The notes under the pieces were generated by a model. That model was not told the origin of the DNA. It ran no database searches and saw nothing but the letters and a program-made list of their open reading frames with translations. Positions 1 through 64,000 of a stretch of 64,000 bases of DNA are shown piece after piece. A program made the translations under genes and the position numbers. Position 1 is the first letter of the stretch. Each line of letters begins with the position of its first letter. This DNA comes from Chloroflexota bacterium (GTDB taxonomy: Bacteria; Chloroflexota; Dehalococcoidia; SM23-28-2; HRBIN24): positions 2,162 through 66,161 of the forward strand of contig JAUQPQ010000001.1 in the NCBI GenBank assembly GCA_030550295.1. The letters are read 5' to 3'.

Positions 1-112
1 TGGGGCTGCGACAACGTGGGCAGGCCACCAGGTGGGGTACCTGGGCGTGCCAATGAGCACGACGCTGCCGTGTTTTGGCCTTGGAAGGCTTCTTCTTAGG
101 GACTGCTCCCAT
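1..112 (-). CDS. rpmF: 50S ribosomal protein L32 (partial, 3' end cut by window start)
   Basis: The minus-strand translation starting at ATG(112) reads MGAVPKKKPSKAKTRQRRAHWHAQVPHLVACPRCRS. This is L32-like, with a CxxC zinc ribbon, a GGAGGAG RBS, and the usual position directly downstream of yceD. Confidence 0.6.
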   Translation of the reverse strand, partial: MGAVPKKKPSKAKTRQRRAHWHAQVPHLVACPRCRSP

Positions 113-114
113 GT

Positions 115-639
115 TTACTCCTCCTTGAGTTCAGCGGCCAGGGCCTTTAATGGCGCCCAACGGCTGTCCACCTCCCACGAACAAAGGCAAGAGCCCTCGT
201 TAAGGTCCTGGCCGCACTTCTGGCATAAGCCCCGGCAATCGGGCCGGCATAGGGGGTTTATGGGCTGGGCCAAGATCGCGTACTGGCGCAGCGCCTCCCT
301 TAGGTCCAACACGAAATCGGGCCCAATGGTGAAGATGTCCCCATCCTCGGGAGGAGGCAATGGGACCCCAGTAAAGACGTCTACCAGGGGCAGGAACTCC
401 TCCTCGAACTGGATCTCCAGGTTATAGACTGCCTCTTGCAGGCATCGGGCACATTGGCCGTGGCCTATAGCTGTAGCCTCTAGCCTGGCTAGCAAGCCTC
501 TCCTGGTGCGCATTAGCTCCAGGCTGCCCTCCACCTGCCCCAGCAAGAGATCTTCCAGCTGTAGGGATTCTTCCCTAATGCGGTAGTGCAATGACGTCCC
601 TACAGGGCGCTTTAGGTCGTGGGCAACGTGATAACGCAT
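115..639 (-). CDS. yceD: YceD/DUF177 family protein (large-subunit rRNA accumulation protein)
   Basis: The 174-aa ORF has a C-terminal cysteine cluster CRPDCRGLCQKCGQDLNEGSC typical of DUF177. It sits upstream of rpmF. Confidence 0.75.
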   Translation of the reverse strand: MRYHVAHDLKRPVGTSLHYRIREESLQLEDLLLGQVEGSLELMRTRRGLLARLEATAIGHGQCARCLQEAVYNLEIQFEEEFLPLVDVFTGVPLPPPEDGDIFTIGPDFVLDLREALRQYAILAQPINPLCRPDCRGLCQKCGQDLNEGSCLCSWEVDSRWAPLKALAAELKEE

Positions 640-732
640 GGAGCTGCTACCGCCTCAGTGGTCCCTTCCTTGCCGATGGCCCGCTATTCAGTCTATAATC
701 GCCACGCAACCTTGTCCAGCGCTGTAGCAGCC

Positions 733-1434
733 ATGCACCCTATGGCCTATCTCTACGCCCTCCAAGAGACCGACCTGGCCATTGACTCCCTCCGCCAACA
801 GATTGCGCAGATAGACGCCCAGCTAGGGGAGACAGAGGAGCTGATCCAGCTAAAAACCCAGGTAGAGGCGACGCGGAAACGGATCCAACAGCTGCACAGC
901 CAACAGCGAGACCTGGAGCTGGAGACCCTAAGCCTCCAGGACAAGATTAAGGGGGTAGAAAATAAGCTGTACGGCGGCGAGATCACTAACCCCAAAGAGC
1001 TGCAGGGCCTGCTAGAAGACCTGCAGGCCCTCAAAAAACAGTTATCACTCTTGGAGGATCGATTGTTGACGCTCATGATAGAAGGAGATGAGCAGGAAAA
1101 GGCCCTGAGGAAACAGGAAGAGCGCCTCTCCCAAGTACTGACAGCCTGGCAGGAAGAGCAAGAGAAGCTCAAGGCTGAGAGGGGCCAGCTGGAGGAGCAA
1201 CTGAGACTCTTGGAAGCCCAAAGGGACGCCCAAGTAGCCCAGGTGGCTCCCCCCTTTCTCTCCCTGTACGAAGGGTTAAGGGCGAGGCGGCAGGGACGGG
1301 CGGTCGCCAAGGTGGAGAGAGGCCTGTGCGGAGGGTGCCACATAGCCCTCCCCGTCTCCCTCGTCCAGAGGGCCCGCACTGGCAGCTCGCCCGTGCAGTG
1401 CAGCAGCTGTGAACGCATCCTCTATGTGCCATAA
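733..1434 (+). CDS. COG1579-type zinc-ribbon protein with long coiled-coil
   Basis: The protein is rich in Q/E/L heptads and ends in CGGCHIALP...CSSCERILY, a C4 zinc ribbon. The start was chosen at the internal ATG (MHPMAYLY). The longer upstream ORF extension overlaps yceD. Confidence 0.6.
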   Translation: MHPMAYLYALQETDLAIDSLRQQIAQIDAQLGETEELIQLKTQVEATRKRIQQLHSQQRDLELETLSLQDKIKGVENKLYGGEITNPKELQGLLEDLQALKKQLSLLEDRLLTLMIEGDEQEKALRKQEERLSQVLTAWQEEQEKLKAERGQLEEQLRLLEAQRDAQVAQVAPPFLSLYEGLRARRQGRAVAKVERGLCGGCHIALPVSLVQRARTGSSPVQCSSCERILYVP

Positions 1435-1435
1435 C

Positions 1436-2653
1436 ATGGCCATAGGTTACTTCCCTGGCGGTACCGATTGGGACCACCAGCGGTTCTTAGCCTTTTGCTC
1501 TCAACGGGGTTTCGTCCCAAAGGGGTGGTTCACCGGCGAGCACAACCTGGAAGAAGCGATAACCCGTCTTGAGGAGGGGGACACGCTAGTGGTGCCCTCT
1601 CCACATGCCATAGGCTCGAGGCCGGTGGCGGCGGCTTGGAATTACCTCAGGGCTGTGGCCAAAGGGGCCCAGGTAATAGAAATGGAGAGAGGCGAAGACG
1701 TAGGCTTATCTATAGTGGCCTTCGCCTCAACATCGTCTCGGGGGGCCAAGGTAAGGCAGGCCATGGCCCAGAGGGCCCTGCATAGCCGGGTCTTGGGGCG
1801 TTCGCCCTTTGGCTATCAGGTGGGGCCGGAGAATCGCCTACAAGTCCACCCTCAGGAGGGGGAGGTGGTGCGCCTCATCTTTAGGCTCTATGTACAAGAG
1901 AGGATGGGACTAAGGCGGTTGGCCCAACACCTTAACTCCCAGGGCATAGCGACTAGGTCGGGTAGGCCGTGGACGGTGGCCGCTGTGCGCGAGTTGTTAC
2001 GCAACCGAGTGTATGTGGGCACCTACCACCGTTTTGGGGTGAGGGTACCAGCTAGCCATCCTCCCCTTGTATCCTACGATGACTACAACCGGGCCCAGGA
2101 GCTACTGACCCGCAGAGGAGGCAGAGGTGGACGCCGCCAGTCTCAGGAGGTGGCCTTCCTCCTCTCTGGTCTAGCCTACTGTGCCTACTGCCAGGGCCGT
2201 ATGGTAGGCGTGAGGCGCTACCAGCGTTGGCAACGACGCGATGGCCTACCCCAAGAAAACGTCTACCTTTACTACCAGTGTGGGTCGCGTCTCAACCGCA
2301 GCCTTTGCGATTACCACACGTGGCGCGCCCATGAGCTGGAGGGGGAAGTAGTAAGGCGCCTCCAGGCCGGCGAGGCGGAGACAGGTAGCGGCGCCCAGGA
2401 GAGGAGAACTCATCTCCAACGTTTGGAGCGTCTGCTTAGGGAGGTCAGCCAGGGCCTTATCTCATATCAGGAGTGGCGGCAAAAAGGTTTATCCCTGATA
2501 GAGCCATGGCTTCTCATGGACGAAGGCATCGCCCGTAAGATGCTAGCGCGCTGGGACGAGCTGACGTTTTCCCAGAAGCGTCAGGCCCTCCTCCGGCTGG
2601 TGGAGCGGGTAGACGTGTGGGACGACCAGATCAAGGTGACGGTTAGGGGATGA
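1436..2653 (+). CDS. large serine recombinase-like protein (resolvase fold + recombinase domain + zinc ribbon), catalytic Ser apparently replaced
   Basis: The N-terminus has the resolvase-like pattern (...GDTLVVPSPHAIGSR..GAQVIEMERGEDV...RSPFGYQV). A recombinase-domain motif follows (VHPQEGEVVRLIFRLYV...RNRVYVGTYHRF), then a Cys-rich zinc ribbon (CAYCQGRM...YYQCGSRLNRSLC). The expected Y-x-R-x-S-T-D-E-Q nucleophile motif reads YFPGGTDWDHQ instead. The start is set at the ATG after the upstream stop. Confidence 0.6.
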   Translation: MAIGYFPGGTDWDHQRFLAFCSQRGFVPKGWFTGEHNLEEAITRLEEGDTLVVPSPHAIGSRPVAAAWNYLRAVAKGAQVIEMERGEDVGLSIVAFASTSSRGAKVRQAMAQRALHSRVLGRSPFGYQVGPENRLQVHPQEGEVVRLIFRLYVQERMGLRRLAQHLNSQGIATRSGRPWTVAAVRELLRNRVYVGTYHRFGVRVPASHPPLVSYDDYNRAQELLTRRGGRGGRRQSQEVAFLLSGLAYCAYCQGRMVGVRRYQRWQRRDGLPQENVYLYYQCGSRLNRSLCDYHTWRAHELEGEVVRRLQAGEAETGSGAQERRTHLQRLERLLREVSQGLISYQEWRQKGLSLIEPWLLMDEGIARKMLARWDELTFSQKRQALLRLVERVDVWDDQIKVTVRG

Positions 2654-3063
2654 CAGACAAAGTGGTGGCCTATGCCGATGGAGCATCCAGGGGGAACCCT
2701 GGCCCGGCTGCTATAGGCGCCGTCCTCCTAGACGAGGAGGGCCGGGAATTGTATTCTATCTCCCGTCCTATAGGGGTGGCCTCTAATAATCAGGCTGAAT
2801 ATAAGGCGGCTATAGCGGCCCTGGAGGCTGCCCTGGCTTTGGGAGCGCGGAGGTTAGAGCTGCGTCTGGACTCAGAGCTAGTGGTGAGGCAGCTAGAGCA
2901 CCGCTACCAGGTACGTGATCCTGCCTTACGCGCCCTCTTTGCTCGCATGCTGGAGCTGAGGCGCCACTTCCAGGAGTTCCAGATCGTCCATATCCCTCGT
3001 GAGGAGAATAAGCGGGCCGATGCCTTGGCCAACCAGGCCCTGGACTCGGCACCCCTACCCTAA
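2650..3063 (+). CDS. rnhA: ribonuclease HI
   Basis: The 137-aa protein reads ADGASRGNPGPAAIGAVL...NNQAEYKAAIAAL...ENKRADALAN. This is the RNase H fold with the DEDD catalytic residues. Its ATGA start overlaps the upstream gene. Confidence 0.85.
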   Translation: MTDKVVAYADGASRGNPGPAAIGAVLLDEEGRELYSISRPIGVASNNQAEYKAAIAALEAALALGARRLELRLDSELVVRQLEHRYQVRDPALRALFARMLELRRHFQEFQIVHIPREENKRADALANQALDSAPLP

Positions 3064-3084
3064 GTCTTTAAGGAGGTGATTAGA

Positions 3085-3867
3085 ATGTCCTATCAGTTCA
3101 TCGTTTACGAGAAGCGGGACCGGGTGGCCCTGATCACCCTTAACCGGCCCGATGTCCTTAACGCCATGAACCCCCAGATGTCTGAGGAGCTGGATCAGGC
3201 CCTCAAGGAGGCTGCCCAGGACGGGGGGGTAGGGTGTGTAGTTATCACGGGTGCGGGTAGGGCCTTCTGTTCAGGGGCCGACGTGCGGGTGTTTCGCCAG
3301 ATGATAGAAGGAGAGGTCCAGAGGCCTTCCGTCGTCCCTGATGCCCTGTTTGATACCCTCTTTGAGCATCCCAAGCCCATCATCGCTGCCGTTAACGGCC
3401 CTGCTGTGGGGATTGGGGCCACCATGACCCTTCCTTGCGATATAAGGCTGGCTTCGGAGCAGGCGCGTTTCGGATTTATCTTCGCCCGGGTAGGGCTCAT
3501 CCTAGAGTTTGGCAGCACCTTCCTTTTGCCCAGGATAATCGGGTTGGGCAATGCCTTGGAGCTGGCCATGACGGCCCGCATTATAGACGCCCAAGAGGCG
3601 AAGGAGTTGGGGCTGGTGAGCAAGGTGTTCCCCCACGACCGGTTCCTTGAGGAGGTAATGGCTTATGCCTCCCAGATAGCCCAGGGCCCCACACGCGTCC
3701 TGGGGTGGATGAAGGAGGCTGTCCACCGCTCCCTACAGGCGGACTTGCCCACCGCCCGTCAGATAGAGTCAGAGATACTGGACCGCTGCCGCCGCTCTCC
3801 CGAGCACCGGGAAGGGGTAATGGCCTTCTTGGAAAAGCGCCAGCCCCGTTGGGCGGAGCTGACCTAG
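3085..3867 (+). CDS. enoyl-CoA hydratase/isomerase family protein (crotonase)
   Basis: Crotonase signatures are present: ITLNRPDVLNAM, the oxyanion-hole segment GAGRAFCSGADV, and NGPAVGIGATM. An AGGAGG RBS lies 8 nt upstream of the ATG at 3085. Confidence 0.85.
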   Translation: MSYQFIVYEKRDRVALITLNRPDVLNAMNPQMSEELDQALKEAAQDGGVGCVVITGAGRAFCSGADVRVFRQMIEGEVQRPSVVPDALFDTLFEHPKPIIAAVNGPAVGIGATMTLPCDIRLASEQARFGFIFARVGLILEFGSTFLLPRIIGLGNALELAMTARIIDAQEAKELGLVSKVFPHDRFLEEVMAYASQIAQGPTRVLGWMKEAVHRSLQADLPTARQIESEILDRCRRSPEHREGVMAFLEKRQPRWAELT

Positions 3868-3874
3868 GACCTCA

Positions 3875-5284
3875 TCACGCTGACACGGGGCCGGCCCCTA
3901 GCCCTGGCTCCGTCATGCGGGTGGGATCCAGGAGGCGATCCAGCTCCTCCTCGGTGAGGGAGGTGCGTTCTCTGGCCACCTCCCTTATGGTGCGGCCTGT
4001 CCTGGCCGCCTCCTTGGCTATCTCGGCGGCAGCATCGTAGCCTATGGCCGGGGCCAGGGCGGTAGCCAGCATAAGCCCCCTTTCCACCATCTCCGGCCCA
4101 CGGGAGGTGGCCGTTAGCCCTTCTATGCATCGCTTGCGGAAGTTGTGACAGGCGTTGGTGAGGATGTGTATCGCCTGGAGGAGGTTATGGGCGGCCATGG
4201 GCATCATCAGGTTCAGCTCGAAGTAGCCCCCCTCCCCTCCCTGGGCTACGGCGGCATCGTTTCCCAAGACTTGGGCGCATGCCTGGATGACCGATTCGGG
4301 GATAACGGGGTTGACTTTGCCGGGCATTATAGAGCTTCCCGGCTGCACCTCGGGCAGTTGGAGCTCCCCCAGACCGGCCCGCGGCCCTGAGCCCATCCAT
4401 CGGATATCGTTGGCGATCTTCATGAGGGAGATGGCCACAGTGCGCAGGCATCCGCTCGCCATGACCACGTTGTCCAGGGTGGCCTGGAGGGCGAAATGGT
4501 TGTCCGTCTCCCTGACAGTTAGCCCTAACTCTTGGGAAAGGAGTTTGCAGACGCGCCTGGCGAACTCAGGATGGGTGTTCACCCCTGTCCCTACTGCCGT
4601 GCCTCCCAGAGGGAGCTCAGAGAGCTCCTCCACGGCGTAGCGAAGGCGCTTTATTCCTCGCTCTATTTGGCCTGCGTAGCCTAAGAACTCTTGCCCCAGC
4701 CTGATAGGCGTGGCGTCCATTAGGTGGGTGCGTCCCGTCTTGATGATCTCCCAAAACTCTTTCCCTTTGGCCTTGAGCGCCTCATGAAGGCTATCGAGGG
4801 CGGGGATGAGCCCCTTATGGATCGCCTTCAAGGCTGCTAAATGGATGGCGGTGGGGATGACGTCGTTAGAGGACTGGCCCAAGTTGACGTGGTCGTTAGG
4901 ATGGACGATGCGCGATCCCCTGCCGTGGCCCAAGATCTCGGCGGCCCGGTTGGCGATGACCTCGTTGGCGTTCATGTTGGTAGATGTGCCTGACCCCGTC
5001 TGAAAGACGTCTACCACGAACTGGTCGTCCAGCTTACCCTCGTACACTTCCCAGGCTGCCTGTTGGATGGCCTCGGCCAGCTTATGATCTAACAGGCCTA
5101 GTTCGTCGTTCACCTTGGCGGCAGCCCATTTGATTAGCCCCAGCATGTGTATAAGCTCAGGGGGCATGCGTACCCCAGATACAGGGAAGTTCAAGACAGC
5201 CCTTTGCGTAGAAGCGCCATAGTAGGCATGGGCGGGCACCTCCATGGGGCCCATGGAGTCACGCTCTATCCTGGTCTCAGTCAT
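3875..5284 (-). CDS. aspA: aspartate ammonia-lyase / class II fumarase family lyase
   Basis: The 469-aa protein carries the family signature GSSIMPGKVNPVIPE, which is closer to the aspartase version than to FumC's ...KVNPTQCE. It also has HPNDHVNLGQSSND and the N-terminal MEVPAHAYYGASTQRA. Confidence 0.7.
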   Translation of the reverse strand: MTETRIERDSMGPMEVPAHAYYGASTQRAVLNFPVSGVRMPPELIHMLGLIKWAAAKVNDELGLLDHKLAEAIQQAAWEVYEGKLDDQFVVDVFQTGSGTSTNMNANEVIANRAAEILGHGRGSRIVHPNDHVNLGQSSNDVIPTAIHLAALKAIHKGLIPALDSLHEALKAKGKEFWEIIKTGRTHLMDATPIRLGQEFLGYAGQIERGIKRLRYAVEELSELPLGGTAVGTGVNTHPEFARRVCKLLSQELGLTVRETDNHFALQATLDNVVMASGCLRTVAISLMKIANDIRWMGSGPRAGLGELQLPEVQPGSSIMPGKVNPVIPESVIQACAQVLGNDAAVAQGGEGGYFELNLMMPMAAHNLLQAIHILTNACHNFRKRCIEGLTATSRGPEMVERGLMLATALAPAIGYDAAAEIAKEAARTGRTIREVARERTSLTEEELDRLLDPTRMTEPGLGAGPVSA

Positions 5285-5347
5285 CCCCTCACCTCCCAGG
5301 TGTTATGCCTCAGCCATGATGCGTGTGTAAAGGGCCGGAGGCCAGCT

Positions 5348-6847
5348 TTAAAGGGTGAAATAGTTCTTGCCAGAATCTGGGTCATGGCGTACGTAGCCCT
5401 TCTCCCCCACCATCTCCTTACGGCACATGAGCCACAAAAGCTCCCTCTCTTGCCCCACGTTGGCCCAGAAGCGGGCGCCGTCCTCTAGCCTGCCTACTAC
5501 TATCCCTTCCTCGGGCTCGCCGTCACGGCTGAAGACCACAGTGTAAGTCTCTACTGTGCAAGGCCCCTCTGCCTCGGCCACGATGGGAGGCGATGGCTGG
5601 GCTTGGATGCGGGCCACATCTGGGGCGGGATCGTAAAGGCGAAATTCCTTGGGGGGTTGACCCGAGTATATGCCTGCTGCGTGTTTGGTGAAGTACCAAC
5701 CCATTCCGGTGATCATAGCCTTTTTTAGCGGCTCCTGGCGCAGCCTTTCTACAGCGGCTGCTATGGCATGGGTGCAGTAATTGTTTCCTGGCCCGCCAGC
5801 ATAAGGTAACCCACCTGTCAAAGTGATGGGGCGTGGATCATCGGGTCCTATGCCTAAGGAGAGGGTGGCCGCCTCAATGGCCGAAGGGAAGCAGGAATAG
5901 AAGTCGAACATGTCTACCTCTTGGGGCGAAAGGCCGGCCAGCTCTATGGCACGCCTCAGGGCTAGCTCCTGAGCAAGGGAACCGTGGAGATGGGGCCTTT
6001 CGCTCATGAACCACTTATCGGCCAGGTGGGCACCGCCCCAGAAATAGACCCAGCGGTCTTGTGAGATGCCTAGCTCTTTGGCCGCACCTGCGCTGGCGAC
6101 GATGATTGCTGCCCCTAAGTTAACCTCTATTATAGCGTTCATGTATTTGGGGTAGGGAAAGCAGATCATCCGGTTGCGGGCGGTGACGGTGACGATCTCT
6201 TCAGGGGTGCGACGGATGGGGAACCAGGCGTATGGGTTTTGGGCTGCAACCTCACTCAGGCGGGCGCATAGCTGTCCCAGGCGCTGCCGATGTGCCTCTA
6301 AGTCTAGCCCTAAGTGGGCGCGGATGGCGTTCTCGTACATGGGGTAAACGCGGATGGGCATGTTAGCCCCATATCTGTCCTCTAGGGGGCTCGTGCCAGG
6401 CCGTACCTCCTCGTGGAACTCTTTGGGCACCGACCGAGGCGTCCAGTTGAGGCGGATCCCATGTCTTCGGGCAGCCATGAGGGAGTGGAAAGCTTCCGCG
6501 CCGGCGATGAGGCAGACGTCCATCTCCCCTCGCCAGATGGCGGCGGCCGCCTGATTGACCAACCTCTGCCCCGTCTCTCCACCGATGCTGGAGTAGTAAG
6601 TGTGGCGTGGGGCTGCCCCTAACCGCTGGGCCAATGCCCCCGGTGCGTCCTCATATGACCAAGAGATGATATTCACCACCTGTACAGAGTCCAGGCGCTG
6701 GAGGATTTGGGGGCGTCCCGTGTCTTGGGCAGCCTGCCGTGCCGCTAGCTCCATGAGCTCCAGGGGCTCCTTCGCCTCCTCCAAAGGGGGGGCGCGGTCT
6801 ATGACTTGGCCCACCCCCACTACCACTGGCAGGCGTTCTTTTTGCAT
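5348..6847 (-). CDS. thiolase-like (SCP-x type acetyl-CoA C-acyltransferase family) protein fused to a C-terminal OB-fold (DUF35-like) domain
   Basis: The 499-aa protein has an N-terminal thiolase fold of about 390 aa (VGVGQ..., CLIAGAEAF, GGLPYAGGPGNNYCTHAIA). An additional roughly 100-aa C-terminal domain follows (EGPCTVETYTVVF...GIVVGRLEDGARFWANV). Confidence 0.65.
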   Translation of the reverse strand: MQKERLPVVVGVGQVIDRAPPLEEAKEPLELMELAARQAAQDTGRPQILQRLDSVQVVNIISWSYEDAPGALAQRLGAAPRHTYYSSIGGETGQRLVNQAAAAIWRGEMDVCLIAGAEAFHSLMAARRHGIRLNWTPRSVPKEFHEEVRPGTSPLEDRYGANMPIRVYPMYENAIRAHLGLDLEAHRQRLGQLCARLSEVAAQNPYAWFPIRRTPEEIVTVTARNRMICFPYPKYMNAIIEVNLGAAIIVASAGAAKELGISQDRWVYFWGGAHLADKWFMSERPHLHGSLAQELALRRAIELAGLSPQEVDMFDFYSCFPSAIEAATLSLGIGPDDPRPITLTGGLPYAGGPGNNYCTHAIAAAVERLRQEPLKKAMITGMGWYFTKHAAGIYSGQPPKEFRLYDPAPDVARIQAQPSPPIVAEAEGPCTVETYTVVFSRDGEPEEGIVVGRLEDGARFWANVGQERELLWLMCRKEMVGEKGYVRHDPDSGKNYFTL

Positions 6848-6933
6848 CGCTCCTCCTTCACGTTTACGGCCACGTGAAACGATATAAGTTGCCCTTCTTT
6901 AAGGTAGGGCGGCCCAGGTGGATGAGCAATAGA

Positions 6934-9375
6934 TCAGGCAGGCGTGGCTACCGCCTTTTGGAAGGTGAACTCGCCATCTTTGTAGTCCACCACCACCGTA
7001 TCCCCTGCCTGGAACTCGTTGGCCAAGATGCGCAGGGCCAAGGGGTTGGCGACGCGGCGCTCGATGGTGCGGCGGAGGGGCCTGGCGCCGAACTGGGGGT
7101 CATAGCCCTCCCGCACCAGGGCGGCCTTGGCCTCGGGGGTGAGTTCCAGCTTGAGCCCCCTTTCTGCCAGCAGCTCGTGCAGGTCCCTAAGCATGAGCTC
7201 TACGATCTTGTGGAGGTCCTCTTCGGTCAAGGGGTCAAAGACGATGATCTCGTCGATGCGGTTAAGGAGCTCTGGGCGGAAGGTCTGGCGCAGGGCTCTT
7301 TCCACGGCGTCTTTGAGCCTCTCCTTCTCCGCCTTAGAGGGCTTAGACTGGGGCGCAAAGCCGAAAGCGGGGCGCTGGAACTGTTCGGTGCCCAGGTTGG
7401 AGGTCATGATGATGATGGTGTTGCGGAAGTCCACGGTGCGACCGTGGCCGTCGGTGAGGCGGCCATCCTCCAGCACTTGGAGGAGGAGGTTCCACACGTC
7501 GGGATGGGCCTTCTCCACTTCGTCGAAGAGGATGACGCGGTAAGGGCGTCGCCTAACTGCCTCGGTGAGCTGGCCTCCTTCTTCGTATCCCACGTAGCCG
7601 GGGGGAGCCCCAATGAGGCGGGAGACGGTGTGCTGCTCCTGGTACTCGGACATGTCTATGCGAACCATGGCATCTTCATCGTCGAAGAGGAGGGCAGCTA
7701 GGGCCTTGGCGAGCTCCGTCTTGCCCACGCCGGTAGGCCCGAGGAAGATGAAGGAGCCTATGGGCCTCTTAGGGGCTTTAAGCCCAGCGCGAGCGCGGCG
7801 GATGGCGTTGGCTACGGCCTTAACCGCCTCGTCCTGACCTATGATGCGCTCATGGAGCCTCTCCTCTAGGTGCAGGAGCTTCTCTTCCTCCCCTTCCATG
7901 AGGCGGGCCACAGGAATGCCAGTCATCTGAGCTACTACCTGGGCTATGTCCTGGGCGTCCACCACTAGGTCGATGCGGTGCTTTTCGGCCCATTCCTGGC
8001 GGGAGCGGGCCAGCTCTTCTTCTAGCTTAAGGCGCCGCGTCTTGAGGTGGGCGGCCCCTTCATAGTCCCCTTTGGTGGCAGCGGCCTCCTCTTCTCGCTT
8101 GAGCTGCTGGATCTCTTCCTGAAGCTGGCGCAGCTCCTGGGGGAGGCTTTGGGCCTCAATGACGTGGCGGGAGGCTGCCTCATCTATCAGGTCGATGGCC
8201 TTGTCAGGCAGGAAGCGCTCGGTGATGTAGCGGTCGGCCAGTCTAGCTGCGGCCTGTAGGGCGTCGTCGGTAATCTTCACCTTGTGGTGGGCCTCGTAGC
8301 GAGGCCTTAGGGCGCGTAGCATCTCTATGGTGGCCTCCGCTGATGGCTCATCTAAGTATACGGGGGAGAAGCGGCGCTCCAGGGCCGGGTCTGATTCTAT
8401 GTACTTGCGGTAGTCGTCTAAGGTGGTGGCCCCGATGCACCGTAACTCTCCCCTGGCGAGGGCTGGCTTCATCATGGTGGAGGCATCTATGGCGCTGCCC
8501 TCAGCAGAGCCGGCCCCCACCACCTGGTGTATCTCGTCGATGAAGATGATGATCTCCCCCTGGGCCTGTTTGATCTCGTCAAGGACAGCCTTCATGCGCT
8601 CCTCGAATTCGCCCCGGAACTTGGAGCCGGCCACCATGGCGGCGATATCCAGGGCCAGTACGCGCTTCCCCTTGAGGTTGTCGGGTACGTCGCCCTGGGC
8701 GATCTTTTGCGCTAGGCCCTCTACGATGGCTGTCTTGCCCACCCCTGGTTCGCCGATGATGACAGGGTTGTTCTTGGTGCGGCGGTTGAGGATCTGCATC
8801 ACCCGCTTTATCTCCTCGTCACGGCCGATGACGGGGTCCAGTTTGCCTTGGCGGGCGGCCTCGGTGAGGTCAACGGAGTACCGCTCCAGGGCCCGGTAGT
8901 GGGCCTCGGCTCGGGGGGAGTCGACACGGTGGCCACCCCGCACAGCCGCCAGGGCGCGGTAGATCTGTTCCTTGTCGATGCCGAACTGGCGCAGGATGCG
9001 GGCAGCGTCTCCTTCCCTTTCGTCGGCCATGGCGATGAGGATGTGCTCCACCCCTACGTACTGGTCCTTTAGGCGGCGGGCCTCGGCATCGGCAGCTTCG
9101 AGGAGGCGTACTACCCTAGGGGTCATATAGAGCTGGGGGCTCTCGTAGGCCAATTTGGGTGTGTGCAAAAGGGCCTCCTCCACCCGCGCCCGCATAGCCT
9201 CTACGTCTACCCCTAGGCGGTGGAAGAGCTCCTGGGCCAGGTTTTGGGGGTGGGTAAGCATGGCCAGCAGGATGTGCTCCACGTCCCATTGGGCGTGGCG
9301 CATCTGTCGCACTATCTGCTGGCTCTGGGCCAGCACCTCTTGTGCTTGCTCAGTGAACCTCTCCTGTGACATCAT
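6934..9375 (-). CDS. clpC: ATP-dependent Clp protease ATP-binding subunit ClpC-type AAA+ chaperone
   Basis: The 813-aa protein has two Clp_N repeats and two Walker A motifs ([16 protein letters not shown]). The middle domain is short and carries a UVR-like motif ([19 protein letters not shown]). NBD2 has RIIGQDEAV. Size and M-domain fit ClpC rather than ClpB. Confidence 0.8.
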
Positions 9376-9758
9376 GGCGCATCACCCGTCTTGGACCTGA
9401 TTTGAGATGGTGCAGGGAGGAGGCGGTCGCGGTAGGCCTGGAGCTCTCTGCGCACCTCCTCCAGCTCTTTCTCCAGCTGCTGTATGTGCTGACGGAGCCG
9501 AAGGATCGCCTCGGCCCCTGCCAGGTTGACCCCCAGCTCGTCCATGAGGCGCTGGACCTGGCGCAGCCGCTCGATATCGGCCTGGGAGTAGAGGCGGACG
9601 CGCCCTTTGGAGCGGGCAGGCCGGATGATGCCTACTCGTTCGTAGTAGCGGAGGGTCTGCTCGTGCATCCCTAGCATCTTGGCAGCGATGCTGATGACGT
9701 ATAGGGGCTCGTTGGCCTTTGGCTCTTCTTGGCTTCCTCGTCTGGGCATCACCCCCAC
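9372..9758 (-). CDS. hspR: MerR-family heat-shock repressor HspR
   Basis: The MerR-type HTH segment reads YVISIAAKMLGMHEQTLRYYERVGII, followed by a C-terminal coiled-coil. The gene sits between dnaJ and clpC and overlaps the clpC start. Confidence 0.75.
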   Translation of the reverse strand: MGVMPRRGSQEEPKANEPLYVISIAAKMLGMHEQTLRYYERVGIIRPARSKGRVRLYSQADIERLRQVQRLMDELGVNLAGAEAILRLRQHIQQLEKELEEVRRELQAYRDRLLPAPSQIRSKTGDAP

Positions 9759-9761
9759 CTC

Positions 9762-10757
9762 CTACCGTCGCGTGGCAGAGCGGCGTAGCTCTCGCAGGCG
9801 GCGGTAGAGCTCCCGCTCTTCATCGGTTAAGCGTTCGGGGATGCGGAGCCTAACGGTGACGTACAGGTCTCCGTAACCTCCCCCTTCTAGTCTGGGCATG
9901 CCTAAGCCTTCCAGGCGGAAGGTGGTGCCGTTCTGGGTGAGGGGCGGGACTTTGAGGAGGATCTGGCGTCCCGATAAGGTGGTGACCTGTACCTCCCCCC
10001 CTAGGACCGCTTCTTCCACAGGGACGTCCACCTGGGTGTAAAGGTCGTCCCCCTCTCTACGGAACCTCAGGTGGGGGCGAATGTGTACCACCAGGTATAA
10101 GTCGCCCTTGGGCCCACCCATGGGGCCAGGCCTCCCCTCGCCCGCTATACGCACCCGGGAGCCATCCCTCACCCCTGGCGGTATGCGCACCTCTAGGCGC
10201 TTGGGGTGGCTTATGATCCCTAGACCTCGACATGCCGAGCAGATGGCGCCCAAGGCCCTAGCCCTGCCCCGACAGACAGGACACGCCTCCTCGCCACTTA
10301 CCTGTATGGTGCGGACGGTGCCGGAGTAGGCCTCTTCTAGCGTCAGCTCCACCTCCTGCTCTACGTTCTGGCCCCTAGAGAAACCACGGCGGCCGCCAAA
10401 GAAGACATCAAAGATGTCGTCAAAGATGGAGCCCCTAAGGAAGTCTCCTAGATCGCCCAAGATGTCCCCTGACCGCCAATTGAAGGGACCAGTCCACCCT
10501 CCGGCCTCCTCTTGGGCCTTCCGAAAGGCGGCCATCTGCTCCCAGTTCTCCCCGTAGAGGTCGTAAAGCCGCCGCTTCTCCGGATCAGAGAGCACTTCGT
10601 AGGCCTTGTTGATCTCCTTGAAGCGCTCCTCCGCCTCCCTGTTGCCAGGGTTCAGGTCAGGATGGTACTGCCGAGCTAAACGACGATAGGCCCTCTTGAT
10701 CTCCTTCTCCGACGCCCCCCTAGGCACGCCCAATATCTCATAGTAGTCGCGCCCCAT
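9762..10757 (-). CDS. dnaJ: DnaJ-family molecular chaperone (J-domain, partial Cys-rich zinc-finger region)
   Basis: The J-domain reads [34 protein letters not shown], with the HPD motif. It has CPVCRGRA...CSACRGLG repeats and the C-terminal peptide-binding domains. Confidence 0.8.
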
Positions 10758-10841
10758 GACTACCCCCTCTATATCCTAACCCCTCCCCTTGTTCTTTGTC
10801 AATGACCTTTCAGAAAGCTTGATAATCTTTTTGTCACCATC

Positions 10842-10870
10842 TTGACAGCTATCGTTTTATGGGGTATATA
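10842..10870 (+). promoter_or_regulatory. sigma70-type promoter TTGACA-N17-TATATA for hsp20, overlapped by inverted repeat TTGTCAccatctTGACA
   Basis: Read directly from the sequence: TTGACA at 10842-10847 and TATATA at 10865-10870, separated by a 17-nt spacer. It lies about 55 nt upstream of the hsp20 ATG, in the dnaJ/hsp20 divergent region. Confidence 0.6.
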
Positions 10871-10925
10871 AGGTGGTAGAGGCGGGCCGGCTCGCTGAAT
10901 AACGGAGGCAGGAGGTGAGGTGAAG

Positions 10926-11366
10926 ATGACTCTGGTGCGTTGGGACCCTTGGGAGGAGTTCCGATCCATAAGGCGGGCCATGGATCGGCTGTGGGACGAG
11001 CTGGTGGGGCGCCGTGAGCCGGCGGTGGTGGAGGAGGCCTTTACCTTCCCCGTGGACATATACGAGACGGATGACTCCTTGGTGGTGAAGGCTGTTCTGC
11101 CTGGCCTGCGCCCTGAGGACGTGGAGATAAGCGTCCAGGGTGACCTGCTCACCATCAAGGGCCAGATGAAGAGGGAGGAGAAGGTAGAGCGGGAGAACTA
11201 CCACCGCCGCGAGATCCGGTACGGCTCGTGCATACGCACCCTGACCCTTCCGGTCGCCGTAGATGCCGATAAGTCCGAGGCTGCCTTCGAGAACGGCATC
11301 CTTACGGTGACCTTGCCCAAGGCACCTGAGGCTAGGGCCAAGACCATAAAGGTCAAGGCGCGCTAG
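10926..11366 (+). CDS. Hsp20/alpha-crystallin family small heat shock protein
   Basis: The alpha-crystallin domain is recognisable (FPVDIYETDDSLVVKAVLPGLRPEDVEISVQGDLLTIKG...ENGILTVTLPK). A GGAGGTGA RBS lies upstream of the ATG. Confidence 0.85.
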   Translation: MTLVRWDPWEEFRSIRRAMDRLWDELVGRREPAVVEEAFTFPVDIYETDDSLVVKAVLPGLRPEDVEISVQGDLLTIKGQMKREEKVERENYHRREIRYGSCIRTLTLPVAVDADKSEAAFENGILTVTLPKAPEARAKTIKVKAR

Positions 11367-11374
11367 TCCAAAGG

Positions 11375-11406
11375 TTGGGGGGGCAGGGATGAGCCTGCCC
11401 CCCCAA
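11375..11406. terminator. bidirectional rho-independent-type hairpin between convergent hsp20 and acyl-CoA dehydrogenase genes
   Basis: A perfect 13-bp inverted repeat TTGGGGGGGCAGG / CCTGCCCCCCCAA flanks a 6-nt loop GATGAG. Confidence 0.55.
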
Positions 11407-11411
11407 CTCCA

Positions 11412-12590
11412 TTACCCCCTTGGCAGCCCCAGTCCACGTGTGGCGATGACGTTGCGCTGCACCTCTGACGTGCCTCCGCCGATGGTCTCGGCCACGCTGG
11501 TAAGGTAGTAGCGTTCGATACGCCCCTTCAACCTGGTCCAAGGGCTCCGGGAATGGAGCTGGCCGTAGAGACCCAGCAGCTGCATCCCCGTGCGGGCAAG
11601 CCTCTGTCCTAGCTCTGAAGAGTACAGCTTGGCGATGGATGCCTCGTAGTTGGGGATCTTTCCTGCCTGCTGGAGGGATGCCACCCGGTAGGAGAGATAC
11701 TTTCCCACCTCAATCTCCACCCCTATCTCGGCTAGACGGAGGCGGACCTGGGGCCGGTTAGATGTGAGCCATCTTTCTTGGCGGGCGAAGCCGATCAGGT
11801 CCTCCCATAGGCGCTGGCTCCTAGCCACCCCAGATATGGACGAGCGCTCAAAGTCCAGGGCCACAGCTACCTGGTACCACCCCCGGTTCACCTCTCCCAC
11901 AAGGTAATCCTTGGGGATACGTACGTTATCAAAGAAGACCTGGTTAAAGCCGTGCTGGCCTGCCATGTTGATGAGGGGCTGGACGGTGATACCGGGGGCC
12001 TTCATAGGCACCAGAAAGACGCTGATCCCCTTATGCTTGGGGGCGTCGGGGTCGGTACGGGCAGCCAGATAGCCCCAGTCGGCCCGGTGGGCGTAGGTGG
12101 TCCATATCTTCTGGCCGTTGATGACCCACTCGTCCCCTTCTAGCACTGCCCTGGTCTGGAGGGAGGCCAGGTCAGAGCCGGCCCCTGGCTCCGAGTAGAG
12201 GGTGCACCATATCTCCTCGCCGGAGGCTATGGCCGGAAGGAACCTTTGCTTCTGCCAATCGGTCCCGTAGATCATGAGGGCTGGCCCTACCCAGGCTACC
12301 CCCATATTGAAGGCCAAGGGGGCGCGGTTATAGGCCATCTCCTCATTGAAGATCACCTGGTGCATTATGGGGGCGCCCATCCCTCCGTACTCGGGGGGCC
12401 AGGCCAAGGCCAGCCAACGCCTCTTGGCAAGCTTCCGCTGGAACTGGAGGGCGAAATCCCACTGGGCGTCTGATCCCTCGGCTGTCTCTACATCGAACAT
12501 CTCTTCCCAGTTGGGGGGGAGCTCCTTTCGGAGGAACTCCCTTATCTCATCTCGGAAGGCCTCTTCCTCGGGTGTGAAGCGGAAGTCCAT
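11412..12590 (-). CDS. acyl-CoA dehydrogenase family protein
   Basis: The 392-aa protein has ACAD motifs (YSEPGAGSD, GQKIWTT, GGGTSEVQRNVIA) at the usual positions. Confidence 0.85.
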   Translation of the reverse strand: MDFRFTPEEEAFRDEIREFLRKELPPNWEEMFDVETAEGSDAQWDFALQFQRKLAKRRWLALAWPPEYGGMGAPIMHQVIFNEEMAYNRAPLAFNMGVAWVGPALMIYGTDWQKQRFLPAIASGEEIWCTLYSEPGAGSDLASLQTRAVLEGDEWVINGQKIWTTYAHRADWGYLAARTDPDAPKHKGISVFLVPMKAPGITVQPLINMAGQHGFNQVFFDNVRIPKDYLVGEVNRGWYQVAVALDFERSSISGVARSQRLWEDLIGFARQERWLTSNRPQVRLRLAEIGVEIEVGKYLSYRVASLQQAGKIPNYEASIAKLYSSELGQRLARTGMQLLGLYGQLHSRSPWTRLKGRIERYYLTSVAETIGGGTSEVQRNVIATRGLGLPRG

Positions 12591-12602
12591 ATTATCACCT
12601 CC

Positions 12603-13382
12603 TTATGGTTTGGTGCGCTCTATGACGCGCTGGGCTACCAACCGGAACGTCTGGAAGTCCTGGGCCCCTACCAGGGCGAAACCTGTATCGCCAAAGAGGA
12701 AGGTGGGCACACCGGCGATGCCCTGGGCCTGGGCCCAGGCTATCTTCTCTTCCACAACGTGGTGATACCGTCCTTGAGAGAGGGCCTCGTCCAGCTCCCT
12801 ACCATCCAGCCCTAGGCGGTGAGCGATGGTGACCAGGACCTGGGCTTCGCCTATGTCTTCGCCTCGGGCCCAGTAGGCCTCGTAAAGGGCCCGATGCATC
12901 TCCCATCCTCGCCCCTTTTCCAGGGCGAACTGGACGGCCTCATGGGCCAGATGGGTATTAGGTACCCGCAGAGGGACTTGGAAGGTGAGGCCATCGGAGG
13001 CGGCTTCATCTTGAAGGCGGCGTAAATACGCTTCTGGGTAGTGGCGGCCTAAGGCTACCTCTCTGGGAAGCCCCTCCTTGGGAAGATAGGGTAGGAGCTC
13101 GTAGGGCCAAGGCTCCAGTTGGATGGCCAACTCCTGGGCTATACGGTAAGCGCGAGCGGAGCCGATGTAACACCAGGGACAAATATAGTCGGCCACCACC
13201 CTGAGCTTTATAGTGGCCCTGCTAGGGGCAGGGGGTGGTTGACCCTCTTTACGGCCAAGGGGCACAGGGGTCCAGGATCTGCCTGCCTCTACGCCCAGCA
13301 GCCTCTCTGGGTCTCCTTCGCCGAAGCCCACCGACCAAGAGTCCACGCCCGCATTATAACTGCTGACGCGAGGTGGGGCCAC
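12603..13382 (-). CDS. DsbA-family (FrnE-like) thiol-disulfide oxidoreductase; true start probably internal/non-canonical
   Basis: The DsbA_FrnE-like core starts at IKLRVVADYICPWCYIG. The first about 55 aa of the ORF are low-complexity, and I found no canonical start codon nearer the core. Confidence 0.6.
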   Translation of the reverse strand: MAPPRVSSYNAGVDSWSVGFGEGDPERLLGVEAGRSWTPVPLGRKEGQPPPAPSRATIKLRVVADYICPWCYIGSARAYRIAQELAIQLEPWPYELLPYLPKEGLPREVALGRHYPEAYLRRLQDEAASDGLTFQVPLRVPNTHLAHEAVQFALEKGRGWEMHRALYEAYWARGEDIGEAQVLVTIAHRLGLDGRELDEALSQGRYHHVVEEKIAWAQAQGIAGVPTFLFGDTGFALVGAQDFQTFRLVAQRVIERTKP

Positions 13383-13451
13383 GTTCTGGAAGTGATATTG
13401 TTTTAGACAGTGATGGGTGTTATAATCCTGCAGGACTAAAGGCAGAAGGCG

Positions 13452-14336
13452 ATGCGGCCTTTTTCTTACTTTATCCCTGCCAGCCTGCAGGAAGCCTTAG
13501 CCATTTTCCAGCGCGAAGGTGAAGGGGGCAGGCCCATTGCTGGTGGCACCGACTTGGTAGTCCAGCTGAAAGAGGGAGGGCACAAGTTCCCTTATCCTCG
13601 CTATCTGGTGTCGGTGCGGCGCCTCCCTGAGCTGCGTCGCCTAGAGTGGGTAGAGGGAGAAGGGCTGCGCTTGGGGGCGGCGGTTACGATGGCCGAGATA
13701 GAGGCTAGCCCCATCGTCAGGGAGCGCTACCTAGCTCTGGCCGAGGGGGCAAGGGTGGTAGGCTCCCGTCAAACGGCTAACATGGCCACTGTTGGGGGAA
13801 ACCTTTGCAATGCAGCCCCCTCGGCAGATACTGCGCCCCCTTTGTTGGTGTTGGGGGCAAAGGCGCGCATCCTAGGGCCCAGGGGGGAGCGGTTGTTACC
13901 CCTGGAGGAGTTCTTTCTAGGGCCGGGACGCACGGTCCTGGAGCATGGGGAGGTGCTGGTAGAGGTATTATTGCCTCCTCCCCTCCCCCGTTCTGCATCG
14001 GCCTATCGTAGGCATACACCTAGGCAATGTATGGACATTGCCGTAGTTGGAGTAGCGGCCTTTCTGGCCCTAGATGAGGCAGGCGAGAAGATCGCCGAGG
14101 CCCGCATAGCGTTAGGGGCCGTGGCCCCTACCCCCATAAGGGCCCACCGGGCAGAGGCCCTGCTTGTGGGGAGGCCCGCTTCGCCAGAGGTCTTGGGGGA
14201 GGCGGCCCTAATGGCTAGAGAGGAGGCATCTCCCATATCTGATGTGAGGGGCTCCGCTCAGTTCCGTCGCTACCTGGTAGGGGTGATGACAGAGGCGGTA
14301 CTGGAGGAAGCGCTATCCCGTGCCAGGGGGAGATAG
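13452..14336 (+). CDS. xanthine dehydrogenase family FAD-binding subunit (CoxM/XdhB-like)
   Basis: FAD-binding molybdopterin-dehydrogenase motifs are present: AGGTDLVV and SRQTANMATVGGNLCNAAPSADTAPPL. Confidence 0.8.
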   Translation: MRPFSYFIPASLQEALAIFQREGEGGRPIAGGTDLVVQLKEGGHKFPYPRYLVSVRRLPELRRLEWVEGEGLRLGAAVTMAEIEASPIVRERYLALAEGARVVGSRQTANMATVGGNLCNAAPSADTAPPLLVLGAKARILGPRGERLLPLEEFFLGPGRTVLEHGEVLVEVLLPPPLPRSASAYRRHTPRQCMDIAVVGVAAFLALDEAGEKIAEARIALGAVAPTPIRAHRAEALLVGRPASPEVLGEAALMAREEASPISDVRGSAQFRRYLVGVMTEAVLEEALSRARGR

Positions 14337-14339
14337 GCC

Positions 14340-14813
14340 ATGCCAAAACAGCTCATAAGGCTTGTCGTCAATGGCGAAGGGCACGAGGTGGCAGTAGAGC
14401 CGTGGTGGAGCCTCCTACATGTAGTACGTGAGGTTATAGGGCTTACAGGGAGCAAAGAGGGGTGTGGCACAGGCGATTGTGGGGCCTGCTCCATGATTGT
14501 AAATGGCCGCTTAGTCACCTCTTGCATCTTCCTTGCCCTGGAGGCCGACGGTGCGCAAGTGACGACCATCGAGGGTATAGGGGGGGATAAGGGGTTACAT
14601 CCCATCCAGCAAGCCTTCGTTGAGGAGGGGGCTGTCCAGTGCGGCTACTGCATACCGGGGATGATCGTAGCCGCCTATGACCTTTTGCGGCAAAACCCTC
14701 GCCCTACCCTAGAGGAAATACGTTACGCCTTAGCGGGCAATCTCTGCCGGTGCACGGGATATACAAAGATATACCAGGCCGTCCTTCGGGCTGCAGAGAT
14801 GATGGGAGGCTAA
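14340..14813 (+). CDS. (2Fe-2S)-binding small subunit of xanthine dehydrogenase family enzyme
   Basis: The first cluster reads CGTGDCGACS and the second CGYCIPGM...CRCTGY. Confidence 0.85.
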   Translation: MPKQLIRLVVNGEGHEVAVEPWWSLLHVVREVIGLTGSKEGCGTGDCGACSMIVNGRLVTSCIFLALEADGAQVTTIEGIGGDKGLHPIQQAFVEEGAVQCGYCIPGMIVAAYDLLRQNPRPTLEEIRYALAGNLCRCTGYTKIYQAVLRAAEMMGG

Positions 14814-14816
14814 GAA

Positions 14817-17114
14817 ATGGCTGAGGTGGGCGATGTGCGAAAGGCCTTCCGGCATGTGGGGAAGCCTGTTCCTCGCGTAGACGCTCCGGCCAAGGTGACG
14901 GGGCGCACCATCTATGGCGATGACCTAAAGCTCCCACGTATGCTCCATGTCAAACTGGTGCACGCCCCTGTGGCCCATGCCCGCATCAAAGGGATTGATG
15001 CCAGTAAGGCGCTGGCTGTGCCAGGGGTAGAAGCTGTCATCACCGCCCAAGACCTGCCCCCTCACCGCTATGATCCTGATAACCGGACTCGAGTCCTCCT
15101 GGCTAGGGATGAGGTCCTCTTTTACGGCCAGCCTGTAGCTGCCGTCTTGGCCCGGGACCCCTACACCTCTGCCTACGCCCGTGACCTGGTAGAAGTGCAG
15201 TACGAAGAGCTGCCACCCGTCCTAGACCCTCTAGAGGCCCTACGCCCCGATGCCCCCTTGGCTAGGGGTAGCGTCCAGGCCCTTGAAGAGGGGGAGGTGG
15301 GGGGCCACATCACTGTCGAGGGGGCAGAGGCCCGAAAGGAAGAGGGCCCCCGCAACGTCGCCTCCACCATCACCTTCAAGAGGGGGGATGTAGAGCAGGG
15401 GTTCAAGGAGGCGGCGGCAGTAGTGGAGGGGACTTGGCGTACCCCCATGGCTCACCAGTCCTACATCGAGCCCCACGTCATCGTGGCCGACTACGATAGC
15501 ACCGGGCGCCTCTCCATATGGAGTAGCACCCAGGCCCCCTTCCATGTGCGTAACGAGGTGGCCAAGACCTTAGGCCTGCCAGAGACGCGAGTACGCGTTA
15601 TCTCCACAGAAGTAGGGGGAGGCTTTGGGGGCAAGATCTACCTGTATGAAGCCTTGGTAGGTGCCTTGGCCATGACCCTCCAGCGCCCAGTGAAGCTGAC
15701 GATGAGCCGCAAGGAGGACATGCTTGCTGCCACGCCCGCCCCCAACTGCATCGTCCAGCTAAAGATGGGCATGAAGGCCGATGGCACCCTCAGCGCCCTT
15801 AAGGCACGGGTCATCTTCGATACTGGCGCCTTCCCTGGGGCCCCCCTCCTCCCCGGTTGCCTCCTCATTGGCGGCTTCTATAAGTGCCCCAACTTGGAGA
15901 TTGAGGGGCTTGAAGTTTTCACCAACAAGGTGAGCGTAGGTGCCCTGAGGGCGCCTGGGGCCCACAATGTGGCTTTCGCTTTGGAAAGCGCTTTGGACAT
16001 GTTGGCCCGCAGGCTAGAGCTGGACCCCATGGAGGTGCGCCTTAAGAACGCTGTGGAAAAGGGCGACCCTTTGCCCAGCGGGCAGCCCTATCCGGCCATT
16101 GGCCTCAAAGAGTGCCTGGAAGCTGTGGCCAAGAGTCAACTATGGCAACGGCGGCATGAAATTAGGGCCCACCCCAATCGTGGCGTGGGCTTAGCTGTAG
16201 GGGGCTGGCTGGGAGGCCTTCAGCCGGCCTCGGCCACCGTCACCCTCAACGCCGATGGCACTGTAAACGCCCTGGTGGGTGCGGCAGACATCACAGGGAC
16301 TAACACCGCCTTCGCCCAAATTGTCGCTGAGGTCCTCAACCTACCATTAGAGATGGTGCGGGTGACCACCGGCGACACCGATTCCGCCCCTTATGCCGGC
16401 ATGAGCGCTGGCTCCAAGGTAACCTTCACCGTGGGCAGGGCAGTAAAGCTAGCAGCTGAGGACGCTAAAGAGCAGATCTTGCGCATCGCCTCGCAGCGCT
16501 TAGAGGCCCCCCCTGAGGAATTGGAGCTGGTGGATGGGGTGGTACGCGTCCGGGGCAGGGAGGACAAGCAGCTCACCTTCCGAGAACTGGGCCGCTGGAG
16601 TACAGCCTTCGGCGGCAGGTACCCCCCTATTGTAGGGCGGGGAGCAGTAGCGCCCCGGTTACAGGCCCCTAGCTTCAGTGCCCAGGCGGTAGAAGTGGAA
16701 GTGGATCCAAATACGGGCCAAGTGCAGGTGCTCTCGTGGGTGGTGGCCCAGGACGTGGGCTTCGCCATCAACCCCATGGCGGTGGAGGGCCAGATGCAGG
16801 GCGGCTCCACCCAAGGCCTGGGCCTAGCCCTCTTCGAAGAGATGGCCTACGACGAACAAGGGCGACTTTTGAACCCCAACCTCCTGGACTATCGCCTCCC
16901 TACCACGGCCGATGTCCCACCTATAGAGACGATCATCGTGGAAGTGCCCTCTGAGGACGGACCCTATGGGGCCCGCATAGTAGGGGAACCGTCTATCGTC
17001 CCTGGCCCGGCAGCCGTGGCCAACGCTGTGGCCGACGCTATAGGCGCCCGTGTCTTCCAGGCACCCCTCACCCCTGAGAAGATCCTGCACGCCCTGGGGA
17101 AGATAAAAGACTAA
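14817..17114 (+). CDS. xanthine dehydrogenase family molybdopterin-binding large subunit (substrate unknown; not a bona fide CO dehydrogenase)
   Basis: The 765-aa protein has the Mo-enzyme fold. The order FAD subunit, FeS subunit, Mo subunit matches cox M-S-L. However, the active-site loop reads GALRAPGAH rather than the CODH form I AYxCSFR or form II AYRGAGR. Confidence 0.75.
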   Translation: MAEVGDVRKAFRHVGKPVPRVDAPAKVTGRTIYGDDLKLPRMLHVKLVHAPVAHARIKGIDASKALAVPGVEAVITAQDLPPHRYDPDNRTRVLLARDEVLFYGQPVAAVLARDPYTSAYARDLVEVQYEELPPVLDPLEALRPDAPLARGSVQALEEGEVGGHITVEGAEARKEEGPRNVASTITFKRGDVEQGFKEAAAVVEGTWRTPMAHQSYIEPHVIVADYDSTGRLSIWSSTQAPFHVRNEVAKTLGLPETRVRVISTEVGGGFGGKIYLYEALVGALAMTLQRPVKLTMSRKEDMLAATPAPNCIVQLKMGMKADGTLSALKARVIFDTGAFPGAPLLPGCLLIGGFYKCPNLEIEGLEVFTNKVSVGALRAPGAHNVAFALESALDMLARRLELDPMEVRLKNAVEKGDPLPSGQPYPAIGLKECLEAVAKSQLWQRRHEIRAHPNRGVGLAVGGWLGGLQPASATVTLNADGTVNALVGAADITGTNTAFAQIVAEVLNLPLEMVRVTTGDTDSAPYAGMSAGSKVTFTVGRAVKLAAEDAKEQILRIASQRLEAPPEELELVDGVVRVRGREDKQLTFRELGRWSTAFGGRYPPIVGRGAVAPRLQAPSFSAQAVEVEVDPNTGQVQVLSWVVAQDVGFAINPMAVEGQMQGGSTQGLGLALFEEMAYDEQGRLLNPNLLDYRLPTTADVPPIETIIVEVPSEDGPYGARIVGEPSIVPGPAAVANAVADAIGARVFQAPLTPEKILHALGKIKD

Positions 17115-17175
17115 TCGTTCTGTAGACCCTGTTCCCCTTCCCCGCCTCAGAGGTTTACCATAAGTAAGAGCCGGG

Positions 17176-17487
17176 ATGGAGCCTTTTGGCCACTACGAGG
17201 TCCTCTCCCATGTGGAGCTGCCCGAGTGCAGCATTCGCATCGTGCGGGTGCGGCCAGGAGAAGAAGTGGCATCCCACTATCACCGGGAATGCGCCCAGAT
17301 CTATACCGTCCTCGAAGGGGTAGTAGAAGTGCGAATCGGCGAGAGCTCGTATCGCCTTCTTCCCTACGAGACGGTGCGGGTAGAAAAGGGGACAGTCCAC
17401 GGCGTGAACCCACTGCAAGGGCCAGCCCTCCTCTTGAGCATCTCTATCCCTCCCCTCAAACGCGAGGACCATCACCCCGCACCCTAA
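17176..17487 (+). CDS. cupin domain protein
   Basis: The 103-aa protein has the cupin motifs [16 protein letters not shown] and EKGTVHG. Confidence 0.6.
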
Positions 17488-17641
17488 AACTTGCCCAGCC
17501 TGCCCCCTCCAGGATAAAATCAGACCAGATGTTCGATCATCTTCACTTCTCCACAGGGGGTGGATAAGCTTTGGGAGAGAGCCAGGGCCCTGGGCTTGGG
17601 AGATCTCCTGGGCAGGGGCAAAATCTTTGAGGAGGGCAGAG

Positions 17642-18115
17642 ATGAAGGTGGTATTCCTGGAGGACGTTGAGGGGAAGGCCCAGGTGGGGGAGATAAAGGA
17701 GGTAGCCGATGGCTATGCTCGCAACTATTTGTTCCCCCGCAAGCTGGCTGCCCCTGCTACACCTCATTACATAGCCATCGCCAGGGCTAAGGCTGAGAAG
17801 GAGGCGAGGCGCCAGGCCAAGCTAGATCAGCAGGCACGGGAAAAGCTTATCCCCTTGCTAGAGGGGAAGACGTTCGTTCTGTCCGTGCGGGTAGGGGAGC
17901 AGGGCAAGCTCTTTGGCGCGGTCACCGCTTCCCACGTGGCCGAGGCTATTCAGGCAGCTACGGGCATTAGCCTAGATCACCGTCAGGTATCCTTACCGGA
18001 GCCCATAAGGGAGCTGGGGCAGTTCCAGGTCTCCCTGCGTCTGACCCGTAATGTCCATGTGCAGGTCACGGTAGAAGTAGTGCCCATGGAGGCCTCAGGG
18101 GAAAAGGAGGGATAG
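17642..18115 (+). CDS. rplI: 50S ribosomal protein L9
   Basis: The protein begins [36 protein letters not shown]. The conserved rplI-dnaB synteny is present. Confidence 0.85.
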
Positions 18116-18123
18116 GCATCGCC

Positions 18124-19533
18124 TTGGTAGCTGAGCGTCTTCCCCCTCACGATCTAGAAGCTGAAAGGGCGGTAGTGGCCTCCCTGCTAGTGGACCAGGA
18201 GGCTGTCTACAAGGTAGTCACCCTCCTTCGGCCGGAGGACTTTTTCCGGGACGAGCACCGCTGGATATATGAGGCCTGTCTCGCCTTATGGCAACGGGGC
18301 GAGGCTGTGAACCAAGTGACTGTGGCCCACGAGCTTGCACGTAGAGGGATTCTGGAGCAAGCAGGAGGCCTATCTTACCTCAGCCAGTTGGTGGCCGAAC
18401 TGCCGACACCTCTTTTGGCCGAGGACTACGCCAGGATCGTCCAGAGGGACGCCATCTACAGGCGCCTTTTGCAGGCAGCCCAGGAGATCGCCCAGGACGC
18501 TTATAGGGCTGATGAGCCTGATGTGGGCAAAGTCCTGGCCAGGGCTGAGGCGCGTATCGCTGCCGTCCGTCAGGGCCACGAGGTGCGGGACTTCTCCCTT
18601 CTCCAAGAGGTGCTAGAGGAGTGGCGGCGCGTCCAAGGGGCCCTTCTAGCGCCTGTGGCTGCCGAGGCGAGAGCCATTACCACTGGCTACATGGACCTCG
18701 ATACTCTTTTGCTAGGGGGGCTCAAGCGCTCTGAACTAGTAATCGTGGCTGCCCGCACTGGCCTGGGTAAGACCTCCTTGCTTCTCAACTTTGCCCGCAA
18801 TGCTGCCCTCCGGCAGCGGGCCGTGGTGGCCTTTTTCAGCCTGGAGATGGCAGCTATCCAGGTGGCGCAGCGGCTTTTAGCCATGGAGTCGGGTGTTGAC
18901 TCGGCCCGCATAGGGGCAGGCATACTCTCCCAGCGAGATGAGGCGGCCATCGCTAAGGCGTTAGAACGCCTATCGCAGGCGGCGATATATATTGACGACT
19001 CCCCAGTCCTGACAGTGGCTGAGCTTCGGGCCAAGGCCCGTCGCCTCCAGCTAGAGGCAGGGCTGGACATGGTCATGGTGGACTACCTTCAGCTCTTGCG
19101 GCCTGACCAGCGCATGGAGAACCGGGTGCAAGAGGTCTCCTACGTCTCCCGTTCCCTCAAGGCCCTGGCCCGCGACCTAGACGTGCCGGTGGTAGCGGCT
19201 GCCCAGCTCTCCCGTGCCGCCGATGTGCGTGCCTCCCATATACCCCAGCTTTCTGACCTACGGGAATCGGGCTCCATAGAGCAGGACGCCGACGTTGTCA
19301 TGTTCATCTACAGGGAGGCGGCATATGTGCGGCGAGAGGAGTGGGAGGAGATGCACAAAGACCGGCCGGCCAAAGCCTATCCGGTGGAGGACGCCCAGAT
19401 CATAGTGGCCAAGCACCGCAATGGGCCCACGGCCACCATTCACCTCCGCTTCCGCCAGAAGATCGCCCGTTTCGATGACCTACTAGTGCCAGGGCCTGAT
19501 GCATGGGAGGGGCAGATCGAAGTTGAAGGATAG
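18124..19533 (+). CDS. dnaB: replicative DNA helicase DnaB
   Basis: The 469-aa protein has the N-terminal LEAERAVVASLL, Walker A ARTGLGKTS, Walker B VMVDYLQLL, and the RecA-like SQLSDLRESGSIEQDADVV. Translation apparently starts at TTG, after an AAGGAGGG RBS. Confidence 0.85.
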   Translation: MVAERLPPHDLEAERAVVASLLVDQEAVYKVVTLLRPEDFFRDEHRWIYEACLALWQRGEAVNQVTVAHELARRGILEQAGGLSYLSQLVAELPTPLLAEDYARIVQRDAIYRRLLQAAQEIAQDAYRADEPDVGKVLARAEARIAAVRQGHEVRDFSLLQEVLEEWRRVQGALLAPVAAEARAITTGYMDLDTLLLGGLKRSELVIVAARTGLGKTSLLLNFARNAALRQRAVVAFFSLEMAAIQVAQRLLAMESGVDSARIGAGILSQRDEAAIAKALERLSQAAIYIDDSPVLTVAELRAKARRLQLEAGLDMVMVDYLQLLRPDQRMENRVQEVSYVSRSLKALARDLDVPVVAAAQLSRAADVRASHIPQLSDLRESGSIEQDADVVMFIYREAAYVRREEWEEMHKDRPAKAYPVEDAQIIVAKHRNGPTATIHLRFRQKIARFDDLLVPGPDAWEGQIEVEG

Positions 19534-19537
19534 GACA

Positions 19538-20131
19538 GTGGCAAAGGCCCAGGGAGGCCAGGTGGTGCTGGCCCCCGCCTTCTTCGCCCACCTTCTCCCC
19601 CAGATGGGGATAGAAGAGCTGCTGGTCACCCTATATTTCCTCCATCTCTCCCAAGGGGAAGGGGAGATGAAGGAGGAGGAGCTAGTAGGCAACCCTCTAC
19701 TTCTGCGGGCCCTGGCCCGCCATTCTTCCAGGCCGGCGCAGGCGGCTTTGGCAGGCCTAGCGCAAGCCCTTCGCCGAGGCACCCTGAAGCGCAAGGAGGG
19801 GGAGAAGGGGGTCATCGTTTCGGGAGCTCCCTTGGCCCCCATCTCTAACATCTACCGCCTCTATGAAGAGAACGTTGGCCCCCTCAGCCCATTGGTGGCC
19901 GAGGAGCTGCGGCTGGCCGAGGCCCGCTATCCTTGGCCCTGGATCGCCGCTGCCTTCCGGGAGGCGGTAGAACATAACAAAAGGAGTTGGAGCTACATCA
20001 AGGCCATCCTCAGGCGATGGGAGGAGGAAGGGATAGATGAAGCGCCTAGACGAAGTTCTGGGCTCGATGAAGTCCGTTGGCTGGAGGAGCGATATCGTCG
20101 GGGGAAAGGGGGAGCTGCAAGGCCATCCTGA
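19538..20131 (+). CDS. DnaD-domain (DnaD/DnaB_2) replication initiation protein; start uncertain
   Basis: The C-terminal region (NIYRLYEENVGPLSPLVAEELRLAEARYPWPWIAAAFREAVEHNKRSWSYIKAILRRWEEEG) matches the DnaD/DnaB-2 domain. The in-frame GTG at 19538 after the dnaB stop was chosen. The alternative start ATG 19604 is possible. Confidence 0.6.
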   Translation: MAKAQGGQVVLAPAFFAHLLPQMGIEELLVTLYFLHLSQGEGEMKEEELVGNPLLLRALARHSSRPAQAALAGLAQALRRGTLKRKEGEKGVIVSGAPLAPISNIYRLYEENVGPLSPLVAEELRLAEARYPWPWIAAAFREAVEHNKRSWSYIKAILRRWEEEGIDEAPRRSSGLDEVRWLEERYRRGKGGAARPS

Positions 20132-21395
20132 GGTTGGGGAGGAAGCTGTCTGCCCTCACTGTGGCGGGGCAGGGCTAGTGCGCAAGGCTGTCCCTCTGGG
20201 CCATCCCGATTTCGGCAAGGCCTTCCCCTGCCGCTGCACCCTTGAGGAAGACGAGGAGGCCAGGCGCCAGCGCCTTCAGCGCTTCTCCAACCTACGCCAT
20301 TACTTGGGGGTCACCTTTCAACAGCTAGAGGCCCAAGAAAGGGGCTCCGCCTATGCCCGGGCGTTAGAAGAGGCCCGTAGCTTCGCTGAAGGCCCCGAAG
20401 GGTTCCTGGTGATAACTGGCCCCAGTGGCAGCGGGAAGACCTCTTTGGCTGCTGCTGTAGCCAATCTGTGTATCGAGCGGGGGATCCTTGCCCTGTTCAT
20501 AGGGGTGGCTGACCTTCTAGACCACCTGCGTGCCGCCTACCGTCCCGAGGCGGAGACGGGGTACGACCAGCTCTTAGAGCAGTTGCGCTCTGTACCCTTG
20601 CTGGTCTTAGACGACTTGGGGGGCCAGCAGAGCACTCCCTGGGCAGAAGAGAAGCTGTTCCAGCTCATCGACCATAGGTATTCTGCCCGTCTGGCCACCG
20701 TAGTCACCCTCGCTGTCCCCTTGTCCCGTTTAGATCCGCGCCTCCGCACCAGACTGGAGTCGCCTTACAGGTCGCGCATCGTCACTTTGGGGGACGGTTT
20801 ACCAGAAGGCCTCAAGCAGATAGACCTCTTATCTGCCCCTCTTCTTCGGGGCCTCACCTTCAGCCGCTTCGATCCGTCGGTAGTCACCCGTGACGGGGAG
20901 GAGCAGCGTATCCTTAAGCGGACGGTGGGCCAGGCCCGGGCCTATGCTCGTGACCCCAAGGGGTTTTTGGTATTGGTGGGAAGGCCTGGCACCGGCAAGA
21001 CCCGGTTGGCGGCGGCCATAGGCCATTATTGGCGCCAAGAGGGGAAAGCTGTCCTCTTTTTGGTAGTGCCTGACCTCTTGGACTATCTGCGCTCTACCTT
21101 TGATCCCCGTCATCACTGGCCCTACGACGACACCTTTGAGGCGGTAAGGGCGATCCCTTACCTCATCTTGGACGACTTGGGCCAACATTCTAGCACCCCC
21201 TGGGCCCAGGAGAAGCTTTTCCAGCTCATTAACTACCGCTACAACTACCTGTTGCCTACCGTCTTCACCACCAACCTCGTCGCTGCTGCCCTAGACCCTA
21301 AGGTGCGGGTGCGTCTGGCCGATCCCCAAGTGAGCACCGTCTTGCCTATGGGCTACTTCGACTTCTGGGAGAGGGGCTACCAGGCCAAAGGCTAG
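20037..21395 (+). CDS. DnaC/DnaI-like helicase loader with N-terminal zinc-binding domain and tandemly duplicated AAA+ ATPase module
   Basis: The N-terminus carries CPHCGG...FPCRC, the DnaI-like zinc site. Two homologous modules follow. The first has GFLVITGPSGSGKTSLAAAVAN...LLVLDDLGGQQSTPWAEEKLFQLIDHRY. The second has GFLVLVGRPGTGKTRLAAAIGH...YLILDDLGQHSSTPWAQEKLFQLINYRY. Confidence 0.7.
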   Translation: MKRLDEVLGSMKSVGWRSDIVGGKGELQGHPEVGEEAVCPHCGGAGLVRKAVPLGHPDFGKAFPCRCTLEEDEEARRQRLQRFSNLRHYLGVTFQQLEAQERGSAYARALEEARSFAEGPEGFLVITGPSGSGKTSLAAAVANLCIERGILALFIGVADLLDHLRAAYRPEAETGYDQLLEQLRSVPLLVLDDLGGQQSTPWAEEKLFQLIDHRYSARLATVVTLAVPLSRLDPRLRTRLESPYRSRIVTLGDGLPEGLKQIDLLSAPLLRGLTFSRFDPSVVTRDGEEQRILKRTVGQARAYARDPKGFLVLVGRPGTGKTRLAAAIGHYWRQEGKAVLFLVVPDLLDYLRSTFDPRHHWPYDDTFEAVRAIPYLILDDLGQHSSTPWAQEKLFQLINYRYNYLLPTVFTTNLVAAALDPKVRVRLADPQVSTVLPMGYFDFWERGYQAKG

Positions 21396-21946
21396 GTGGA
21401 AGTGGGGGGATGGGCTCCCAGTTCTTTCTGTTTGGCCAAATATGTCCTGAGGGCCTCTCTAACCGTATCGTAGGCTAGGGCGTCCCAGGGTATCTCTTGG
21501 GGGCTGAAGAAGCGCGCTTCCAACACCTCAGGGCCTATGTGGAGCTCCCCATCTTGCGTCTCCCCCCAGAAGACTATGGAGACGATCCCCGGCCCTGTGG
21601 GGGCAGGCCGCGAGAGGATGGTAAGGAGCCCAGCCAACCGCACGTTAAGGCCTGTCTCTTCGTGGGTTTCCCTTAAGGCGCAGCCCTCCACCGACTCATC
21701 GATTTCCATATACCCTCCTGGCAACGTCCAGTAACCTCGGCGCGGCTCGATGGCTCGGCGCAGGAGGAGGACACGGCCCTCCCTTACCGCCACCACGCTG
21801 ACGACCACCTTGGGGTTTAGGTAGAAGATGTGCCCCTGGGCGCAGACTAGCCTCTCCCTTCCCTCCTCTGGGATGTAACGTTCCTCCAGAGGGAGGCCGC
21901 AATGTGGGCAGAAGTTGGGCTTTGGGGGCGGAAAACAATACGACAC
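21392..21946 (-). CDS. NUDIX hydrolase with N-terminal zinc ribbon (NudC-like)
   Basis: The N-terminal ribbon reads CPHCG...CAQGH. The NUDIX box is GGYMEIDESVEGCALRETHEETGL. Confidence 0.8.
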   Translation of the reverse strand: MSYCFPPPKPNFCPHCGLPLEERYIPEEGRERLVCAQGHIFYLNPKVVVSVVAVREGRVLLLRRAIEPRRGYWTLPGGYMEIDESVEGCALRETHEETGLNVRLAGLLTILSRPAPTGPGIVSIVFWGETQDGELHIGPEVLEARFFSPQEIPWDALAYDTVREALRTYLAKQKELGAHPPTST

Positions 21947-21952
21947 CCTACC

Positions 21953-22378
21953 TTACCCGGTCAGAGGAAGTGTGCCCTCTATCCACTCCTCCCCCCCTTC
22001 GAACACCTCCTTCTTCCAGATGGGTAGCCGCTCCTTAAGGCAGTCCACTAGCCATTCTCCAGCCCGGAAGGCCTCCTTCCGGTGAGGTGATGAGACCGCT
22101 ACTACTAAGGAGATATCGCCCACCTGGAGGGTACCTATGCGATGCAGAATGGCTACATCTTTAAGGCCAAAGCGCTCTTGTGCCTCTTGGGCAAGCTCCT
22201 CCATCACCTTCTGGGCCATTTCGCTGTACGCCTCGTAGTGGAGCTGAATGACCCGGCGGCCCAAGTTGTGGCCTCGCACCACCCCAAGAAAGACGACCAC
22301 TGCCCCAGTGCTGGGGTGGCTTACGGCCTTTATAGACTCCTCAACGTTTAGGGGCTGGGGTGTTACGCGGAAGAGCAT
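21953..22378 (-). CDS. moaE: molybdopterin synthase catalytic subunit MoaE
   Basis: The 141-aa protein has the MoaE fold motifs (GAVVVFLGVVRG, LVVAVSSPHRKEAF) and sits adjacent to moaD. Confidence 0.8.
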   Translation of the reverse strand: MLFRVTPQPLNVEESIKAVSHPSTGAVVVFLGVVRGHNLGRRVIQLHYEAYSEMAQKVMEELAQEAQERFGLKDVAILHRIGTLQVGDISLVVAVSSPHRKEAFRAGEWLVDCLKERLPIWKKEVFEGGEEWIEGTLPLTG

Positions 22379-22380
22379 CG

Positions 22381-22629
22381 CTAACCTCCCCCCGCCACAG
22401 GCGGGATGATGGCCACCTCATCACCCTCCCCTACGGGATGCTGAGGGCCTACATATCGGGCGTTGACGGCGAATGCGACAGGGATTTCACAGGAGGCGAG
22501 GGCGGGAAACATCTCCTGCACCCGCCGGTACACCTCTTGGGCAGGTAGCCCTTCCCCTACCTCTACCTCCACCTGGGCGGTACCGGCCAGCTCTCGCAGA
22601 CGGGCGAAAAGGAGGACCCTCGCCTTCAT
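22381..22629 (-). CDS. moaD: molybdopterin synthase sulfur carrier MoaD
   Basis: The 82-aa protein has the ubiquitin-like fold and ends in the Gly-Gly (..VAGGG). It lies immediately upstream of moaE. Confidence 0.75.
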   Translation of the reverse strand: MKARVLLFARLRELAGTAQVEVEVGEGLPAQEVYRRVQEMFPALASCEIPVAFAVNARYVGPQHPVGEGDEVAIIPPVAGGG

Positions 22630-22689
22630 CGGCTTCCAGTGTAAGGGCCAAGGGTAGAGGCATCAAGGCGGTCCCCTTCTGGCGTTGAT

Positions 22690-23406
22690 ATGGTAGGGGC
22701 GGGAAGTTATCATGGCCCTGTGGCCTTAAGAGATCTTTTACCCTCCCTTTTGGAGATCCTCTTCCCATCGTCGTGTCTAGGATGTGGGCAGGATGGTAAG
22801 GCACTATGCTCACGCTGTATCGATGGGATGGCTCGGGCTGTGCCTCCTCGCTGCCCCCTTTGTTGGCAGGAGTGGAGGGGAGGGGGGCTTTGTTCCCGCT
22901 GTGCCAGCTCGGCTCCTGCTTATAAGGGGGTGCGGAGCCTCCTCCGCTACGAGGGGACGGTGAAAGAGGCGATCCATGCCTTCAAGTTCGGTGGTGTCTC
23001 GGTGTTGGCCTCGTGCTTTGCTGTGCCGCTGGCCCACCTTTTAGTGGCATGGGCTCCGCCGGTGGAAGCCTTGGTGCCTGTACCTTCTCCTTGGGTGAGG
23101 GAAAGGACACGGGGCTACAACCCGGCCCATCTTTTGGCCCGTGAGGTGGGCCGGATAGTAGGGTTGCCCGTCCTGCCGGGTCTGCTGCGGCGGCGGTGGA
23201 CGCCTCCCCAGGCTACTTTGCCTCGGGAGAGACGCTATCAGCAGATGGCTGGTGCTGTGGCACCCCGAAGGCCCGTTAACTACTCTTCCCTCCTCTTAAT
23301 AGACGACGTGGTAACTACAGGTGCTACCCTGAATGCCTGTGCCCATGCCCTCCTAGAGGCTGGGGCCAAGGAGGTCTGGGCGTTGACGCTGGCCCGGGAA
23401 GGGTAG
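22690..23406 (+). CDS. comF: ComF family phosphoribosyltransferase-domain protein
   Basis: The N-terminal CxxC zinc finger reads SCLGCG...CSRC...CPLC. The C-terminal PRTase motif is LLLIDDVVTTGATL. Confidence 0.75.
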   Translation: MVGAGSYHGPVALRDLLPSLLEILFPSSCLGCGQDGKALCSRCIDGMARAVPPRCPLCWQEWRGGGLCSRCASSAPAYKGVRSLLRYEGTVKEAIHAFKFGGVSVLASCFAVPLAHLLVAWAPPVEALVPVPSPWVRERTRGYNPAHLLAREVGRIVGLPVLPGLLRRRWTPPQATLPRERRYQQMAGAVAPRRPVNYSSLLLIDDVVTTGATLNACAHALLEAGAKEVWALTLAREG

Positions 23407-23408
23407 CT

Positions 23409-24509
23409 ATGGCCAAACCCCTAATATTTACCTTCTTAGGCCCATGGCCTTCTATCTGGGAGGAGCAGGTTGTGGAGGGGGCCAGAAGGGCAGCTACCCT
23501 AGATTCTCTAGAACGGGCCCTGGCCACAGGCGCTTATGAGAGGGCAGTGATAATCACTCCTGACCCAGAGCCCCTCGAGGCCGTTCCTTCAGGTGTGCAT
23601 GTGGAGGTGGCCAAGGGGCCTTTCCACTTCGGCCTGCGTCTGCAGGAGGCGGTGGAAAGGTGGCGTCCTGAAGCCCTGGTGTATGTGGGTGGGGGCGCAC
23701 TACCCCTCCTTTCGGCCGATGAATGGGCAGCTGTGGCCTTGGCCCTGGCCGATGGTAGGGCAGTCACCAATAACCTTTACTCCTCAGACCTAATAGGGGT
23801 CTGCCCTGCGCGTTCCCTCTTATCCGTAGAGCCCCCCAAACGGGACAACGCCCTGGCCCGCTCCTTGGCCCAGGCCGGGCTCTCCGTGTGGGAGATGCCC
23901 CGTACCCTCTCTACCGTCTTCGACCTAGATACCCCAGCCGATGTGGCGGTGCTAAAGGTTACCGGCTATGCCTCTGGCTATCGCCTCTCGCGGTGGGCCT
24001 CTAGGGTGCCTTTAGATACTAGAAGGTACCATGACCTGCTAAAGGTGCTGGTAGACAGCGAAGCGCAGCTCTTCGTAGCTGGCAGGGTGGGTAGCCACAT
24101 CTGGCGGTTTTTGGAGGTCAACACCGCCTGTAGGGTGCGCCTTTTGGCCGAGGAGAGGGGGCTAGAAGCCTTAGGTTTGCAGCAGCCTCGTTCCCTTTTG
24201 GGCTTCTTATGGGAGGCCTTGGGGGAAGAGACACTGGCGGCCCTTCTGCATCAACTGGGTGATGCTGCCGTCATCGACACCCGGGTCCTCATGGCCCATC
24301 TAGGGGTAAAGGCGTCCCGGCGAGATCGCTTCCTTTCGGACATGGGCCGGTTCTGGGCCATAGAAGATGGCCGCCTTCGGCGCCTCACCTCGGCCCTTGT
24401 AAGGGCAGAGGTGCCGGTGCTTCTTGGGGGCCACTCTTTGGTAACGGGAGGGCTAATGGCCCTAGTCCAGTTCGCCTGGCAGCAGCAAGATAAGGGGCAG
24501 CTTCGTTGA
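23409..24509 (+). CDS. hypothetical protein (366 aa, no motif I can assign)
   Basis: A long ORF with a strong coding signal. It is tightly spaced after comF, 3 nt away. Confidence 0.5.
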   Translation: MAKPLIFTFLGPWPSIWEEQVVEGARRAATLDSLERALATGAYERAVIITPDPEPLEAVPSGVHVEVAKGPFHFGLRLQEAVERWRPEALVYVGGGALPLLSADEWAAVALALADGRAVTNNLYSSDLIGVCPARSLLSVEPPKRDNALARSLAQAGLSVWEMPRTLSTVFDLDTPADVAVLKVTGYASGYRLSRWASRVPLDTRRYHDLLKVLVDSEAQLFVAGRVGSHIWRFLEVNTACRVRLLAEERGLEALGLQQPRSLLGFLWEALGEETLAALLHQLGDAAVIDTRVLMAHLGVKASRRDRFLSDMGRFWAIEDGRLRRLTSALVRAEVPVLLGGHSLVTGGLMALVQFAWQQQDKGQLR

Positions 24510-24560
24510 CCCCCTGGGGGGAGGCCCCTTAAACTGGGGCATGAGCCCGGGAGGAGAGTT

Positions 24561-25814
24561 ATGGGAGTCTTGGAGCACATAGACCCGGAGGTGGCGGCCA
24601 TAATCGCCCGCGAGGAAGGGAGGCAAAGGTGGGGCCTAGGTATGATGGCCTCTGAGAACCACGTATCGGCGGCGGTGCTGGAGGCCTTGGGCTCAGTCCT
24701 CACCAACAAATATGCAGAGGGCTACCCAGGCGCTCGCTACTACGGTGGATGCCGCCATATGGACGAAGTGGAGTCCTTGGCTATCAGGCGGGCGAAGGAG
24801 CTTTTTGGGGCAGAGCATGCCAACGTCCAGCCCCACTCTGGTGCCGATGCCAATATGGCTGCCTACTTCGCCCTTATGGAGCCAGGGGACGTGGCCCTTG
24901 GTATGCGCCTAGACCAGGGGGGCCACCTTACCCATGGCCATAGGGTTAGCGTCACCTCTAAGGTTTGGCGCTTCTTCCACTATGGCGTGGAGCGGGAGAC
25001 GGAGCGCATCGATTATGACCAGATGCGCCAATTAGCGAAAGAGCATAGGCCCAAGGTTATCGTTGTTGGGGCGTCATCATATCCTCGTATCATCGATTTC
25101 GCTAAGGCGCGGGAGATAGCCGATGAGGTAGGCGCCTATCTCATGGTGGACATGGCGCATATCGCAGGCCTGGTGGCTGCTGGTCTCCATCCATCGCCTG
25201 TTCCCTATGCCCATGTGGTCACATCTACCACCCACAAGACGCTGCGTGGGCCTCGTTCGGCCTTCATCCTTTGTAGGCAGGAGCTGGCTGAGAAGATAGA
25301 TAGGGCGGTCTTTCCGGGTCTTCAAGGCGGACCCCATATGCATGTGGTGGCTGCCAAAGCAGTCTGCTTCTGGGAGGCGATGCAGCCCTCCTTCCGGCGC
25401 TATCAGGAGCGGGTGGTGGAAAATGCCCGGACCCTGGCCGAGGAGCTGGCTAGGGAGGGCCTGCGCCTGGTGACGGGCGGGACCGATAATCACATGGTAC
25501 TGGTGGACCTGACGCCCAAGGGGATAACGGGTAAGGAGGCGGAAAAGGCGCTAGATGAAGTAGGCATCTACTGCAATAAGAATGCCATCCCCTACGATCC
25601 TCGCCCTCCTGCCGTCACCAGCGGTATCCGTTTGGGGACACCTGGCCTCACTAGTCGCGGTATGGGCCCAGACGAAATGCGACAGATCGCCCACCTCATC
25701 GTGCAGGTGTTGGAGCACATGGGCGATGAGGAGGTGATGGACGAAGTAAGGCAACAGGTGCGGGAGCTGGCGGGTGCCTTCCCCCTGCCTGGCGTGAGCG
25801 ATAGGGCCTCTTGA
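24561..25814 (+). CDS. glyA: serine hydroxymethyltransferase
   Basis: SHMT motifs are present: [25 protein letters not shown], and the PLP site [15 protein letters not shown]. Confidence 0.9.
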
Positions 25815-25857
25815 CGGCCTAGATATGGGTGCTAGAATTCAAGGTGGCAGAAGAGGT

Positions 25858-25932
25858 GGGCGGTTAGCTCAGTGGGAGAGCGCTTGCTTCACACGCAAGA
25901 GGTCGCAGGTTCGAGTCCTGCACCGCCCACCA
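25858..25932 (+). tRNA. tRNA-Val (anticodon CAC)
   Basis: A manual cloverleaf was built. The acceptor stem is GGGCGGT/ACCGCCC, the D-arm GCTC..GAGC, the anticodon loop TTCACAC, the T-loop GGTTCGAGTCC, and the 3' CCA is encoded. Confidence 0.8.
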
Positions 25933-25944
25933 CAGGTTAAAAAG

Positions 25945-26032
25945 GCCCAGGTGGCGGAACTGGCAGACGCGCTGCGTTCAGGGCGCAGTGCCCCCTGCGG
26001 GCGTGCGGGTTCGAATCCCGCCCTGGGCACCA
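25945..26032 (+). tRNA. tRNA-Leu (anticodon CAG), long variable arm
   Basis: The acceptor stem is GCCCAGG/CCTGGGC and the anticodon loop is UUCAGGG. A 16-nt variable arm and the T-loop GGTTCGAATCC are present, and CCA is encoded. Confidence 0.8.
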
Positions 26033-26102
26033 TAGGTAGATAAGAAGGTTGGAGGCGCAGCTCTCTGCCGGTTTCCTTAACTTATAGGGGCCGGCCCCAG
26101 GC

Positions 26103-26180
26103 GCGCTCGTAGCTCAGCCCGGACAGAGCGCAGCCCTGCGGAGGCTGAGGTCGTGGGTTCGAATCCCACCGAGCGCGCCA
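26103..26180 (+). tRNA. tRNA-Arg (anticodon reads GCG)
   Basis: The acceptor stem is GCGCTCG/CGAGCGC, the anticodon stem CAGCC/GGCTG, the loop CTGCGGA, and the T-loop GGTTCGAATCC. CCA is encoded. The anticodon is unusual compared with the typical ACG. Confidence 0.65.
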
Positions 26181-26182
26181 TC

Positions 26183-26575
26183 TTATTTCGCCTCTATTAC
26201 TATCAAGTCCCCTTCTTGGGTCTTCGTCTCGGCCAGGGTGCCAGCAGGCAGCTCCAAAGCCCTTTTGGCCCTTCTGCCTCCTAGAGCGATGCGGAACGGT
26301 GGGAGGTAGGAGTGGGCCCTTACAACCTGTCCATGTTCGTCTAGGAAGGCTACGTCTATGGGAAAGGCCATAAAGAAGGTATGAATGGCGGACGCTGGGG
26401 ATATTAGAAGGCCCTCACCTTTCCCTAGCGCTTTCTTCCCAAGTAGGCCCCTTAACCGTCGCCAAAAGGTGTCTGCCAGCTGCACTCTATCAGCTATAAA
26501 TGTTCCTTTGTGTAGGTTGCGGACTTTAAGGAGCACCTTGCCGACCTTGCCGCCGATGAAAGATCGGTATACCAT
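26183..26575 (-). CDS. DUF192 (COG1430) domain protein
   Basis: The protein reads RLRGLLGKKAL..GEGLLISPASAIHTFFMAFPIDVAFLD, as in DUF192. The start was chosen at the internal ATG (MVYRSF). Confidence 0.6.
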   Translation of the reverse strand: MVYRSFIGGKVGKVLLKVRNLHKGTFIADRVQLADTFWRRLRGLLGKKALGKGEGLLISPASAIHTFFMAFPIDVAFLDEHGQVVRAHSYLPPFRIALGGRRAKRALELPAGTLAETKTQEGDLIVIEAK

Positions 26576-26635
26576 TATAGCTGGCCGGCACCGTTGGTGG
26601 GTGAGCACTTATAGGTGTGTGATAGAGGGTGAGTA

Positions 26636-26878
26636 GTGGTGCCGGCCCTAGTAGGGTTTGCTTTTGGCATCATATCTTCTTTGGGAGGAGGGGTCCTTCT
26701 AGCTCTGGGGCTAGGGGCCCATTTGGTGCCTGGTCTGGCATCCCCTGTGGGTGGAGGAGTCTTAGCGTTCTTAGGGCTCACCCTCATCGTTTTGAGTGCC
26801 TTATGGGCCTGGACAGTGAGGGTTTTAGAACGGGATCTGCCCTTACTTTGGACCTTCTCCAGAAGGAGGTCTGCGTAA
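26636..26878 (+). CDS. small hydrophobic protein (putative membrane protein)
   Basis: The 80-aa protein is Gly/Leu-rich with two predicted TM segments. The coding call is weak. Confidence 0.3.
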   Translation: MVPALVGFAFGIISSLGGGVLLALGLGAHLVPGLASPVGGGVLAFLGLTLIVLSALWAWTVRVLERDLPLLWTFSRRRSA

Positions 26879-27018
26879 GGGCCACAAGGCATGTAGGCCC
26901 TTTCTCGGCAGAGGGAGTTACCATCCCTTGACGGTATTTCGGGCTCCACTTAGGCTGAACGAGGGGATATAATAACGTACCTTGTAGCGCTACTACAGGG
27001 TTGCGGAAGGAGTAGCAG

Positions 27019-27783
27019 ATGGGCTTTGAGAACCAAGTGGCTGTGGTGACAGGGGCATCGCGCGGGATCGGTAAGGCGACGGCGCTGGCCCTGGCACGCG
27101 AGGGAGCCACAGTAGTGGTCACTGCCCGTTCTACCGAGGGAGGTGCCTCTAAGCTCCCTGGAACCATAGATGAAACGGCTAGGCTCATCGGCGAGGCAGG
27201 GGGCAGGGCCATAGCTGTGCCCTGCAACGTGGCCGATGAAGACGATGTGGCGAACCTGGCCCAGCGCGTCCTCTCGGAATTTGGGAGGGTGGACATCCTC
27301 ATCAACAACGCAGGCGTGAGCTATCCCGCCTCTTTCCTGGATACCCCTATTAGGCGTTGGGACCTTGTCATCAACGTGAACCTACGAGGTTCCGTCCTGT
27401 GCACTAAAGCCTTCCTCCCCCACATGGTGGAACGTGGTACAGGCAAGATCATCAACGTCTCGTCAGGGGCGGTGGCGGTAGATGCTGCTGTGACCAGGGG
27501 CCTTCTCTCCTACTCGGTAGCAAAGGCGGCTATCGAGCAGTTCACCCGCGGCTTGGCTCTGGAGGTGAAGGACAAGGGGGTGGCTGTCAACTGCCTGCGC
27601 ATAGAGATAAATGTGGTTACTGAGGGCTGGACTTTCCTCAACCCTGACCTGGACTATTCGGACTGGGAGAGGCCAGAAAAGGTGGCCGATGCTCTCGTGT
27701 GGCTAGCCTCCCAGCCCACCTCATACACGGGGCACGTCCTCACCGTAGCAGACATAATGGACAGGCTGGGCGAGCAACGGTAA
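27019..27783 (+). CDS. SDR family oxidoreductase
   Basis: SDR motifs are present: TGASRGIGKA, NNAG, and the catalytic YSVAKAA. Confidence 0.85.
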   Translation: MGFENQVAVVTGASRGIGKATALALAREGATVVVTARSTEGGASKLPGTIDETARLIGEAGGRAIAVPCNVADEDDVANLAQRVLSEFGRVDILINNAGVSYPASFLDTPIRRWDLVINVNLRGSVLCTKAFLPHMVERGTGKIINVSSGAVAVDAAVTRGLLSYSVAKAAIEQFTRGLALEVKDKGVAVNCLRIEINVVTEGWTFLNPDLDYSDWERPEKVADALVWLASQPTSYTGHVLTVADIMDRLGEQR

Positions 27784-27785
27784 CC

Positions 27786-28223
27786 ATGGGCGTAGTAGAA
27801 GAGCTGGAGGAAACCATCGCTGCGCGTGGGTTCAGGATCACCCCCTCCCGGCGGGCCATCCTGGCGGTTATAGTTTCCCAGGGAAGGCAGTTCGCGGTGG
27901 AGGAAGTGGTGAAGCAGTTGCCAGGCGTAGGCAGGGCGACCGTCTTCCGCACGGTGCGGCTACTTTCCAAACTAGGCCTTTTATGCCGCGTTATGCAGGA
28001 GGACGGCCACCTACGCTATCGCCTCGCTGACATTCGCAGGCACCACCATCATTTGGTGTGCGTAAGATGCGGTAGGGTCCAGGACCTGGATCACTGCTTC
28101 CTTACCACCATGACCAAAGAGATCGCTCGAGTCACGGGATACCAAGTAGAAAGGGATGTGCTGGAGATGTACGGCCGCTGTCGCGACTGTGGCGAGGCCG
28201 TACGGCCAGAAGGAGGGAGATAG
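27786..28223 (+). CDS. zur: Fur-family metalloregulator, likely Zur
   Basis: The HTH and metal sites read HHHHLVCVRCGRV...CRDCG. It lies immediately upstream of and overlaps znuA. Confidence 0.75.
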   Translation: MGVVEELEETIAARGFRITPSRRAILAVIVSQGRQFAVEEVVKQLPGVGRATVFRTVRLLSKLGLLCRVMQEDGHLRYRLADIRRHHHHLVCVRCGRVQDLDHCFLTTMTKEIARVTGYQVERDVLEMYGRCRDCGEAVRPEGGR

Positions 28224-28224
28224 G

Positions 28225-29112
28225 ATGCCAAGCAGATTGCAATCGATCCTCGCCTTTTTTGTTGGGCCGTTAGTGATACTATGTATCACTAGCGGCTGTG
28301 TGCAGAAAACGGATGACGGGTTGAGGGTGGTAGCCACCACCCCCATTTTGGCCGATTTGGCGGCGCAGGTAGCGGGGCCCCAGGTTAAGGTGAAAAGCCT
28401 CATCCCTGCAGGGGCCGACCCTCACACCTTTGAGGTGGCGCCTTCCGTGGCGCGGGTAGTGGCCGAGGCCGACCTGATCGTGGCCAACGGCTTAGGGCTG
28501 GAGGGCTCCTTCTTGGGCGTGATAGAGGCTAACAAGAGCGCCCAGGCGGTGCTAGTGATATTGGGGCAAGAGGTGGCCCCAGGCGGTGAGAACGTCGACC
28601 CCCATCTATGGCTCGATCCTAGGCTGGCTGCCGAATATGTTAAGCGTATAGCCGAGGCGATGTCCCTGGTTGACCCATCACGGGCAGATGAATATCGTCA
28701 GAGGGCCGCCATCTATATAGAGGAGCTGAGACAGCTACACGATAGGGTTCGCCAGCAGATAGCTGGCATTCCTGTGGAGAGGCGTAAGCTGGTAGCTACT
28801 CACAGGGCCTTCTCCTGGATGGCCCATGCTTACGGAATAGAAGAGGTGGGATACCTGGTTACCGCCCCAGAAGAAGAGCCTACCCCTGCCTGGCTAGCCG
28901 AGTTACGCCACCGCATCCTTTCGCAGAAGGTGCCCGCGGTATTCATTGAGCCCTATCTGGAAGCGGAGGATCAGGCCCTCTCTCAGCTGGCTGAAGAGGT
29001 GGGTATAAAGGTATGCGTATTGTACGTTGATACTCTGGACGATAAGGTATCGTCATATCTCAAACTTATGGAGTACAACGCCCAAGAACTGGTGGGGTGT
29101 CTAGGGGGATAG
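28225..29112 (+). CDS. znuA: metal (Zn/Mn) ABC transporter substrate-binding lipoprotein (ZnuA/TroA family)
   Basis: A lipobox LCITSGC is present, along with the TroA-like fold and metal-ligand residues DPHTFE and DPHLWLD. Confidence 0.8.
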   Translation: MPSRLQSILAFFVGPLVILCITSGCVQKTDDGLRVVATTPILADLAAQVAGPQVKVKSLIPAGADPHTFEVAPSVARVVAEADLIVANGLGLEGSFLGVIEANKSAQAVLVILGQEVAPGGENVDPHLWLDPRLAAEYVKRIAEAMSLVDPSRADEYRQRAAIYIEELRQLHDRVRQQIAGIPVERRKLVATHRAFSWMAHAYGIEEVGYLVTAPEEEPTPAWLAELRHRILSQKVPAVFIEPYLEAEDQALSQLAEEVGIKVCVLYVDTLDDKVSSYLKLMEYNAQELVGCLGG

Positions 29113-29113
29113 G

Positions 29114-29863
29114 ATGGGGCCATCGGCATTAGAGGTGGAAGAGCTTTGGGCAGGGTATAACGGGCATGTGGCCCTGGAAGCCGTCTCCTTCAGCATAGAG
29201 CAGGGATGTCTAGCAGGGCTTGTGGGGCCTAACGGCTCAGGGAAGTCAACTTTGCTTCGCACCATCATAGGGCTAAAAAGGCCTTGGCGAGGCCGCATAA
29301 CCGTTTTTGGTCAGCCACCTCGCAAGTCCCTTTTGGGATATATGCCTCAGGTAGAGGTGCCAGATTGGAGCCTGCCCATCACCGTCTTAGACGTCGTCCT
29401 CATGGGGCGGTATGGGAAGCTAGGAGTTTTACGTCGTCCTGGGAAGGCTGACCGCATTAAGGCTATGGAGGCCCTAGCCAGGGTAGGTATGGCTGACAAG
29501 GCGGGACGGCGCATTCAGGAGCTCTCTGGTGGAGAGCAGAGGCGTACCTTGTTGGCAAGGGCCCTGGCCCAGGAGGCCCCCCTCCTCCTCTTGGACGAGC
29601 CCTTCGCAGGGCTGGATGCGCCCACCCAGCACGAGCTCCTGCACCTTTTCCAGGGGCTACGGCGTGAGGGATGCACCCTCTTAGTTGCAACTCACGATCT
29701 GTCTTGTGTGGCCACCCACTTTGACCATGCAGTGTTTCTCAACCGGCGGGTGGTGGCCTTTGGCCCCCTACATGAGGTGCTTACAGAAGAGGTGCTGCGT
29801 CAGACCTTTCAGCGGCATCTGCTGTTGGTGCGGGAAGGGGAAATATATGCCGAGCATGATTGA
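29114..29863 (+). CDS. znuC: metal ABC transporter ATP-binding protein
   Basis: Walker A is GPNGSGKST, the signature LSGGEQRR, and Walker B LLLLDEP. Confidence 0.85.
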   Translation: MGPSALEVEELWAGYNGHVALEAVSFSIEQGCLAGLVGPNGSGKSTLLRTIIGLKRPWRGRITVFGQPPRKSLLGYMPQVEVPDWSLPITVLDVVLMGRYGKLGVLRRPGKADRIKAMEALARVGMADKAGRRIQELSGGEQRRTLLARALAQEAPLLLLDEPFAGLDAPTQHELLHLFQGLRREGCTLLVATHDLSCVATHFDHAVFLNRRVVAFGPLHEVLTEEVLRQTFQRHLLLVREGEIYAEHD

Positions 29864-30689
29864 TGCGCTAATAGAGCCGTGGCGCCTTGAGTTCATGCAG
29901 CGGGCCCTTTTAGCGACGACCTTGGCCAGCATTACTGCTGCCCTGGTGGGCTGCTATGTGGTCCTCAGGGGGGTGGCCTTTTTAGGCGATGCCCTTCCTC
30001 ATGCCACCTTTGGTGGGGTGGCGGTGGCCTTCCTCTTGGGGGGCAACGTCTACCTGGGGGCGGCTGTGGCAGCTGTGCTTTCTGCCCTTATCATGTCCCT
30101 CCTTAGTAGGCGAGGCCTCCTTAAGCACGACACGGCGGTGGGGATGGTGTTCATCGTCGCCTTCGCCTTGGGGATGCTTTTGGCCAGCCTCCGTCCCAAC
30201 TATACCTATAACTTGGCCAACTTCATCTTTGGCAGCCCGTTGGCGGTGAGATGGGACGATATCTGGGTGATGGCGGGCATAGGGGGAGCTCTGGTGGCCC
30301 TCCTCCTTCTTTTCTGGAAGGAGATATTGGTAACAGTGTACGATCCTCCTATGGCTACCGCCTTGGGTGTTCCTGCGGCATGGGTGGAGCTGGGGCTCAT
30401 GGTAGGGGTTGCTCTGGCGGCGGTGGTGGGCCTTAAAGCGGTGGGGATAGTCTTGGTGATGGCCCTTTTGGTGCTCCCACCAGCTACGGCCCAACTGGTG
30501 GCCCCTAACCTTCCCGTCATGATGGCTATGGCGGTGGCCTTGGGAGCCCTGGCTTCAGTGTTGGGCCTGTATGTGGCTTATTACGGTGACGTATCCCCTA
30601 GCGCCTGTATAGTTCTAAGCGCAGCGGGCTTCTTCCTATTGGCCCTTGTCTGGCGCCACTTAAGGGGGAGGAGGGCTAGGAGCCCATGA
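29847..30689 (+). CDS. znuB: metal ABC transporter permease
   Basis: The 280-aa hydrophobic protein has the ABC-3 family pattern and overlaps the znuC stop. Confidence 0.8.
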   Translation: MPSMIDALIEPWRLEFMQRALLATTLASITAALVGCYVVLRGVAFLGDALPHATFGGVAVAFLLGGNVYLGAAVAAVLSALIMSLLSRRGLLKHDTAVGMVFIVAFALGMLLASLRPNYTYNLANFIFGSPLAVRWDDIWVMAGIGGALVALLLLFWKEILVTVYDPPMATALGVPAAWVELGLMVGVALAAVVGLKAVGIVLVMALLVLPPATAQLVAPNLPVMMAMAVALGALASVLGLYVAYYGDVSPSACIVLSAAGFFLLALVWRHLRGRRARSP

Positions 30690-32217
30690 ACTGGGTTATG
30701 GGCTGCACCTCTAGGGCCTCTACAGCTATCTCCGGGGCGTAGACGATCTCATCGGCTGCCCACACGAGGGTGGGGCGTGCCTCCCTTCCCACGCCTATTA
30801 TTCCCCGAAGGACGTTGTGGATATTGTCGTTTATCCGCAGGGTGTTGGGGCGGATAGGTTCGGCCAGCCGTCCGTCCCTGATGACGAAGGAGTCGCCCAC
30901 GATGGTGGCAGTGAAGTCGCCAGCCCTGAGGCCGTTGACAGGATACGTGTACCAGATGCGCCCTATGTAGAGGCCATCGCCTACGAGGCGCAGGAGCTGG
31001 GAGTGGTCCTCCTCCCCCGGAACGATGACGTTGGTAGCATGGATCCCTGGCTGCATATCGTAGTGTCTGCCACCGCCACGGGCGAAGCGAAATCCGTTAC
31101 GGGGGACGAGGGCGTGTCGCCACTGCTGGGGGTCCACCCCTAACTTCTCTTTTGCTCTAGGGTCTTTAGTGATGCGCTGGGACTCATACCAGTCGCAAAG
31201 GAGGCCTACCAGTACGCCGTTGCGTATAAGCTCGGTGCGGCCGGTAGGGAGGCCTTCACAGGTTATGCCCTTGGAGCCGGCGAGCCCCTCGGCCGCTCCG
31301 TCGTCGATGATGTTTAGCTTGGGGGAGGCGATCTCCTTCCCCAGCTGTCCCAAGAAGGGGGAAGCGGCGGCATACCAGGTACCCAAGGAGAGGCCGGGCA
31401 GTATGAGGTTTTCCAGGAGGTCCATAAAGGCTTGGCGCCCTAACACCACCCGGTAGCGGCCGGCTGGCACACGTACTCCCCCCACGGTGCGAACGGCCAT
31501 CTCCGCTGCCTCTCGCCCCGCTTCGCCGTGGAATCGTTCCCAGTGGGTCACCGCACCGTATCCGGAGCCTTTGCTTGCCTCCCCCTCCACCATAGCTGTC
31601 ACGAAGGAGAGGATGAGGGTGGACTCGTCTGTCTGGACGTGGGGCATGGCACTAGACACAATGGCCATCCTCTCCTGGAGGACGGTGACGTCCCCTCCCA
31701 AGATGAGGGCCAGCTCTTGCGGATCCCTATCCAGCAGCAGTTCAGCGCTCTGAAAGGCCTTCAGGCCCTGACGTATAATCTGCCACCCAAGGTCTACAAG
31801 CTCTTGGTCCTTTAGCTCCATTATGCGCGGGTCGTGGTAGGCGTGGAGGCGGCGCATCTCACCTGTAGGCCGGGGAAGGCTAACGAACTCGGGGTCGGCC
31901 ACAGCACCCCTCCGCGCCTTCTCCAGGGCCAACTGCACCCCGTCTAGGGAGATATCGTTAGGCTCAGAGCCGAAACCTACCAGGACGCCTTCCCCCTCAG
32001 GAGCCTGAAGCACCACCCTTATGCCGATCCCGTAGTTGGCCACCGATTTGGGCTCTTCTACGCCGTTACAGGGGAGGTGAGAGGTGTAATTGAGGCGGCA
32101 GTGGAGGATGCCATTACAGGAGACGAAGATTTCTGCCTCCCTCACGTCCTTTTGGGCCATGAGGAACTGGAGCGCCTCTTGGGCGGCCCTCTGGAGCTCG
32201 CTTAAGGGCAGAAGCAT
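30676..32217 (-). CDS. pmbA: TldD/PmbA family metalloprotease (PmbA/TldE-like partner)
   Basis: The 513-aa protein has the PmbA_TldD fold. It lacks the HExxxH motif that the paralog upstream carries. Confidence 0.7.
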   Translation of the reverse strand: MLLPLSELQRAAQEALQFLMAQKDVREAEIFVSCNGILHCRLNYTSHLPCNGVEEPKSVANYGIGIRVVLQAPEGEGVLVGFGSEPNDISLDGVQLALEKARRGAVADPEFVSLPRPTGEMRRLHAYHDPRIMELKDQELVDLGWQIIRQGLKAFQSAELLLDRDPQELALILGGDVTVLQERMAIVSSAMPHVQTDESTLILSFVTAMVEGEASKGSGYGAVTHWERFHGEAGREAAEMAVRTVGGVRVPAGRYRVVLGRQAFMDLLENLILPGLSLGTWYAAASPFLGQLGKEIASPKLNIIDDGAAEGLAGSKGITCEGLPTGRTELIRNGVLVGLLCDWYESQRITKDPRAKEKLGVDPQQWRHALVPRNGFRFARGGGRHYDMQPGIHATNVIVPGEEDHSQLLRLVGDGLYIGRIWYTYPVNGLRAGDFTATIVGDSFVIRDGRLAEPIRPNTLRINDNIHNVLRGIIGVGREARPTLVWAADEIVYAPEIAVEALEVQPITQFMGS

Positions 32218-32221
32218 GGCC

Positions 32222-32752
32222 CTATGACCCTACTACCCTTCTTAGCGCATTTAAGGCCGCTTCGTAATTAGGCTCCTGGGTCACCTCGGGCACCACCTCT
32301 TTGTAGCGGATGATGCCGTCGCCATCGATGATCCAAACGGAGCGGGCCAAGAGCTGCAATTCCTTGATCAAGACGCCGAATTTGAGGCCAAAGTCGTGCT
32401 CTCGGTAGTCGCTCCACAGTTGAATGCGGTCTGCCCCGGTGGCGCCGCACCAGCGTCTAAGGGCGAAGGGTAGGTCTACGGTGACGTTGGCCATCACTAC
32501 GTCGGAAGATACCTGGGAGGCTAGCTCGTTAAAGCGCTTGCCCTGGATATCGCACACAGGGGTATCTAGGGAGAGGGAGACGCTGAGGAGGACTGGTCTA
32601 CCGGCGAACTGGCTTAGGCGCACTGGCTGGAGATCGGTGTTCACTACCTGGAAGTCTGGGGCACGGTCACCTTCCTGGAGATCGGGCCCTACAAGGGTAA
32701 GGGGGCTACCGCGGAAGGTGACAGCCCCGGGTCGCTCTATCTGTTGGGTCAT
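32222..32752 (-). CDS. tpx: thiol peroxidase (atypical 2-Cys peroxiredoxin, Tpx)
   Basis: Motifs are present including the peroxidatic Cys in SLDTPVCDIQ and the resolving Cys region ALRRWCGA. Confidence 0.8.
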   Translation of the reverse strand: MTQQIERPGAVTFRGSPLTLVGPDLQEGDRAPDFQVVNTDLQPVRLSQFAGRPVLLSVSLSLDTPVCDIQGKRFNELASQVSSDVVMANVTVDLPFALRRWCGATGADRIQLWSDYREHDFGLKFGVLIKELQLLARSVWIIDGDGIIRYKEVVPEVTQEPNYEAALNALRRVVGS

Positions 32753-32776
32753 GGCCTGCCCTCCTTTCTTTTACCC

Positions 32777-34345
32777 CTACGTCCTGCCGCTAAGGCGGGC
32801 CCTGCTGCGCATAGTGGGCCCGCCGTTGCTCATGCGCTTCGTCTGCATAGGCTGGCCCTTGCCGCAGTTGGGTATGGCGAAGAGACGGAGATCGTTGCCT
32901 ACTGCGTCTACGTTCATGAAGAAGTCCCGAGTATCAGCTATTAGGCCTCCGTCTCTGTATAGCTGGCCTAGCCGGCCACCCCTTATCTCGTACACCTTCA
33001 TGGCGGTGATGCGGAAGTTCTCCCGCGATTCGGCTACAGAGGGGATCCGATGCCCCACCACGTAGTATCCCCTTTCTACTTCACGAATGATCTCCTCTGG
33101 GTCACGGTCGCCAGGGGCGAAGGCGGTGTTGGACATGCGGATAAGGGGCACGAGGTAGGCCTCTGTGGCCTTGTAATGGCCGTTGGAGGTGGTGCCCAAG
33201 ATGGCTGCTGTCTGGCGAGAGCTGAGGAACTCTTCATAGATGCCGTTGCGGATGTGGTAGGCCCGGCGGGCCGGGGTGCCTTCGTCGTCGTAAAGGTAGT
33301 GGCCGAAGCCTTCTATGGTGGGGTCTGAGAAGGCCGAGACTAGGGGAGATGCCACTTGGCGGCCCACCTGGTTATCTCTTAGGTCCTTTAGGAACCACGA
33401 GCGGCCAGCGTAGGCCGTCTCCATCTTTAGGGCCCGGTCCAACTCCGATGGATGCCCCACCACTTCGTGGCAGACGAGGGCGTTGTAGTGGGGGTCGGTC
33501 ACTACTACCACTTCTTGGTCGGTAGCGGGGCAAGGAGGGGAGTGGGCCAACTCTATGGCGTCCTTGGCAAGGGCCAATGAGAAGTCCAGCAAGCTCGGAT
33601 AGCGGATGAAGGCTTCATCTACTCCCTGGGTTATCACCTCCCATCCCCGCTGATGGCCACTGAAGTCGTAAAGCTCCTGGAAGGCGTCAGGGCCCTGGAC
33701 CACGACAAAGCATGTGCCTTGCGTGATAGCCCAAGTCTGATCGATGTTAGCTCCCTCGGAGCTAACGAAGAGGAGGCGCTCCAGGTGGGTCTCCGCGCCT
33801 ATGTAGTTGTAGATCACCTCCCGGCTGAGGGCCTGGACCTGCCGGGAGACATGGCGAGTATACTGGGCTACCTCCTTTAGTGGTACCTCCCTGGGGTCTA
33901 TCTGGTATTGGGCGGGGATGGTGTCTTGGCGTATTTCTATGGGGGCAAGGGATAGGTCGTATAATGTGCTGGCTAGCCTTGGGAACTCTTCGCGGGCAGC
34001 GCTTTTGTGCCGGGCACTCCATAAGGCGCGGTCATAGGCGTGCTCTAGGGCCTCTTCCAACCTCTTCAAGAGCTCTCCTGCATCTGCTGCTCCTAACAGC
34101 TGGCCGAAGTAACCAGTGGCAGTGAGCTTTTCCCCAGCTATTGCCCTCACCCCGAAGGAGAAACTGTAATCCTCAGTGCTGAACTTGTCCATTCCGTTTT
34201 CCGCTACTGCCCCTTTCCCTTGGGCTATGGCTATGCGCACGTCGACGTAGCGGCAATGGGCCTTTCGCGAGGGGTATGACATGGCTAGGTGGGCTACATC
34301 CTCACGCACCTGATCCAGGAAGGAGAGTTCCAGCTGGTTGGCCAT
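32777..34345 (-). CDS. tldD: TldD family metalloprotease
   Basis: The 522-aa protein has the HEVVGHPSE (HExxxH) motif and the C-terminal GxC motif region typical of TldD. Confidence 0.8.
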   Translation of the reverse strand: MANQLELSFLDQVREDVAHLAMSYPSRKAHCRYVDVRIAIAQGKGAVAENGMDKFSTEDYSFSFGVRAIAGEKLTATGYFGQLLGAADAGELLKRLEEALEHAYDRALWSARHKSAAREEFPRLASTLYDLSLAPIEIRQDTIPAQYQIDPREVPLKEVAQYTRHVSRQVQALSREVIYNYIGAETHLERLLFVSSEGANIDQTWAITQGTCFVVVQGPDAFQELYDFSGHQRGWEVITQGVDEAFIRYPSLLDFSLALAKDAIELAHSPPCPATDQEVVVVTDPHYNALVCHEVVGHPSELDRALKMETAYAGRSWFLKDLRDNQVGRQVASPLVSAFSDPTIEGFGHYLYDDEGTPARRAYHIRNGIYEEFLSSRQTAAILGTTSNGHYKATEAYLVPLIRMSNTAFAPGDRDPEEIIREVERGYYVVGHRIPSVAESRENFRITAMKVYEIRGGRLGQLYRDGGLIADTRDFFMNVDAVGNDLRLFAIPNCGKGQPMQTKRMSNGGPTMRSRARLSGRT

Positions 34346-34414
34346 GCCCTCTATCCCTTAGGCTCATTTTAGGCTGCAGGGAGGTGGGCGTCTACAAGGC
34401 CTTGCGCCTTTATT

Positions 34415-35782
34415 GTGTTACTCTTGAGCCTGATGCAGAGGGAAACGGGCAGCCCAAGTAGGCTTTTAGCCCATGTGAATATAGTGTTCTTCTCTCAGGT
34501 AGCGAGTTATGGCCTCGCCTTTGCCTTAAGGGCCATGTTAGCCCAAGGGTTGGGGGAGGAAGGGCTGGGCACTTACTCCTTGTTCTACGTCTCGGTGCTG
34601 GTGGCGGGAGGCATTCTCAGCCTCGGTGTGGGATGGGCCAACGTCTATTACCTTAACAAGGGGCCCTATCAGCCGAGCACGTTGTTCTTTTCTAGCGCTT
34701 TGGTGTGGGCCCTAGGAGTGGGATTGGTCGTTGTTGGGGCGCTGACCCATTACTGGCTTAGAGGGGCAGGGGCTTTCGTGGGGGGCAAGGCGTACTGGCT
34801 GTACGTGCCCGCCGTGCCTACGGTGGTGGCCTATCTTTTCCTTACGTCCTTTCTGCAGGGCCAAAGAAGGTTTGGTGCCCTGGCTGGGGTGGCCGTCTCT
34901 CAGGGGCTGGCGGCTGTAACAGCAAGTGCCGCCCTTTGGGCGATAGACGAGTTGACGGTGGGCCGCATCCTAGGGGCCTGGATCGCTTCCTTCGCCATGG
35001 CCGACGTGGTCACCCTCTTCCTTTTGGCGCCCCATCGCTGGCGATGGGAGGGGGTGGTGGGAGCTTTGCTTTTCGCCCTCAAAGACCAGATCCGTTACGG
35101 AGTACAGAGCCAGCTGGGGAACCTGGCTCAGTTCTTGAACTACCGCCTTGATCACTACTTGGTGGCAGCCTTTGTTAGCAAGGGCGCTGTGGGCCAATAT
35201 ACGGTAGCGGTAGGGCTCAGCGAGAGCTTATGGTGGATATCGTCGGCCGTGGTGGTGGTGCTGTCGCCTCGACTTAGCGGCATGAAGAGGGAGGAAGCGG
35301 GGGAATTGGCTTTGGCTGCTGGGCGCAACGTCCTGATGGTTATGGGTGTAGCTGCCTTAGGGTTGGCCTTTCTCTCCCCTTGGGCTATTAGGTTACTTTT
35401 TGGCCGGGAATTTTTGAATGCCCATAGGCCCCTCATCATCCTGCTGCCTGGGGGCGTGGCGGCTGGGGTCTCTATGGTTTTGGGGAGTTACCTATTCAGC
35501 CAGGGTAGGGCCATCCTCAATACTGTCTCCATATGTATCGCCCTGGTGGCTACAATAATCTTAGACTTGCTTCTCATCCCTTGGCTTGAAGTGGAGGGGG
35601 CAGCTTTGTCCTCTACGTTGGCGTATGTGTTGGGCCTAATGTGCAACATCGTCTGGTACAGGGTGGTCTCAGGAAGGCCAGGATGGCACATCCTAGCTGT
35701 AGGGCGTCGCGATCTTCGCCTCTACCGCGACCTGTGGCGGGCCATCTGGGGCCGTTTCTTAGCTCAGCCCCAGGAGGAGTGA
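34415..35782 (+). CDS. MOP-superfamily oligosaccharide/polysaccharide flippase (Wzx/MurJ-like)
   Basis: The 455-aa protein is predicted to have about 12-14 TM helices and shows the polysaccharide biosynthesis protein pattern. Confidence 0.6.
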   Translation: MLLLSLMQRETGSPSRLLAHVNIVFFSQVASYGLAFALRAMLAQGLGEEGLGTYSLFYVSVLVAGGILSLGVGWANVYYLNKGPYQPSTLFFSSALVWALGVGLVVVGALTHYWLRGAGAFVGGKAYWLYVPAVPTVVAYLFLTSFLQGQRRFGALAGVAVSQGLAAVTASAALWAIDELTVGRILGAWIASFAMADVVTLFLLAPHRWRWEGVVGALLFALKDQIRYGVQSQLGNLAQFLNYRLDHYLVAAFVSKGAVGQYTVAVGLSESLWWISSAVVVVLSPRLSGMKREEAGELALAAGRNVLMVMGVAALGLAFLSPWAIRLLFGREFLNAHRPLIILLPGGVAAGVSMVLGSYLFSQGRAILNTVSICIALVATIILDLLLIPWLEVEGAALSSTLAYVLGLMCNIVWYRVVSGRPGWHILAVGRRDLRLYRDLWRAIWGRFLAQPQEE

Positions 35783-35783
35783 A

Positions 35784-36692
35784 ATGGACTTAGAGCGCTT
35801 CCAGGGATGTCTGGTAGGGCTGGCAGTAGGTGATTCTCTAGGCATGCCAGCTGAAGGGCTGAGCCAAGAGGAGGTAGCGCGCCTTTTTGGCCGCATCGTC
35901 GACCTGAAGGACGGTTGGCTCCCCGCTGGCTACACTACCGATGACACTGCCCAGGCCCTTATCTTGGCTGAAAGCTTGGTGGGGAGAGGCTACCTAGACG
36001 CCGACGATGTGGCCCGACGGCTGTTGGAGTGGTATAGTAGCTGCCCCCCCGACATAGGAACCCATACTCGGCGCGTCTTGTCCCTCATGGAGGCGGGAAT
36101 GTCGTGGCAGGAGGCTACAGCAGAAGTGGAGCGTCGTTATCAACCCCTCACGGCGGGCAATGGGTCTCTGATGAGGTGTGCGCCTGTGGCTATGCGATAC
36201 GCTAATGACCTGGCGCAACTCCTGGAGGCTAGTCATCTCTCTTCCCAGATCACCCATCCTCATCCTCTGGCCTGCTACTCCTGTGCCTTCTTCAATTGCG
36301 TGTTGTCGCGCGTCCTTCGCGGCTACGACAAGTTCTCCGCCTTTTCCTTCGCCATGGAGGTGATGGCCCATGCCCCTTATGAGCTACTGGAGCGGGTAGA
36401 GGGGGTCCCTTCCAAGTCAAGGGAAGAGCTCTCGCCCACAGGCTTCGTCCTAGACACCTTGGAGTGCGCCCTTTGGGCCTGGTGGAATTTTAACGACTGG
36501 GCAGAGGCCATTATCGCCTTGGTCAATATGGGAGGGGACACCGATACTAACGCGGCAGTGGCAGGCGCCCTTTTAGGCGCCCAGTATGGCCTAGGCTCTA
36601 TCCCCGAAAAGTGGCGTTTCCAGGTGAAGGAGGTGCCCCGCTGTTTGGAGCTGGCAGAGAGGCTTTTGGCTTTGGCCAGAGGGGACAGTTAG
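35784..36692 (+). CDS. ADP-ribosylglycohydrolase family protein
   Basis: ARH motifs are present: GCLVGLAVGDSLG, TDDT, and the C-terminal GGDTDTNAAVAGALLGA. Confidence 0.8.
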   Translation: MDLERFQGCLVGLAVGDSLGMPAEGLSQEEVARLFGRIVDLKDGWLPAGYTTDDTAQALILAESLVGRGYLDADDVARRLLEWYSSCPPDIGTHTRRVLSLMEAGMSWQEATAEVERRYQPLTAGNGSLMRCAPVAMRYANDLAQLLEASHLSSQITHPHPLACYSCAFFNCVLSRVLRGYDKFSAFSFAMEVMAHAPYELLERVEGVPSKSREELSPTGFVLDTLECALWAWWNFNDWAEAIIALVNMGGDTDTNAAVAGALLGAQYGLGSIPEKWRFQVKEVPRCLELAERLLALARGDS

Positions 36693-37312
36693 ACTTGTAT
36701 CCCTAGCCCTTTGAGGGCCAAGACGGTGGTGGTCAGGTCGCCACGGTGGAGGATGGCGTGGAAGCCTGCCTCCCTGGCCCCTTGCACGTTCTGGATAAGG
36801 TCATCTATGTGGACGCACGCTTGTGGAGGAAGGCCTACCCGCTGGCAAGCGGTGAGGAAGATGCGCGGATCCGGCTTGGCTATCCCTACCCGGGAGGAGT
36901 TGATCACCAGATGGAATAGGCCGTCGATACCGTTGGCCGTAAGGATATCCCTTTCCAGCCGGGGAGTAGAGTTGGAGATGATGCCCACTAGGTATCGTTC
37001 CCGTAGCAGTTGCACCAGCGCTAGCACGTCCTCATCCAGTTGGCGCCATACCACTTGCCATTCCTGCTGGATCTGCGGGATGGGACGGCCAGCCATCTTC
37101 TCCAGGGCGCTAAGGACGGCCTTTATCCATTCCTCCTCAGGCAAGCGACCAGTTTCTGCCTCCCGCCATTCGGGTATGCCGTAGAGGGCCTCTAGGAGGC
37201 CCCCCCTGGGCAGCCCATATCGTTCCTCCAAGGCCCGCGTTTGCTCTCGGTCTAGACGGGCGATGACGCCACCGAAGTCGAAGAAGATAGCCTTGATCTC
37301 GTCCATGGTCAT
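36689..37312 (-). CDS. HAD-superfamily hydrolase (subfamily IA)
   Basis: Motif I is FFDFGGV. The SNS/T motif and DD motif (HIDD) are present. Confidence 0.75.
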   Translation of the reverse strand: MTMDEIKAIFFDFGGVIARLDREQTRALEERYGLPRGGLLEALYGIPEWREAETGRLPEEEWIKAVLSALEKMAGRPIPQIQQEWQVVWRQLDEDVLALVQLLRERYLVGIISNSTPRLERDILTANGIDGLFHLVINSSRVGIAKPDPRIFLTACQRVGLPPQACVHIDDLIQNVQGAREAGFHAILHRGDLTTTVLALKGLGIQV

Positions 37313-39060
37313 AGTCCGTGGTAGCGGTTGGCTATGGGCAGGCGCCAATCACGTCCGAAGGCCCTGGGGGTTATCTTGATCCCTGGGGGCGCCTGTCGCC
37401 GCTTATATTCGTTCCTGTCCACCATCCGTACTACCTTAGCCACCGTCTCCCAAGGGAAGCCACTGCCTACTATCTCCTCTGGGCTCTTCTCCTGCACTAC
37501 GTATGCCTCCAGGATGGCATCCAAAACGTCGTAAGGGGGGAGGGTATCCTGGTCTACCTGCCCAGGCCGTAGCTCGGCCGATGGCGGTTTGATAAAGACG
37601 TTCTCGGGGATGACGGGGCTGAGGGAGTTACGGTATCGTGCCAGGCGGTACACCAAGGTCTTGGGCACGTCCTTGATGACGGCGAACCCTCCTGCCATGT
37701 CACCGTAGAGGGTGGCATAGCCAGTAGCCATCTCCGATTTGTTGCCGCAGGTGAGAACCAAAGCGCCCCACTTGTTGGAGAGGGCCATGATGATGTTGCC
37801 CCGGATACGGGCCTGTATGTTCTCCTCTGCCACTCCTGGTGGGGTGCCAGCAAAGGCCTCTGCCAGCATGTCTAGGTAGGCCTGGTGAGCGGGCTCAATG
37901 GGGATCACTAAGAAGGAGATGCCTAAGTTTTGGGCCAGCTCCCGTGCATCCCGCACCGAGGCCTCAGAGGAGTAACGGGAAGGCATGCTTATGCCAGTGA
38001 CGTTTTCAGGCCCCAGCGCATCCACAGCGATGCAGGTGACCAGGCTAGAATCGATCCCCCCAGACATGGCCACCAGCACCTTCTGAAAGCCCGTCTTCAG
38101 GGTGTAGTCGCGGGTCCCCAACACCAAGGCCCGATAGACCTCCTCCTCTACACCTGGGAGGGGGACGATTTGGGGAGAGATGGGGGGCTTCTTATCTTCC
38201 CCCCTCCCAAGGGGCAAGGCAATCTTGGTGGCCAAGGTCTGGGCCTGGAGCCGCTCTAGCCTGCGTCTGGGGTCTCGCAGGCGTAGGCCCATAATATCGG
38301 CCACGTCGATGTCACATACGAGAAGCTCTTCTTCAAAGAGGGGGGCCCTGGCCAGAAGGCGCCCTTGGGCATCTATCACCATGCTCCCACCGTCGAACAC
38401 CAGCTCGTCCTGGCCTCCCACCATGTTGACGTAACAGATGGCCACAGCATAGTCAGAGGCGCGGGTGCTGATCATCCGTTCTCGCAGGTGGTACTTACCC
38501 ATGTGGTAGGGGGAGGCGTTGATGTTGATGATCACCTGGGCACCAGCTAGGGCCTGGCTGCGGGTAGGGTCGCCAGGATACCAGATATCTTCGCAGATGT
38601 TTACGCCGATCCCTATTGGCCCCAGGGTGAAGACAGGACAATCTCTGCCAGCTTGAAAATATCTGACCTCATCAAAAACCCCGTAGTTGGGCAGTCGCTG
38701 CTTGTGGTAGACGTTAACTAGGTGCTTATCGCTAATTATGGCTGCGGCATTATATACGTCGTCGTCTAGCTCGCCCCGGGCCGAAGGCTGATCGATGAAG
38801 CCCACTACGGCGGTAATGCCTTTACAGGCCTGGGCAACCTCTTGGAGGGCGTATACGTTGTCCCGGACGAAGCTCAGCCGGAGCACAAGGTCTTCAGGGG
38901 GGTAGCCTGGGATGGCCAGCTCGGGGAAGGCTACCAGATCGGCCCCCAGATCCTGGGCCTGGCGGATGTAATGGACGATCTTCTGGACGTTTCCTTCCAA
39001 GTCGCCCACCGCCGAGTCTATTTGGGCCAGGGCTACCCTTATGACCGCCAAAGCGAGCAC
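37309..39060 (-). CDS. nadE: glutamine-dependent NAD+ synthetase
   Basis: The 583-aa protein has an N-terminal CN-hydrolase domain (VAFPELAIPGYPPED, ICED) and a C-terminal NAD synthetase domain with SGGIDSS. Confidence 0.85.
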   Translation of the reverse strand: MLALAVIRVALAQIDSAVGDLEGNVQKIVHYIRQAQDLGADLVAFPELAIPGYPPEDLVLRLSFVRDNVYALQEVAQACKGITAVVGFIDQPSARGELDDDVYNAAAIISDKHLVNVYHKQRLPNYGVFDEVRYFQAGRDCPVFTLGPIGIGVNICEDIWYPGDPTRSQALAGAQVIININASPYHMGKYHLRERMISTRASDYAVAICYVNMVGGQDELVFDGGSMVIDAQGRLLARAPLFEEELLVCDIDVADIMGLRLRDPRRRLERLQAQTLATKIALPLGRGEDKKPPISPQIVPLPGVEEEVYRALVLGTRDYTLKTGFQKVLVAMSGGIDSSLVTCIAVDALGPENVTGISMPSRYSSEASVRDARELAQNLGISFLVIPIEPAHQAYLDMLAEAFAGTPPGVAEENIQARIRGNIIMALSNKWGALVLTCGNKSEMATGYATLYGDMAGGFAVIKDVPKTLVYRLARYRNSLSPVIPENVFIKPPSAELRPGQVDQDTLPPYDVLDAILEAYVVQEKSPEEIVGSGFPWETVAKVVRMVDRNEYKRRQAPPGIKITPRAFGRDWRLPIANRYHGL

Positions 39061-39140
39061 CTCCGGGCATTCATCAGGCTAGCATCGGCCTTGGGGGCGG
39101 TCAATTATCGCCCTCTTCTCCTTGTAACCCTGGGCTCCTG

Positions 39141-39629
39141 GTGGGAAAATGTCTTGTAGAGCTGTCCAGGTGGAGCGAGGGGGAGCCGATGGACGACTAC
39201 GGCTTGGATATGGACGAGGCGACCCAGGCCATACAAGAGGCTGAGGTCCTAGTGGTGCGGTTCGCTGCTTTGGACAAGAGGCTGCTAGTAGACTTCCGCA
39301 CTAGCGCCTCGGAAGGCCCCTTTATAGCGGTAGTGCCTAAGGCCTCATCCTTAGAGGAAAGATATAAAAGCCTCAAGCGCCTGCGCCCTCGCTTCCCACT
39401 GCCCGATCGCATCGTCGCCCTGATGTGGCACAGGACTTCTTTGGAGACGTTTCGCCAGTCGGGCCTATGGGACATCATCGTAAGCAGGTTGATAAGCTTG
39501 GGGGGCGAGGAGATGGCGCCCCAGGCAGAGGAGGTCTATCGTCAGCTCCTCCAAGAGGAAAGGCGAGAGATTATAGCCGCCATCCGTGGTGGCGGCTCTT
39601 ATCATACCCTGTGGGAGCGCCCCCGCTGA
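39141..39629 (+). CDS. hypothetical protein
   Basis: A 162-aa ORF with no recognisable motif. The real start may be the internal ATG (MDDYGL). Confidence 0.4.
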   Translation: MGKCLVELSRWSEGEPMDDYGLDMDEATQAIQEAEVLVVRFAALDKRLLVDFRTSASEGPFIAVVPKASSLEERYKSLKRLRPRFPLPDRIVALMWHRTSLETFRQSGLWDIIVSRLISLGGEEMAPQAEEVYRQLLQEERREIIAAIRGGGSYHTLWERPR

Positions 39630-39636
39630 GGGCCCT

Positions 39637-39951
39637 TTAGCTACCCCCTGGCTCAGTGGACAGGACATCAGCGTCGGCGATCTTCCAGTCCCCTCCCATC
39701 TGGCGCCAAATGAAGCGGGCGGTGAAATTAGTAGGCCCCAGATATTTCACCTCACTTACCCAGTCTTGCCCCTCCTGACGCAGAGAGAGCACCTCATAGC
39801 CCTGTATCTGGACGGCCATTCCTGCTCCAGCGGCTGCCTGGAGCTTAACCATGGCCTCAGGGCTGAGGTCGTTCATGAGCTGGCCTATGTCCATGGTGAG
39901 GACCGCCTTGGAAAAGCGGTGGACAGCCCGCTCCACTTCCTCCTGGCTCAT
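39637..39951 (-). CDS. hypothetical small protein
   Basis: A 104-aa ORF convergent with the previous one. No motif assigned. Confidence 0.4.
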   Translation of the reverse strand: MSQEEVERAVHRFSKAVLTMDIGQLMNDLSPEAMVKLQAAAGAGMAVQIQGYEVLSLRQEGQDWVSEVKYLGPTNFTARFIWRQMGGDWKIADADVLSTEPGGS

Positions 39952-40074
39952 GGCCCCTCCTTGTGTACTCTAGGCTACGGAAATGTTACGGCAGGATTGG
40001 GCCAGGGTGAAGATGAGAAAAAGAGTATGCCCCTGCGCCCCACCTTCCATGGTATAATGCAGGGGAGGCGGAGC

Positions 40075-40845
40075 ATGCGCATAGTTCGGGAGCCTCGAGT
40101 TTACCTTGTAGGTCGCCAGCATGTGGACGAAGAGGACATCCAGCGTTTCCTTTCTGACTATGGCCTTACCTGGGAGACGGACACAGAGGTAGGGGCCGAG
40201 AGGTTAGTGGAAGCGGGGGGGCGGGTATGCTATCTATCCTTTGGCAAGGGGCGCAGAAGCAACGCTGAGTACATTGGCAACCTCATATCCCAGCGGCATG
40301 GATCGGTGCTGGAGCATGCCGTTTGGAACTTCATCATCGCTGGCGTCTCGCGCTCCTTCTCCCATGAGCTGGTACGGCATCGGGCAGGGTGGGGGTATTC
40401 CCAGCTCTCTCAGCGCTATGTAGACGAATCTGATGCGGCCTTCGTGGAGCCAGACGTCATCGCTGAAGACGAAAGGGCCCACCAGGTTTGGTTGCGTGCT
40501 GTGGAGACGGCCCAGCGGGCCTATGTAGAGCTAGTAGAGATCCTTTCGGAGAAGTTCAAGGACGTGCCTGATAGGACGCTGCGGCGGAAGTTGGCCAGGC
40601 AGGCTGCCCGTTCTATCTTGCCCAACGCCACTGAGACCATAATTTTCGTCACTGCCAATGCGAGGGCCTTACGGCACTTCATCGAGCTGCGGGGCTCTGA
40701 GTGGGCAGACGCCGAGATAAGAAAAGTGGCCTTGAAGATATTGCGCATCATGCAAAGGGAGGCCCCCCATATCTTCGCCGACTACCGCGTAGAGCGTCTG
40801 CCCGATGGCACGGAGGTAGTGAAGACAGACTACGAGAAAGTTTGA
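40075..40845 (+). CDS. thyX: flavin-dependent thymidylate synthase ThyX
   Basis: The ThyX signature RHRxxxxxS is present in SHELVRHRAGWGYSQLSQRY. A TATAAT sits at about 40053 and a GGAGG RBS lies 7 nt before ATG 40075. Confidence 0.8.
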   Translation: MRIVREPRVYLVGRQHVDEEDIQRFLSDYGLTWETDTEVGAERLVEAGGRVCYLSFGKGRRSNAEYIGNLISQRHGSVLEHAVWNFIIAGVSRSFSHELVRHRAGWGYSQLSQRYVDESDAAFVEPDVIAEDERAHQVWLRAVETAQRAYVELVEILSEKFKDVPDRTLRRKLARQAARSILPNATETIIFVTANARALRHFIELRGSEWADAEIRKVALKILRIMQREAPHIFADYRVERLPDGTEVVKTDYEKV

Positions 40846-40863
40846 GTCTGGGGGTGGTTATGC

Positions 40864-41268
40864 ATGAAGGTGGAGAAGGTAGACCATATATCCATTGCTG
40901 TTAGGGACTTGGAGGCAGCTGTAGAGCGGTGGCAGGCGATGTTGGGCCTACAGGTGGCCCGCCGCTACCGCGACGAGGAAGGGGAGAAGATCAACGTGGC
41001 CCAGTTTCAGGTGGGGGAGACGATCATAGAGCTTATGGAGCCCACCTCGCCCGACTCAGAAGTGCAGAAGTTCTTGGATCGCCGAGGCGAGGGGATCATG
41101 CTCTTGTCCCTCCGAGTGGAAGACTGCAAACAGGCCCTGCAGGAGCTGCAAGGCAAGGGGGCTGTCGTCATCGATCAGGAACCTAGGCGCTTTGGGGAGG
41201 CCCGCTTCGGGTTCGTCCATCCCAAGAGCTTCAATGGGGTGCTTCTGGAGCTTATCTCTGGAACATGA
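40864..41268 (+). CDS. methylmalonyl-CoA epimerase (VOC/glyoxalase family)
   Basis: The 134-aa protein has metal ligands HISIAV...E...H...E at the expected spacing for MCE. Confidence 0.65.
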   Translation: MKVEKVDHISIAVRDLEAAVERWQAMLGLQVARRYRDEEGEKINVAQFQVGETIIELMEPTSPDSEVQKFLDRRGEGIMLLSLRVEDCKQALQELQGKGAVVIDQEPRRFGEARFGFVHPKSFNGVLLELISGT

Positions 41269-42161
41269 CGGCGCAAATCATTGATGGCCGGGCCATTGCT
41301 GCCCAGGTACGGCAGGAAGTGCGGGAGCGGGCGGAGAGGCTTAAGGCCCTGGGGATAGTGCCAGGCCTGGCCTTTGTGCTGGTGGGTGACAACCCATCTT
41401 CCCTTTCGTACGTGCGGGCCAAGGGGGAGGCAGCCCAAGACGCAGGCATCTATACGGAGACGTTCCATCTCCCTGGGTCTATTACTCAGGAGGAGCTACT
41501 GGAGTTCATATCTCGTCTCAATGCAGATCATCGCTTTCATGCCATATTGGTCCAGCTGCCGTTGCCCAGTCATTTGTCCGAAGAGAAGGTTATTGGCGCC
41601 ATTTCACCCGAGAAGGACGTGGACGGGGTTACACCTTTAAACATGGGGCGCCTCCTAAGGGGGGAGCCATGTCCACAGCCGTGCACCCCTAAGGGAGTGG
41701 TTGAGCTACTGTTGCGGTCGGGCTATCGGCCCGAGGGTAAGCACGTGGTCATATGTGGGCGCTCTAATATTGTGGGCAAGCCCCTAGCAGCCATCCTTAT
41801 GCAGAAACGCGAGGGGGCCAATGCTACCGTTACCGTATGTCACACTGGCACCCGTGATCTGGCCTACTTTACCCGCCAGGCCGAAATCTTAATAGCAGCG
41901 ATGGGCCAGCCCAAGGCCATCACCGCTGATATGGTGCGACCTGGGGCAGTAGTCATCGACGTGGGCAACAACTGGATCCCTGACCCTGGACGCAAGAGTG
42001 GGCGCCGTCTGGTAGGCGACGTGGACTTCGAGGCGGTGAAGGAGGTGGCCGGGGCTATCACCCCTGTACCGGGGGGAGTGGGCCCCATGACGGTAGCCAT
42101 GGTCCTATACAACACCGTGGAGATGGCCCAAAAGCAAGCTTTGGGCATAAGTGAGGTATAG
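41265..42161 (+). CDS. folD: bifunctional methylenetetrahydrofolate dehydrogenase/cyclohydrolase
   Basis: FolD motifs are present: IIDGRAIAA, LVGDNPSS..YVRAK, ILVQLPLP, and GRSNIVGKP. Confidence 0.9.
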   Translation: MTAQIIDGRAIAAQVRQEVRERAERLKALGIVPGLAFVLVGDNPSSLSYVRAKGEAAQDAGIYTETFHLPGSITQEELLEFISRLNADHRFHAILVQLPLPSHLSEEKVIGAISPEKDVDGVTPLNMGRLLRGEPCPQPCTPKGVVELLLRSGYRPEGKHVVICGRSNIVGKPLAAILMQKREGANATVTVCHTGTRDLAYFTRQAEILIAAMGQPKAITADMVRPGAVVIDVGNNWIPDPGRKSGRRLVGDVDFEAVKEVAGAITPVPGGVGPMTVAMVLYNTVEMAQKQALGISEV

Positions 42162-42163
42162 AT

Positions 42164-43246
42164 ATGCCTCGCACAGGCATCGCCCACCTTCCCCTTCATG
42201 GAGGTGCTGCCCCGCCTTGGCTTTTCGAAAGGATGTCCCGTCTCGCCCGGTATGTGGTGTTGACCCTTGTCGAGGAGTTTGGGCCCCAGGAGGTATTGTG
42301 CCGCTTATCCGACCCTTTCTGGTTCCAGGCGTTGGGTTGTCTTTTAGGGTTCGACTGGCACTCCTCAGGCCTCACGACGGTAGTGTGCGCTGCCATCAAG
42401 GAGGGTTTGCGGGGGCTTGGGAAGGATGGTGGCATCCTTGTAGCCGGGGGAAAAGGGCGAACTTCCCGCAAGACGCCCCATGAGATAGAAGCCTGGGCTG
42501 AGCAGCTTTCCTTCTCCCCTGGGCCGCTGGTCTACGCCTCCCGAATGGCGGCCAAGGTGGACTCGGCAGCCCTTCAGGACGGCTACCAGCTGTACCATCA
42601 CGCCTTCTTCTTCACGCCTAGTGGAGCGTGGGCCGTCGTGCAGCAGGGGATGAACGTGGAGCGCCGTTACGCCCGCCGCTATCACTGGCTAGGGGAGAAG
42701 GTGCAGGACTTGGTGTGCGAGCCCCACGCCGATATCGTCTCTGAGAACGTAGGGGAGGCGCTCAATTTGGTGGCCTTGGAATCGGGCCCTGCCCGCCACC
42801 TGAGCGCTCTACTGGCGCGAGAGGTAGGACACAAGATATTGAAAGACCTTCAAGCCGTTGCCACCCTAGAAATGCCCTCCCGACATCATCTCACCCCAGA
42901 GGACACCGATCTCCGGAGGTTGGAGGCAGGGTTGAGGAAGGCCTACGAGGCCCAGCCCCAAGACTTTGAGGCCCTCTTAGGTGTCGAGGGGGTTGGCCCA
43001 GCCACCATTCGTGCCCTCGCCTTGGCTAGCGAGCTCATCTACGGGGTGCCTGCCTCTCGCCGTGATCCTGCCCGCTATGCCTACGCCCACGGGGGCAAGG
43101 ACGGGCATCCCTACCCCGTGGATAAGGCCACCTATGACAGGACGGTGGAGGCCCTACGTAAGGCAGTAGAACGGGCACGATTGGGCCGGCGGGAGACATT
43201 AGAGGCGTTGCGCCGCCTCTCTATAGCCCTTCCTGGCGGGTGCTAG
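42164..43246 (+). CDS. DUF763 domain protein
   Basis: The 360-aa protein has the conserved N-terminus AHLPLHGGAAPPWLFERM, characteristic of the archaeal/bacterial DUF763 family. Confidence 0.5.
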   Translation: MPRTGIAHLPLHGGAAPPWLFERMSRLARYVVLTLVEEFGPQEVLCRLSDPFWFQALGCLLGFDWHSSGLTTVVCAAIKEGLRGLGKDGGILVAGGKGRTSRKTPHEIEAWAEQLSFSPGPLVYASRMAAKVDSAALQDGYQLYHHAFFFTPSGAWAVVQQGMNVERRYARRYHWLGEKVQDLVCEPHADIVSENVGEALNLVALESGPARHLSALLAREVGHKILKDLQAVATLEMPSRHHLTPEDTDLRRLEAGLRKAYEAQPQDFEALLGVEGVGPATIRALALASELIYGVPASRRDPARYAYAHGGKDGHPYPVDKATYDRTVEALRKAVERARLGRRETLEALRRLSIALPGGC

Positions 43247-43250
43247 TCCG

Positions 43251-43955
43251 GTGCGCGTGCGTCAGTTGCATCCTTGGGATCTCTCCCCCCAGGAGGCTAT
43301 GCGCCTTCAGCAGGAGTTGGCACGCCACGTAGTGGCCCAAGGCGCGCCGGAAGTTGTGCAATACGTTGCTGGAGCCGACCTGGCCTTCACCGCTGAGGGC
43401 AGGGCTAGAGGGGCTATAGCTGTGATGTCTTATCCTGATCTCCAGCTAAGGGCCCAGGTAGTGGTGGAGGGTGAAGTGAGTTTCCCTTACATACCTGGCC
43501 TACTTGCTTTCCGAGAGGTGCCGGTGCTGACCCAGGCCTTCCTTCAGCTAGAGGTATCGCCACACCTGGTACTGGTGGATGGCCATGGCCTTTCACACCC
43601 ACGTCGTTTCGGCATCGCCTGCCACCTGGGCCTCATGCTGCAGGTGCCCACCATCGGTTGTGCCAAGTCCCGCCTCTGTGGCTACCATGGCCCAGTGCCC
43701 CAAAATGCAGGGGGATGGACCTTTTTATATGACCGGGGGGACAAGATAGGGATAGCGTTGCGCACCAAAGAGGGTGCAGCGCCCATATACGTCTCCCCGG
43801 GACACCTCATAAGCTTGGAAGAGGCAGGGAAGTGGGCTTTCAGGCTCGTGCGAGGCCATCGTCTGCCTGAGCCTCTGCGGATAGCCGACCTCTTGTCCAA
43901 GGGGAAAAGGGCCCACCAGCCGCCCTACCAGGCCCATCTCTTCAGCTCCCTCTGA
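43251..43955 (+). CDS. nfi: endonuclease V (deoxyinosine 3' endonuclease)
   Basis: Motifs are present: YVAGADLAF, FPYIPGLLAFRE, VDGHGLSHPRRFGIACHLG. Confidence 0.85.
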   Translation: MRVRQLHPWDLSPQEAMRLQQELARHVVAQGAPEVVQYVAGADLAFTAEGRARGAIAVMSYPDLQLRAQVVVEGEVSFPYIPGLLAFREVPVLTQAFLQLEVSPHLVLVDGHGLSHPRRFGIACHLGLMLQVPTIGCAKSRLCGYHGPVPQNAGGWTFLYDRGDKIGIALRTKEGAAPIYVSPGHLISLEEAGKWAFRLVRGHRLPEPLRIADLLSKGKRAHQPPYQAHLFSSL

Positions 43956-43981
43956 TAAACTAGAGACAGGGGGTAATCGCT

Positions 43982-45089
43982 ATGGAAGAGGCGAAGGAGA
44001 TCCTTTTAGCTATCAGGGAAAGGCTCGACGAGGTCCTAGACCGTCTTTGACATCCCGCGCCTAGAGCAAGAGGCCGAGGCTATAGAGGGAGAGAGCGCCC
44101 TACCCTCCTTTTGGGACGATCCTCAAAGGGCCCAGATGCAGATGAAGCGCCTTGCAGCTATTAGGGAGCAGGTACAAACTTGGCGCAGCCTGGAGGGCGA
44201 GGCTCATGAACTGGCCGAAATATTGGCCTTGGCCGAGGCCGAGGGGGACCAGGAACTAGCCCAAGAGGTGCTTCAGCAGGCCCATGCCCTCAAAGAGCGG
44301 CTAGAGGAGCTGGAATTATCTTTGGCCCTCTCTGGCCCCTACGACCGTAGGGATGCTGTCCTCTCCATCCATGCTGGGGCGGGGGGCACCGATGCCCAGG
44401 ACTGGGCGGAGATGCTCCTACGCATGTACCTGCGTTGGGCCGAGGGGCACGGTTACACCACCCACATCGTCGACATCTTGAGGGGGGAGGAGGCGGGGAT
44501 CAAGAGCGCCACGGTAGAGATCTCAGGTTCCTATGCCTATGGCTACCTGAAGTCTGAAAAGGGGGTGCATCGCCTTGTGCGGCTATCGCCCTTTGATGCC
44601 GCCCATGCCCGCCACACATCCTTCGCCCTCGTTGAGGTGTTGCCCGAGGTGGAGACGCCTACTGAGGTGGAGATACGCCCTGAAGACCTAAAGATAGAGA
44701 CCTTCCGTTCCAGCGGACCAGGTGGCCAGCACATGCAAAAGAACGAGACTGCCATACGCATAACCCATATCCCTACGGGGATCACCGTCTCCTGTCAGAA
44801 CGAACGCTCTCTCCAGCGCAACAAGGAAACGGCCCTCAGGCTTTTGCGGGCCCGGCTCCTGCAGCTGGAAATGGAACGTCAGGAAGAGGAGCGGGCCCGC
44901 CTTAAGGGGGAACACGTCCCTGCCGAGTGGGGCCGCCAGGTGCGCTCCTACGTCCTTCATCCGTATAAGCTGGTGAAAGACCACCGCACCGAGGTAGAAG
45001 TCTCAGACGCCGAATCTGTCCTAGACGGGGAGCTGGACGTCTTCATAAAGTCTTACCTCAAGTCACAACTGGGGCGTAACCAAAGATGA
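43982..45089 (+). CDS. prfB: peptide chain release factor 2, expressed via programmed +1 frameshift
   Basis: Frame 1 reads MEEAKEILLAIRERLDEVLDRL, then CTT TGA C at 44045-44051. The +1 frame continues as DIPRLEQEAEAIEGESALPSFWDDPQRAQMQMKRL... into the body of the gene. The body carries the SPF and GGQ (SSGPGGQHMQKNETA) motifs. Confidence 0.85.
44045..44051 (+). other. prfB autoregulatory +1 ribosomal frameshift site CUU UGA C
   Basis: The canonical heptamer was read directly. An in-frame UGA stops a 22-codon leader. The downstream +1 frame encodes RF2. Confidence 0.8.
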
Positions 45090-46321
45090 TAGCCCGTCCC
45101 CTCTTTTGCGCCCTGGCGATAGCATTTTTCAGCTTAGGCCTTATAGAGCACGGGCCCCAGCAGGTCTTCCATGTCCAGGATCAGGTGGAAAACGCCTTCC
45201 CCAAGGGCGTCCTCTTTCGGCTGCGTCTGGCTGCAGACGTTCCGGTGAAAGAGGTTCGCCTCCACTACCAGGTCTCGCCCCGGGGCATCCCTGGGGTGGT
45301 GAGCCCCCCCTTTGAGCCGGGGGCGATAGTTGAGGCCAGTTACCTTTTAGGATGGCCCCAAACCTATCTCCATCCCGGGGCCCGCATCACTTACTGGTGG
45401 GAGGTGACAGATGAGGAGGGTCACGCCCTCGTCACTCCCACCGCTACCTACCTTTATGAAGATCCCCGCTTCCCCTTCAGATCCTTAGCGGAGGGGAAGC
45501 TCACAATCCACTGGTACGAGGGGACAGAAGGGGATGCAAAGGCCTTTCTCCGCCTGGCCCACGAGGCGCTAGAGGAGCTCCAGGCTTTGCTCAAGGTTGA
45601 GGTGCCATTCAACGTCCATGTGTGGGTCTACCGGAGCCCTCAGGATATGGCCCCTGCCCTTATGCCCCGGAGCGAGACCTTCGAGAGGCAAGTCATCACC
45701 TTAGGGACAAAGGTGGCCGACGATACGTTGCTATTGGCGGGCCTTAGAGATGTGGATACCCTTCGCCACGAGTTGGCCCACATCGTTACGGCCGTAGCGG
45801 GTGACACCCCCTTCGGCTCCATCCCTGCATGGCTGGACGAGGGGACGGCCGTGTATGTGCAAAAAAGCCCTGGTAGCTTCCGCTTCGCCCTGGAGCGGGC
45901 CGTAGCCCGTGACTCCCTTATACCCCTACCATCCCTTGCTAGCCCTCCTGGTGACCCCTCCCTGGTAGAGCTCTTCTATGGCCAGGCTTGGTCGGTGGTG
46001 TCGTATCTCATCTCCACCTATGGCGAGGAGAAGTTTGCCCAGCTTTTCTCCGTCTTGAAGAGGGGATCGCTAATGAACGATGCCCTAAGGGAGGTATATG
46101 GCATAGGCCTCCGCGAGCTGGAGGACGAGTGGCGCGCCTGGCTCGGTCTGCCGCCGGTAGTCTGGCCTACGCCTCAGCCTCAGGGCCTGGGTGAGGAGGC
46201 GTGGCGTACCCCCCCAAGGGCCGATGGAGTGCCATGGCCGTTGATAGGGGCCGGTGCTGCGGCAGTCATAGGGATTCTGATGGGGGCCTGGAGCTTGCAG
46301 CGCCTCCTTAGGGCAGGATGA
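45086..46321 (+). CDS. membrane-anchored peptidase-MA-like zinc metalloprotease domain protein
   Basis: The 411-aa protein has an N-terminal signal/TM, the HExxH motif HELAHIV with a downstream Glu, and a C-terminal TM. Confidence 0.5.
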   Translation: MIARPLFCALAIAFFSLGLIEHGPQQVFHVQDQVENAFPKGVLFRLRLAADVPVKEVRLHYQVSPRGIPGVVSPPFEPGAIVEASYLLGWPQTYLHPGARITYWWEVTDEEGHALVTPTATYLYEDPRFPFRSLAEGKLTIHWYEGTEGDAKAFLRLAHEALEELQALLKVEVPFNVHVWVYRSPQDMAPALMPRSETFERQVITLGTKVADDTLLLAGLRDVDTLRHELAHIVTAVAGDTPFGSIPAWLDEGTAVYVQKSPGSFRFALERAVARDSLIPLPSLASPPGDPSLVELFYGQAWSVVSYLISTYGEEKFAQLFSVLKRGSLMNDALREVYGIGLRELEDEWRAWLGLPPVVWPTPQPQGLGEEAWRTPPRADGVPWPLIGAGAAAVIGILMGAWSLQRLLRAG

Positions 46322-47057
46322 GGCCGCCTGCCTTTGGCTCTCCCTCCACGGGGGAGGACTCGCCCGAGCTGGTAGGGGTGCGCGTCAGAGTTTGGGATGC
46401 TACCTTTACAATTTGTTCGGCCAGAACTTTGGCCGGTATGGCCCCTGGTATGGCTACGCGCTCGTTAATGACGGTGAGGGGGACAGCGCGCACGTTATAC
46501 CTTTTGGAGAGCTCTGGGAACTGGGATACCTCCACCACTTCTGCGTGGACCTTGGGGTTGACCATAGCTAGACCGTAGGCGGCGCGGGCCATTTGGGGGC
46601 AGTAAGGGCATGTGGGGGTAACGAAGACCCTCACTAGTACATCCTGCTTGAGTTGCCGGATGTGGCGTTGGGCCTCCTCGGGCACAGGGGCCTCCTCTCG
46701 CGAGAGGTGGACGATCGTATCCACCAATTCGGGGAACTCGTAGCCGCCGGGGAAGCCGAAGAACTTGAGGGCTACCCCATCACGGCCTCTCAACACGATG
46801 GCCGGAACCCTGTCCACCCCCATGGACCGTGCCAGTTCGGGCTCCTCTTCTAGCACATGCAGGCGTAGGCTTATCTTGTCGGTCAGGCTGGCCAGCTCTT
46901 GTAATAGTTCCTGCGTGGGACGACAGGTGGGGCAAGGCTCCTTGCCCGGCACGTATATGCCCAACTCCTTCTGAGTGAAGAAGTCTATCTTCACCTGGTG
47001 TACCAGCTCCTGGGCGAACTTCTGGCGGAGGATCTCCTGCTCTTTAAGGGGGATCAT
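46308..47057 (-). CDS. two-domain thioredoxin/glutaredoxin-like protein disulfide oxidoreductase
   Basis: It carries two CXXC motifs (CPTC and CPYC) about 110 aa apart, as in thermophile PDO-type proteins. The start was chosen at the internal ATG with a GGGAGGAAAGG RBS. Confidence 0.65.
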   Translation of the reverse strand: MIPLKEQEILRQKFAQELVHQVKIDFFTQKELGIYVPGKEPCPTCRPTQELLQELASLTDKISLRLHVLEEEPELARSMGVDRVPAIVLRGRDGVALKFFGFPGGYEFPELVDTIVHLSREEAPVPEEAQRHIRQLKQDVLVRVFVTPTCPYCPQMARAAYGLAMVNPKVHAEVVEVSQFPELSKRYNVRAVPLTVINERVAIPGAIPAKVLAEQIVKVASQTLTRTPTSSGESSPVEGEPKAGGLILP

Positions 47058-47647
47058 CGCCTTTCCTCCCTTGCTCCAATACGGATCCACGCCAGAAAGA
47101 GCCTCTGTACTATGGTGAGGCTAGCTAAGATAACCAAGGCCCACAACATTACCTTCACATGATCAATTATAAGGCCTAGACCAAGGAGAAAGACACGTTC
47201 AGGGCGGGCCATGATCCCTTCGGTTAACCTCACTCCCACTATCTCGCTTCGGGCCCGGATGTAGCTAACCATGAATGAGGATACGGCGGCCACGAAGGCC
47301 AGAAGGAGCCCCTCCCTGTCGCCTCCCTGGCTGAAATGGAAGAGGAGGCCACACAAGACGGCCCCTTCTGAGGCCCTGTCCAGAACGGCATCCCAAATGG
47401 AGCCGAAGGGGCTTTGGCGCCCAGTGGCGCGTGCTAAGGCACCATCTAGGAGATCGAAAAGGCTGGCAGCCCACATGAGGATGCCCCCTGCTAGGCCCTC
47501 CCCTCTGGCCACCAGTACTCCTGCCCCTACGTTCCCCATCCCCCCTACCAGGGAGACGATGTTAGGATGGACGTGCCCTCGTAGTAGTAGGGAGATGAGG
47601 GGAGATAAAGCCCTTTCCACCATCTCCCTGGGCACCAGGTAGGACAT
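47054..47647 (-). CDS. CDP-alcohol phosphatidyltransferase (likely phosphatidylinositol-phosphate synthase type)
   Basis: The exact family motif D-x2-DG-x2-AR...G-x3-D-x3-D is present in FDLLDGALARATG...GSIWDAVLDRASE. The hydrophobic profile fits a membrane enzyme. Confidence 0.8.
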   Translation of the reverse strand: MSYLVPREMVERALSPLISLLLRGHVHPNIVSLVGGMGNVGAGVLVARGEGLAGGILMWAASLFDLLDGALARATGRQSPFGSIWDAVLDRASEGAVLCGLLFHFSQGGDREGLLLAFVAAVSSFMVSYIRARSEIVGVRLTEGIMARPERVFLLGLGLIIDHVKVMLWALVILASLTIVQRLFLAWIRIGAREERR

Positions 47648-47650
47648 CCC

Positions 47651-48772
47651 TCACCTGACCTGCATGACCTGACGGTAGTAGGCAAGGACACGTTGGACTA
47701 TGTGGTCCCAGGCATAGCAGGAGGCCGTTCGTAGGCCTTCCTGCCCCATTGACTCCCTTAGGGGAGGATCGGAAAGGAGACGGTACAAGGCCTGGGCCAG
47801 GGCATGGGCATCGCCGGGGGGGACTAGAAAGCCTTGGCGGCCATCTTGCAAAACTTCGGCGAATCCTGGGATGCGGGAGGCCACGATGGGCAAACCTGAG
47901 GCCATCGCCTCTAACAAGACGATCCCTTGGCTCTCCGCCCCCGTATTAGGGGCGCAGAAGATATGGGCGCTGCGGTAATAGCGGGGAACCTCCTCATCGG
48001 GCACGCGACCTGTGAAGATGACGTCTTTAAGCCCTGTACGCTCAACGAAGCGCTGGCAGGGCCCCATCATGCCTCCGTCCCCTCCCACTACTATGAGGCG
48101 CAATTGGGGAAGTTCTTTCTTGAGGATGGAGTAGGCCTGCAGTAGATACGGCAGCCCTTTTCGTCTTTCCAAACGGCCCAAAAACAGGAGGTTTGCTTTG
48201 CCATCGTCTAGGCCAGGCAGGGGCAGAACCCCAGGCCCGAACCTCTCCACGTCTACACCGTTAGGGATGATGCGGTATCGTCCGGCAAAGTACTTGCCTA
48301 TGAGGCGGAGGGCGGTCCTGGAGACGGCGATCCGTCCCCATATGCGGGGCCAGTAAGGGCTGAGCAAGTTACGGGCATAAGCGTATAGACGGCTTCCCCC
48401 CTCGCGGGCGGCGTGGAAGGTGGCTACGATGGGGCCATCATAGAACCGCAGGAACTGGAGAGGCAAAAAGGGCATAAATGGCTCATGGAGATGGACCAGA
48501 TCCCACTTCTCCTGGGCCAGGAGGCGTCGGACTTGCCCAGCCAGGACGAAAGATAGGCAAATGCGGGCCACAGAGCCGCTGGCTGGGAGCCCTACCGTGT
48601 ATTTGCCCACCACCCGCAGATAAGGCAGGCGATGGGATCCAGGCCGCGATGAAGGTGCTATCACGGTAACTTGGTGCCCTTGGGCAATAAATCGGGTGGC
48701 GAGGTGATGTATGTGGTTGTTCACCCCCCCAGGGACTGCCCAATCGTATGGGGAGACGAGGGCTATTTTCAT
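47651..48772 (-). CDS. GT4 family glycosyltransferase (PimA-like mannosyltransferase)
   Basis: The 373-aa protein has the GT-B fold and the EX7E-region GT4 motifs (GRLERRKG, ESQGIVLLEAMASGLPIV). Confidence 0.75.
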   Translation of the reverse strand: MKIALVSPYDWAVPGGVNNHIHHLATRFIAQGHQVTVIAPSSRPGSHRLPYLRVVGKYTVGLPASGSVARICLSFVLAGQVRRLLAQEKWDLVHLHEPFMPFLPLQFLRFYDGPIVATFHAAREGGSRLYAYARNLLSPYWPRIWGRIAVSRTALRLIGKYFAGRYRIIPNGVDVERFGPGVLPLPGLDDGKANLLFLGRLERRKGLPYLLQAYSILKKELPQLRLIVVGGDGGMMGPCQRFVERTGLKDVIFTGRVPDEEVPRYYRSAHIFCAPNTGAESQGIVLLEAMASGLPIVASRIPGFAEVLQDGRQGFLVPPGDAHALAQALYRLLSDPPLRESMGQEGLRTASCYAWDHIVQRVLAYYRQVMQVR

Positions 48773-49515
48773 GGCCTCTTCCTAGGCAATAGCCTCAGCA
48801 CGAAACTTTTGGCGGTAGGGCCTAGGCCTACTGCTCGGGGGGTAGCGGTAAGGCCCCGCCAAGCCTGCCTAACCACCTGTCCCAGCCCCAGTTCCCAGGG
48901 GGACGGATGGCGACCGTTGATGCCTTGGGTCTGCCGGGCCATGATAGCCTTGCGCAACTCCTGGGCTGTGGTGCCTGGGAAAAGGGTGTAGGCGGTACCT
49001 ATGGCCTTGAGGAAGTGGGCATCGGATCCTCCCACCTCTGCCAGATGGAAAAGATTCTGGTTTAGCTCTCTGGCGCGGGCCTGGCCAGGCCTGGCCCCAG
49101 GGGACGCGTTAGCTGTCTCCAGGGCGTGCAGGTAGGGAAGGAGGCGTTCAATGTCCCTCTTGCCCAAGCTGCGGGTGAGCCAGCTCATGGGATGTGGCAC
49201 GACCACTATTCCTCCTTGGCGGTGCACTGCCTCTATTACCTCATGGGCAGGGCGCAGGCTGGGCAGCGGCTCCTTAATGAAGAGAGCCAGCAGGTGCCCC
49301 TCAATGGCGGTCACCTCCATGCCCATCACCACTTGGAAGCGATAGCGGCCCTTGGCCCACTCCTCAAGGACGGCGTATGCCCCTGCCAGGCTATCGTGGT
49401 CGGTGATGGCGATGACGTCTAGGTCTGTTTCCTCCTCGACATAACGAAGGATCTGGGCTGGGGTGGCCATGCCATCGCTGAAGGAGGTATGTATGTGAAG
49501 GTCAGCCTTGCCCAT
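48769..49515 (-). CDS. PHP-domain phosphoesterase
   Basis: PHP metal-binding motifs are present: ADLHIHTSFSDG, ITDHD, VVPHP, GGSDAHF. Confidence 0.75.
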   Translation of the reverse strand: MGKADLHIHTSFSDGMATPAQILRYVEEETDLDVIAITDHDSLAGAYAVLEEWAKGRYRFQVVMGMEVTAIEGHLLALFIKEPLPSLRPAHEVIEAVHRQGGIVVVPHPMSWLTRSLGKRDIERLLPYLHALETANASPGARPGQARARELNQNLFHLAEVGGSDAHFLKAIGTAYTLFPGTTAQELRKAIMARQTQGINGRHPSPWELGLGQVVRQAWRGLTATPRAVGLGPTAKSFVLRLLPRKRP

Positions 49516-50398
49516 AGTTATCTTTGCGTTCCTCAGTATCCCATATAGCTTCCAGTACTATCCACTGGCCAGGATCGCGCCGCACATAGGTCTCTAGTAT
49601 TTGCAAGAAACGTAGGGTGTTGGCAAGGACGTCCTCTTCCAGGGAGCCTCCCCTTGTAATCTCCATAGGCGGGTGGACAAAGACCTCTAGGCCGTGGCCA
49701 CGGCGGAAGGAGAAGACGGGTAGGACTATGGCACCCGTGCGTAGGGCCACCTCTATGGGGCCTATAGGCATGCTAGCTTCTGTGCCCAAGAAAGGGAGGC
49801 GTGCCCTAGGCCCCTGGATGTCCCTATCGCCCATGAGGGCTACCACCCCGCCCTGACGGAGAGTTTTTATCGCGGCCCTGACGCCTGCCACGCTCACGGG
49901 CAGGAAGGTGTGCCCCTTACGGGAACGAAGGCGGTCTACCAACTGGGAGAGCTGGGGAGGGTGGAGGGGTTCGGTAAGGGCTACCACCTTAATCCCATGG
50001 GCTAACAGCCCTTGTACTGCCAGCTCTGGGTTGCCCAGGTGGCCACTAAGAAGGATAACGCCTTTGCCTTGGGACAGGGCAGGCAGGAAGTGCTCGTAGA
50101 ACCCATGATGGGTGAGGTGCTGGCAGTAGAAAGAGTAAACGTCTAGGTAAGGCATGTGCACCAAGTCGGCATAATAGCGGGCCACATTGCGGAATACAGC
50201 CCTAGCTGTTCGTTGAAGTTGTATGGGCGAGGCTTGAGGCCCCAGCACGTGGTGCAGGTTATCTAACACCTTTCGGCGTAGTCCAGGCCGCAGCCAGTAG
50301 GCTATTTCCCCCGCTACGTCACAGAGGGGATAGAGGAGCCACACGGGTAGGCGCCCTAGGGTCAGGGAGGCCACCCAGATCAAAAGGTAACGCCACAT
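49502..50398 (-). CDS. lysophospholipid acyltransferase (LpxL/HtrB-like; PIM-acyltransferase-like)
   Basis: The 298-aa protein has an N-terminal TM and a lauroyl/myristoyl acyltransferase family pattern with HLGNPE. Confidence 0.7.
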   Translation of the reverse strand: MWRYLLIWVASLTLGRLPVWLLYPLCDVAGEIAYWLRPGLRRKVLDNLHHVLGPQASPIQLQRTARAVFRNVARYYADLVHMPYLDVYSFYCQHLTHHGFYEHFLPALSQGKGVILLSGHLGNPELAVQGLLAHGIKVVALTEPLHPPQLSQLVDRLRSRKGHTFLPVSVAGVRAAIKTLRQGGVVALMGDRDIQGPRARLPFLGTEASMPIGPIEVALRTGAIVLPVFSFRRGHGLEVFVHPPMEITRGGSLEEDVLANTLRFLQILETYVRRDPGQWIVLEAIWDTEERKDNYGQG

Positions 50399-50418
50399 CT
50401 ACCGGGGCCGCCTCGGCC

Positions 50419-51498
50419 CTACATTTGGCCGTTACCGGCGATGAACTCTTCTGTCAGCCTGCGTGCCTCGGCGTCGGTAAACTGCTTAGGCGGCGACTTC
50501 ATGAAGTAGGCGCTGGGCCCTATGAGGGGCCCAGGGACGCCTCGGTCCAGGGCCAGCTTGGCACACCTGATGGCATCTATCACCACGCCGGCCGAGTTGG
50601 GGCTATCCCACACCTCCAGCTTGCACTCCAAATTGATGGGCACTCCTCCGAAGGCTGTCCCCTCCATGCGGATGTAGCAGAACTTTCTGTCCAGCAGCCA
50701 GGGCACATAGTCGGAGGGGCCGATGTGCACATTGCCCTCGGGCAGCTCATAGCCCAGCTGGGAAGTGACGGCTGAAGTCTTGGAGATCTTCTTAGAAAGA
50801 AGGCGCTCCCTTTCAAGCATGTTGAGGAAGTCAGTGTTGCCGCCGAAGTTGAGCTGGTAAGTACGCTCTACCCTTACCCCCCTCTCTACAAAGAGGCGGG
50901 TGAGGACTCGGTGCAAAATGGTGGCCCCCACCTGCGACTTGATGTCGTCACCGATGATGGGTAGGCCACGCTCCTCAAACCGCTTCTGCCAGTAAGGTTC
51001 CCGGGCGATGAAGACGGGTATGCAGTTGACAAAGGCACATCCGGCCTGGAGCACCTGCTCCACGTACCACTTGGTGGCCTCCTCCGAGCCTACCGGTAGG
51101 AAGTTGACAACTACGTGAGTCTGCGTCTCCTTAAGGATGCGCACGATATCTGCGGTGGGCCCCGGCGCCTTGGCGATCACCTCCCGCAGGTATTTGCCCA
51201 GCCCATCATGGGTCATCCCCCGTTCCACTTTCACCCCTAAAGGGGGGACATCACAGAACTTGTAGGTGTTGTTAGGGGGCGTAAATATGGCCTCGGCCAA
51301 GTCCTTGCCCACCTTGTTGGCGTCGACGTCAAAGGCTGCTACGAACTCGATGTCACCTACGTGGTAGTCTCCTATTTTGACGTGCATGAGGCCGGGGATC
51401 TCCTCTTTTTCGTCGGTGTGCCGGTAGTAGTAGACACCTTGGACGAGGGCTGAGGCGCAATTCCCTATGCCGATGATGGCCACGTTTATCTTGCCCAT
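50419..51498 (-). CDS. ino1: myo-inositol-1-phosphate synthase (inositol-3-phosphate synthase)
   Basis: The 359-aa protein shows the bacterial/archaeal MIPS pattern ([19 protein letters not shown]-binding, [10 protein letters not shown]). Confidence 0.8.
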
Positions 51499-51570
51499 GC
51501 TGCCTCCCTCCTTACAGAGATTCCGTGCCCCTTGGGGGCGTTTTCAGGCTGAGCGGATACTCAGTCTGAT

Positions 51571-51645
51571 TGGAGCGGGCGGCGGGGATCGAACCCGCGA
51601 CAACCGGCTTGGAAGGCCGGTGCTCTGCCACTGAGCTACGCCCGC
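51571..51645 (-). tRNA. tRNA-Gly (anticodon UCC)
   Basis: The reverse complement folds as GCGGGCG-TA-GCTCAGTGGCAGAGC-A-CCGGC-CTTCCAA-GCCGG-TTGTC-GCGGGTTCGATCCCCGC-CGCCCGC-T-CCA. Confidence 0.8.
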
Positions 51646-51707
51646 AGCCTCATCAATTATAGTATACCTTCCTTATTCACCAGGCCCCAAAGGCCGGCGA
51701 CCTTGCG

Positions 51708-52373
51708 CTAAGAGATGCGATACCCCTTGCCCGCCACCGTCTGGATGATCAGGTTGTCTCCTGCCACCTGACGTAGCTTGTGGCGGAGATTGCGTATGTG
51801 TGTCCGTACCACATCGGGGCTGCCGGCGTCCTCAGGGTAGCCCCACACTTGTTGCAACAGTTCGCGGATGCTCACTATCCTCCCCCGGTGGCGGGCCAGA
51901 TGCTCTAGGATGGCGGCCTCTGTCCCTGTGAGGCCGATGCTCCCATAGGGTCCCTTAAGCTGTTGAGAGGCCGGATAAAAGGAGGCAGGGCCCACGGTTA
52001 GAAGCTCCTCTTTGCCTCTCTCTTGCAACAGCTGGGAAAGGTGACGGGCCACTTCGGGCCCGGGACAGGGGCGCACCAAGACCTCATTGCTTCGGGGGTG
52101 AAAAGTTAAAGTTCCAGGCAGCCACCGCTCCTCGGGGCTAACCAGGAACAGGAGGGGGACGTTCTGCTCCTTAAGAAGATCGGCTAGACGGGCTACCTCT
52201 GGGACGCCTAAGTCGGTAGAGAGGACGGCAGCGTCTAAGGTAAGGGTCCCAAGGACAGAAATGGCCTCCTGGGGGGAAGCGGCTGCCACCACTTGATGGC
52301 CCAGGGCCATCAGCGCTTGCTGGACGGCCTGCAGGAGAAAAAGCTGGCATGAAGCTATTAGGATGGTGGCCAT
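51708..52373 (-). CDS. OmpR/PhoB-type winged-helix transcriptional regulator with atypical (acid-pocket-deficient) receiver domain
   Basis: The C-terminal trans_reg_C domain reads LTGTEAAILEHL..RIVSIRELLQQVWG...VRTHIRNLRHKL..IQTVAGKGYRI. The N-terminal Rec-like fold lacks the DD pair. Confidence 0.65.
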   Translation of the reverse strand: MATILIASCQLFLLQAVQQALMALGHQVVAAASPQEAISVLGTLTLDAAVLSTDLGVPEVARLADLLKEQNVPLLFLVSPEERWLPGTLTFHPRSNEVLVRPCPGPEVARHLSQLLQERGKEELLTVGPASFYPASQQLKGPYGSIGLTGTEAAILEHLARHRGRIVSIRELLQQVWGYPEDAGSPDVVRTHIRNLRHKLRQVAGDNLIIQTVAGKGYRIS

Positions 52374-52376
52374 CCC

Positions 52377-53135
52377 TTAGTGCAGCTCTTCCAATTCGAA
52401 GATGTAGGTGCCGTTGTCGTAACGTACCAACTCCCTACGCGCCGTATCGGCGATCCACGCGGTCTGCGTCTCTCCTTTACTCTCCGCCTCCAGGCGCCAG
52501 GCCAAGAAGGTGCCAGCGGGCACGGTAATTGGCTCCTTTGTTACCACCTTTAGGTGCATTATGGCGGCCGCCGGCTTGCGCAAGATGGCCGTTCCTACAT
52601 CTACGTAGGCTGCCTGGTAGCCGTAGTCCAAAGGGAGGGTTCGCCAAAGGGCGATATCTCCCCAGGAGTCGTAGTAGGAGGTGCCTACCGTTAGACTATC
52701 GGTGCGGCTGTCGTTGTCAGACTCTTGGGTGACGGTGACCTTACCATCTCCATATTGGACACGCCATCGCCTTTCGCCCCCTGGCCCAGTAAGGGCCCTC
52801 TCCACAGCAAGGGGCTTAAAGTAGGTGGCGTCCAAAGTGGCCCTGACTTCATCACGGAAACGGCTTTGGGAATCGATGAACTCTTGGCGGACCTCTATAG
52901 TGCGTCCCTGGTGGACGATAGCTATGGAGGCCTGCCCTACTGTCCTGTCGCCTCTAAGAAGACGGTACCGTGCTTCCTCTTGCCCCTCCCAGGGCACCAT
53001 CTGGATGGCCACATCGCCAGGGGGAGGAGGGGTTTCTTCTTGGGGGTTGCAGGCGAAAAGGGCCACAAGGAGAAGGCATGTGGCGATCACGTGCCACACG
53101 GGGAGTCCAGATCCTTTGCTGAGGTTAGTGGACAT
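52377..53135 (-). CDS. hypothetical lipoprotein
   Basis: A signal peptide with an LFAC lipobox is present after MSTNLSKGSGLPVW. No domain assigned. Confidence 0.5.
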   Translation of the reverse strand: MSTNLSKGSGLPVWHVIATCLLLVALFACNPQEETPPPPGDVAIQMVPWEGQEEARYRLLRGDRTVGQASIAIVHQGRTIEVRQEFIDSQSRFRDEVRATLDATYFKPLAVERALTGPGGERRWRVQYGDGKVTVTQESDNDSRTDSLTVGTSYYDSWGDIALWRTLPLDYGYQAAYVDVGTAILRKPAAAIMHLKVVTKEPITVPAGTFLAWRLEAESKGETQTAWIADTARRELVRYDNGTYIFELEELH

Positions 53136-53145
53136 GCACCTGGTA

Positions 53146-55209
53146 TTATGCCCGCTGGGCCTCTCGCTCTTTTTGGGCCTGTTCGATGATGCGCTGGGAG
53201 ATGTGTGGGGGCACCTCCTCATAGTGATGGAAGCTCATAGAATAGTGGCCCCGCCCCTGGGTGAGGGAGCGCAGGTCGGCGGCATAGCGCTGAACCTCAG
53301 CCAAGGGGGCTAGGGCCTCGATGGTGGTAAGCCCTGGCCCGGCAGGGTTGGTCCCCAGGACGCGGGCCCGCTTAGAGTTTAGGTCGCTTATGACGTCGCC
53401 GGTGTTGGCATCGGGGACGGTTATACGCATGTGCATGATCGGCTCCAACAGCACCGGTTTGGCCTCTTGCGCCCCCTTGCGGAAGGCGTGAGCAGCAGCG
53501 ATCTTGAAGGCGATGTCCGAGGAGTCGACAGGATGGTCTTTGCCGTCGAACAGGGTCACTTTCAAGTCCACGACGGGGTAGTAGGCTAGGACTCCCTCCT
53601 GCATGGCCTCAACGATGCCCTTCTCTACGGAGGGGATGAACTGCTTAGGTATGACCCCACCAACGATCTGGTCTACGAACTGGAAGCCCTGGCCCCTTGG
53701 GAGGGGTTCCAGGCGGATGGCTACCCTGGCGTATTGGCCTCTTCCCCCTGTCTGCTTCTTGTGGGTGTATTCGGCTACGGCAGTGGTGGTGATGGTCTCT
53801 TTATAAGGGACTTTGGGTGTGCTCATCTCCAGGTCGACATTGAACTTGCGCCGGATCTTCTCCAAGGCCACCTCTACGTGGGAGTCGCCCAGGCCTTGCA
53901 GGAGGACCTCGCCTGTGTCTTGGACACGTTCGATCCTCAGGCTTGGGTCCTCGTCCACTATGCGCTGGAGGGCGCTGCTCATCTTGTCCAGGTCGGCCTT
54001 GCTCTTAGGGTTGATGGCAGCAGAGAAGACTGGCTCAGGGAATAGGATGCCAGGGAGGATAATTGGATGGTCTCGCTGGCACAGGGTGTCGCCTGTGGCA
54101 GTTTCGGCCAGCTTGGCTACGGCGCCTATGTCACCGGCCACTAGCTCGCCTGTCTGGCTCTGGTTTTTGCCGCATATGTTGTAGAGGGGGCCGATACGTT
54201 CTTGCGCCTGGCGCTTGGAATTCCACACCTGGGAATCGGCGCGCAATGTGCCAGTATAGATGCGCAAGAAAGTAAGCCGCCCCACGTAAGGGTCAGCCGT
54301 GGTCTTGAAGGCGAGGGCCGCCAGAGGCCCGGAGGGATCAGCCTTTAGCTCTTGGCCGTCTTCGCTGGTGGCGGTAACGTCGGCAGGGGAAGGAAGGAGA
54401 CGGCAGATGAACTGGAGGAGGGGGCGGATGCCTATCGCTTTGGCGGCTGAGCCGACAAGTATGGGGACGAGTGCGCCAGAGGAGATGGCCTTCTTTAGGG
54501 CAGCCTCCACCTCCTGGACTCCCAGCTCTTCCCCTTCCAGATAGCGGCCCAGTAACTCATCGTCCACCTCTATTGCTGCCTCTATCAGCTTCTCTCGCCA
54601 CGTCTCAGCTTCAGAGGCCAAATCGGTGGGGATCTCTTCCTCCCGCTCCTCCTCTCCTAGGTAGGCGGTGCTGGTGAAGAGGTCGATCACCCCGCTAAAC
54701 CCATGTTCCTGGCCCACTGGAAGTTGCAACGGTAGACATTTCTTTCCCCAGTGCTCTTGTAGCTGGGAGACGACAGAGAAGAAGTTGGCGTTGTCCCGGT
54801 CTATACGGTTAACGAATACAGCCCTGGGGAGGGAGCGCTCGTTAGAGTACTGCCAGGCGAACTCCGTCCCTACCTGGACACCGGAGGCTGCGTCCACCAC
54901 GATGATGGCGGCATCGGCAGCTCTGAGGCCACATTTTACCTCGCCTTGAAAATCGGGATACCCAGGGGTGTCTAACAGGTTAAGTTTGTAGCCGTTCCAG
55001 CGGAAGGAGAGGACCGATAGGTTAATGGAGAAGCCGCGTCTATGCTCATCGGGGTCCCAGTCGGATGTGGTGGTCCCGTCCTCCACTCGCCCCATACGGG
55101 CGATGGCTCCGGCCCTGAAGAGGAGGGCTTCCGACAAGGTAGTCTTGCCGGTGCTGCCATGGCCTACTAGCGCCACATTGCGGATGTCCTTTGGGGCGTA
55201 TTGGGTCAT
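53146..55209 (-). CDS. elongation factor G paralog (EF-G2 / EF-G-like GTPase)
   Basis: The 687-aa protein has G1 VGHGSTGKTT, G3 DTPGYPDF, G4 NRID, and EF-G domains II-V. Its G1 diverges from canonical fusA (AHIDAGKTT). Confidence 0.75.
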   Translation of the reverse strand: MTQYAPKDIRNVALVGHGSTGKTTLSEALLFRAGAIARMGRVEDGTTTSDWDPDEHRRGFSINLSVLSFRWNGYKLNLLDTPGYPDFQGEVKCGLRAADAAIIVVDAASGVQVGTEFAWQYSNERSLPRAVFVNRIDRDNANFFSVVSQLQEHWGKKCLPLQLPVGQEHGFSGVIDLFTSTAYLGEEEREEEIPTDLASEAETWREKLIEAAIEVDDELLGRYLEGEELGVQEVEAALKKAISSGALVPILVGSAAKAIGIRPLLQFICRLLPSPADVTATSEDGQELKADPSGPLAALAFKTTADPYVGRLTFLRIYTGTLRADSQVWNSKRQAQERIGPLYNICGKNQSQTGELVAGDIGAVAKLAETATGDTLCQRDHPIILPGILFPEPVFSAAINPKSKADLDKMSSALQRIVDEDPSLRIERVQDTGEVLLQGLGDSHVEVALEKIRRKFNVDLEMSTPKVPYKETITTTAVAEYTHKKQTGGRGQYARVAIRLEPLPRGQGFQFVDQIVGGVIPKQFIPSVEKGIVEAMQEGVLAYYPVVDLKVTLFDGKDHPVDSSDIAFKIAAAHAFRKGAQEAKPVLLEPIMHMRITVPDANTGDVISDLNSKRARVLGTNPAGPGLTTIEALAPLAEVQRYAADLRSLTQGRGHYSMSFHHYEEVPPHISQRIIEQAQKEREAQRA

Positions 55210-55344
55210 GGGCTCCCCCCTACTGTCCTACCTCTTCACTGGCATATTACCACAGTGAGGGCACCTGGGCCTTGCCTTTCTCTAGCTTAAGGGCTATGTT
55301 ACAATTCCGCCAGATGCCCTGGATATGCAGCAGATAGGGAGGTT

Positions 55345-57231
55345 ATGCGTTTCTTGCCTCCTCCTCGGCGTTCATGGGACCGTTTCCCTAGGAGGCGGTT
55401 GGCACCACCCCCAGCTCAGGGCGCAGGCTCTCCCCCTGTAGAATCGCGCCGCCCCTTATCTGCGCCACGGGATCCTGGGCCTTATATCCTCGGTGGGGCC
55501 CTTCTGGTGGTGGTGTTAGTGGCCCTGGTGGTCAGTTTCACCTGCCTTGGCGGCGGAGAGGAGCAGGAGGCGATGGTGGGGCCGGGCATCAGTGTGCGGG
55601 CTCAAGAACCTCCCCCCTTGCCCAAGGGTTTTACCTTGGCCAGCAACTGGCTTGTCTTTCGGGTGAAGGAGGAACCTATCTCCCCTGTGCGCTTGGGCCT
55701 GCCCCTGCGCTCGGGCTTTGGACAGGCGCGGGATCTGGCCTTCTACACCTATCAGAATGGAAGGTGGCAACGCCTCAAGGAGGCGATAGTAGTATCTACT
55801 GAGGCCTTCCAGAGGGGGGAATGCCGGCCTTCTCAGGGTGTAGGTCAGGGCCCTCTCCTGGCCTGTGGCGAGTTCTTGCCTGTACCCCCAAACTTGGCGG
55901 TGCTGGCCGGCCGTCCCCCTCAGCAGGCGAAGGTGATCGCCTCCCTTCCTTCGATGGCTTCTCTGCATCCGGAGGCCCAAGAGCTAGCGTGGATGGTCAG
56001 CCCCCGTGACTTCCAGCCCTCTGACGATGGGGGTGTCAAGGGTAGGCTTACGTCGTTACGCCTTAGGCCAGGCCAGGAGCTGATCCCTACCATATGGGCA
56101 GGTGAATACGAGGCTGCAACCCTTAGGGCCATCTTGTCCGATGAGCGACTACGCGCCGCGCACATAGAGAAGATCCTCTCCCTGGTGAAATCGGAGGGCC
56201 TCAAGGGCGTCAATATTGAGTACGACGTTCCTCCTGAGGTGGCCGTTTCCTTCCAGGTCTTCGTGCGGGAGTTGGCCCAGGGCCTTCACCGGACGGAGGC
56301 CAAGCTGGCCGTTACCCTTCCACCCCCTGTCCCCTCTCCCACCGTGGACTGGGCAGCTGTGGGCGAGGCAGCCGATATGGTCTGGATGCTGCCGGTACTT
56401 GATCCCCAGTCGTACCGGGTAGTTATGCCTAGGGCCCTAGAATATGCTACAGCCCGGGTCCCTCCCGAGAAGCTCTATCTGGTGCTAAACCCCTTTAGCG
56501 TCCGTCGTCATCGTGGTGGCCTTGAATTGATAGGCTACGAAGAGGCCATGTCCCTCGCCTTGGAGGTAGATGTAACGTCGTCTGGGCCTCTGCGGCCTGG
56601 GAGCTCGGCCCAGCTGCGGGCGGTAAACCTCGTAAGTGGTGGTCTGGCCTGGAGTGACGATGTGGCTGCTGTCACCTTTACCATAGGCACGGGTGGCGAA
56701 GAGGTGATCTTTGTTGAGAACTTCTTTAGCGCCGGCTTTAAGCTGGAGATGGTGACGGCCTTTGGTCTGGCAGGGGTTGTGATAGCCGATGCCTCTGAGG
56801 AGTCGGATCTGGCCCCCATCTGGCCCCAAGTCCGGGAGATGGTAGAGACGGGCTCGCCGGTCCTGCAGCGGCCCAATGGGGGTGCCCTGACGCCTCGCTG
56901 GCAGGCCTCGGGCGGGCGGCTCAGCCGTGAGCAGGGAGCCTCCACCTCTTGGACAGCTCCAGGCGAGGGCACCTTCCAGGTAGAGCTGGTAGTGAGCGAC
57001 GGCCAAAACCGGTTCGGGCGGCGTGTCATTCTCACTGTGGGCGCGGCCCTTCCTCCCTCTCCTAGTCCCCAGCCCAGCCCAACGGTGATGCCCACTCCTA
57101 CCCCCTCACCTACTCCAATGCCAACGCCTACGCCGAGCCCCGCTCCTTCTACACCTACGCCTAGGCCTACTCCCACACCTACGCCCAGCCCTACTCCCAC
57201 GCCTACGCCCAGGCCAAGTCCTACCCCGTGA
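55345..57231 (+). CDS. membrane-anchored protein with possible GH18-like (chitinase-like TIM barrel, degenerate catalytic motif) domain and C-terminal Pro/Thr-rich tail
   Basis: It has an N-terminal cytoplasmic segment and a [10 protein letters not shown] sits where GH18 has DGxDxDWE. The last about 65 aa are PTPTPSP repeats. Confidence 0.4.
57040..57228 (+). repeat. coding low-complexity tandem repeat (PT/PS-rich linker, cca/acg/cct/agc codon periodicity)
   Basis: Read directly from the sequence: ...cctactcctaccccctcacctactccaatgccaacgcctacgccgagccccgctcct.... Confidence 0.7.
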
Positions 57232-57776
57232 GGTGGGATATGAGGGTCCTAGGCGGCACGGCTAAGGGTCGTCTCCTCAAGGCAGTAGTGGGGACGAGAC
57301 CTACCGCCGCCAGGGTAAGGGCTGCCCTCTTCTCGGCCCTAGAGGCTATGGGTGCCAGTGTAGATCGCGTCCTTGACCTATATGCCGGCTCGGGGGCCCT
57401 GGGCATCGAGGCCCTTTCACGGGGGGCCTCATGGTGCGACTTTGTAGAGCAAGACCGGAGGGCTTGCGCTCAGATCCGTCGTAACCTGGTGGCCACGGGC
57501 CTAGCAGGACGGGCGTCCGTCATCTGCTCCTCTGTGGAACGGGCCCTGGGCCGCCTTCGAGGCCCCTATAGCCTCATACTGGCCGACCCCCCCTATAGGG
57601 ACGAAAGGGCCCTCGAGACTTTAGCGCAGCTGGCATCTTCAGCCCTAGTGGTAGTAGGCCTCACCACCATAGTTATTGAACACAGGTCTTCTCAGCCCAT
57701 GCCTTCAGCTATGGGCCCCTTCCGCCTGGTTAAGACCCTGCGCCATGGAGATAGCGCCCTATCCTTTTATCGCTGA
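57228..57776 (+). CDS. rsmD: 16S rRNA (guanine966-N2)-methyltransferase RsmD
   Basis: Motifs are present: [41 protein letters not shown], and DPPY. It is followed by coaD, a conserved pairing. Confidence 0.8.
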
Positions 57777-57792
57777 CAGAGGGAGGTGAGCC

Positions 57793-58287
57793 TTGATCAT
57801 AGCCATCTATCCTGGACGCTTCGATCCGGTGACTAACGGCCATTTGGATATCGCCCGTAGAGCAGCTACCCTCTTCGACCAGGTGATAGTTGGGGTCTAT
57901 GACCTTCCGCCAGACCGTTCCCTGTTTACTACCGAGGAGCGGGTAGAGCTGTTTCGTCAGGCAGTAGCATCCCTCCCTAACGTGGAGGTGAAGCCTTTCT
58001 CAGGCCTCACCGTAGAGTTCGCCCGGAGGGAGGGGGCGCGGGTGCTGGTGAGGGGGATCAGGGCGGTGACAGATTTCGAGGCCGAGTTTGATATGGCCCT
58101 CATGAACAAGCGAATGGCCCCCGAGATAGAGTCTGTCTTCCTCATGGCCAGCCTCGAGCACTTATTCGTATCAGGACACCGGATCAGAGAGGTAGCTAGT
58201 TTAGGGTATGACGTGTCGGGCTTGGTTCCTCCTCACGTGGCAGAGGCCCTTAAGCGCAAACTCAAGGAGAAGCCATGGCGACCTTAG
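57793..58287 (+). CDS. coaD: pantetheine-phosphate adenylyltransferase
   Basis: Motifs are present: AIYPGRFDPVTNGHLDI (HxGH) and LVRGIRAVTDFEAEF. Confidence 0.9.
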   Translation: MIIAIYPGRFDPVTNGHLDIARRAATLFDQVIVGVYDLPPDRSLFTTEERVELFRQAVASLPNVEVKPFSGLTVEFARREGARVLVRGIRAVTDFEAEFDMALMNKRMAPEIESVFLMASLEHLFVSGHRIREVASLGYDVSGLVPPHVAEALKRKLKEKPWRP

Positions 58288-58946
58288 AAGTGCTACAGCT
58301 CCTGGACCTCCTGGAAGAAGCTATAGGCGAGGGAAGGCGCCTGCCCATGGGGGATGGCGTAGTAGTGGCCAGGCGTCGCCTCCTGGACTTGGTGGACCGC
58401 TTACGCGCCTCTATGCCCAAGGAGATCTATGAGGCCCGTGACCTTTTGCAGGAAGGGGAAAGGCTTTTGCAACAGGTCCATGATGAGGCGTCCCGCCTTA
58501 TTACCCAGGCCCGGGAGGAGGCCCAGGCCCTTCTGGACTCGGCCCAGGAGAGGGCGCAGCAGATCATACGGCACGCCCAAGAGGAGGCGAGACGTCTTTT
58601 AGAGGAGGCCGAAGCAGAGGTGGAGCGACGTCTTGCCGCCTCTGAGATAATGCGCACGGCCCGCGAACGCGCCCATGCCCTTGTCCAAGAGGCCGATGCC
58701 CAAAGCCATCGCACCATCCAGCAGGCGAAGGAGAAGGCAGAAGCCCTCCTACGAGAGGCCCAAGCCCAGGCCCGCCAGCGCTTGGACGAGGCCGCACAAG
58801 AGGCCCGCCGCCAGATGGAGGAGGCCGATGCCTATGCCCTCGCCCTCCTCGTCCGGCTGCAAAGGGACCTGGAGGGCGCTCTGGCCCAAATCAGAAGGGG
58901 TGTCCAGGCCCTGGAGAAACGGGGACAACGCCCCCAGGAACTCTAG
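58275..58946 (+). CDS. coiled-coil protein (ATP synthase b-subunit-like E/A/R/Q-rich repeats), function unknown
   Basis: The 223-aa protein is almost entirely heptad-repeat EEARRLLEEAEAEVERR type sequence. Confidence 0.45.
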   Translation: MATLEVLQLLDLLEEAIGEGRRLPMGDGVVVARRRLLDLVDRLRASMPKEIYEARDLLQEGERLLQQVHDEASRLITQAREEAQALLDSAQERAQQIIRHAQEEARRLLEEAEAEVERRLAASEIMRTARERAHALVQEADAQSHRTIQQAKEKAEALLREAQAQARQRLDEAAQEARRQMEEADAYALALLVRLQRDLEGALAQIRRGVQALEKRGQRPQEL

Positions 58947-59119
58947 CCTACCTCCCTTCCCCCTCCCCCTTGGACTCCCTGGCCCAGGAAAGGCAAGCCC
59001 TTTCCCAGCCTCCCCCCACCATCAGGGCTAAAAAGGGACACAGAGGAAAAAAGGGCGCGAGAAAGGGCGACAAAATGGCATTATCAAGTGATTAAAAGAC
59101 GCAGAGGGGGCCAAAAGCC

Positions 59120-59148
59120 TTGTCAAGGCCCCCAAAAAGGGCTATAAT
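59120..59148 (+). promoter_or_regulatory. consensus sigma70 promoter TTGTCA-N17-TATAAT upstream of first GH130-like gene
   Basis: TTGTCA is at 59120-59125, followed by a 17-nt spacer and TATAAT at 59143-59148. An AAAGGAGGG RBS and ATG 59186 lie downstream. Confidence 0.6.
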
Positions 59149-59185
59149 TTGTAAAGGCGGAGGTGTGGGCGAAAGGAGGGTAGGA

Positions 59186-60304
59186 ATGGCAAGGCGCACC
59201 TTAACAGCTTGGCGCGGCACCAGTTCTCCCCCGGAGATCGTTAGGGCCCCTGAAAACCCCATCATCGCACCTAGGCCCGACAACCCGTGGGAATGGCACG
59301 CCACTTTCAACCCTGCTGCCCTTCACTTTGAGGGCTGTGTACACCTGCTTTACAGGGCCATAGGGGCTGGCAACGTCTCCGTGATCGGATATGCTAGCTC
59401 TGAAGACGGGATTCATATCGATGAGCGGGCAGATGATCCGGTCTACGTGCCCACTCAGCCCTTTGAGATAACTCCTCCTCAGGCTAGGGAATCTAGGCAA
59501 GAAAGGCTCTATCGGCGGGCCTACATCTCTGGCGGCGGTTGGGGAGGGGCGGAGGACCCACGTCTCACCCAGATAGAAGACCGTATCTACATGACCTATG
59601 TCGCCTATAACGGCTTTGATCCTCCCAGGGTAGCCTTCACGTCCATAAGCACCGAAGACTTCTTGGCCAGGCGATGGAACTGGACTCCCTCGCGGGTCAT
59701 CTCACCACCTGGGGTGGTAGACAAGAACGCCTGTCTGCTTCCTGAGAAGATAGGGGGCAAGTTCGTCATCTTCCATCGAATCTTCCCGGACATCCTCATC
59801 GACTTTTTGGACACGCTGGACTTTAAAGAGGGCGAATACCTGGCGGGCAAGTACTCCATCCATCCGCGCCCTGGGTACTGGGACAGTCGCAAGGTAGGGG
59901 CTGGCCCACCCCCCCTGAAGACGAGGCGAGGATGGCTTCTCATCTACCACGGGGTAGACGACAAGGACGACACCTACTACCAAGTGGGAGTAATGCTTCT
60001 GGGCCTGGATGACCCCACCAAGGTCATAAGCCGGCCTCGGTACCCCATCATGAAGCCCCAGTTCAGGTATGAGAACGAGGGCCATAAGGCCGGCGTGGTC
60101 TACCCATGTGGGGCTGTCATCCTTGGAGAGCGGCTATTGATCTACTACGGGGGAGCAGATAAATTTGTGTGCGTGGCCCATGTGGGCTTAGAGGATATAT
60201 TGGACTATCTTGAAGAATACCGGATCTCTAAGGTTATAGGGCCACGGCAGCGTAGTGAAGGCGGAACGTCTGCCAGGGAACCCGATCTTAAAGCCGATCC
60301 CTGA
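59186..60304 (+). CDS. GH130-family (beta-mannoside phosphorylase/glycosidase-like 5-bladed beta-propeller) protein
   Basis: GH130-type motifs are present: ENPIIAPRPDNPWEWHATFNPAA, EDPRLTQIEDRIYMTYVAYNG, LLIYHGVDD, GERLLIYYGGADKFVCVA. The start was chosen at the ATG after an RBS, not at the longer ORF-track start. Confidence 0.7.
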   Translation: MARRTLTAWRGTSSPPEIVRAPENPIIAPRPDNPWEWHATFNPAALHFEGCVHLLYRAIGAGNVSVIGYASSEDGIHIDERADDPVYVPTQPFEITPPQARESRQERLYRRAYISGGGWGGAEDPRLTQIEDRIYMTYVAYNGFDPPRVAFTSISTEDFLARRWNWTPSRVISPPGVVDKNACLLPEKIGGKFVIFHRIFPDILIDFLDTLDFKEGEYLAGKYSIHPRPGYWDSRKVGAGPPPLKTRRGWLLIYHGVDDKDDTYYQVGVMLLGLDDPTKVISRPRYPIMKPQFRYENEGHKAGVVYPCGAVILGERLLIYYGGADKFVCVAHVGLEDILDYLEEYRISKVIGPRQRSEGGTSAREPDLKADP

Positions 60305-62201
60305 CCACGGGTGGGAGTCCCTAGCCACCTTTAACGGCTGCGTCGTAAAGGTGGGGGGACTCTACCGTATGCTATATCGTGCCATGTCATATCCCCGCAC
60401 ACATCTGGGGGCCTATCTGCCCGTTTCCTTCATAGGATATGCCGAAAGCGAGGACGGGCTGCATTTCTCGGGGCGGCGCCTCTTCTTTGGCCCCGAGCAG
60501 GAATGGGAGGCCTTCGGCTGTGAGGACCCCAGGGTAACCTTTTTGGATGGGAAGTACTACGTCTTCTACACGGCCCTCTCCGCCTTCCCCTTCCGTCCCC
60601 AGGGCATACGCGTGGGCCTGGCTATCTCCCGCGACCTGCTGACGGTCGACGAGAAGCACTTGGTCACCCCCTTTAACGCTAAGGCTATGGCCCTATTCCC
60701 CCAGCGCATTGGTGGCAAGCTGGTGGCAGTCCTTACTGTTAACACCGATCTGCCTCCGGCCAAGATATGCCTGGCCTTCTTCGACAGGGAGGAGGAGCTG
60801 TGGGACCTGGACCGTTGGCAGGCATGGTATGAGTCTTTAGACACTCACGTCTTGCCCCTCATGAGGTCGTCTGTAGACCAGGTGGAGGTTGGCGCCCCAC
60901 CCGTGCTGGTGGAGGGAGGGTGGCTTCTAATATATAGCTACATCAAGGGATATCTCAGGGGCGACCGCACCTTCGGCATAGAGGCAGTGCTGCTAGACCA
61001 GGAAGACCCCTTCCGGGTGCGTGGTCGCACGACCGAGCCCATCCTAGTGCCTGAGGCCTATTACGAGAGGATAGGTCATGTGATGGACGTAGTTTTCCCC
61101 TCGGGTGCGGTAGTAAATGGGGACGAGCTGCTAATTTACTACGGCGCTGCCGATACTACGGTGGCAGTAGCCAAGGTCTCATTGCCTAAGCTGTTGGCCG
61201 AGATGCGGCCGCCCTCCTTCCTAGTGCCCTCACCTACCCGTGGAGACTGGCCCTCACTTGTACGTTACGAGGGCAACCCTATCTTATCGCCGCGGCCTGA
61301 GCTGGGGTGGGAGGCTAAGTCGGTCTTCAACCCTGGAGTGGTGGTAGCTGGGGGACGGGTCCACATGCTCTACAGGGCCCTATCCCACGACAACACATCG
61401 GTAATAGGGTATGCCTCCAGCAGTGACGGCATCTATTTCGATGACCAGCCCACGGTGCCCGCCTACCGGCCACGTGCGAGCTTCGAACAAAAGGCGTCCC
61501 CTGATGTCCCCTCAGGCTGTGAGGATCCTCGCCTTACACTCCTCGATGGGCGGGTTTACATGCTTTACACCGCTTTCGATGGCTACCAAGCCCGCGTAGC
61601 CGCCACTTCTATCCCCCTGGACGACTTTTTGGCGAAGCGGTGGGATCGCTGGGAGTGGCCTATCGTTATCTCTGCCCCTGAGGTTTGGGACAAGAACGCT
61701 GCCCTACTGCCTCGCAGGATCAAGGGGAAGCTGGTGGTATTCCACAGGCTAAGCCTAGGGATTTGGGTGGACTGGCTAGACAGCTTAGAGGAAGCGCAAG
61801 AGCATTGGCTTGGGGGGAAGGTGATCTTAACTCCCCGAAAGGGTATGTGGGACAACCGTAAGGTGGGCATCGCTGCTCCACCGATAGAGACGGAATATGG
61901 GTGGCTAATACTTTATCACGGTATCGAGGAACCAGGGACCATCTACCGGGTAGGGGCGGCCCTCTTGGACTTGGACGACCCCACGCGCGTGCTGGCCCGT
62001 AGCCGAAGGCCCTTGCTGGAGCCAGAGATGGAATGGGAGCGGCATGGGCTTGTTCCCAACGTTGTATTTCCCTGCGGAATTGCGGTCTTGGGCGATGACC
62101 TATACGTCTATTACGGTGGCGCTGACCATGTAATAGGGGTGGCTGGCGTAAAGCTTAAAGCCCTAGTCGAGGCCCTTCTACGCGAGGGACGAGAAGGATG
62201 A
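60255..62201 (+). CDS. tandem double GH130-like domain protein
   Basis: The 648-aa protein has two complete repeats of the same fold (GNPILKPIPDHGWE...YYGAADTTVAVA and GNPILSPRPELGWEAK...YYGGADHVIGVA). The start is a GTG that overlaps the previous gene's 3' end by about 50 nt in another frame. Confidence 0.65.
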   Translation: MKAERLPGNPILKPIPDHGWESLATFNGCVVKVGGLYRMLYRAMSYPRTHLGAYLPVSFIGYAESEDGLHFSGRRLFFGPEQEWEAFGCEDPRVTFLDGKYYVFYTALSAFPFRPQGIRVGLAISRDLLTVDEKHLVTPFNAKAMALFPQRIGGKLVAVLTVNTDLPPAKICLAFFDREEELWDLDRWQAWYESLDTHVLPLMRSSVDQVEVGAPPVLVEGGWLLIYSYIKGYLRGDRTFGIEAVLLDQEDPFRVRGRTTEPILVPEAYYERIGHVMDVVFPSGAVVNGDELLIYYGAADTTVAVAKVSLPKLLAEMRPPSFLVPSPTRGDWPSLVRYEGNPILSPRPELGWEAKSVFNPGVVVAGGRVHMLYRALSHDNTSVIGYASSSDGIYFDDQPTVPAYRPRASFEQKASPDVPSGCEDPRLTLLDGRVYMLYTAFDGYQARVAATSIPLDDFLAKRWDRWEWPIVISAPEVWDKNAALLPRRIKGKLVVFHRLSLGIWVDWLDSLEEAQEHWLGGKVILTPRKGMWDNRKVGIAAPPIETEYGWLILYHGIEEPGTIYRVGAALLDLDDPTRVLARSRRPLLEPEMEWERHGLVPNVVFPCGIAVLGDDLYVYYGGADHVIGVAGVKLKALVEALLREGREG

Positions 62202-62354
62202 GAGGGCTGCTGGGGCGGACCAAATCTGAGCTTGCAGCGCCATCTCTCTGGTGATGCCAAGGCTGTACGGCGCGATACTGTCCCAGGGGCCAAACCGCCA
62301 AATTAGGCCCTTATGCATCTAGTCTACTGGCCTAAGTACGTTCTCGACTGTTTT

Positions 62355-63221
62355 TCAGCTGCTCCGGAAAATAGCCAGCTTCGCCTCGCTGTCCGAGGCC
62401 TCCACCGCCACGATGACAACGACTACTCGGCCTTCTTCCGTTCGCTGGAACACCATGAAGGAGGAGAAGCTGGGCACCTCTTCTTCTACAGTGAATGGGC
62501 TTGACCACTGCTGCTGCGGCATGCGGTCGCGGTAGAACTGTGCTACTTGGCGAGCGCTCTGCCTGACACGATAAGTCTTGATCTCCCACTGGGCAAAGGT
62601 TCCCGTGGGTAAGGGCACCGGCACGGGCGGTGGGCCTGGAATGCGGACAGAACTCTCTAAGGTAGCGCCGGACGGCAGAGGCACCCCCAAGAAGGCATCG
62701 CCAGAGTCGGCAGGAGCGGCCTGTGGCGTCGGTGTCGCTCCTGGAGCTGGAGACGGGGAGGGCGTCCTACCCACTGTGGGCGTTGGCGACCCAACTGCCG
62801 ATACCTGCTCGGACACCTTTGTCACTTGCCACGTGCCCTTATAGTTCGGGTTGACGGCCACCTGCCAATCGCCACTCATCCGGTTGCCGTCTTTGAGGGA
62901 GCCTCTGTAGGTGATGCTGCCGGCGGCGGCTGTGCCCTGGAGCTTGAGGGTGCTTCCACTCAGTTCGCCATTTGCAGCGAATGAGCCGCCGCAGCCTCCA
63001 TCTACGCGGGCATCAAAGCGCGCCCCTTCCTGGCGGAAGATCTCCATCACCAGCCGGTCGGAGGTACAACCGGGTGCACCAGTAGTGCCCTCCCAGCGGC
63101 CCTCCCAGCGGCCAATTAGAGAGGCTGGGCCTTGGGAAGGCGCCCTTTCACCGCCGCATGCCATGGCAGCCAGCGCTATTAGTGCCACTGTTAGCAGTAA
63201 GCAATGGGCCACTGGCCTCAT
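62355..63221 (-). CDS. hypothetical lipoprotein with Pro/Thr/Ser-rich linker
   Basis: A signal peptide with an LAAMAC lipobox is present. The central linker is TPTVGRTPSPSPAPGATPTPQ. No catalytic motif was found. Confidence 0.5.
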   Translation of the reverse strand: MRPVAHCLLLTVALIALAAMACGGERAPSQGPASLIGRWEGRWEGTTGAPGCTSDRLVMEIFRQEGARFDARVDGGCGGSFAANGELSGSTLKLQGTAAAGSITYRGSLKDGNRMSGDWQVAVNPNYKGTWQVTKVSEQVSAVGSPTPTVGRTPSPSPAPGATPTPQAAPADSGDAFLGVPLPSGATLESSVRIPGPPPVPVPLPTGTFAQWEIKTYRVRQSARQVAQFYRDRMPQQQWSSPFTVEEEVPSFSSFMVFQRTEEGRVVVVIVAVEASDSEAKLAIFRSS

Positions 63222-63414
63222 GCTGGCTTCCCTTTGGAGGGCGGCTAGCGTTGTCCTCTCCAACGCCTTGATAAGGGCCTTTCACTTGGTTGTCAAGGGG
63301 GAATATTCGCAATAGCACGAAGCCTACGCCACTATGCCCATCATGCGGCGTCAAGGCGAGGCTCACCGGAGAGACTTGACGTCACCTGCTTTGCCCATCT
63401 GCCAGGTCAGGGTT

Positions 63415-64000
63415 TCAATCCTCGATGTAATCCTGAAAGGCCCGAGGCGCCTCCACGCCATCGCGCTTTTTAACCTTAATTAGCTCGAAGAGGCTGTGCG
63501 CATGGGCATCGCCGTAGGGGCTCTGGTGAGTGAATATATAAATGCCCCGGACGGACATCTCGCCTCGCAGGGCTGAGCGATCTAGCTCGAACATGTTTTC
63601 CAGGGCATCCCAAAAAAGCCTCAGGTCTTCTTTGCGCACACCGGTCTGCTTGGCCAATGTGGGATTGAAGAAGCCGTGAGCGCGTTAGAGGCCGTAAGGA
63701 ATGTTAGGCTTGCGCCCTATCTCCGTCTCCCCCCTCTCTTGTCTCTCCTCAGTCGTCCGCGCTTTGCGGATGATAGTCCAGGCTATGGGGAAAACAGGAT
63801 CGATGCTGCGAGCGAACACTAGCTGCACGGGCCCTCTCACCTGGCCAGCGTTTATTTTGCCGGTGGACAGCACGCCACCAAACAAACGGATATCGTAATA
63901 TTTTCGGCACAACGCTTGGGGCACGTCGTCATGGGGGCGCCGACTCAGTTCCCGTTTTTCGGCATCAGACAGCTGATCGTAGCCCGTGAGCTTTTTGCCA
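63415..64000 (-). pseudogene. cas7: CRISPR-associated Cas7 (Csd2/DevR-type) gene fragment interrupted by in-frame TAA; N-terminus beyond window
   Basis: The frame continuous from the window edge reads ...GKKLTGYDQLSDAEKRELSRRPHDDVPQALCRKYYDIRLFGGVLSTGKINAGQVRGPVQLVFARSIDPV...NIPYGL, then TAA at 63685-63687. The same frame then continues ...AKQTGVRKEDLRLFWDALENMFELDRSALRGEMSVRGIYIFTHQSPYGDAHAHSLFELIKVKK. I call it Cas7 because of its resemblance to type I-C/I-B Cas7, judged from memory. Confidence 0.45.

Follow-up and report, generated by a model that had tools for sequence, protein, structure and literature searches.

We analyzed a 64-kb stretch of Chloroflexota DNA (hereafter, the window), in which a gene for a protein resembling large serine recombinases (LSRs) lies between genes for a COG1579/DUF164 zinc-ribbon protein and a short RNase HI (Table 1). 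As read from the sequence, the zinc-ribbon gene ends with a TAA codon (1432–1434), which is separated by one base from the recombinase-like ATG at 1436, and the recombinase-like stop overlaps the rnhA start in an ATGA (2650–2653). An alternative GTG start at 1409 would lengthen the recombinase-like protein from 405 aa, counted from the ATG, to 414 aa. The three-gene arrangement reported in the initial annotation, with its open reading frame (ORF) coordinates and ATGA overlap, was reproduced in full, as was the tight translational packing of the middle gene with both neighbors in one operon. The recombinase-like gene is probably cotranscribed and translationally coupled with the COG1579 gene and, in most cases, with the RNase H gene too. 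It is present in a single copy in the window, the GC content is flat across the region (0.58–0.62), and an Rfam scan of the window yielded only 4 tRNAs and no match near the operon. The gene yceD lies divergently upstream in most related loci, and rpmF (L32) is the next gene after yceD in relatives, for example, in locus L081.

A consensus scan found a single promoter-like site upstream of the operon and no internal terminator-like site on the + strand within it. The putative operon promoter (TTGCCG-18-TATAAT, 670–699, + strand) overlaps a putative yceD promoter (TGGACA-17-TAGACT, 718–690, − strand). Dozens of species share, almost unchanged, a core of ~30 nt around TATAAT...TTGTCCA, which is far better conserved than the proteins encoded on either side; the promoter layout differs in a second subclade. 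This conserved core was considered as a candidate operator; it is, however, accounted for by the 2 overlapping putative promoters and is therefore not counted here as evidence of binding.

Table 1. Features of the locus, in window coordinates. aa, amino acid; AF2, AlphaFold2; LSR, large serine recombinase.
Feature	Coordinates	Strand	Description	Basis
yceD (DUF177)	115–639	−	divergent housekeeping neighbor	Pfam YceD, 5.3e-23
Compact bidirectional promoter region	670–718	.	putative	consensus match plus conservation
Zinc-ribbon gene (COG1579/DUF164)	733–1434	+	233 aa; first gene of the operon	ORF and Pfam
Recombinase-like gene	1436–2653	+	405 aa plus stop; LSR homolog, predicted catalytically dead	Pfam, AF2, Foldseek, residue table
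N-terminal resolvase-fold domain	1436–1735	+	aa 1–100	profile; beta-alpha-beta in AF2 model
Helix aligned to alpha-E (dimerization/oligomerization) helix	1736–1789	+	aa 101–118; basic	gamma-delta alignment
Recombinase domain (RD)	1793–2125	+	aa 120–230; most conserved part of the protein	PF07508
Zinc-ribbon domain (ZD)	2153–2335	+	aa 240–300; 4 invariant Cys	PF13408
Helical LSR coiled-coil-like region and C-terminal beta-hairpin	2336–2650	+	aa 301–405	A118 alignment, AF2
Short RNase HI gene (rnhA)	2650–3063	+	137 aa	Pfam, NCBIfam

The recombinase-like gene encodes a protein of LSR architecture. In the profile search that had been suggested as a check, Pfam recognized the Recombinase domain (PF07508; 3.8e-20, 72.5 bits against a cut-off of 21.1) and the Zn_ribbon_recom domain (PF13408; 3.9e-12, 46.8 bits against a cut-off of 25.3), whereas PF00239 (Resolvase) gave no match at E ≤ 0.1. 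Assignment of the N-terminal domain consequently rests on the family profile, which matches residues 1 to 142 of gamma-delta resolvase (E = 1.6e-4), and on a fold search. An AlphaFold2 (AF2) model, computed from an alignment built from protein-search hits, has a pLDDT of 85 (above 90 in the N-domain), and its top Foldseek hits include the full-length SPbeta and Bxb1 integrases and the C-terminal domains of an A118-type integrase (4kis), with the catalytic domains of Sin and gamma-delta matching the N-domain at ~3 Å rmsd. The resolvase-like N-domain of the initial annotation is thus upheld by profile, model, and fold, although not by PF00239. The best NCBIfam matches are to XisF and Ccr models (1e-9 to 1e-16), far below their cut-offs.

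The counterpart of the E-helix is a helix at residues 102–115 of the model, which aligns with the gamma-delta E-helix. The ZD ligands C249, C252, C282, and C291 do not vary among 79 sequences, and Cys21 of the N-domain is invariant in 109/109. Both nucleic-acid-binding domains of the LSR type are basic (net charge +10 and pI 11.3 for the RD, +5 for the ZD), with a further +5 on the E-helix. The C-terminal region, which contains a putative coiled coil, comprises helices 320–338 and 344–358 and strands 389–403 in the model and can be aligned to the C-terminal portion of the A118 integrase chain. Most family members have ~60 residues more here, and relative to the clade of 465-aa proteins the region carries 2 deletions of ~20 residues each.

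The residues that make serine recombinases catalytic are gone. The protein begins MAIGYFPGGTDW, and its alignment with gamma-delta resolvase replaces R8 by P, S10 by G, R68 by A, and R71 by S, bearing out the loss of the nucleophile Ser and its Arg partners that had been proposed for this protein; a catalytic Ser displaced to a nearby position, the case named as contrary to that proposal, was not found, there being no Ser within the first 21 residues. The degenerate motif is not a peculiarity of this gene, however: throughout the family, none of Ser10, Arg68, and Arg71 is conserved. In the clade of the window protein, position 10 is G or A and position 8 is P in all 7 members. In the 465-aa clade (n = 72), the S10 position is occupied by T (25), A (10), S (10), R (6), G (5), K (4), P (4), and others, among them V, M, L, I, and Q; the R68 position holds S, T, G, A, C, or V, with R in a single member; and the R71 and D67 positions vary. 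This clade nevertheless retains R8 (63/72), Q19 (71/72), D36 (64/72), and R45 (51/72), so the old active-site pocket may still bind something. The canonical Y-x-R-V-S-T motif reappears only in more distant relatives, which score at most 222 bits against the family profile. The closest of these canonical relatives are found on contigs of ~1.6 kb. On this residue evidence, we consider the protein a catalytically dead LSR homolog and its clade the most degenerate branch of the family.

A genome scan recovered relatives in 413 genome stretches; all titled records among them are from Chloroflexota, mostly Dehalococcoidia, and every named match obtained with a Thermoflexus-type member as the query was from Chloroflexi or Dehalococcoidia. 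Similarly, a search with the zinc-ribbon protein returned at least 120 homologs of 233–255 aa with at least 45% identity, the named ones among the matches listed all being Dehalococcoidia. When synteny was examined in 80 loci, the zinc-ribbon gene lay immediately upstream of the recombinase-like gene in every one and RNase HI immediately downstream in ~65. The distance from the zinc-ribbon stop to the recombinase-like start falls between −1 and +4 nt in 67 of 75 loci, and most loci have gene gaps of −4 to +8 nt. The pair also occurs in the divergent members L083, L086, and L087, and in divergent members that are likewise dead (30% to 34% identity), the zinc-ribbon gene is still 3 to 6 nt upstream.

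The RNase H gene is less constant. In 5 species forming one subclade, an RNase HIII (190.5 bits against the NCBIfam cut-off of 161.2) takes the place of RNase HI directly after the recombinase-like gene, an in situ replacement that represents a single evolutionary event; in L073, a different, long RNase HI gene lies next door in convergent orientation; and in L047, L067, L076, L083, and L087, the pair has no adjacent RNase H. Association with RNase H is thus common but not obligatory, and the constant partner is the COG1579 zinc-ribbon protein. Accordingly, the description of the recombinase-like gene as wedged between a conserved zinc-ribbon–RNase HI pair is only partly right: RNase HI often follows, but the invariant unit is the zinc-ribbon gene together with the recombinase-like gene. 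A NIF3 gene was absent beside the pair in the loci examined.

The recombinase-like gene is a vertically inherited Chloroflexota housekeeping gene under purifying selection. Its pairwise distances correlate with those of the zinc-ribbon protein, RNase H, and YceD (r = 0.80–0.82, Mantel p = 0.001) as strongly as the distances of these 3 proteins correlate among themselves, and the protein is more conserved than either the zinc-ribbon protein or YceD. Mean pairwise identity is 0.76 in the RD, 0.72 in the ZD, and 0.69 in the E-helix, with dN/dS values of 0.05, 0.07, and 0.07, respectively, compared with 0.19 in the N-domain and 0.20 in the coiled-coil region. The ORF is intact in 75/75 loci in which it could be delimited, and no frameshifts or stop codons were seen in relatives. 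A search for att-like repeats flanking the gene, suggested earlier as a check, produced only short, imperfect chance matches; with gaps of 1 nt and −4 nt, the gene has no intergenic space on either side for such repeats. No mobile-element genes were found near the locus, the neighbors being housekeeping genes. The earlier view that this is not a live mobile element therefore agrees with the absence of flanking repeats, the flat GC content, the housekeeping neighbors, and the fixed position in 80 loci.

Both partners are recognizable members of their families. The zinc-ribbon gene matches CT398_CC (PF24481; 4.7e-13, 49.8 bits, cut-off 27) and Zn_ribbon_9 (PF02591; 1.7e-8, 34.8 bits, cut-off 29.1), and its product consists of a coiled-coil hairpin and a C4 zinc ribbon, with CGGC...CSSC visible in the translation. 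The third gene matches RVT_3 (PF13456; 4.7e-25, 88.3 bits) and RNase_H (PF00075; 2.4e-13, 50.9 bits, cut-off 25.8), and NCBIfam RNase HI models match the 137-aa protein at 1e-38 to 1e-39, below their full-length cut-offs. The DEDD residues D10, E50, D74, and D124 all occur in the window enzyme and are shared by 56 to 58 of 58 orthologs, which suggests that the active site of this short enzyme is intact. A genomic link between COG1579 and RNase HI has been described outside Chloroflexota: in Mycobacterium tuberculosis, the operon Rv2230c (NIF3)-Rv2229c (COG1579)-Rv2228c (RNase HI/CobC) contains the pair without a recombinase (PMC7466739); rnhA is drawn among the neighbors of flgZ homologs (PMC3372290); and in NIF3 (COG0327) operons, COG1579 is the most frequent COG, with RNase HI (COG0328) in the top 20 (PMC8469502). 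The COG1579 protein has been reported to be essential in M. tuberculosis (PMC5947703).

The reading that we favor, with a probability of roughly 0.55, is that the protein derives from an LSR that was domesticated and became a noncatalytic nucleic-acid-binding factor, which acts together with the COG1579 protein and has a functional tie to RNA/DNA-hybrid processing. In such a scheme, the retained E-helix and N-domain would mediate dimerization, and the strongly conserved and highly basic RD and ZD would bind nucleic acid; the protein and its COG1579 partner would make up a noncatalytic recognition or scaffold module acting in the same pathway as RNase H, namely, the removal or processing of RNA/DNA hybrids. 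Three elements of this scheme are inferred: that the protein binds nucleic acid, that it physically associates with the COG1579 protein, and that it is linked to hybrid processing. The replacement of RNase HI by RNase HIII in the same slot points to a functional link to RNase H. The 137-aa RNase HI is too short to contain an extra substrate-binding domain, and the module might supply substrate or site recognition to this minimal enzyme. The idea of substrate supply is weakened by RNase HIII, which already carries a substrate-binding domain at its N terminus. Counting against a role with RNA/DNA hybrids, the COG1579 homologs HP0958 and CT398 have been linked to sigma-54 and to secretion or flagellar export instead (PMC3372290, PMC5947703). 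A more specific proposal, which we regard as rather unlikely, is that the dead integrase and the COG1579 protein form a targeting module that reads a conserved Chloroflexota DNA sequence or structure and directs RNase HI or HIII to it. Were this true, hybrids would be removed, or primers processed, at defined sites instead of generically, and the COG1579 family would gain its first biochemical handle.

The protein could instead be a transcription factor whose RD and ZD bind an operator, such as the bidirectional yceD/operon promoter, its position in the operon reflecting autoregulation only. Tn3 and gamma-delta resolvases repress their own promoters by binding res, and this precedent, the near identity of the ~30-nt promoter core across many species, and the basic, highly conserved RD and ZD all fit such a role. 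Nevertheless, we deem it unlikely. The 2 overlapping putative promoters fully explain the conserved core, which is laid out differently in the second subclade and is not an inverted repeat of the type bound by LSR dimers; simple autoregulation would not predict that a distance of 1 to 4 nt from the COG1579 gene persists in every lineage, and lineages with RNase H and yceD elsewhere still keep the COG1579 adjacency.

It is quite improbable that the protein is a protein-only adaptor that scaffolds or chaperones the COG1579 protein, with no nucleic-acid role and only accidental adjacency to RNase H. The coiled coils of LSRs are protein–protein interaction modules; the gene is constantly paired with that of the COG1579 protein but not with that of RNase H; and HP0958 and CT398, which bind sigma-54 and export-apparatus proteins, have been described as protein-interaction hubs (PMC3372290, PMC5947703). 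Constraint, however, is strongest on the RD and ZD (dN/dS of 0.05–0.07) and not on the coiled-coil region (0.20), the RD and ZD are strongly basic, and chance would hardly account for RNase HIII, a functional analogue, having taken over the slot of RNase HI.

An active recombinase with a shifted nucleophile would have to use Thr10 of the window protein, which lies one residue past the aligned Ser10 position, or the Thr or Ser that about half of the 465-aa proteins have at the Ser10 position (35/72, with R8 in 63/72). We find this very hard to credit: the same position also accommodates A, R, G, K, P, V, M, L, I, and Q, which argues that there is no selection for a nucleophile; R68 is missing in 71/72 members, R71 and D67 are variable, and the clade of the window protein has P at R8 in 7/7; the locus lacks att-like repeats and mobile context and is stable in position; and the canonical motif is confined to distant relatives. 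That the gene is a decaying pseudogene of a prophage or integrative-element integrase that landed between host genes, as the lost catalytic residues and the coiled coil shortened in the window clade might suggest, has next to no probability and is refuted by the conservation data, namely, the intact ORFs, dN/dS of 0.05–0.2, stronger conservation than in the housekeeping neighbors with which the gene codiverges, the confident AF2 model, and the many relatives.

If the domesticated-LSR reading is correct, this large, ancient, vertically inherited family is a clear example of an integrase turned into a noncatalytic cellular factor, with the entire LSR DNA-recognition apparatus maintained by strong selection and the chemistry discarded. 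COG1579/DUF164, a widespread family with no agreed function, is now tied both to a protein of DNA-binding architecture and to RNase H, and the ties among the three provide a testable hypothesis for all of them. Family members carry annotation labels such as "recombinase family protein" and "site-specific DNA recombinase," and integrase-mining screens should exclude them as probably nonfunctional integrases.

The window protein has in common with the A118-type (4KIS, 6DNW), SPbeta (9DXD, 9Y66), and Bxb1 (9IU2) integrases both its folds and its domain order, that is, a resolvase-fold N-domain, E-helix, RD, ZD, and putative coiled-coil region with a closing beta-hairpin, and the family profile matches structure-solved LSRs at E ~1e-21, with Foldseek E-values of 1e-13 to 1e-17. 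Unlike these integrases, the window protein lacks the Ser nucleophile, Arg68, and Arg71, its clade has a shortened version of the putative coiled coil, and its locus has neither att-like repeats nor mobile context. The gene is vertically inherited in a fixed operon across the related loci examined. Integrases diverge together with their att sites, and the RD and ZD of the family are far more conserved than expected for integrases. The same coiled-coil and zinc-ribbon protein occurs in M. tuberculosis, Helicobacter pylori (HP0958), and Chlamydia trachomatis (CT398) in operons without a recombinase-like gene.

A literature search for a dead, exapted, or inactive conserved serine-recombinase family found no description of one. 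Recruited serine recombinases have been described as Hin-type invertases and integration/excision recombinases, and those reviewed still cut and join DNA (PMC8987985); XisF, SpoIVCA, CcrA/B/C, and Hin serve their hosts while keeping the catalytic Ser and, unlike the present family, invert or excise DNA. Serine-recombinase folds that serve only DNA binding, architecture, or regulation are found in the Tn3, gamma-delta, and Sin resolvases at accessory res sites. Subunits of these resolvases bind the accessory sites, and resolvase represses tnpA/tnpR. The Sin regulatory complex (2R0Q) is itself among the Foldseek matches of the window protein model. In the resolvases, however, the second role belongs to the same catalytically competent protein encoded on a mobile element, whereas the Chloroflexota family appears to be dead throughout; and the resolvases bind DNA by a small helix-turn-helix domain, whereas the Chloroflexota family has the RD and ZD.

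The gene under study, a homolog of the large serine recombinases (LSRs), lies between a COG1579-type zinc-ribbon gene and an RNase H gene, as the initial annotation had observed, and we consider it, with a probability of about 0.9, to be a domesticated, non-catalytic host gene under selection. A single base separates it from the zinc-ribbon gene, and its stop codon shares an ATGA with the rnhA start, as had been proposed. A consensus scan found no plus-strand terminator-like site within 733-3063, and the sole plus-strand promoter-like site 5′ of the operon overlaps a minus-strand site directed at yceD. The RNase H gene is followed by an enoyl-CoA hydratase gene and then fumC. GC content is flat across the region of the recombinase-like gene, and only short chance matches were found among repeats flanking it, in keeping with the earlier report of no att-like repeats. 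The window also holds 4 tRNA genes by Rfam; no rRNA, RNase P RNA, or riboswitch reached the Rfam threshold across its whole length.

Features of the recombinase-like operon and other elements (L052 and L073 are retrieved loci encoding relatives; all other positions are in the window)
Feature	Position	Strand	Remarks
yceD	115-639	-	divergent neighbour
Promoter-like site	670-699	+	consensus scan
yceD/operon intergenic region	670-718		two overlapping promoter-like sites, common -10 region
COG1579-type zinc-ribbon gene	733-1434	+	Pfam CT398_CC, Zn_ribbon_9
Stop codon of zinc-ribbon gene	1432-1434	+	TAA; next ATG at 1436
Recombinase-like gene	1436-2653	+	405 aa; Pfam Recombinase (PF07508) 3.8e-20, Zn_ribbon_recom (PF13408) 3.9e-12
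Cys21 codon	1496-1498	+	motif F-L-x-F-C
Region with two deletions	2336-2650	+	relative to 465-aa majority
Stop/start overlap	2650-2653	+	ATGA
RNase H gene	2650-3063	+	137 aa (short); Pfam RVT_3, RNase_H
tRNA cluster (three genes)	25858-26177	+	Rfam
tRNA	51574-51645	-	Rfam
L052, RNase HIII-type gene	6406-7344		312 aa
L073, RNase HI-domain gene	6411-7349	-	312 aa; convergent to recombinase-like gene

The conserved gene pair into which the recombinase-like gene was said to be wedged proved uneven: the zinc-ribbon gene is directly upstream at 80 of 80 retrieved loci, whereas RNase HI is directly downstream at only about 65 of the 80; yceD is divergent upstream in most. The zinc-ribbon stop lies -1 to +4 nt from the recombinase start (67/75 loci), and the distance from the recombinase stop to rnhA is mostly -4 to +8 nt. 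The constant partner is thus the zinc-ribbon gene, with RNase H a frequent third gene. The DEDD residues of RNase HI are kept in 56-58 of 58 orthologs. Five species without a downstream RNase HI (loci L052, L063, L066, L069, and L078) carry instead a gene whose start is no more than about 30 nt from the recombinase stop; its 312-aa product falls in the RNase HII family in Pfam and passes the NCBIfam ribonuclease HIII cut-off (190.5 versus 161.2 bits). These loci form one subclade nested among RNase HI-linked clades, and the in-place swap of RNase HI for a functional analogue speaks for a functional rather than a historical adjacency, with moderate weight because the swap is a single event. L073 lacks the short RNase HI; a convergent gene there encodes a protein whose RNase HI domain (PF00075, 1e-32) is C-terminal and is preceded by about 170 uncharacterised residues. 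In several lineages (L047, L067, L076, L083, and L087), the zinc-ribbon–recombinase pair is followed by unrelated genes. L083 (1281-2663, minus strand; 6667-7542, plus strand), from a clade of ~490-aa members, has a radA/sms-like gene near the pair and a luciferase-like monooxygenase after it in the stead of RNase H; the luciferase-like neighbour recurs in L047 and L076.

The intergenic region between yceD and the operon has the same overlapping promoter-like arrangement in L001-L046 (at about 4200-4290). Its core of ~30 nt, AAGTCTATAATCCCGTCGCAGGCATTGTCCA, is near-identical in dozens of species, although their flanking proteins share just 40-50% identity, and a second subclade has two separate TATAAT boxes in its place. 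The core may represent the promoters alone or include an operator.

Constraint on the protein is strongest in the recombinase domain and the zinc-ribbon domain, which make up the DNA-recognition apparatus of LSRs: dN/dS (Nei–Gojobori, 158 pairs of 70-97% amino-acid identity) is 0.05 in the former and 0.07 in the latter, compared with 0.07 in the E-helix, 0.19 in the dead N-domain, and 0.20 in the C-terminal helical region. The dead N-domain thus remains under constraint as well. The recombinase domain is strongly basic (pI 11.3, net +10), the zinc-ribbon domain has a net charge of +5 with its four Cys invariant and the ribbon intact, and the E-helix, through which serine recombinases dimerise, is conserved and basic. 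In integrases, these two domains diverge along with the att sites, whereas here they are 72-76% conserved across all related genomes compared, which suggests that the ligand is itself conserved, whether it is a structure or a sequence. We infer that the protein would be a dimeric nucleic-acid-binding factor acting with the COG1579 protein, possibly by coiled-coil contacts, in a function linked to RNase H processing of RNA/DNA hybrids; for this specific zinc-ribbon-partnered, RNase H-linked role, the odds are roughly even. That the protein is instead a transcription regulator is unlikely, and that it serves as a protein-only adaptor of the COG1579 protein is less likely still. The 405-423-aa members, including the window protein, carry two deletions of ~20 residues each relative to the 465-aa majority (family alignment columns about 354-375 and 428-451), which look like a matched shortening of both coiled-coil arms.

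Although the Pfam scan returned no match of the window protein to PF00239 (Resolvase), three lines of evidence support an N-domain of the resolvase type. The profile built from 79 family members aligns with γδ resolvase residues 1-142 (E = 1.6e-4) and with the A118 and SPβ integrases at E of about 1e-21. The AlphaFold2 model (109 homologs; mean pLDDT 85, N-domain >90) has a β-α-β pattern followed by a long helix. Foldseek pairs the model with full-length SPβ and Bxb1 integrases and, for the A118-type integrase (4kis), with its C-terminal domains; the N-domain fits the catalytic domains of Sin and γδ resolvase at about 3 Å rmsd. Placement of the γδ residues by hmmalign upheld the reported loss of the catalytic Ser and Arg. 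Position 8 is Pro in the window protein and in all 7 members of its clade, and Arg in 63 of 72 members of the 465-aa clade; position 10 is Gly in the window protein and Gly or Ala in 7/7, and in the 465-aa clade (n = 72) Thr 25, Ala 10, Ser 10, Arg 6, Gly 5, Lys 4, Pro 4, and others; position 68 is Ala in the window protein, Ala or Val in its clade, and Arg in 1 of 72. Positions 71 and 67 (Ser and His in the window protein) are variable in both clades. A catalytic Ser at a shifted position was sought, and the first 21 residues of the window protein contain none. An active enzyme using another nucleophile is very improbable: the window protein's Thr10, which aligns with Thr11 of the resolvase, sits in a site devoid of all three arginines, and position 10, which across the family tolerates Ala, Arg, Gly, Lys, and Pro, is not being selected for catalysis. 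The 465-aa clade has Y-F-R-E in place of Y-x-R-V-S, retains R8, Q19, D36, and R45, and has gained a near-invariant Glu at position 9 and an invariant Cys; from the replacement and the retained Q19, D36, and R45, its old pocket may have acquired a new use. Cys21, which the dead N-domain carries in its first helix, is invariant in 109/109 family members, falls at a gap in γδ resolvase, and has counterparts in the nearest canonical Y-x-R-V-S-T relatives.

The family profile, run against 1.84 billion representatives, retrieved 1198 clusters at E ≤ 1e-30. Among the 146 of the best 150 matches inspected, the N-terminal motif is degenerate in all full-length proteins above ~222 bits, and canonical Y-x-R-V-S-T is first met at ≤222 bits (P0467, P0476, P0478, P0483, P0489, and P0493). 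Several of these canonical relatives retain the dead family's F-x-x-x-C helix feature, and the family therefore appears to be a single branch of a particular active LSR group. The canonical relatives lie on contigs too short for genomic context; two very divergent dead members (30-34% identical to the window protein) have a zinc-ribbon gene 3-6 nt upstream. Databases label dead members "site-specific DNA recombinase," "DNA invertase Pin-like," or "recombinase family protein," and about half carry a precomputed weak PF00239 match despite lacking catalytic residues.

Homologs with source names in the first protein search were all from Chloroflexi or Dehalococcoidia. A pattern scan that took one genome for each GTDB species located 413 stretches encoding a relative; the titled records among them are all Chloroflexota, mostly Dehalococcoidia, with one Thermoflexus MAG. 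Pairwise distances of the recombinase-like protein correlate with those of the zinc-ribbon protein, RNase HI, and YceD at r = 0.80-0.82 (Mantel p = 0.001), as tightly as those three correlate among themselves (0.80-0.84), and its mean divergence (0.42) is below that of the zinc-ribbon protein (0.50) and YceD (0.54). The wider neighbourhood consists of housekeeping genes (rpmF, fab genes, nusB, and tat). The recombinase-like genes form a large and ancient family, inherited vertically and keeping a constant place in the genome. The fixed synteny, co-divergence, low dN/dS, and housekeeping context exclude both a live mobile element, as anticipated, and a decaying remnant, so a pseudogene is scarcely credible. 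The earlier reading of a domesticated, non-recombining DNA-binding protein recruited into a nucleic-acid-processing operon stands in part, considerably broadened, as regards a dead and non-mobile protein, its function being a proposal.

The protein resembles LSRs in fold and domain order but differs from the enzymes in lacking the Ser nucleophile, the Arg triad, and a mobile or att context; lacking these three defining features, it is classed as an LSR-derived non-catalytic variant rather than an integrase. A full-text literature search, whose incomplete coverage leaves room for an earlier description, returned none of a dead LSR family, and the serine recombinases treated in a review on how mobile elements are recruited (Hin-type invertases and integration/excision enzymes) are all active (PMC8987985). 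COG1579 and RNase HI are associated in the Mycobacterium tuberculosis operon Rv2231c-Rv2230c-Rv2229c-Rv2228c (PMC7466739), rnhA is drawn among the neighbours of flgZ homologs (PMC3372290), and COG1579 and RNase HI (COG0328) are both among the commonest COGs in NIF3 operons (PMC8469502). Unlike the Chloroflexota operon, none of these includes a recombinase-like gene. The Chloroflexota protein is a class-wide, catalytically dead LSR whose gene shares a fixed operon with that of a COG1579 zinc-ribbon protein and, in most cases, with an RNase H gene. The protein, whose proposed function is putative, should interest recombinase specialists and those working on COG1579 or RNase H biology.

Follow-up and report, generated by a model that had tools for sequence, protein, structure and literature searches.

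What would a bacterium do with three copies of the GH130 propeller kept side by side, one in a gene of its own and two fused in the next, and are two genes that overlap out of frame really two genes? This question is raised by positions 59120-62201 of the window (the whole 64,000-nucleotide stretch of Chloroflexota DNA analysed here). The explanation we favour, and as a whole consider likely, is a two-gene operon with a promoter of its own that would supply a cytoplasmic set of modules, M1 from gene 1 and the fused M2-M3 from gene 2. M1 and M3 would be phosphorylases, M2 would act independently of phosphate, and the genes would be separate cistrons whose overlap goes back to an indel.

Gene 1 (59186-60304, plus strand) encodes 372 aa with the single module M1, and gene 2 (60255-62201, plus strand, GTG start) encodes 648 aa with two fused modules, M2 (60255-61229, plus strand; aa 1-325) and M3 (61230-62201, plus strand; aa 326-648). 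The original prediction gave about 373 and 648 aa; the second length is borne out, while the first is 372 aa, counted from the ATG at 59186. Although the first open frame begins with the TTG at 59120, translation should start from this ATG, and independent gene callers return 372 aa too. The strong ribosome-binding site that had been claimed can be read from the sequence as a Shine-Dalgarno AAGGAGG (59173-59179, plus strand) 6 nt upstream of the ATG, and GGAGG-type sites precede gene 1 in the relatives L008 and L009 as well. The sigma-70-type promoter proposed for the array, TTGTCA-N17-TATAAT (59120-59148, plus strand), is present and plausible as the array's own, but since it matches 11 of the 12 consensus positions it is not the perfect promoter that had been stated. 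It is the sole match of at least 11/12 on both strands of the 64-kb window (∼0.17 expected by chance) and sits in a 240-nt gap downstream of a coiled-coil gene; we take it as a putative promoter. No good Shine-Dalgarno sequence was found upstream of the gene 2 GTG at 60255, and the gene 1 stop lies 47 nt downstream of that GTG. Both points weaken the case for ordinary initiation of gene 2 there, which is presumed. Translation of the two genes may be coupled. A search downstream of gene 2 found no intrinsic terminator, and the next gene is convergent. In a crude Kyte-Doolittle check both proteins begin with hydrophilic residues and show no hydrophobic stretch there, and we predict that both are cytoplasmic and lack a signal peptide.

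The assignment to GH130, with three full modules in a one-plus-two arrangement, holds. Profile PF04041 (Glyco_hydro_130; gathering score 26) matches gene 1 once (170.7 bits, profile positions 4-320, E 4.8e-50) and gene 2 twice (361 bits over two stretches, E 5.1e-108). The motifs NPI(I/L)xP and EDPR are found in all three modules, YYGGAD in M1 and M3, and its variant YYGAAD in M2. The fold is confirmed by an AlphaFold2 model of gene 2 (pLDDT 94.5) together with Foldseek, and the pTM of 0.90 indicates that the two propellers pack against each other in a defined way. Purifying selection acts on each of the three modules (dN/dS 0.08-0.13; ∼0.1 for M1 and ∼0.12 for M2), and the 4 SNP positions seen in the population are all synonymous. 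Scored singly against the beta-1,2-mannobiose phosphorylase model NF052550, M1, M2 and M3 reach 227, 190 and 280 bits; no single module attains the equivalog cut-off of 450 bits, set for a whole protein, and the 465 bits of complete gene 2 do not count, because they add two modules together. As the cut-off is missed, the precise substrate may be a different one. Against NF058598, the GH130_3 model of BT3780 type, the scores are 86-119 bits (cut-off 550), and no signal peptide is predicted. The array is a variant of a known family.

Residues were read by the logic of Li et al. 2020 (PMC7660257, Table 2), Cuskin et al. 2015 (PMC4599007) and Ladeveze et al. 2025 (PMC12814180). A phosphorylase has a proton-donor Asp (UhgbMP D104), no catalytic base, and a set of basic phosphate ligands: Arg (UhgbMP R168, equal to Uhgb_MS R202), His (H231, equal to H261) and Arg/Lys (Uhgb_MS R242). 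Beta-1,2 specificity is marked by a Glu beside the catalytic Asp and a Lys at the position of UhgbMP R150 (PMC7660257, PMC4599007), a pair that serves as a sequence predictor. The proton donor, the Asp of EDPR, is present as D124 in M1, D91 in M2 and D424 in M3, and the Glu/Lys pair as E123/K (in DKNA), E90/K143 and E423/K480; all are invariant in homologues. The phosphate-binding residues, singled out in the original prediction as those that discriminate phosphorylases from hydrolases, are complete in M1 and M3, and all three basic ones are missing from M2.

In M1, whose best solved relatives are 9fj8 and 7fip, alignment to these structures places the Asp124 codon at 59555-59557 (plus strand; invariant in 67/67 M1 orthologues), and next to E123/D124 and the Lys of DKNA the full phosphate triad is found as H197-R198, K236 and H255. 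M3 is the module nearest 7fip/9fj8, with the top NF052550 score. Its signature consists of R374, E423, D424 (codon 61524-61526, plus strand; invariant in 111/111 homologues), K480, the phosphate ligands H497-R498, K536 and H555, and D624, all invariant or nearly so. From these patterns M1 and M3 are predicted to be beta-1,2-mannoside phosphorylases.

The middle propeller is different. In M2 the residues of the sugar site and of catalysis are retained: R42, E90, D91 (codon 60525-60527, plus strand; invariant in 111/111 homologues), K143 and D300. By three independent alignments, HMMER (with 9fj8, 7fip and Uhgb_MS), MAFFT and hhalign profile-profile, all three basic phosphate ligands are absent from it, and they are absent in 111 of 111 homologues as well. 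Where the HR motif would be, M2 has T161..(N/H/D)163-T164-D165, and either T161 or T164 takes the place of the phosphate Arg, according to which alignment is used. The R/K that precedes VG is deleted or replaced, the region reading D208-(H/Q)-(V/I)-E211, and YHG becomes Y-S228-Y, so that His is exchanged for Ser228. This replacement pattern is itself invariant or nearly so in the 111 homologues. Carboxylates D165, D208 and E211 lie near the lost basic residues, which is suggestive of a hydrolase-type pattern; they are at most candidates for a hydrolytic base, and E211/D165 may or may not correspond to Glu227/Glu268 of BT3780. The best 5 PDB alignments of M2 are all to phosphorylases. We predict that M2 is non-phosphorolytic, either a hydrolase or a transferase.

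The layout of one module plus a fused two is common in uncultured bacteria. M1 lies directly upstream of M2-M3 in 75 of 82 informative related loci; the two are split in 74 of these 75 and fused in one, and M2-M3 is fused in 88/88 loci. Spacing between the split genes runs from about -20 to +88 nt except in three outliers (+377 to +1032 nt), and every frame offset (0, 1 or 2) is represented. Beyond the single fused locus, a few database proteins are fused triples, collinear as M1-M2-M3, and these count as Rosetta-stone evidence for a joint function of the modules. Homologues of gene 2 number 5744 at E<=1e-10, mostly 635-665 aa long; in the ∼1060-aa M2-M3 proteins a 420-aa C-terminal extension gave no Pfam or PDB sequence match. 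The array is also widespread in Chloroflexota and CPR bacteria. A scan of genome contigs with gene 2 gave only four distant loci, and EF-G places the organism roughly, at 72% identity to 'bacterium HR25' and 66-68% to Chloroflexi/Dehalococcoidia MAGs.

At the junction, the genes overlap by exactly 50 nt (60255-60304, plus strand), with gene 2 in the +1 frame relative to gene 1 and its frame open from 60240, after a TAG at 60237-60239 and 15 nt upstream of the GTG, much as had been described. The overlap is the longest among the 74 split loci. In the closest relatives the gene 1 stop overlaps the gene 2 start (TAGTG or GTGA, offset -1), and in relatives at 74-76% identity it overlaps the conserved GTG. 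The junction GCGT(A/C)GTGA(A/G)GG is common to the window, L008 and L009, and the DNA alignment shows the GTG and the codons after it to be conserved as a start. The TAGTGA that supplies the gene 1 stop codons in the closest relatives is present in the window (60253-60258, plus strand), overlapping the gene 2 GTG, but is out of frame for gene 1. A MAFFT DNA alignment reveals 2 extra nt in the gene 1 3′ tail compared with L008 and L009, placed approximately at 60238-60242 (plus strand; exact position uncertain within about 60215-60250) and equivalent in frame terms to a 1-nt deletion. Because this indel moved the ancestral TAG/TGA stop at the GTG out of frame, gene 1 extends 50 nt further. The tail is unconserved, and the window frame reading ...GYRATAA and two stops matches the relatives' tails ...SIASAA (two stops) and ...LSTAS (one stop). 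On these alignments the overlap reflects a harmless, lineage-specific small tail indel and not a frameshifting device.

The original prediction had allowed for an ancestral triple-domain polypeptide or a junction read by frameshifting; the related loci support neither. Programmed +1 frameshifting, for instance at CCC_UGA_C (60299-60305), would yield a single M1-M2-M3 polypeptide, and several observations would fit: gene 2 lies in the +1 frame, gene 1 ends in CCC TGA C, fused triples occur in other bacteria, and the organism carries a canonical prfB frameshift site, CTT TGA C, at 44045. A Pro codon followed by a stop is a +1-prone context in other systems. However, orthologues are essentially always two genes with canonical starts (74 of the 75 loci with M1 upstream are split), the outcome that the original prediction had itself named as refuting; since spacing varies and all three frame offsets occur, there is no conserved shift site, and the constant frame relation that would also mark a programmed event is not seen among them. 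The closest relatives have overlapping stop and start at offset -1, and the indel accounts for the overlap while the GTG and following codons are conserved as a start. Moreover, a shift at the stop would replace the first 16 residues of M2, among them N9 and P10, which lie in the N-terminal strand and are invariant. We rejected the CCC_TGA_C site on the split relatives, the indel origin and the conserved GTG start, and regard frameshifting as extremely improbable. A sequencing or assembly error hiding a canonical TAGTG junction deserves no more credit. The difference from relatives amounts to only 2 nt beside a G/C run (AGGGCC), but six independent assemblies, built from different runs and drawn from Logan and ENA, agree at every position of a 181-nt stretch across the junction, and strain variants among them, with synonymous SNPs elsewhere in gene 2, have the same junction.

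The role of M2 leaves more room for alternatives. M2 could be a catalytically dead pseudo-enzyme, an obligatory dimer partner or carbohydrate-binding lobe for M3, making gene 2 a covalent GH130 homodimer. GH130 phosphorylases are dimers or higher oligomers in which partner loops shape the active site (PMC12814180), M2 and M3 are always fused with a confidently modelled packing, and the nucleophile-binding site of M2 is lost. We think this unlikely, as D91 and the -1/+1 residues R42, E90, K143 and D300 are invariant in homologues only ∼50% identical overall, and the replacements T164, D165, D208, E211 and S228 are conserved almost as strictly. This suggests an active site that has been remodelled rather than one that has decayed. 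Standalone M2-type proteins also exist (P0133). Another possibility is an anabolic or cyclic role, in which M2 is a GDP-mannose-dependent transferase and primer of an intracellular beta-1,2-mannan reserve, comparable to Leishmania mannogen, that M1 and M3 extend and degrade. M2 has no Arg at the position of Uhgb_MS R202, the site of the GT108 His/Arg switch between GT-only and GT/phosphorylase enzymes, and weak GDP-Man transferase activity was found in all tested beta-1,2 GH130 phosphorylases (PMC12814180). Reduced-genome, non-saccharolytic lineages (CPR, Dehalococcoidia) commonly carry the array and have no transporter beside it, and small cytidylyltransferase-like and HAD genes come after it in some loci. 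Yet beta-1,2-mannan has not been reported from these bacteria, M2 also lacks the equivalents of R242 and H261 that in Uhgb_MS help to bind the GDP-Man diphosphate, the gained carboxylates are typical of GH130 hydrolases, and the most frequent neighbour of the array is catabolic. This leaves an anabolic role quite improbable, more so than a dead M2.

The genomic neighbourhood gives few hints. No mannose-metabolism gene or sugar transporter adjoins the pair in the window. The original prediction pointed to a cluster for mannosylated inositol lipids, and at 47054-51498 (minus strand) genes for a CDP-alcohol phosphatidyltransferase, a GT4, an HtrB-like acyltransferase and an inositol-1-phosphate synthase are indeed found. 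We rejected a link with this PI/PIM-like cluster because it lies on the opposite strand, 8 kb off, with EF-G, a response regulator, rsmD, coaD and other genes in between, and also because it concerns alpha-mannosides. The mannose of PIM-type lipids is alpha-mannose, on which inverting beta-mannoside phosphorylases do not act. Across related loci, clustering of 588 flanking ORFs returned weak recurrent partners only, with neither transporters nor glycosyltransferases conserved. A mannose-6-phosphate isomerase cupin is the commonest partner, adjoining the array in 12 loci; a cytidylyltransferase-like gene recurs in 7 loci, a HAD gene in 3, and a PGM/PMM adjoins the array in L017.

Under the two-cistron explanation preferred here, the operon would be expressed from its own promoter and give three cytoplasmic five-bladed propellers in the fixed order M1, then M2-M3. 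[quoted passage not shown] M2 may bind and distort a beta-mannoside, since its proton-donor Asp and -1/+1 subsite residues are intact, and would work without phosphate, since it should be unable to bind it; hydrolysis of beta-mannosides seems its most likely activity, with nucleotide-sugar transfer as the alternative. M2 and M3 would be held as a fixed pseudo-dimer, and the products may enter mannose-phosphate metabolism (Man1P to Man6P to Fru6P, or GDP-Man). Frameshifting would not be required, and the overlap would have arisen in this lineage by a 2-nt insertion or equivalent indel in the gene 1 tail. What the analysis shows directly is which modules these are, their residue patterns, how far the architecture is conserved and where the junction comes from, whereas enzymatic activities, substrate, use of the promoter and coupling of translation are inferred.

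More than 99% of GH130 members are monomodular (Li et al. 2020, PMC7660257), and against this nearly monomodular view stands a very large clade of environmental sequences in which the three-propeller layout is fixed. It offers CAZy biochemists a target, a predicted cytoplasmic fusion of non-phosphorolytic and phosphorolytic modules, and possibly a clue to mannose handling in reduced-genome bacteria such as CPR and Dehalococcoidia-like Chloroflexota. It should also serve as a warning to annotators that a long out-of-frame overlap of homologous genes can be a trivial tail indel and not a frameshift or pseudogene. A bolder thought, which we hold to be rather unlikely, is that the array is a self-contained machine for an intracellular pool of beta-1,2-mannan or beta-mannosides with mannogen-like cycling, and M2 a previously unrecognised GH130 clade switched to GDP-Man-dependent transfer or to cytoplasmic hydrolysis independent of GH130_3.

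Tandem GH130 architecture has a precedent in CAZy, where four GH130-GH130 bimodular sequences were listed in 2018, without further description, with both modules in one SSN meta-node (PMC7660257); an N-terminal module without phosphate site and a conserved upstream M1 gene are not described for them in that paper. The GT108 enzymes MTP1-7 of Leishmania mannogen metabolism (PDB 6q4y, 6q50) share the five-bladed propeller (Foldseek E ∼1e-9, TM 0.66-0.69) and beta-1,2-mannan chemistry, and their paralogues, which differ at a phosphate-binding Arg/His switch, split transfer from phosphorolysis. At 14-16% identity, however, this is a distant fold match and the window modules are probably not GT108 members, and GT108 enzymes are eukaryotic, separate paralogous proteins and not a fused array. 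M2 resembles the GH130_3 beta-1,2-mannosidases BT3780 and BACOVA_03624 (PDB 5a7v, 3qc2; PMC4599007) in keeping the Asp, the Glu/Lys +1 determinants and the -1 subsite; they too lack the three basic phosphate ligands and have carboxylates lining the nucleophile side. But these are secreted single-module enzymes of Bacteroides PULs, whereas M2 is fused and predicted to be cytoplasmic. M2 is also much nearer the GH130_6-type phosphorylases (190 bits to NF052550 versus 86 to the BT3780 model), so its loss of the phosphate site looks independent. The closest system overall is Teth514_1788, a 1,2-beta-oligomannan phosphorylase, and Teth514_1789, a beta-1,2-mannobiose phosphorylase, of Thermoanaerobacter sp. 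X-514 (PMC4264767; subfamily GH130_6; PDB 9fj8/9gph, 7fip). Compared with it, the window has three modules instead of two, two of them fused and the middle one without a phosphate site, lacks the surrounding cluster of ABC transporter, GH5 and Man1P guanylyltransferase, and has identities too low for the NCBIfam equivalog cut-off. Nevertheless, for each of the three modules these proteins rank first in both sequence and structure (E 1e-44 to 1e-68, 38-40% identity, TM 0.88-0.90), they are likewise encoded by adjacent GH130 genes without signal peptides, and they share with M1 and M3 the proton donor, the Glu/Lys beta-1,2 determinants and the phosphate ligands.

All three modules encoded at 59120–62201 belong to family GH130, as originally predicted: the Pfam domain PF04041 (Glyco_hydro_130) matches the gene 1 product once (E 4.8e-50) and the gene 2 product twice (E 5.1e-108). 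We took M1 as gene 1, M2 as residues 1–325 of gene 2 and M3 as residues 326–648; M1 and M3 are 48% identical, M1 and M2 37%, M2 and M3 38%. The solved structures nearest to all three are 9fj8/9gph, a Thermoanaerobacter beta-1,2-oligomannan phosphorylase, and 7fip, a beta-1,2-mannobiose phosphorylase. For gene 2, AlphaFold2 gives a confident model (pLDDT 94.5, pTM 0.90), and in a Foldseek search with it the same structures match single propellers (TM 0.88–0.90, identity 38–40%), while no solved chain spans both (top query-normalised TM 0.42). None of the modules reaches the 450-bit cut-off of the NCBIfam beta-1,2-mannobiose phosphorylase equivalog (M1 227, M2 190, M3 280 bits); the whole gene 2 protein scores 465 bits on it, with its two modules summed.

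The region contains two ORFs, both on one strand. The gene 1 frame first opens at TTG 59120 (+), a triplet that is part of the -35 hexamer of a promoter-like site, and the gene starts at ATG 59186 (+), 6 nt 3′ of an AAGGAGG (59173–59179, +). This gives a product of 372 aa, in agreement with independent gene calls in six metagenome assemblies, rather than the ∼373 aa first proposed; gene 2 (GTG 60255 to 62201, +) does encode the expected 648 aa. As anticipated, the two genes overlap in different frames, by exactly 50 nt (60255–60304, +), gene 2 being read in frame +1 with respect to gene 1, and the gene 2 frame is open ahead of its GTG, from 60240 on. The promoter-like site, TTGTCA-N17-TATAAT (59120–59148, +), is present but not perfect, agreeing with the consensus at 11 of 12 positions. 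Since both strands of the 64-kb window offer no other match as good (a first-order Markov model gives ∼0.17), and since the genes upstream are housekeeping ones (rsmD, coaD and a coiled-coil protein), it is plausible that the GH130 pair has its own promoter.

An assembly artefact at the junction of the two genes is unlikely, because a 181-nt segment across it is the same in six independent assemblies, three of which depart from the window at four gene 2 sites, every time synonymously. In the nearest relatives, three loci with proteins 74–76% identical (L008, L009 and L018), the gene 1 stop sits right at the gene 2 start; the junction is TAGTG with a 1-nt overlap in L009 and GTGA with a 4-nt overlap in L008, and in both gene 2 is in -1 offset to gene 1. 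The GCGTAGTGAAGG of the relatives' junction is still present in the window. In the DNA alignment, however, the window has 2 extra nt at ∼60239–60241, just 5′ of GCGTAGTGAAGG in the unconserved gene 1 tail; the TAG at 60253–60255 is therefore out of frame and gene 1 continues to TGA 60302–60304. Read in the frame of the old stop, the window gives ...GYRATAA followed by two stops, which resembles the relatives' tails ...SIASAA (two stops) and ...LSTAS (one stop).

The original prediction had also considered a triple-domain ancestor or a junction read by frameshifting. With an alignment of 31 double (M2-M3) proteins, 80 metagenome loci were collected, and their modules were typed with HMMs made for M1, M2 and M3. 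An M1-type module lies directly 5′ of M2-M3 in 75 of the 82 loci with sufficient upstream sequence; the two are separate ORFs in 74 of these 75 and a single ORF in one (L010), whereas M2 is fused to M3 at every one of 88 loci. Measured from where gene 1 stops to where the M2 profile begins to match, the spacing falls for the most part between -20 and +32 nt; each of the three frame offsets occurs, and the window's -53 nt is the extreme. Fused triples are few (proteins P0004–P0007, 971–1110 aa, collinear in the order M1-M2-M3). The split 1+2 layout is thus the rule, three-module fusion is rare and a conserved frameshift site is absent, which speaks against both proposals. A +1 slip in the window itself is conceivable at CCC TGA C (60299–60305), the end of gene 1; in other systems a stop right after a proline codon is a shift-prone context. 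Yet such a slip would swap out the first 16 residues of M2, including the invariant N9 and P10, and the motif is without counterpart in the relatives, so its use is unlikely. By contrast, the window holds a textbook programmed +1 site, CTT TGA C at 44045–44051, in the release factor 2 gene prfB (44000–45089, +; PCRF and RF-1 domains), a known phenomenon that served as a positive control, illustrating a genuine frameshift site; its short first frame closes with ...LDEVLDRL and a stop, and the +1 frame goes on FDIPRLEQEAE....

The key residues of GH130 enzymes are the proton donor D104, the +1 subsite R59, Y/E103, R/K150 and D304 (Glu plus Lys indicating beta-1,2 linkages), and the phosphate ligands R168 and H231, all in UhgbMP numbering, to which R242 of Uhgb_MS adds a third basic residue; the GT108 His/Arg switch is R202 of Uhgb_MS, which equals R168 of UhgbMP (PMC7660257, with Table 2; PMC4599007; PMC12814180). 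M1 and M3 have the full set of proton-donor, +1-subsite and phosphate residues, and neither gene product has a hydrophobic N-terminus; judged by sequence, both modules are predicted cytoplasmic beta-1,2-mannoside phosphorylases. M2 retains R42, E90, D91, K143 and D300, each invariant in 111 homologues, and has a basic residue at none of the three phosphate positions, on which three alignment methods agree. Relative to the phosphorylase motifs, HR has become T..(N/H/D)-T-D, the R/K ahead of VG is deleted, leaving D208-(H/Q)-(V/I)-E211, and YHG has become Y-S-Y. The residues found instead are in turn invariant or almost invariant, and dN/dS against three relatives is 0.08–0.13 for each module. 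The M2 active site is accordingly best described by its residues as a putative remodelled one, predicted to be independent of phosphate.

Most simply, M2 would be a hydrolase, because carboxylates in place of basic residues are the GH130_3 pattern. Alternatively it could be a transferase, since loss of the Arg switch residue is the pattern of GT108. M2 scores 190 bits on the phosphorylase model and 86 bits on that of the GH130_3 mannosidase BT3780, so that its loss of the phosphate site looks independent of GH130_3. Some phosphate ligands are also missing in ∼45% of M1 orthologues from other lineages (L010, L034–L097), with Arg to Ser, Lys to Val/Ile/Leu and sometimes His to Gln changes; in these organisms only M3 has a complete phosphorylase site, whereas the window's M1 keeps all three ligands.

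Homologues of gene 2 number 5744 at E<=1e-10; almost all are ∼640–650 aa long, and Candidatus Levybacteria and Dehalococcoidales are among the named carriers. EF-G of the window is 72% identical to that of 'bacterium HR25' and 66–68% to those of Chloroflexi/Dehalococcoidia MAGs, which puts the organism close to uncultured Chloroflexota. Searching 1.84 billion cluster representatives with M2 only gave 130 clusters at E<=1e-30, which include a few standalone M2-type proteins (such as P0133, 329 aa, with the xTD and YSY signature) and one circularly permuted M3-M2 double (P0135, 645 aa). Seven loci (L015, at 5176–6981, L020, L037, L046, L075, L094 and L096) have a very divergent fourth GH130-like module, M0, fused N-terminally to M1 (34–62 bits on the module HMMs); this M0-M1 / M2-M3 layout amounts to two double proteins in tandem, one case being in a Candidatus Levybacteria MAG. 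Five proteins of ∼1060 aa (P0028, P0035, P0093, P0106 and P0113) carry after M2-M3 a conserved C-terminal extension of ∼420 aa, for which Pfam gave no match and PDB sequences none better than E 0.09.

Genes flanking the array are mostly unrelated between loci. Only three neighbours recur: a small mannose-6-phosphate isomerase cupin in 12 loci, as a rule directly 3′, a cytidylyltransferase-like protein in 7 and a HAD hydrolase in 3. PGM/PMM is found near the array in one locus; these neighbours hint weakly at a link to mannose-phosphate metabolism. None of them adjoins the pair in the window. Nor is the suggested connection with the inositol-lipid cluster evident. That cluster (47054–51498, -) encodes a CDP-alcohol phosphatidyltransferase, a GT4 glycosyltransferase, a PHP-domain protein, an HtrB-like acyltransferase and myo-inositol-1-phosphate synthase, and is of the phosphatidylinositol(-mannoside) type, unusual outside Actinobacteria. 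Downstream of the GH130 genes, at 62355–64000 (-) and in L001–L006, the type I-C cas genes Cas7, Csd1/Cas8c and Cas5d lie in short pieces (Cas7 called as 74+79+116 aa, Csd1 as 131+188 aa), whose borders vary among assemblies of the same population (a Csd1 fragment of 188 versus 327/333 aa); this suggests that the CRISPR-Cas locus is decaying or frameshift-polymorphic. The gene at 55345–57231 (+) encodes a 628-aa protein with a membrane anchor at its N-terminus, a weak GH18-like match (E 5e-5, under the Pfam cut-off) and, at its C-terminus, a long tail rich in Pro, Thr and Ser (PTPTPSPTP repeats). In the 419-aa ORF at 39586–40845 (+) the ThyX (Thy1) domain covers residues 203–395 only; either there is an N-terminal extension of ∼200 aa or the true start is downstream of the GTG.

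We did not find the conserved M1 / M2-M3 order, or a middle module without a phosphate site, described in the open-access literature. While the genetic side of the pair is ordinary, it represents a GH130 architecture variant that is widespread and uncharacterised and includes a predicted non-phosphorolytic module, of moderate weight for carbohydrate enzymology. Four GH130-GH130 bimodular sequences were present in CAZy in 2018, both modules falling into a single network node, without characterisation (PMC7660257), and a CPR genome paper noted only five glycoside hydrolases, two of them intracellular GH130 proteins (PMC7143001). The characterised system closest to genes 1 and 2 is the adjacent pair Teth514_1788/1789, for which a role in salvage of beta-1,2-oligomannan to Man1P and GDP-Man has been proposed (PMC4264767).
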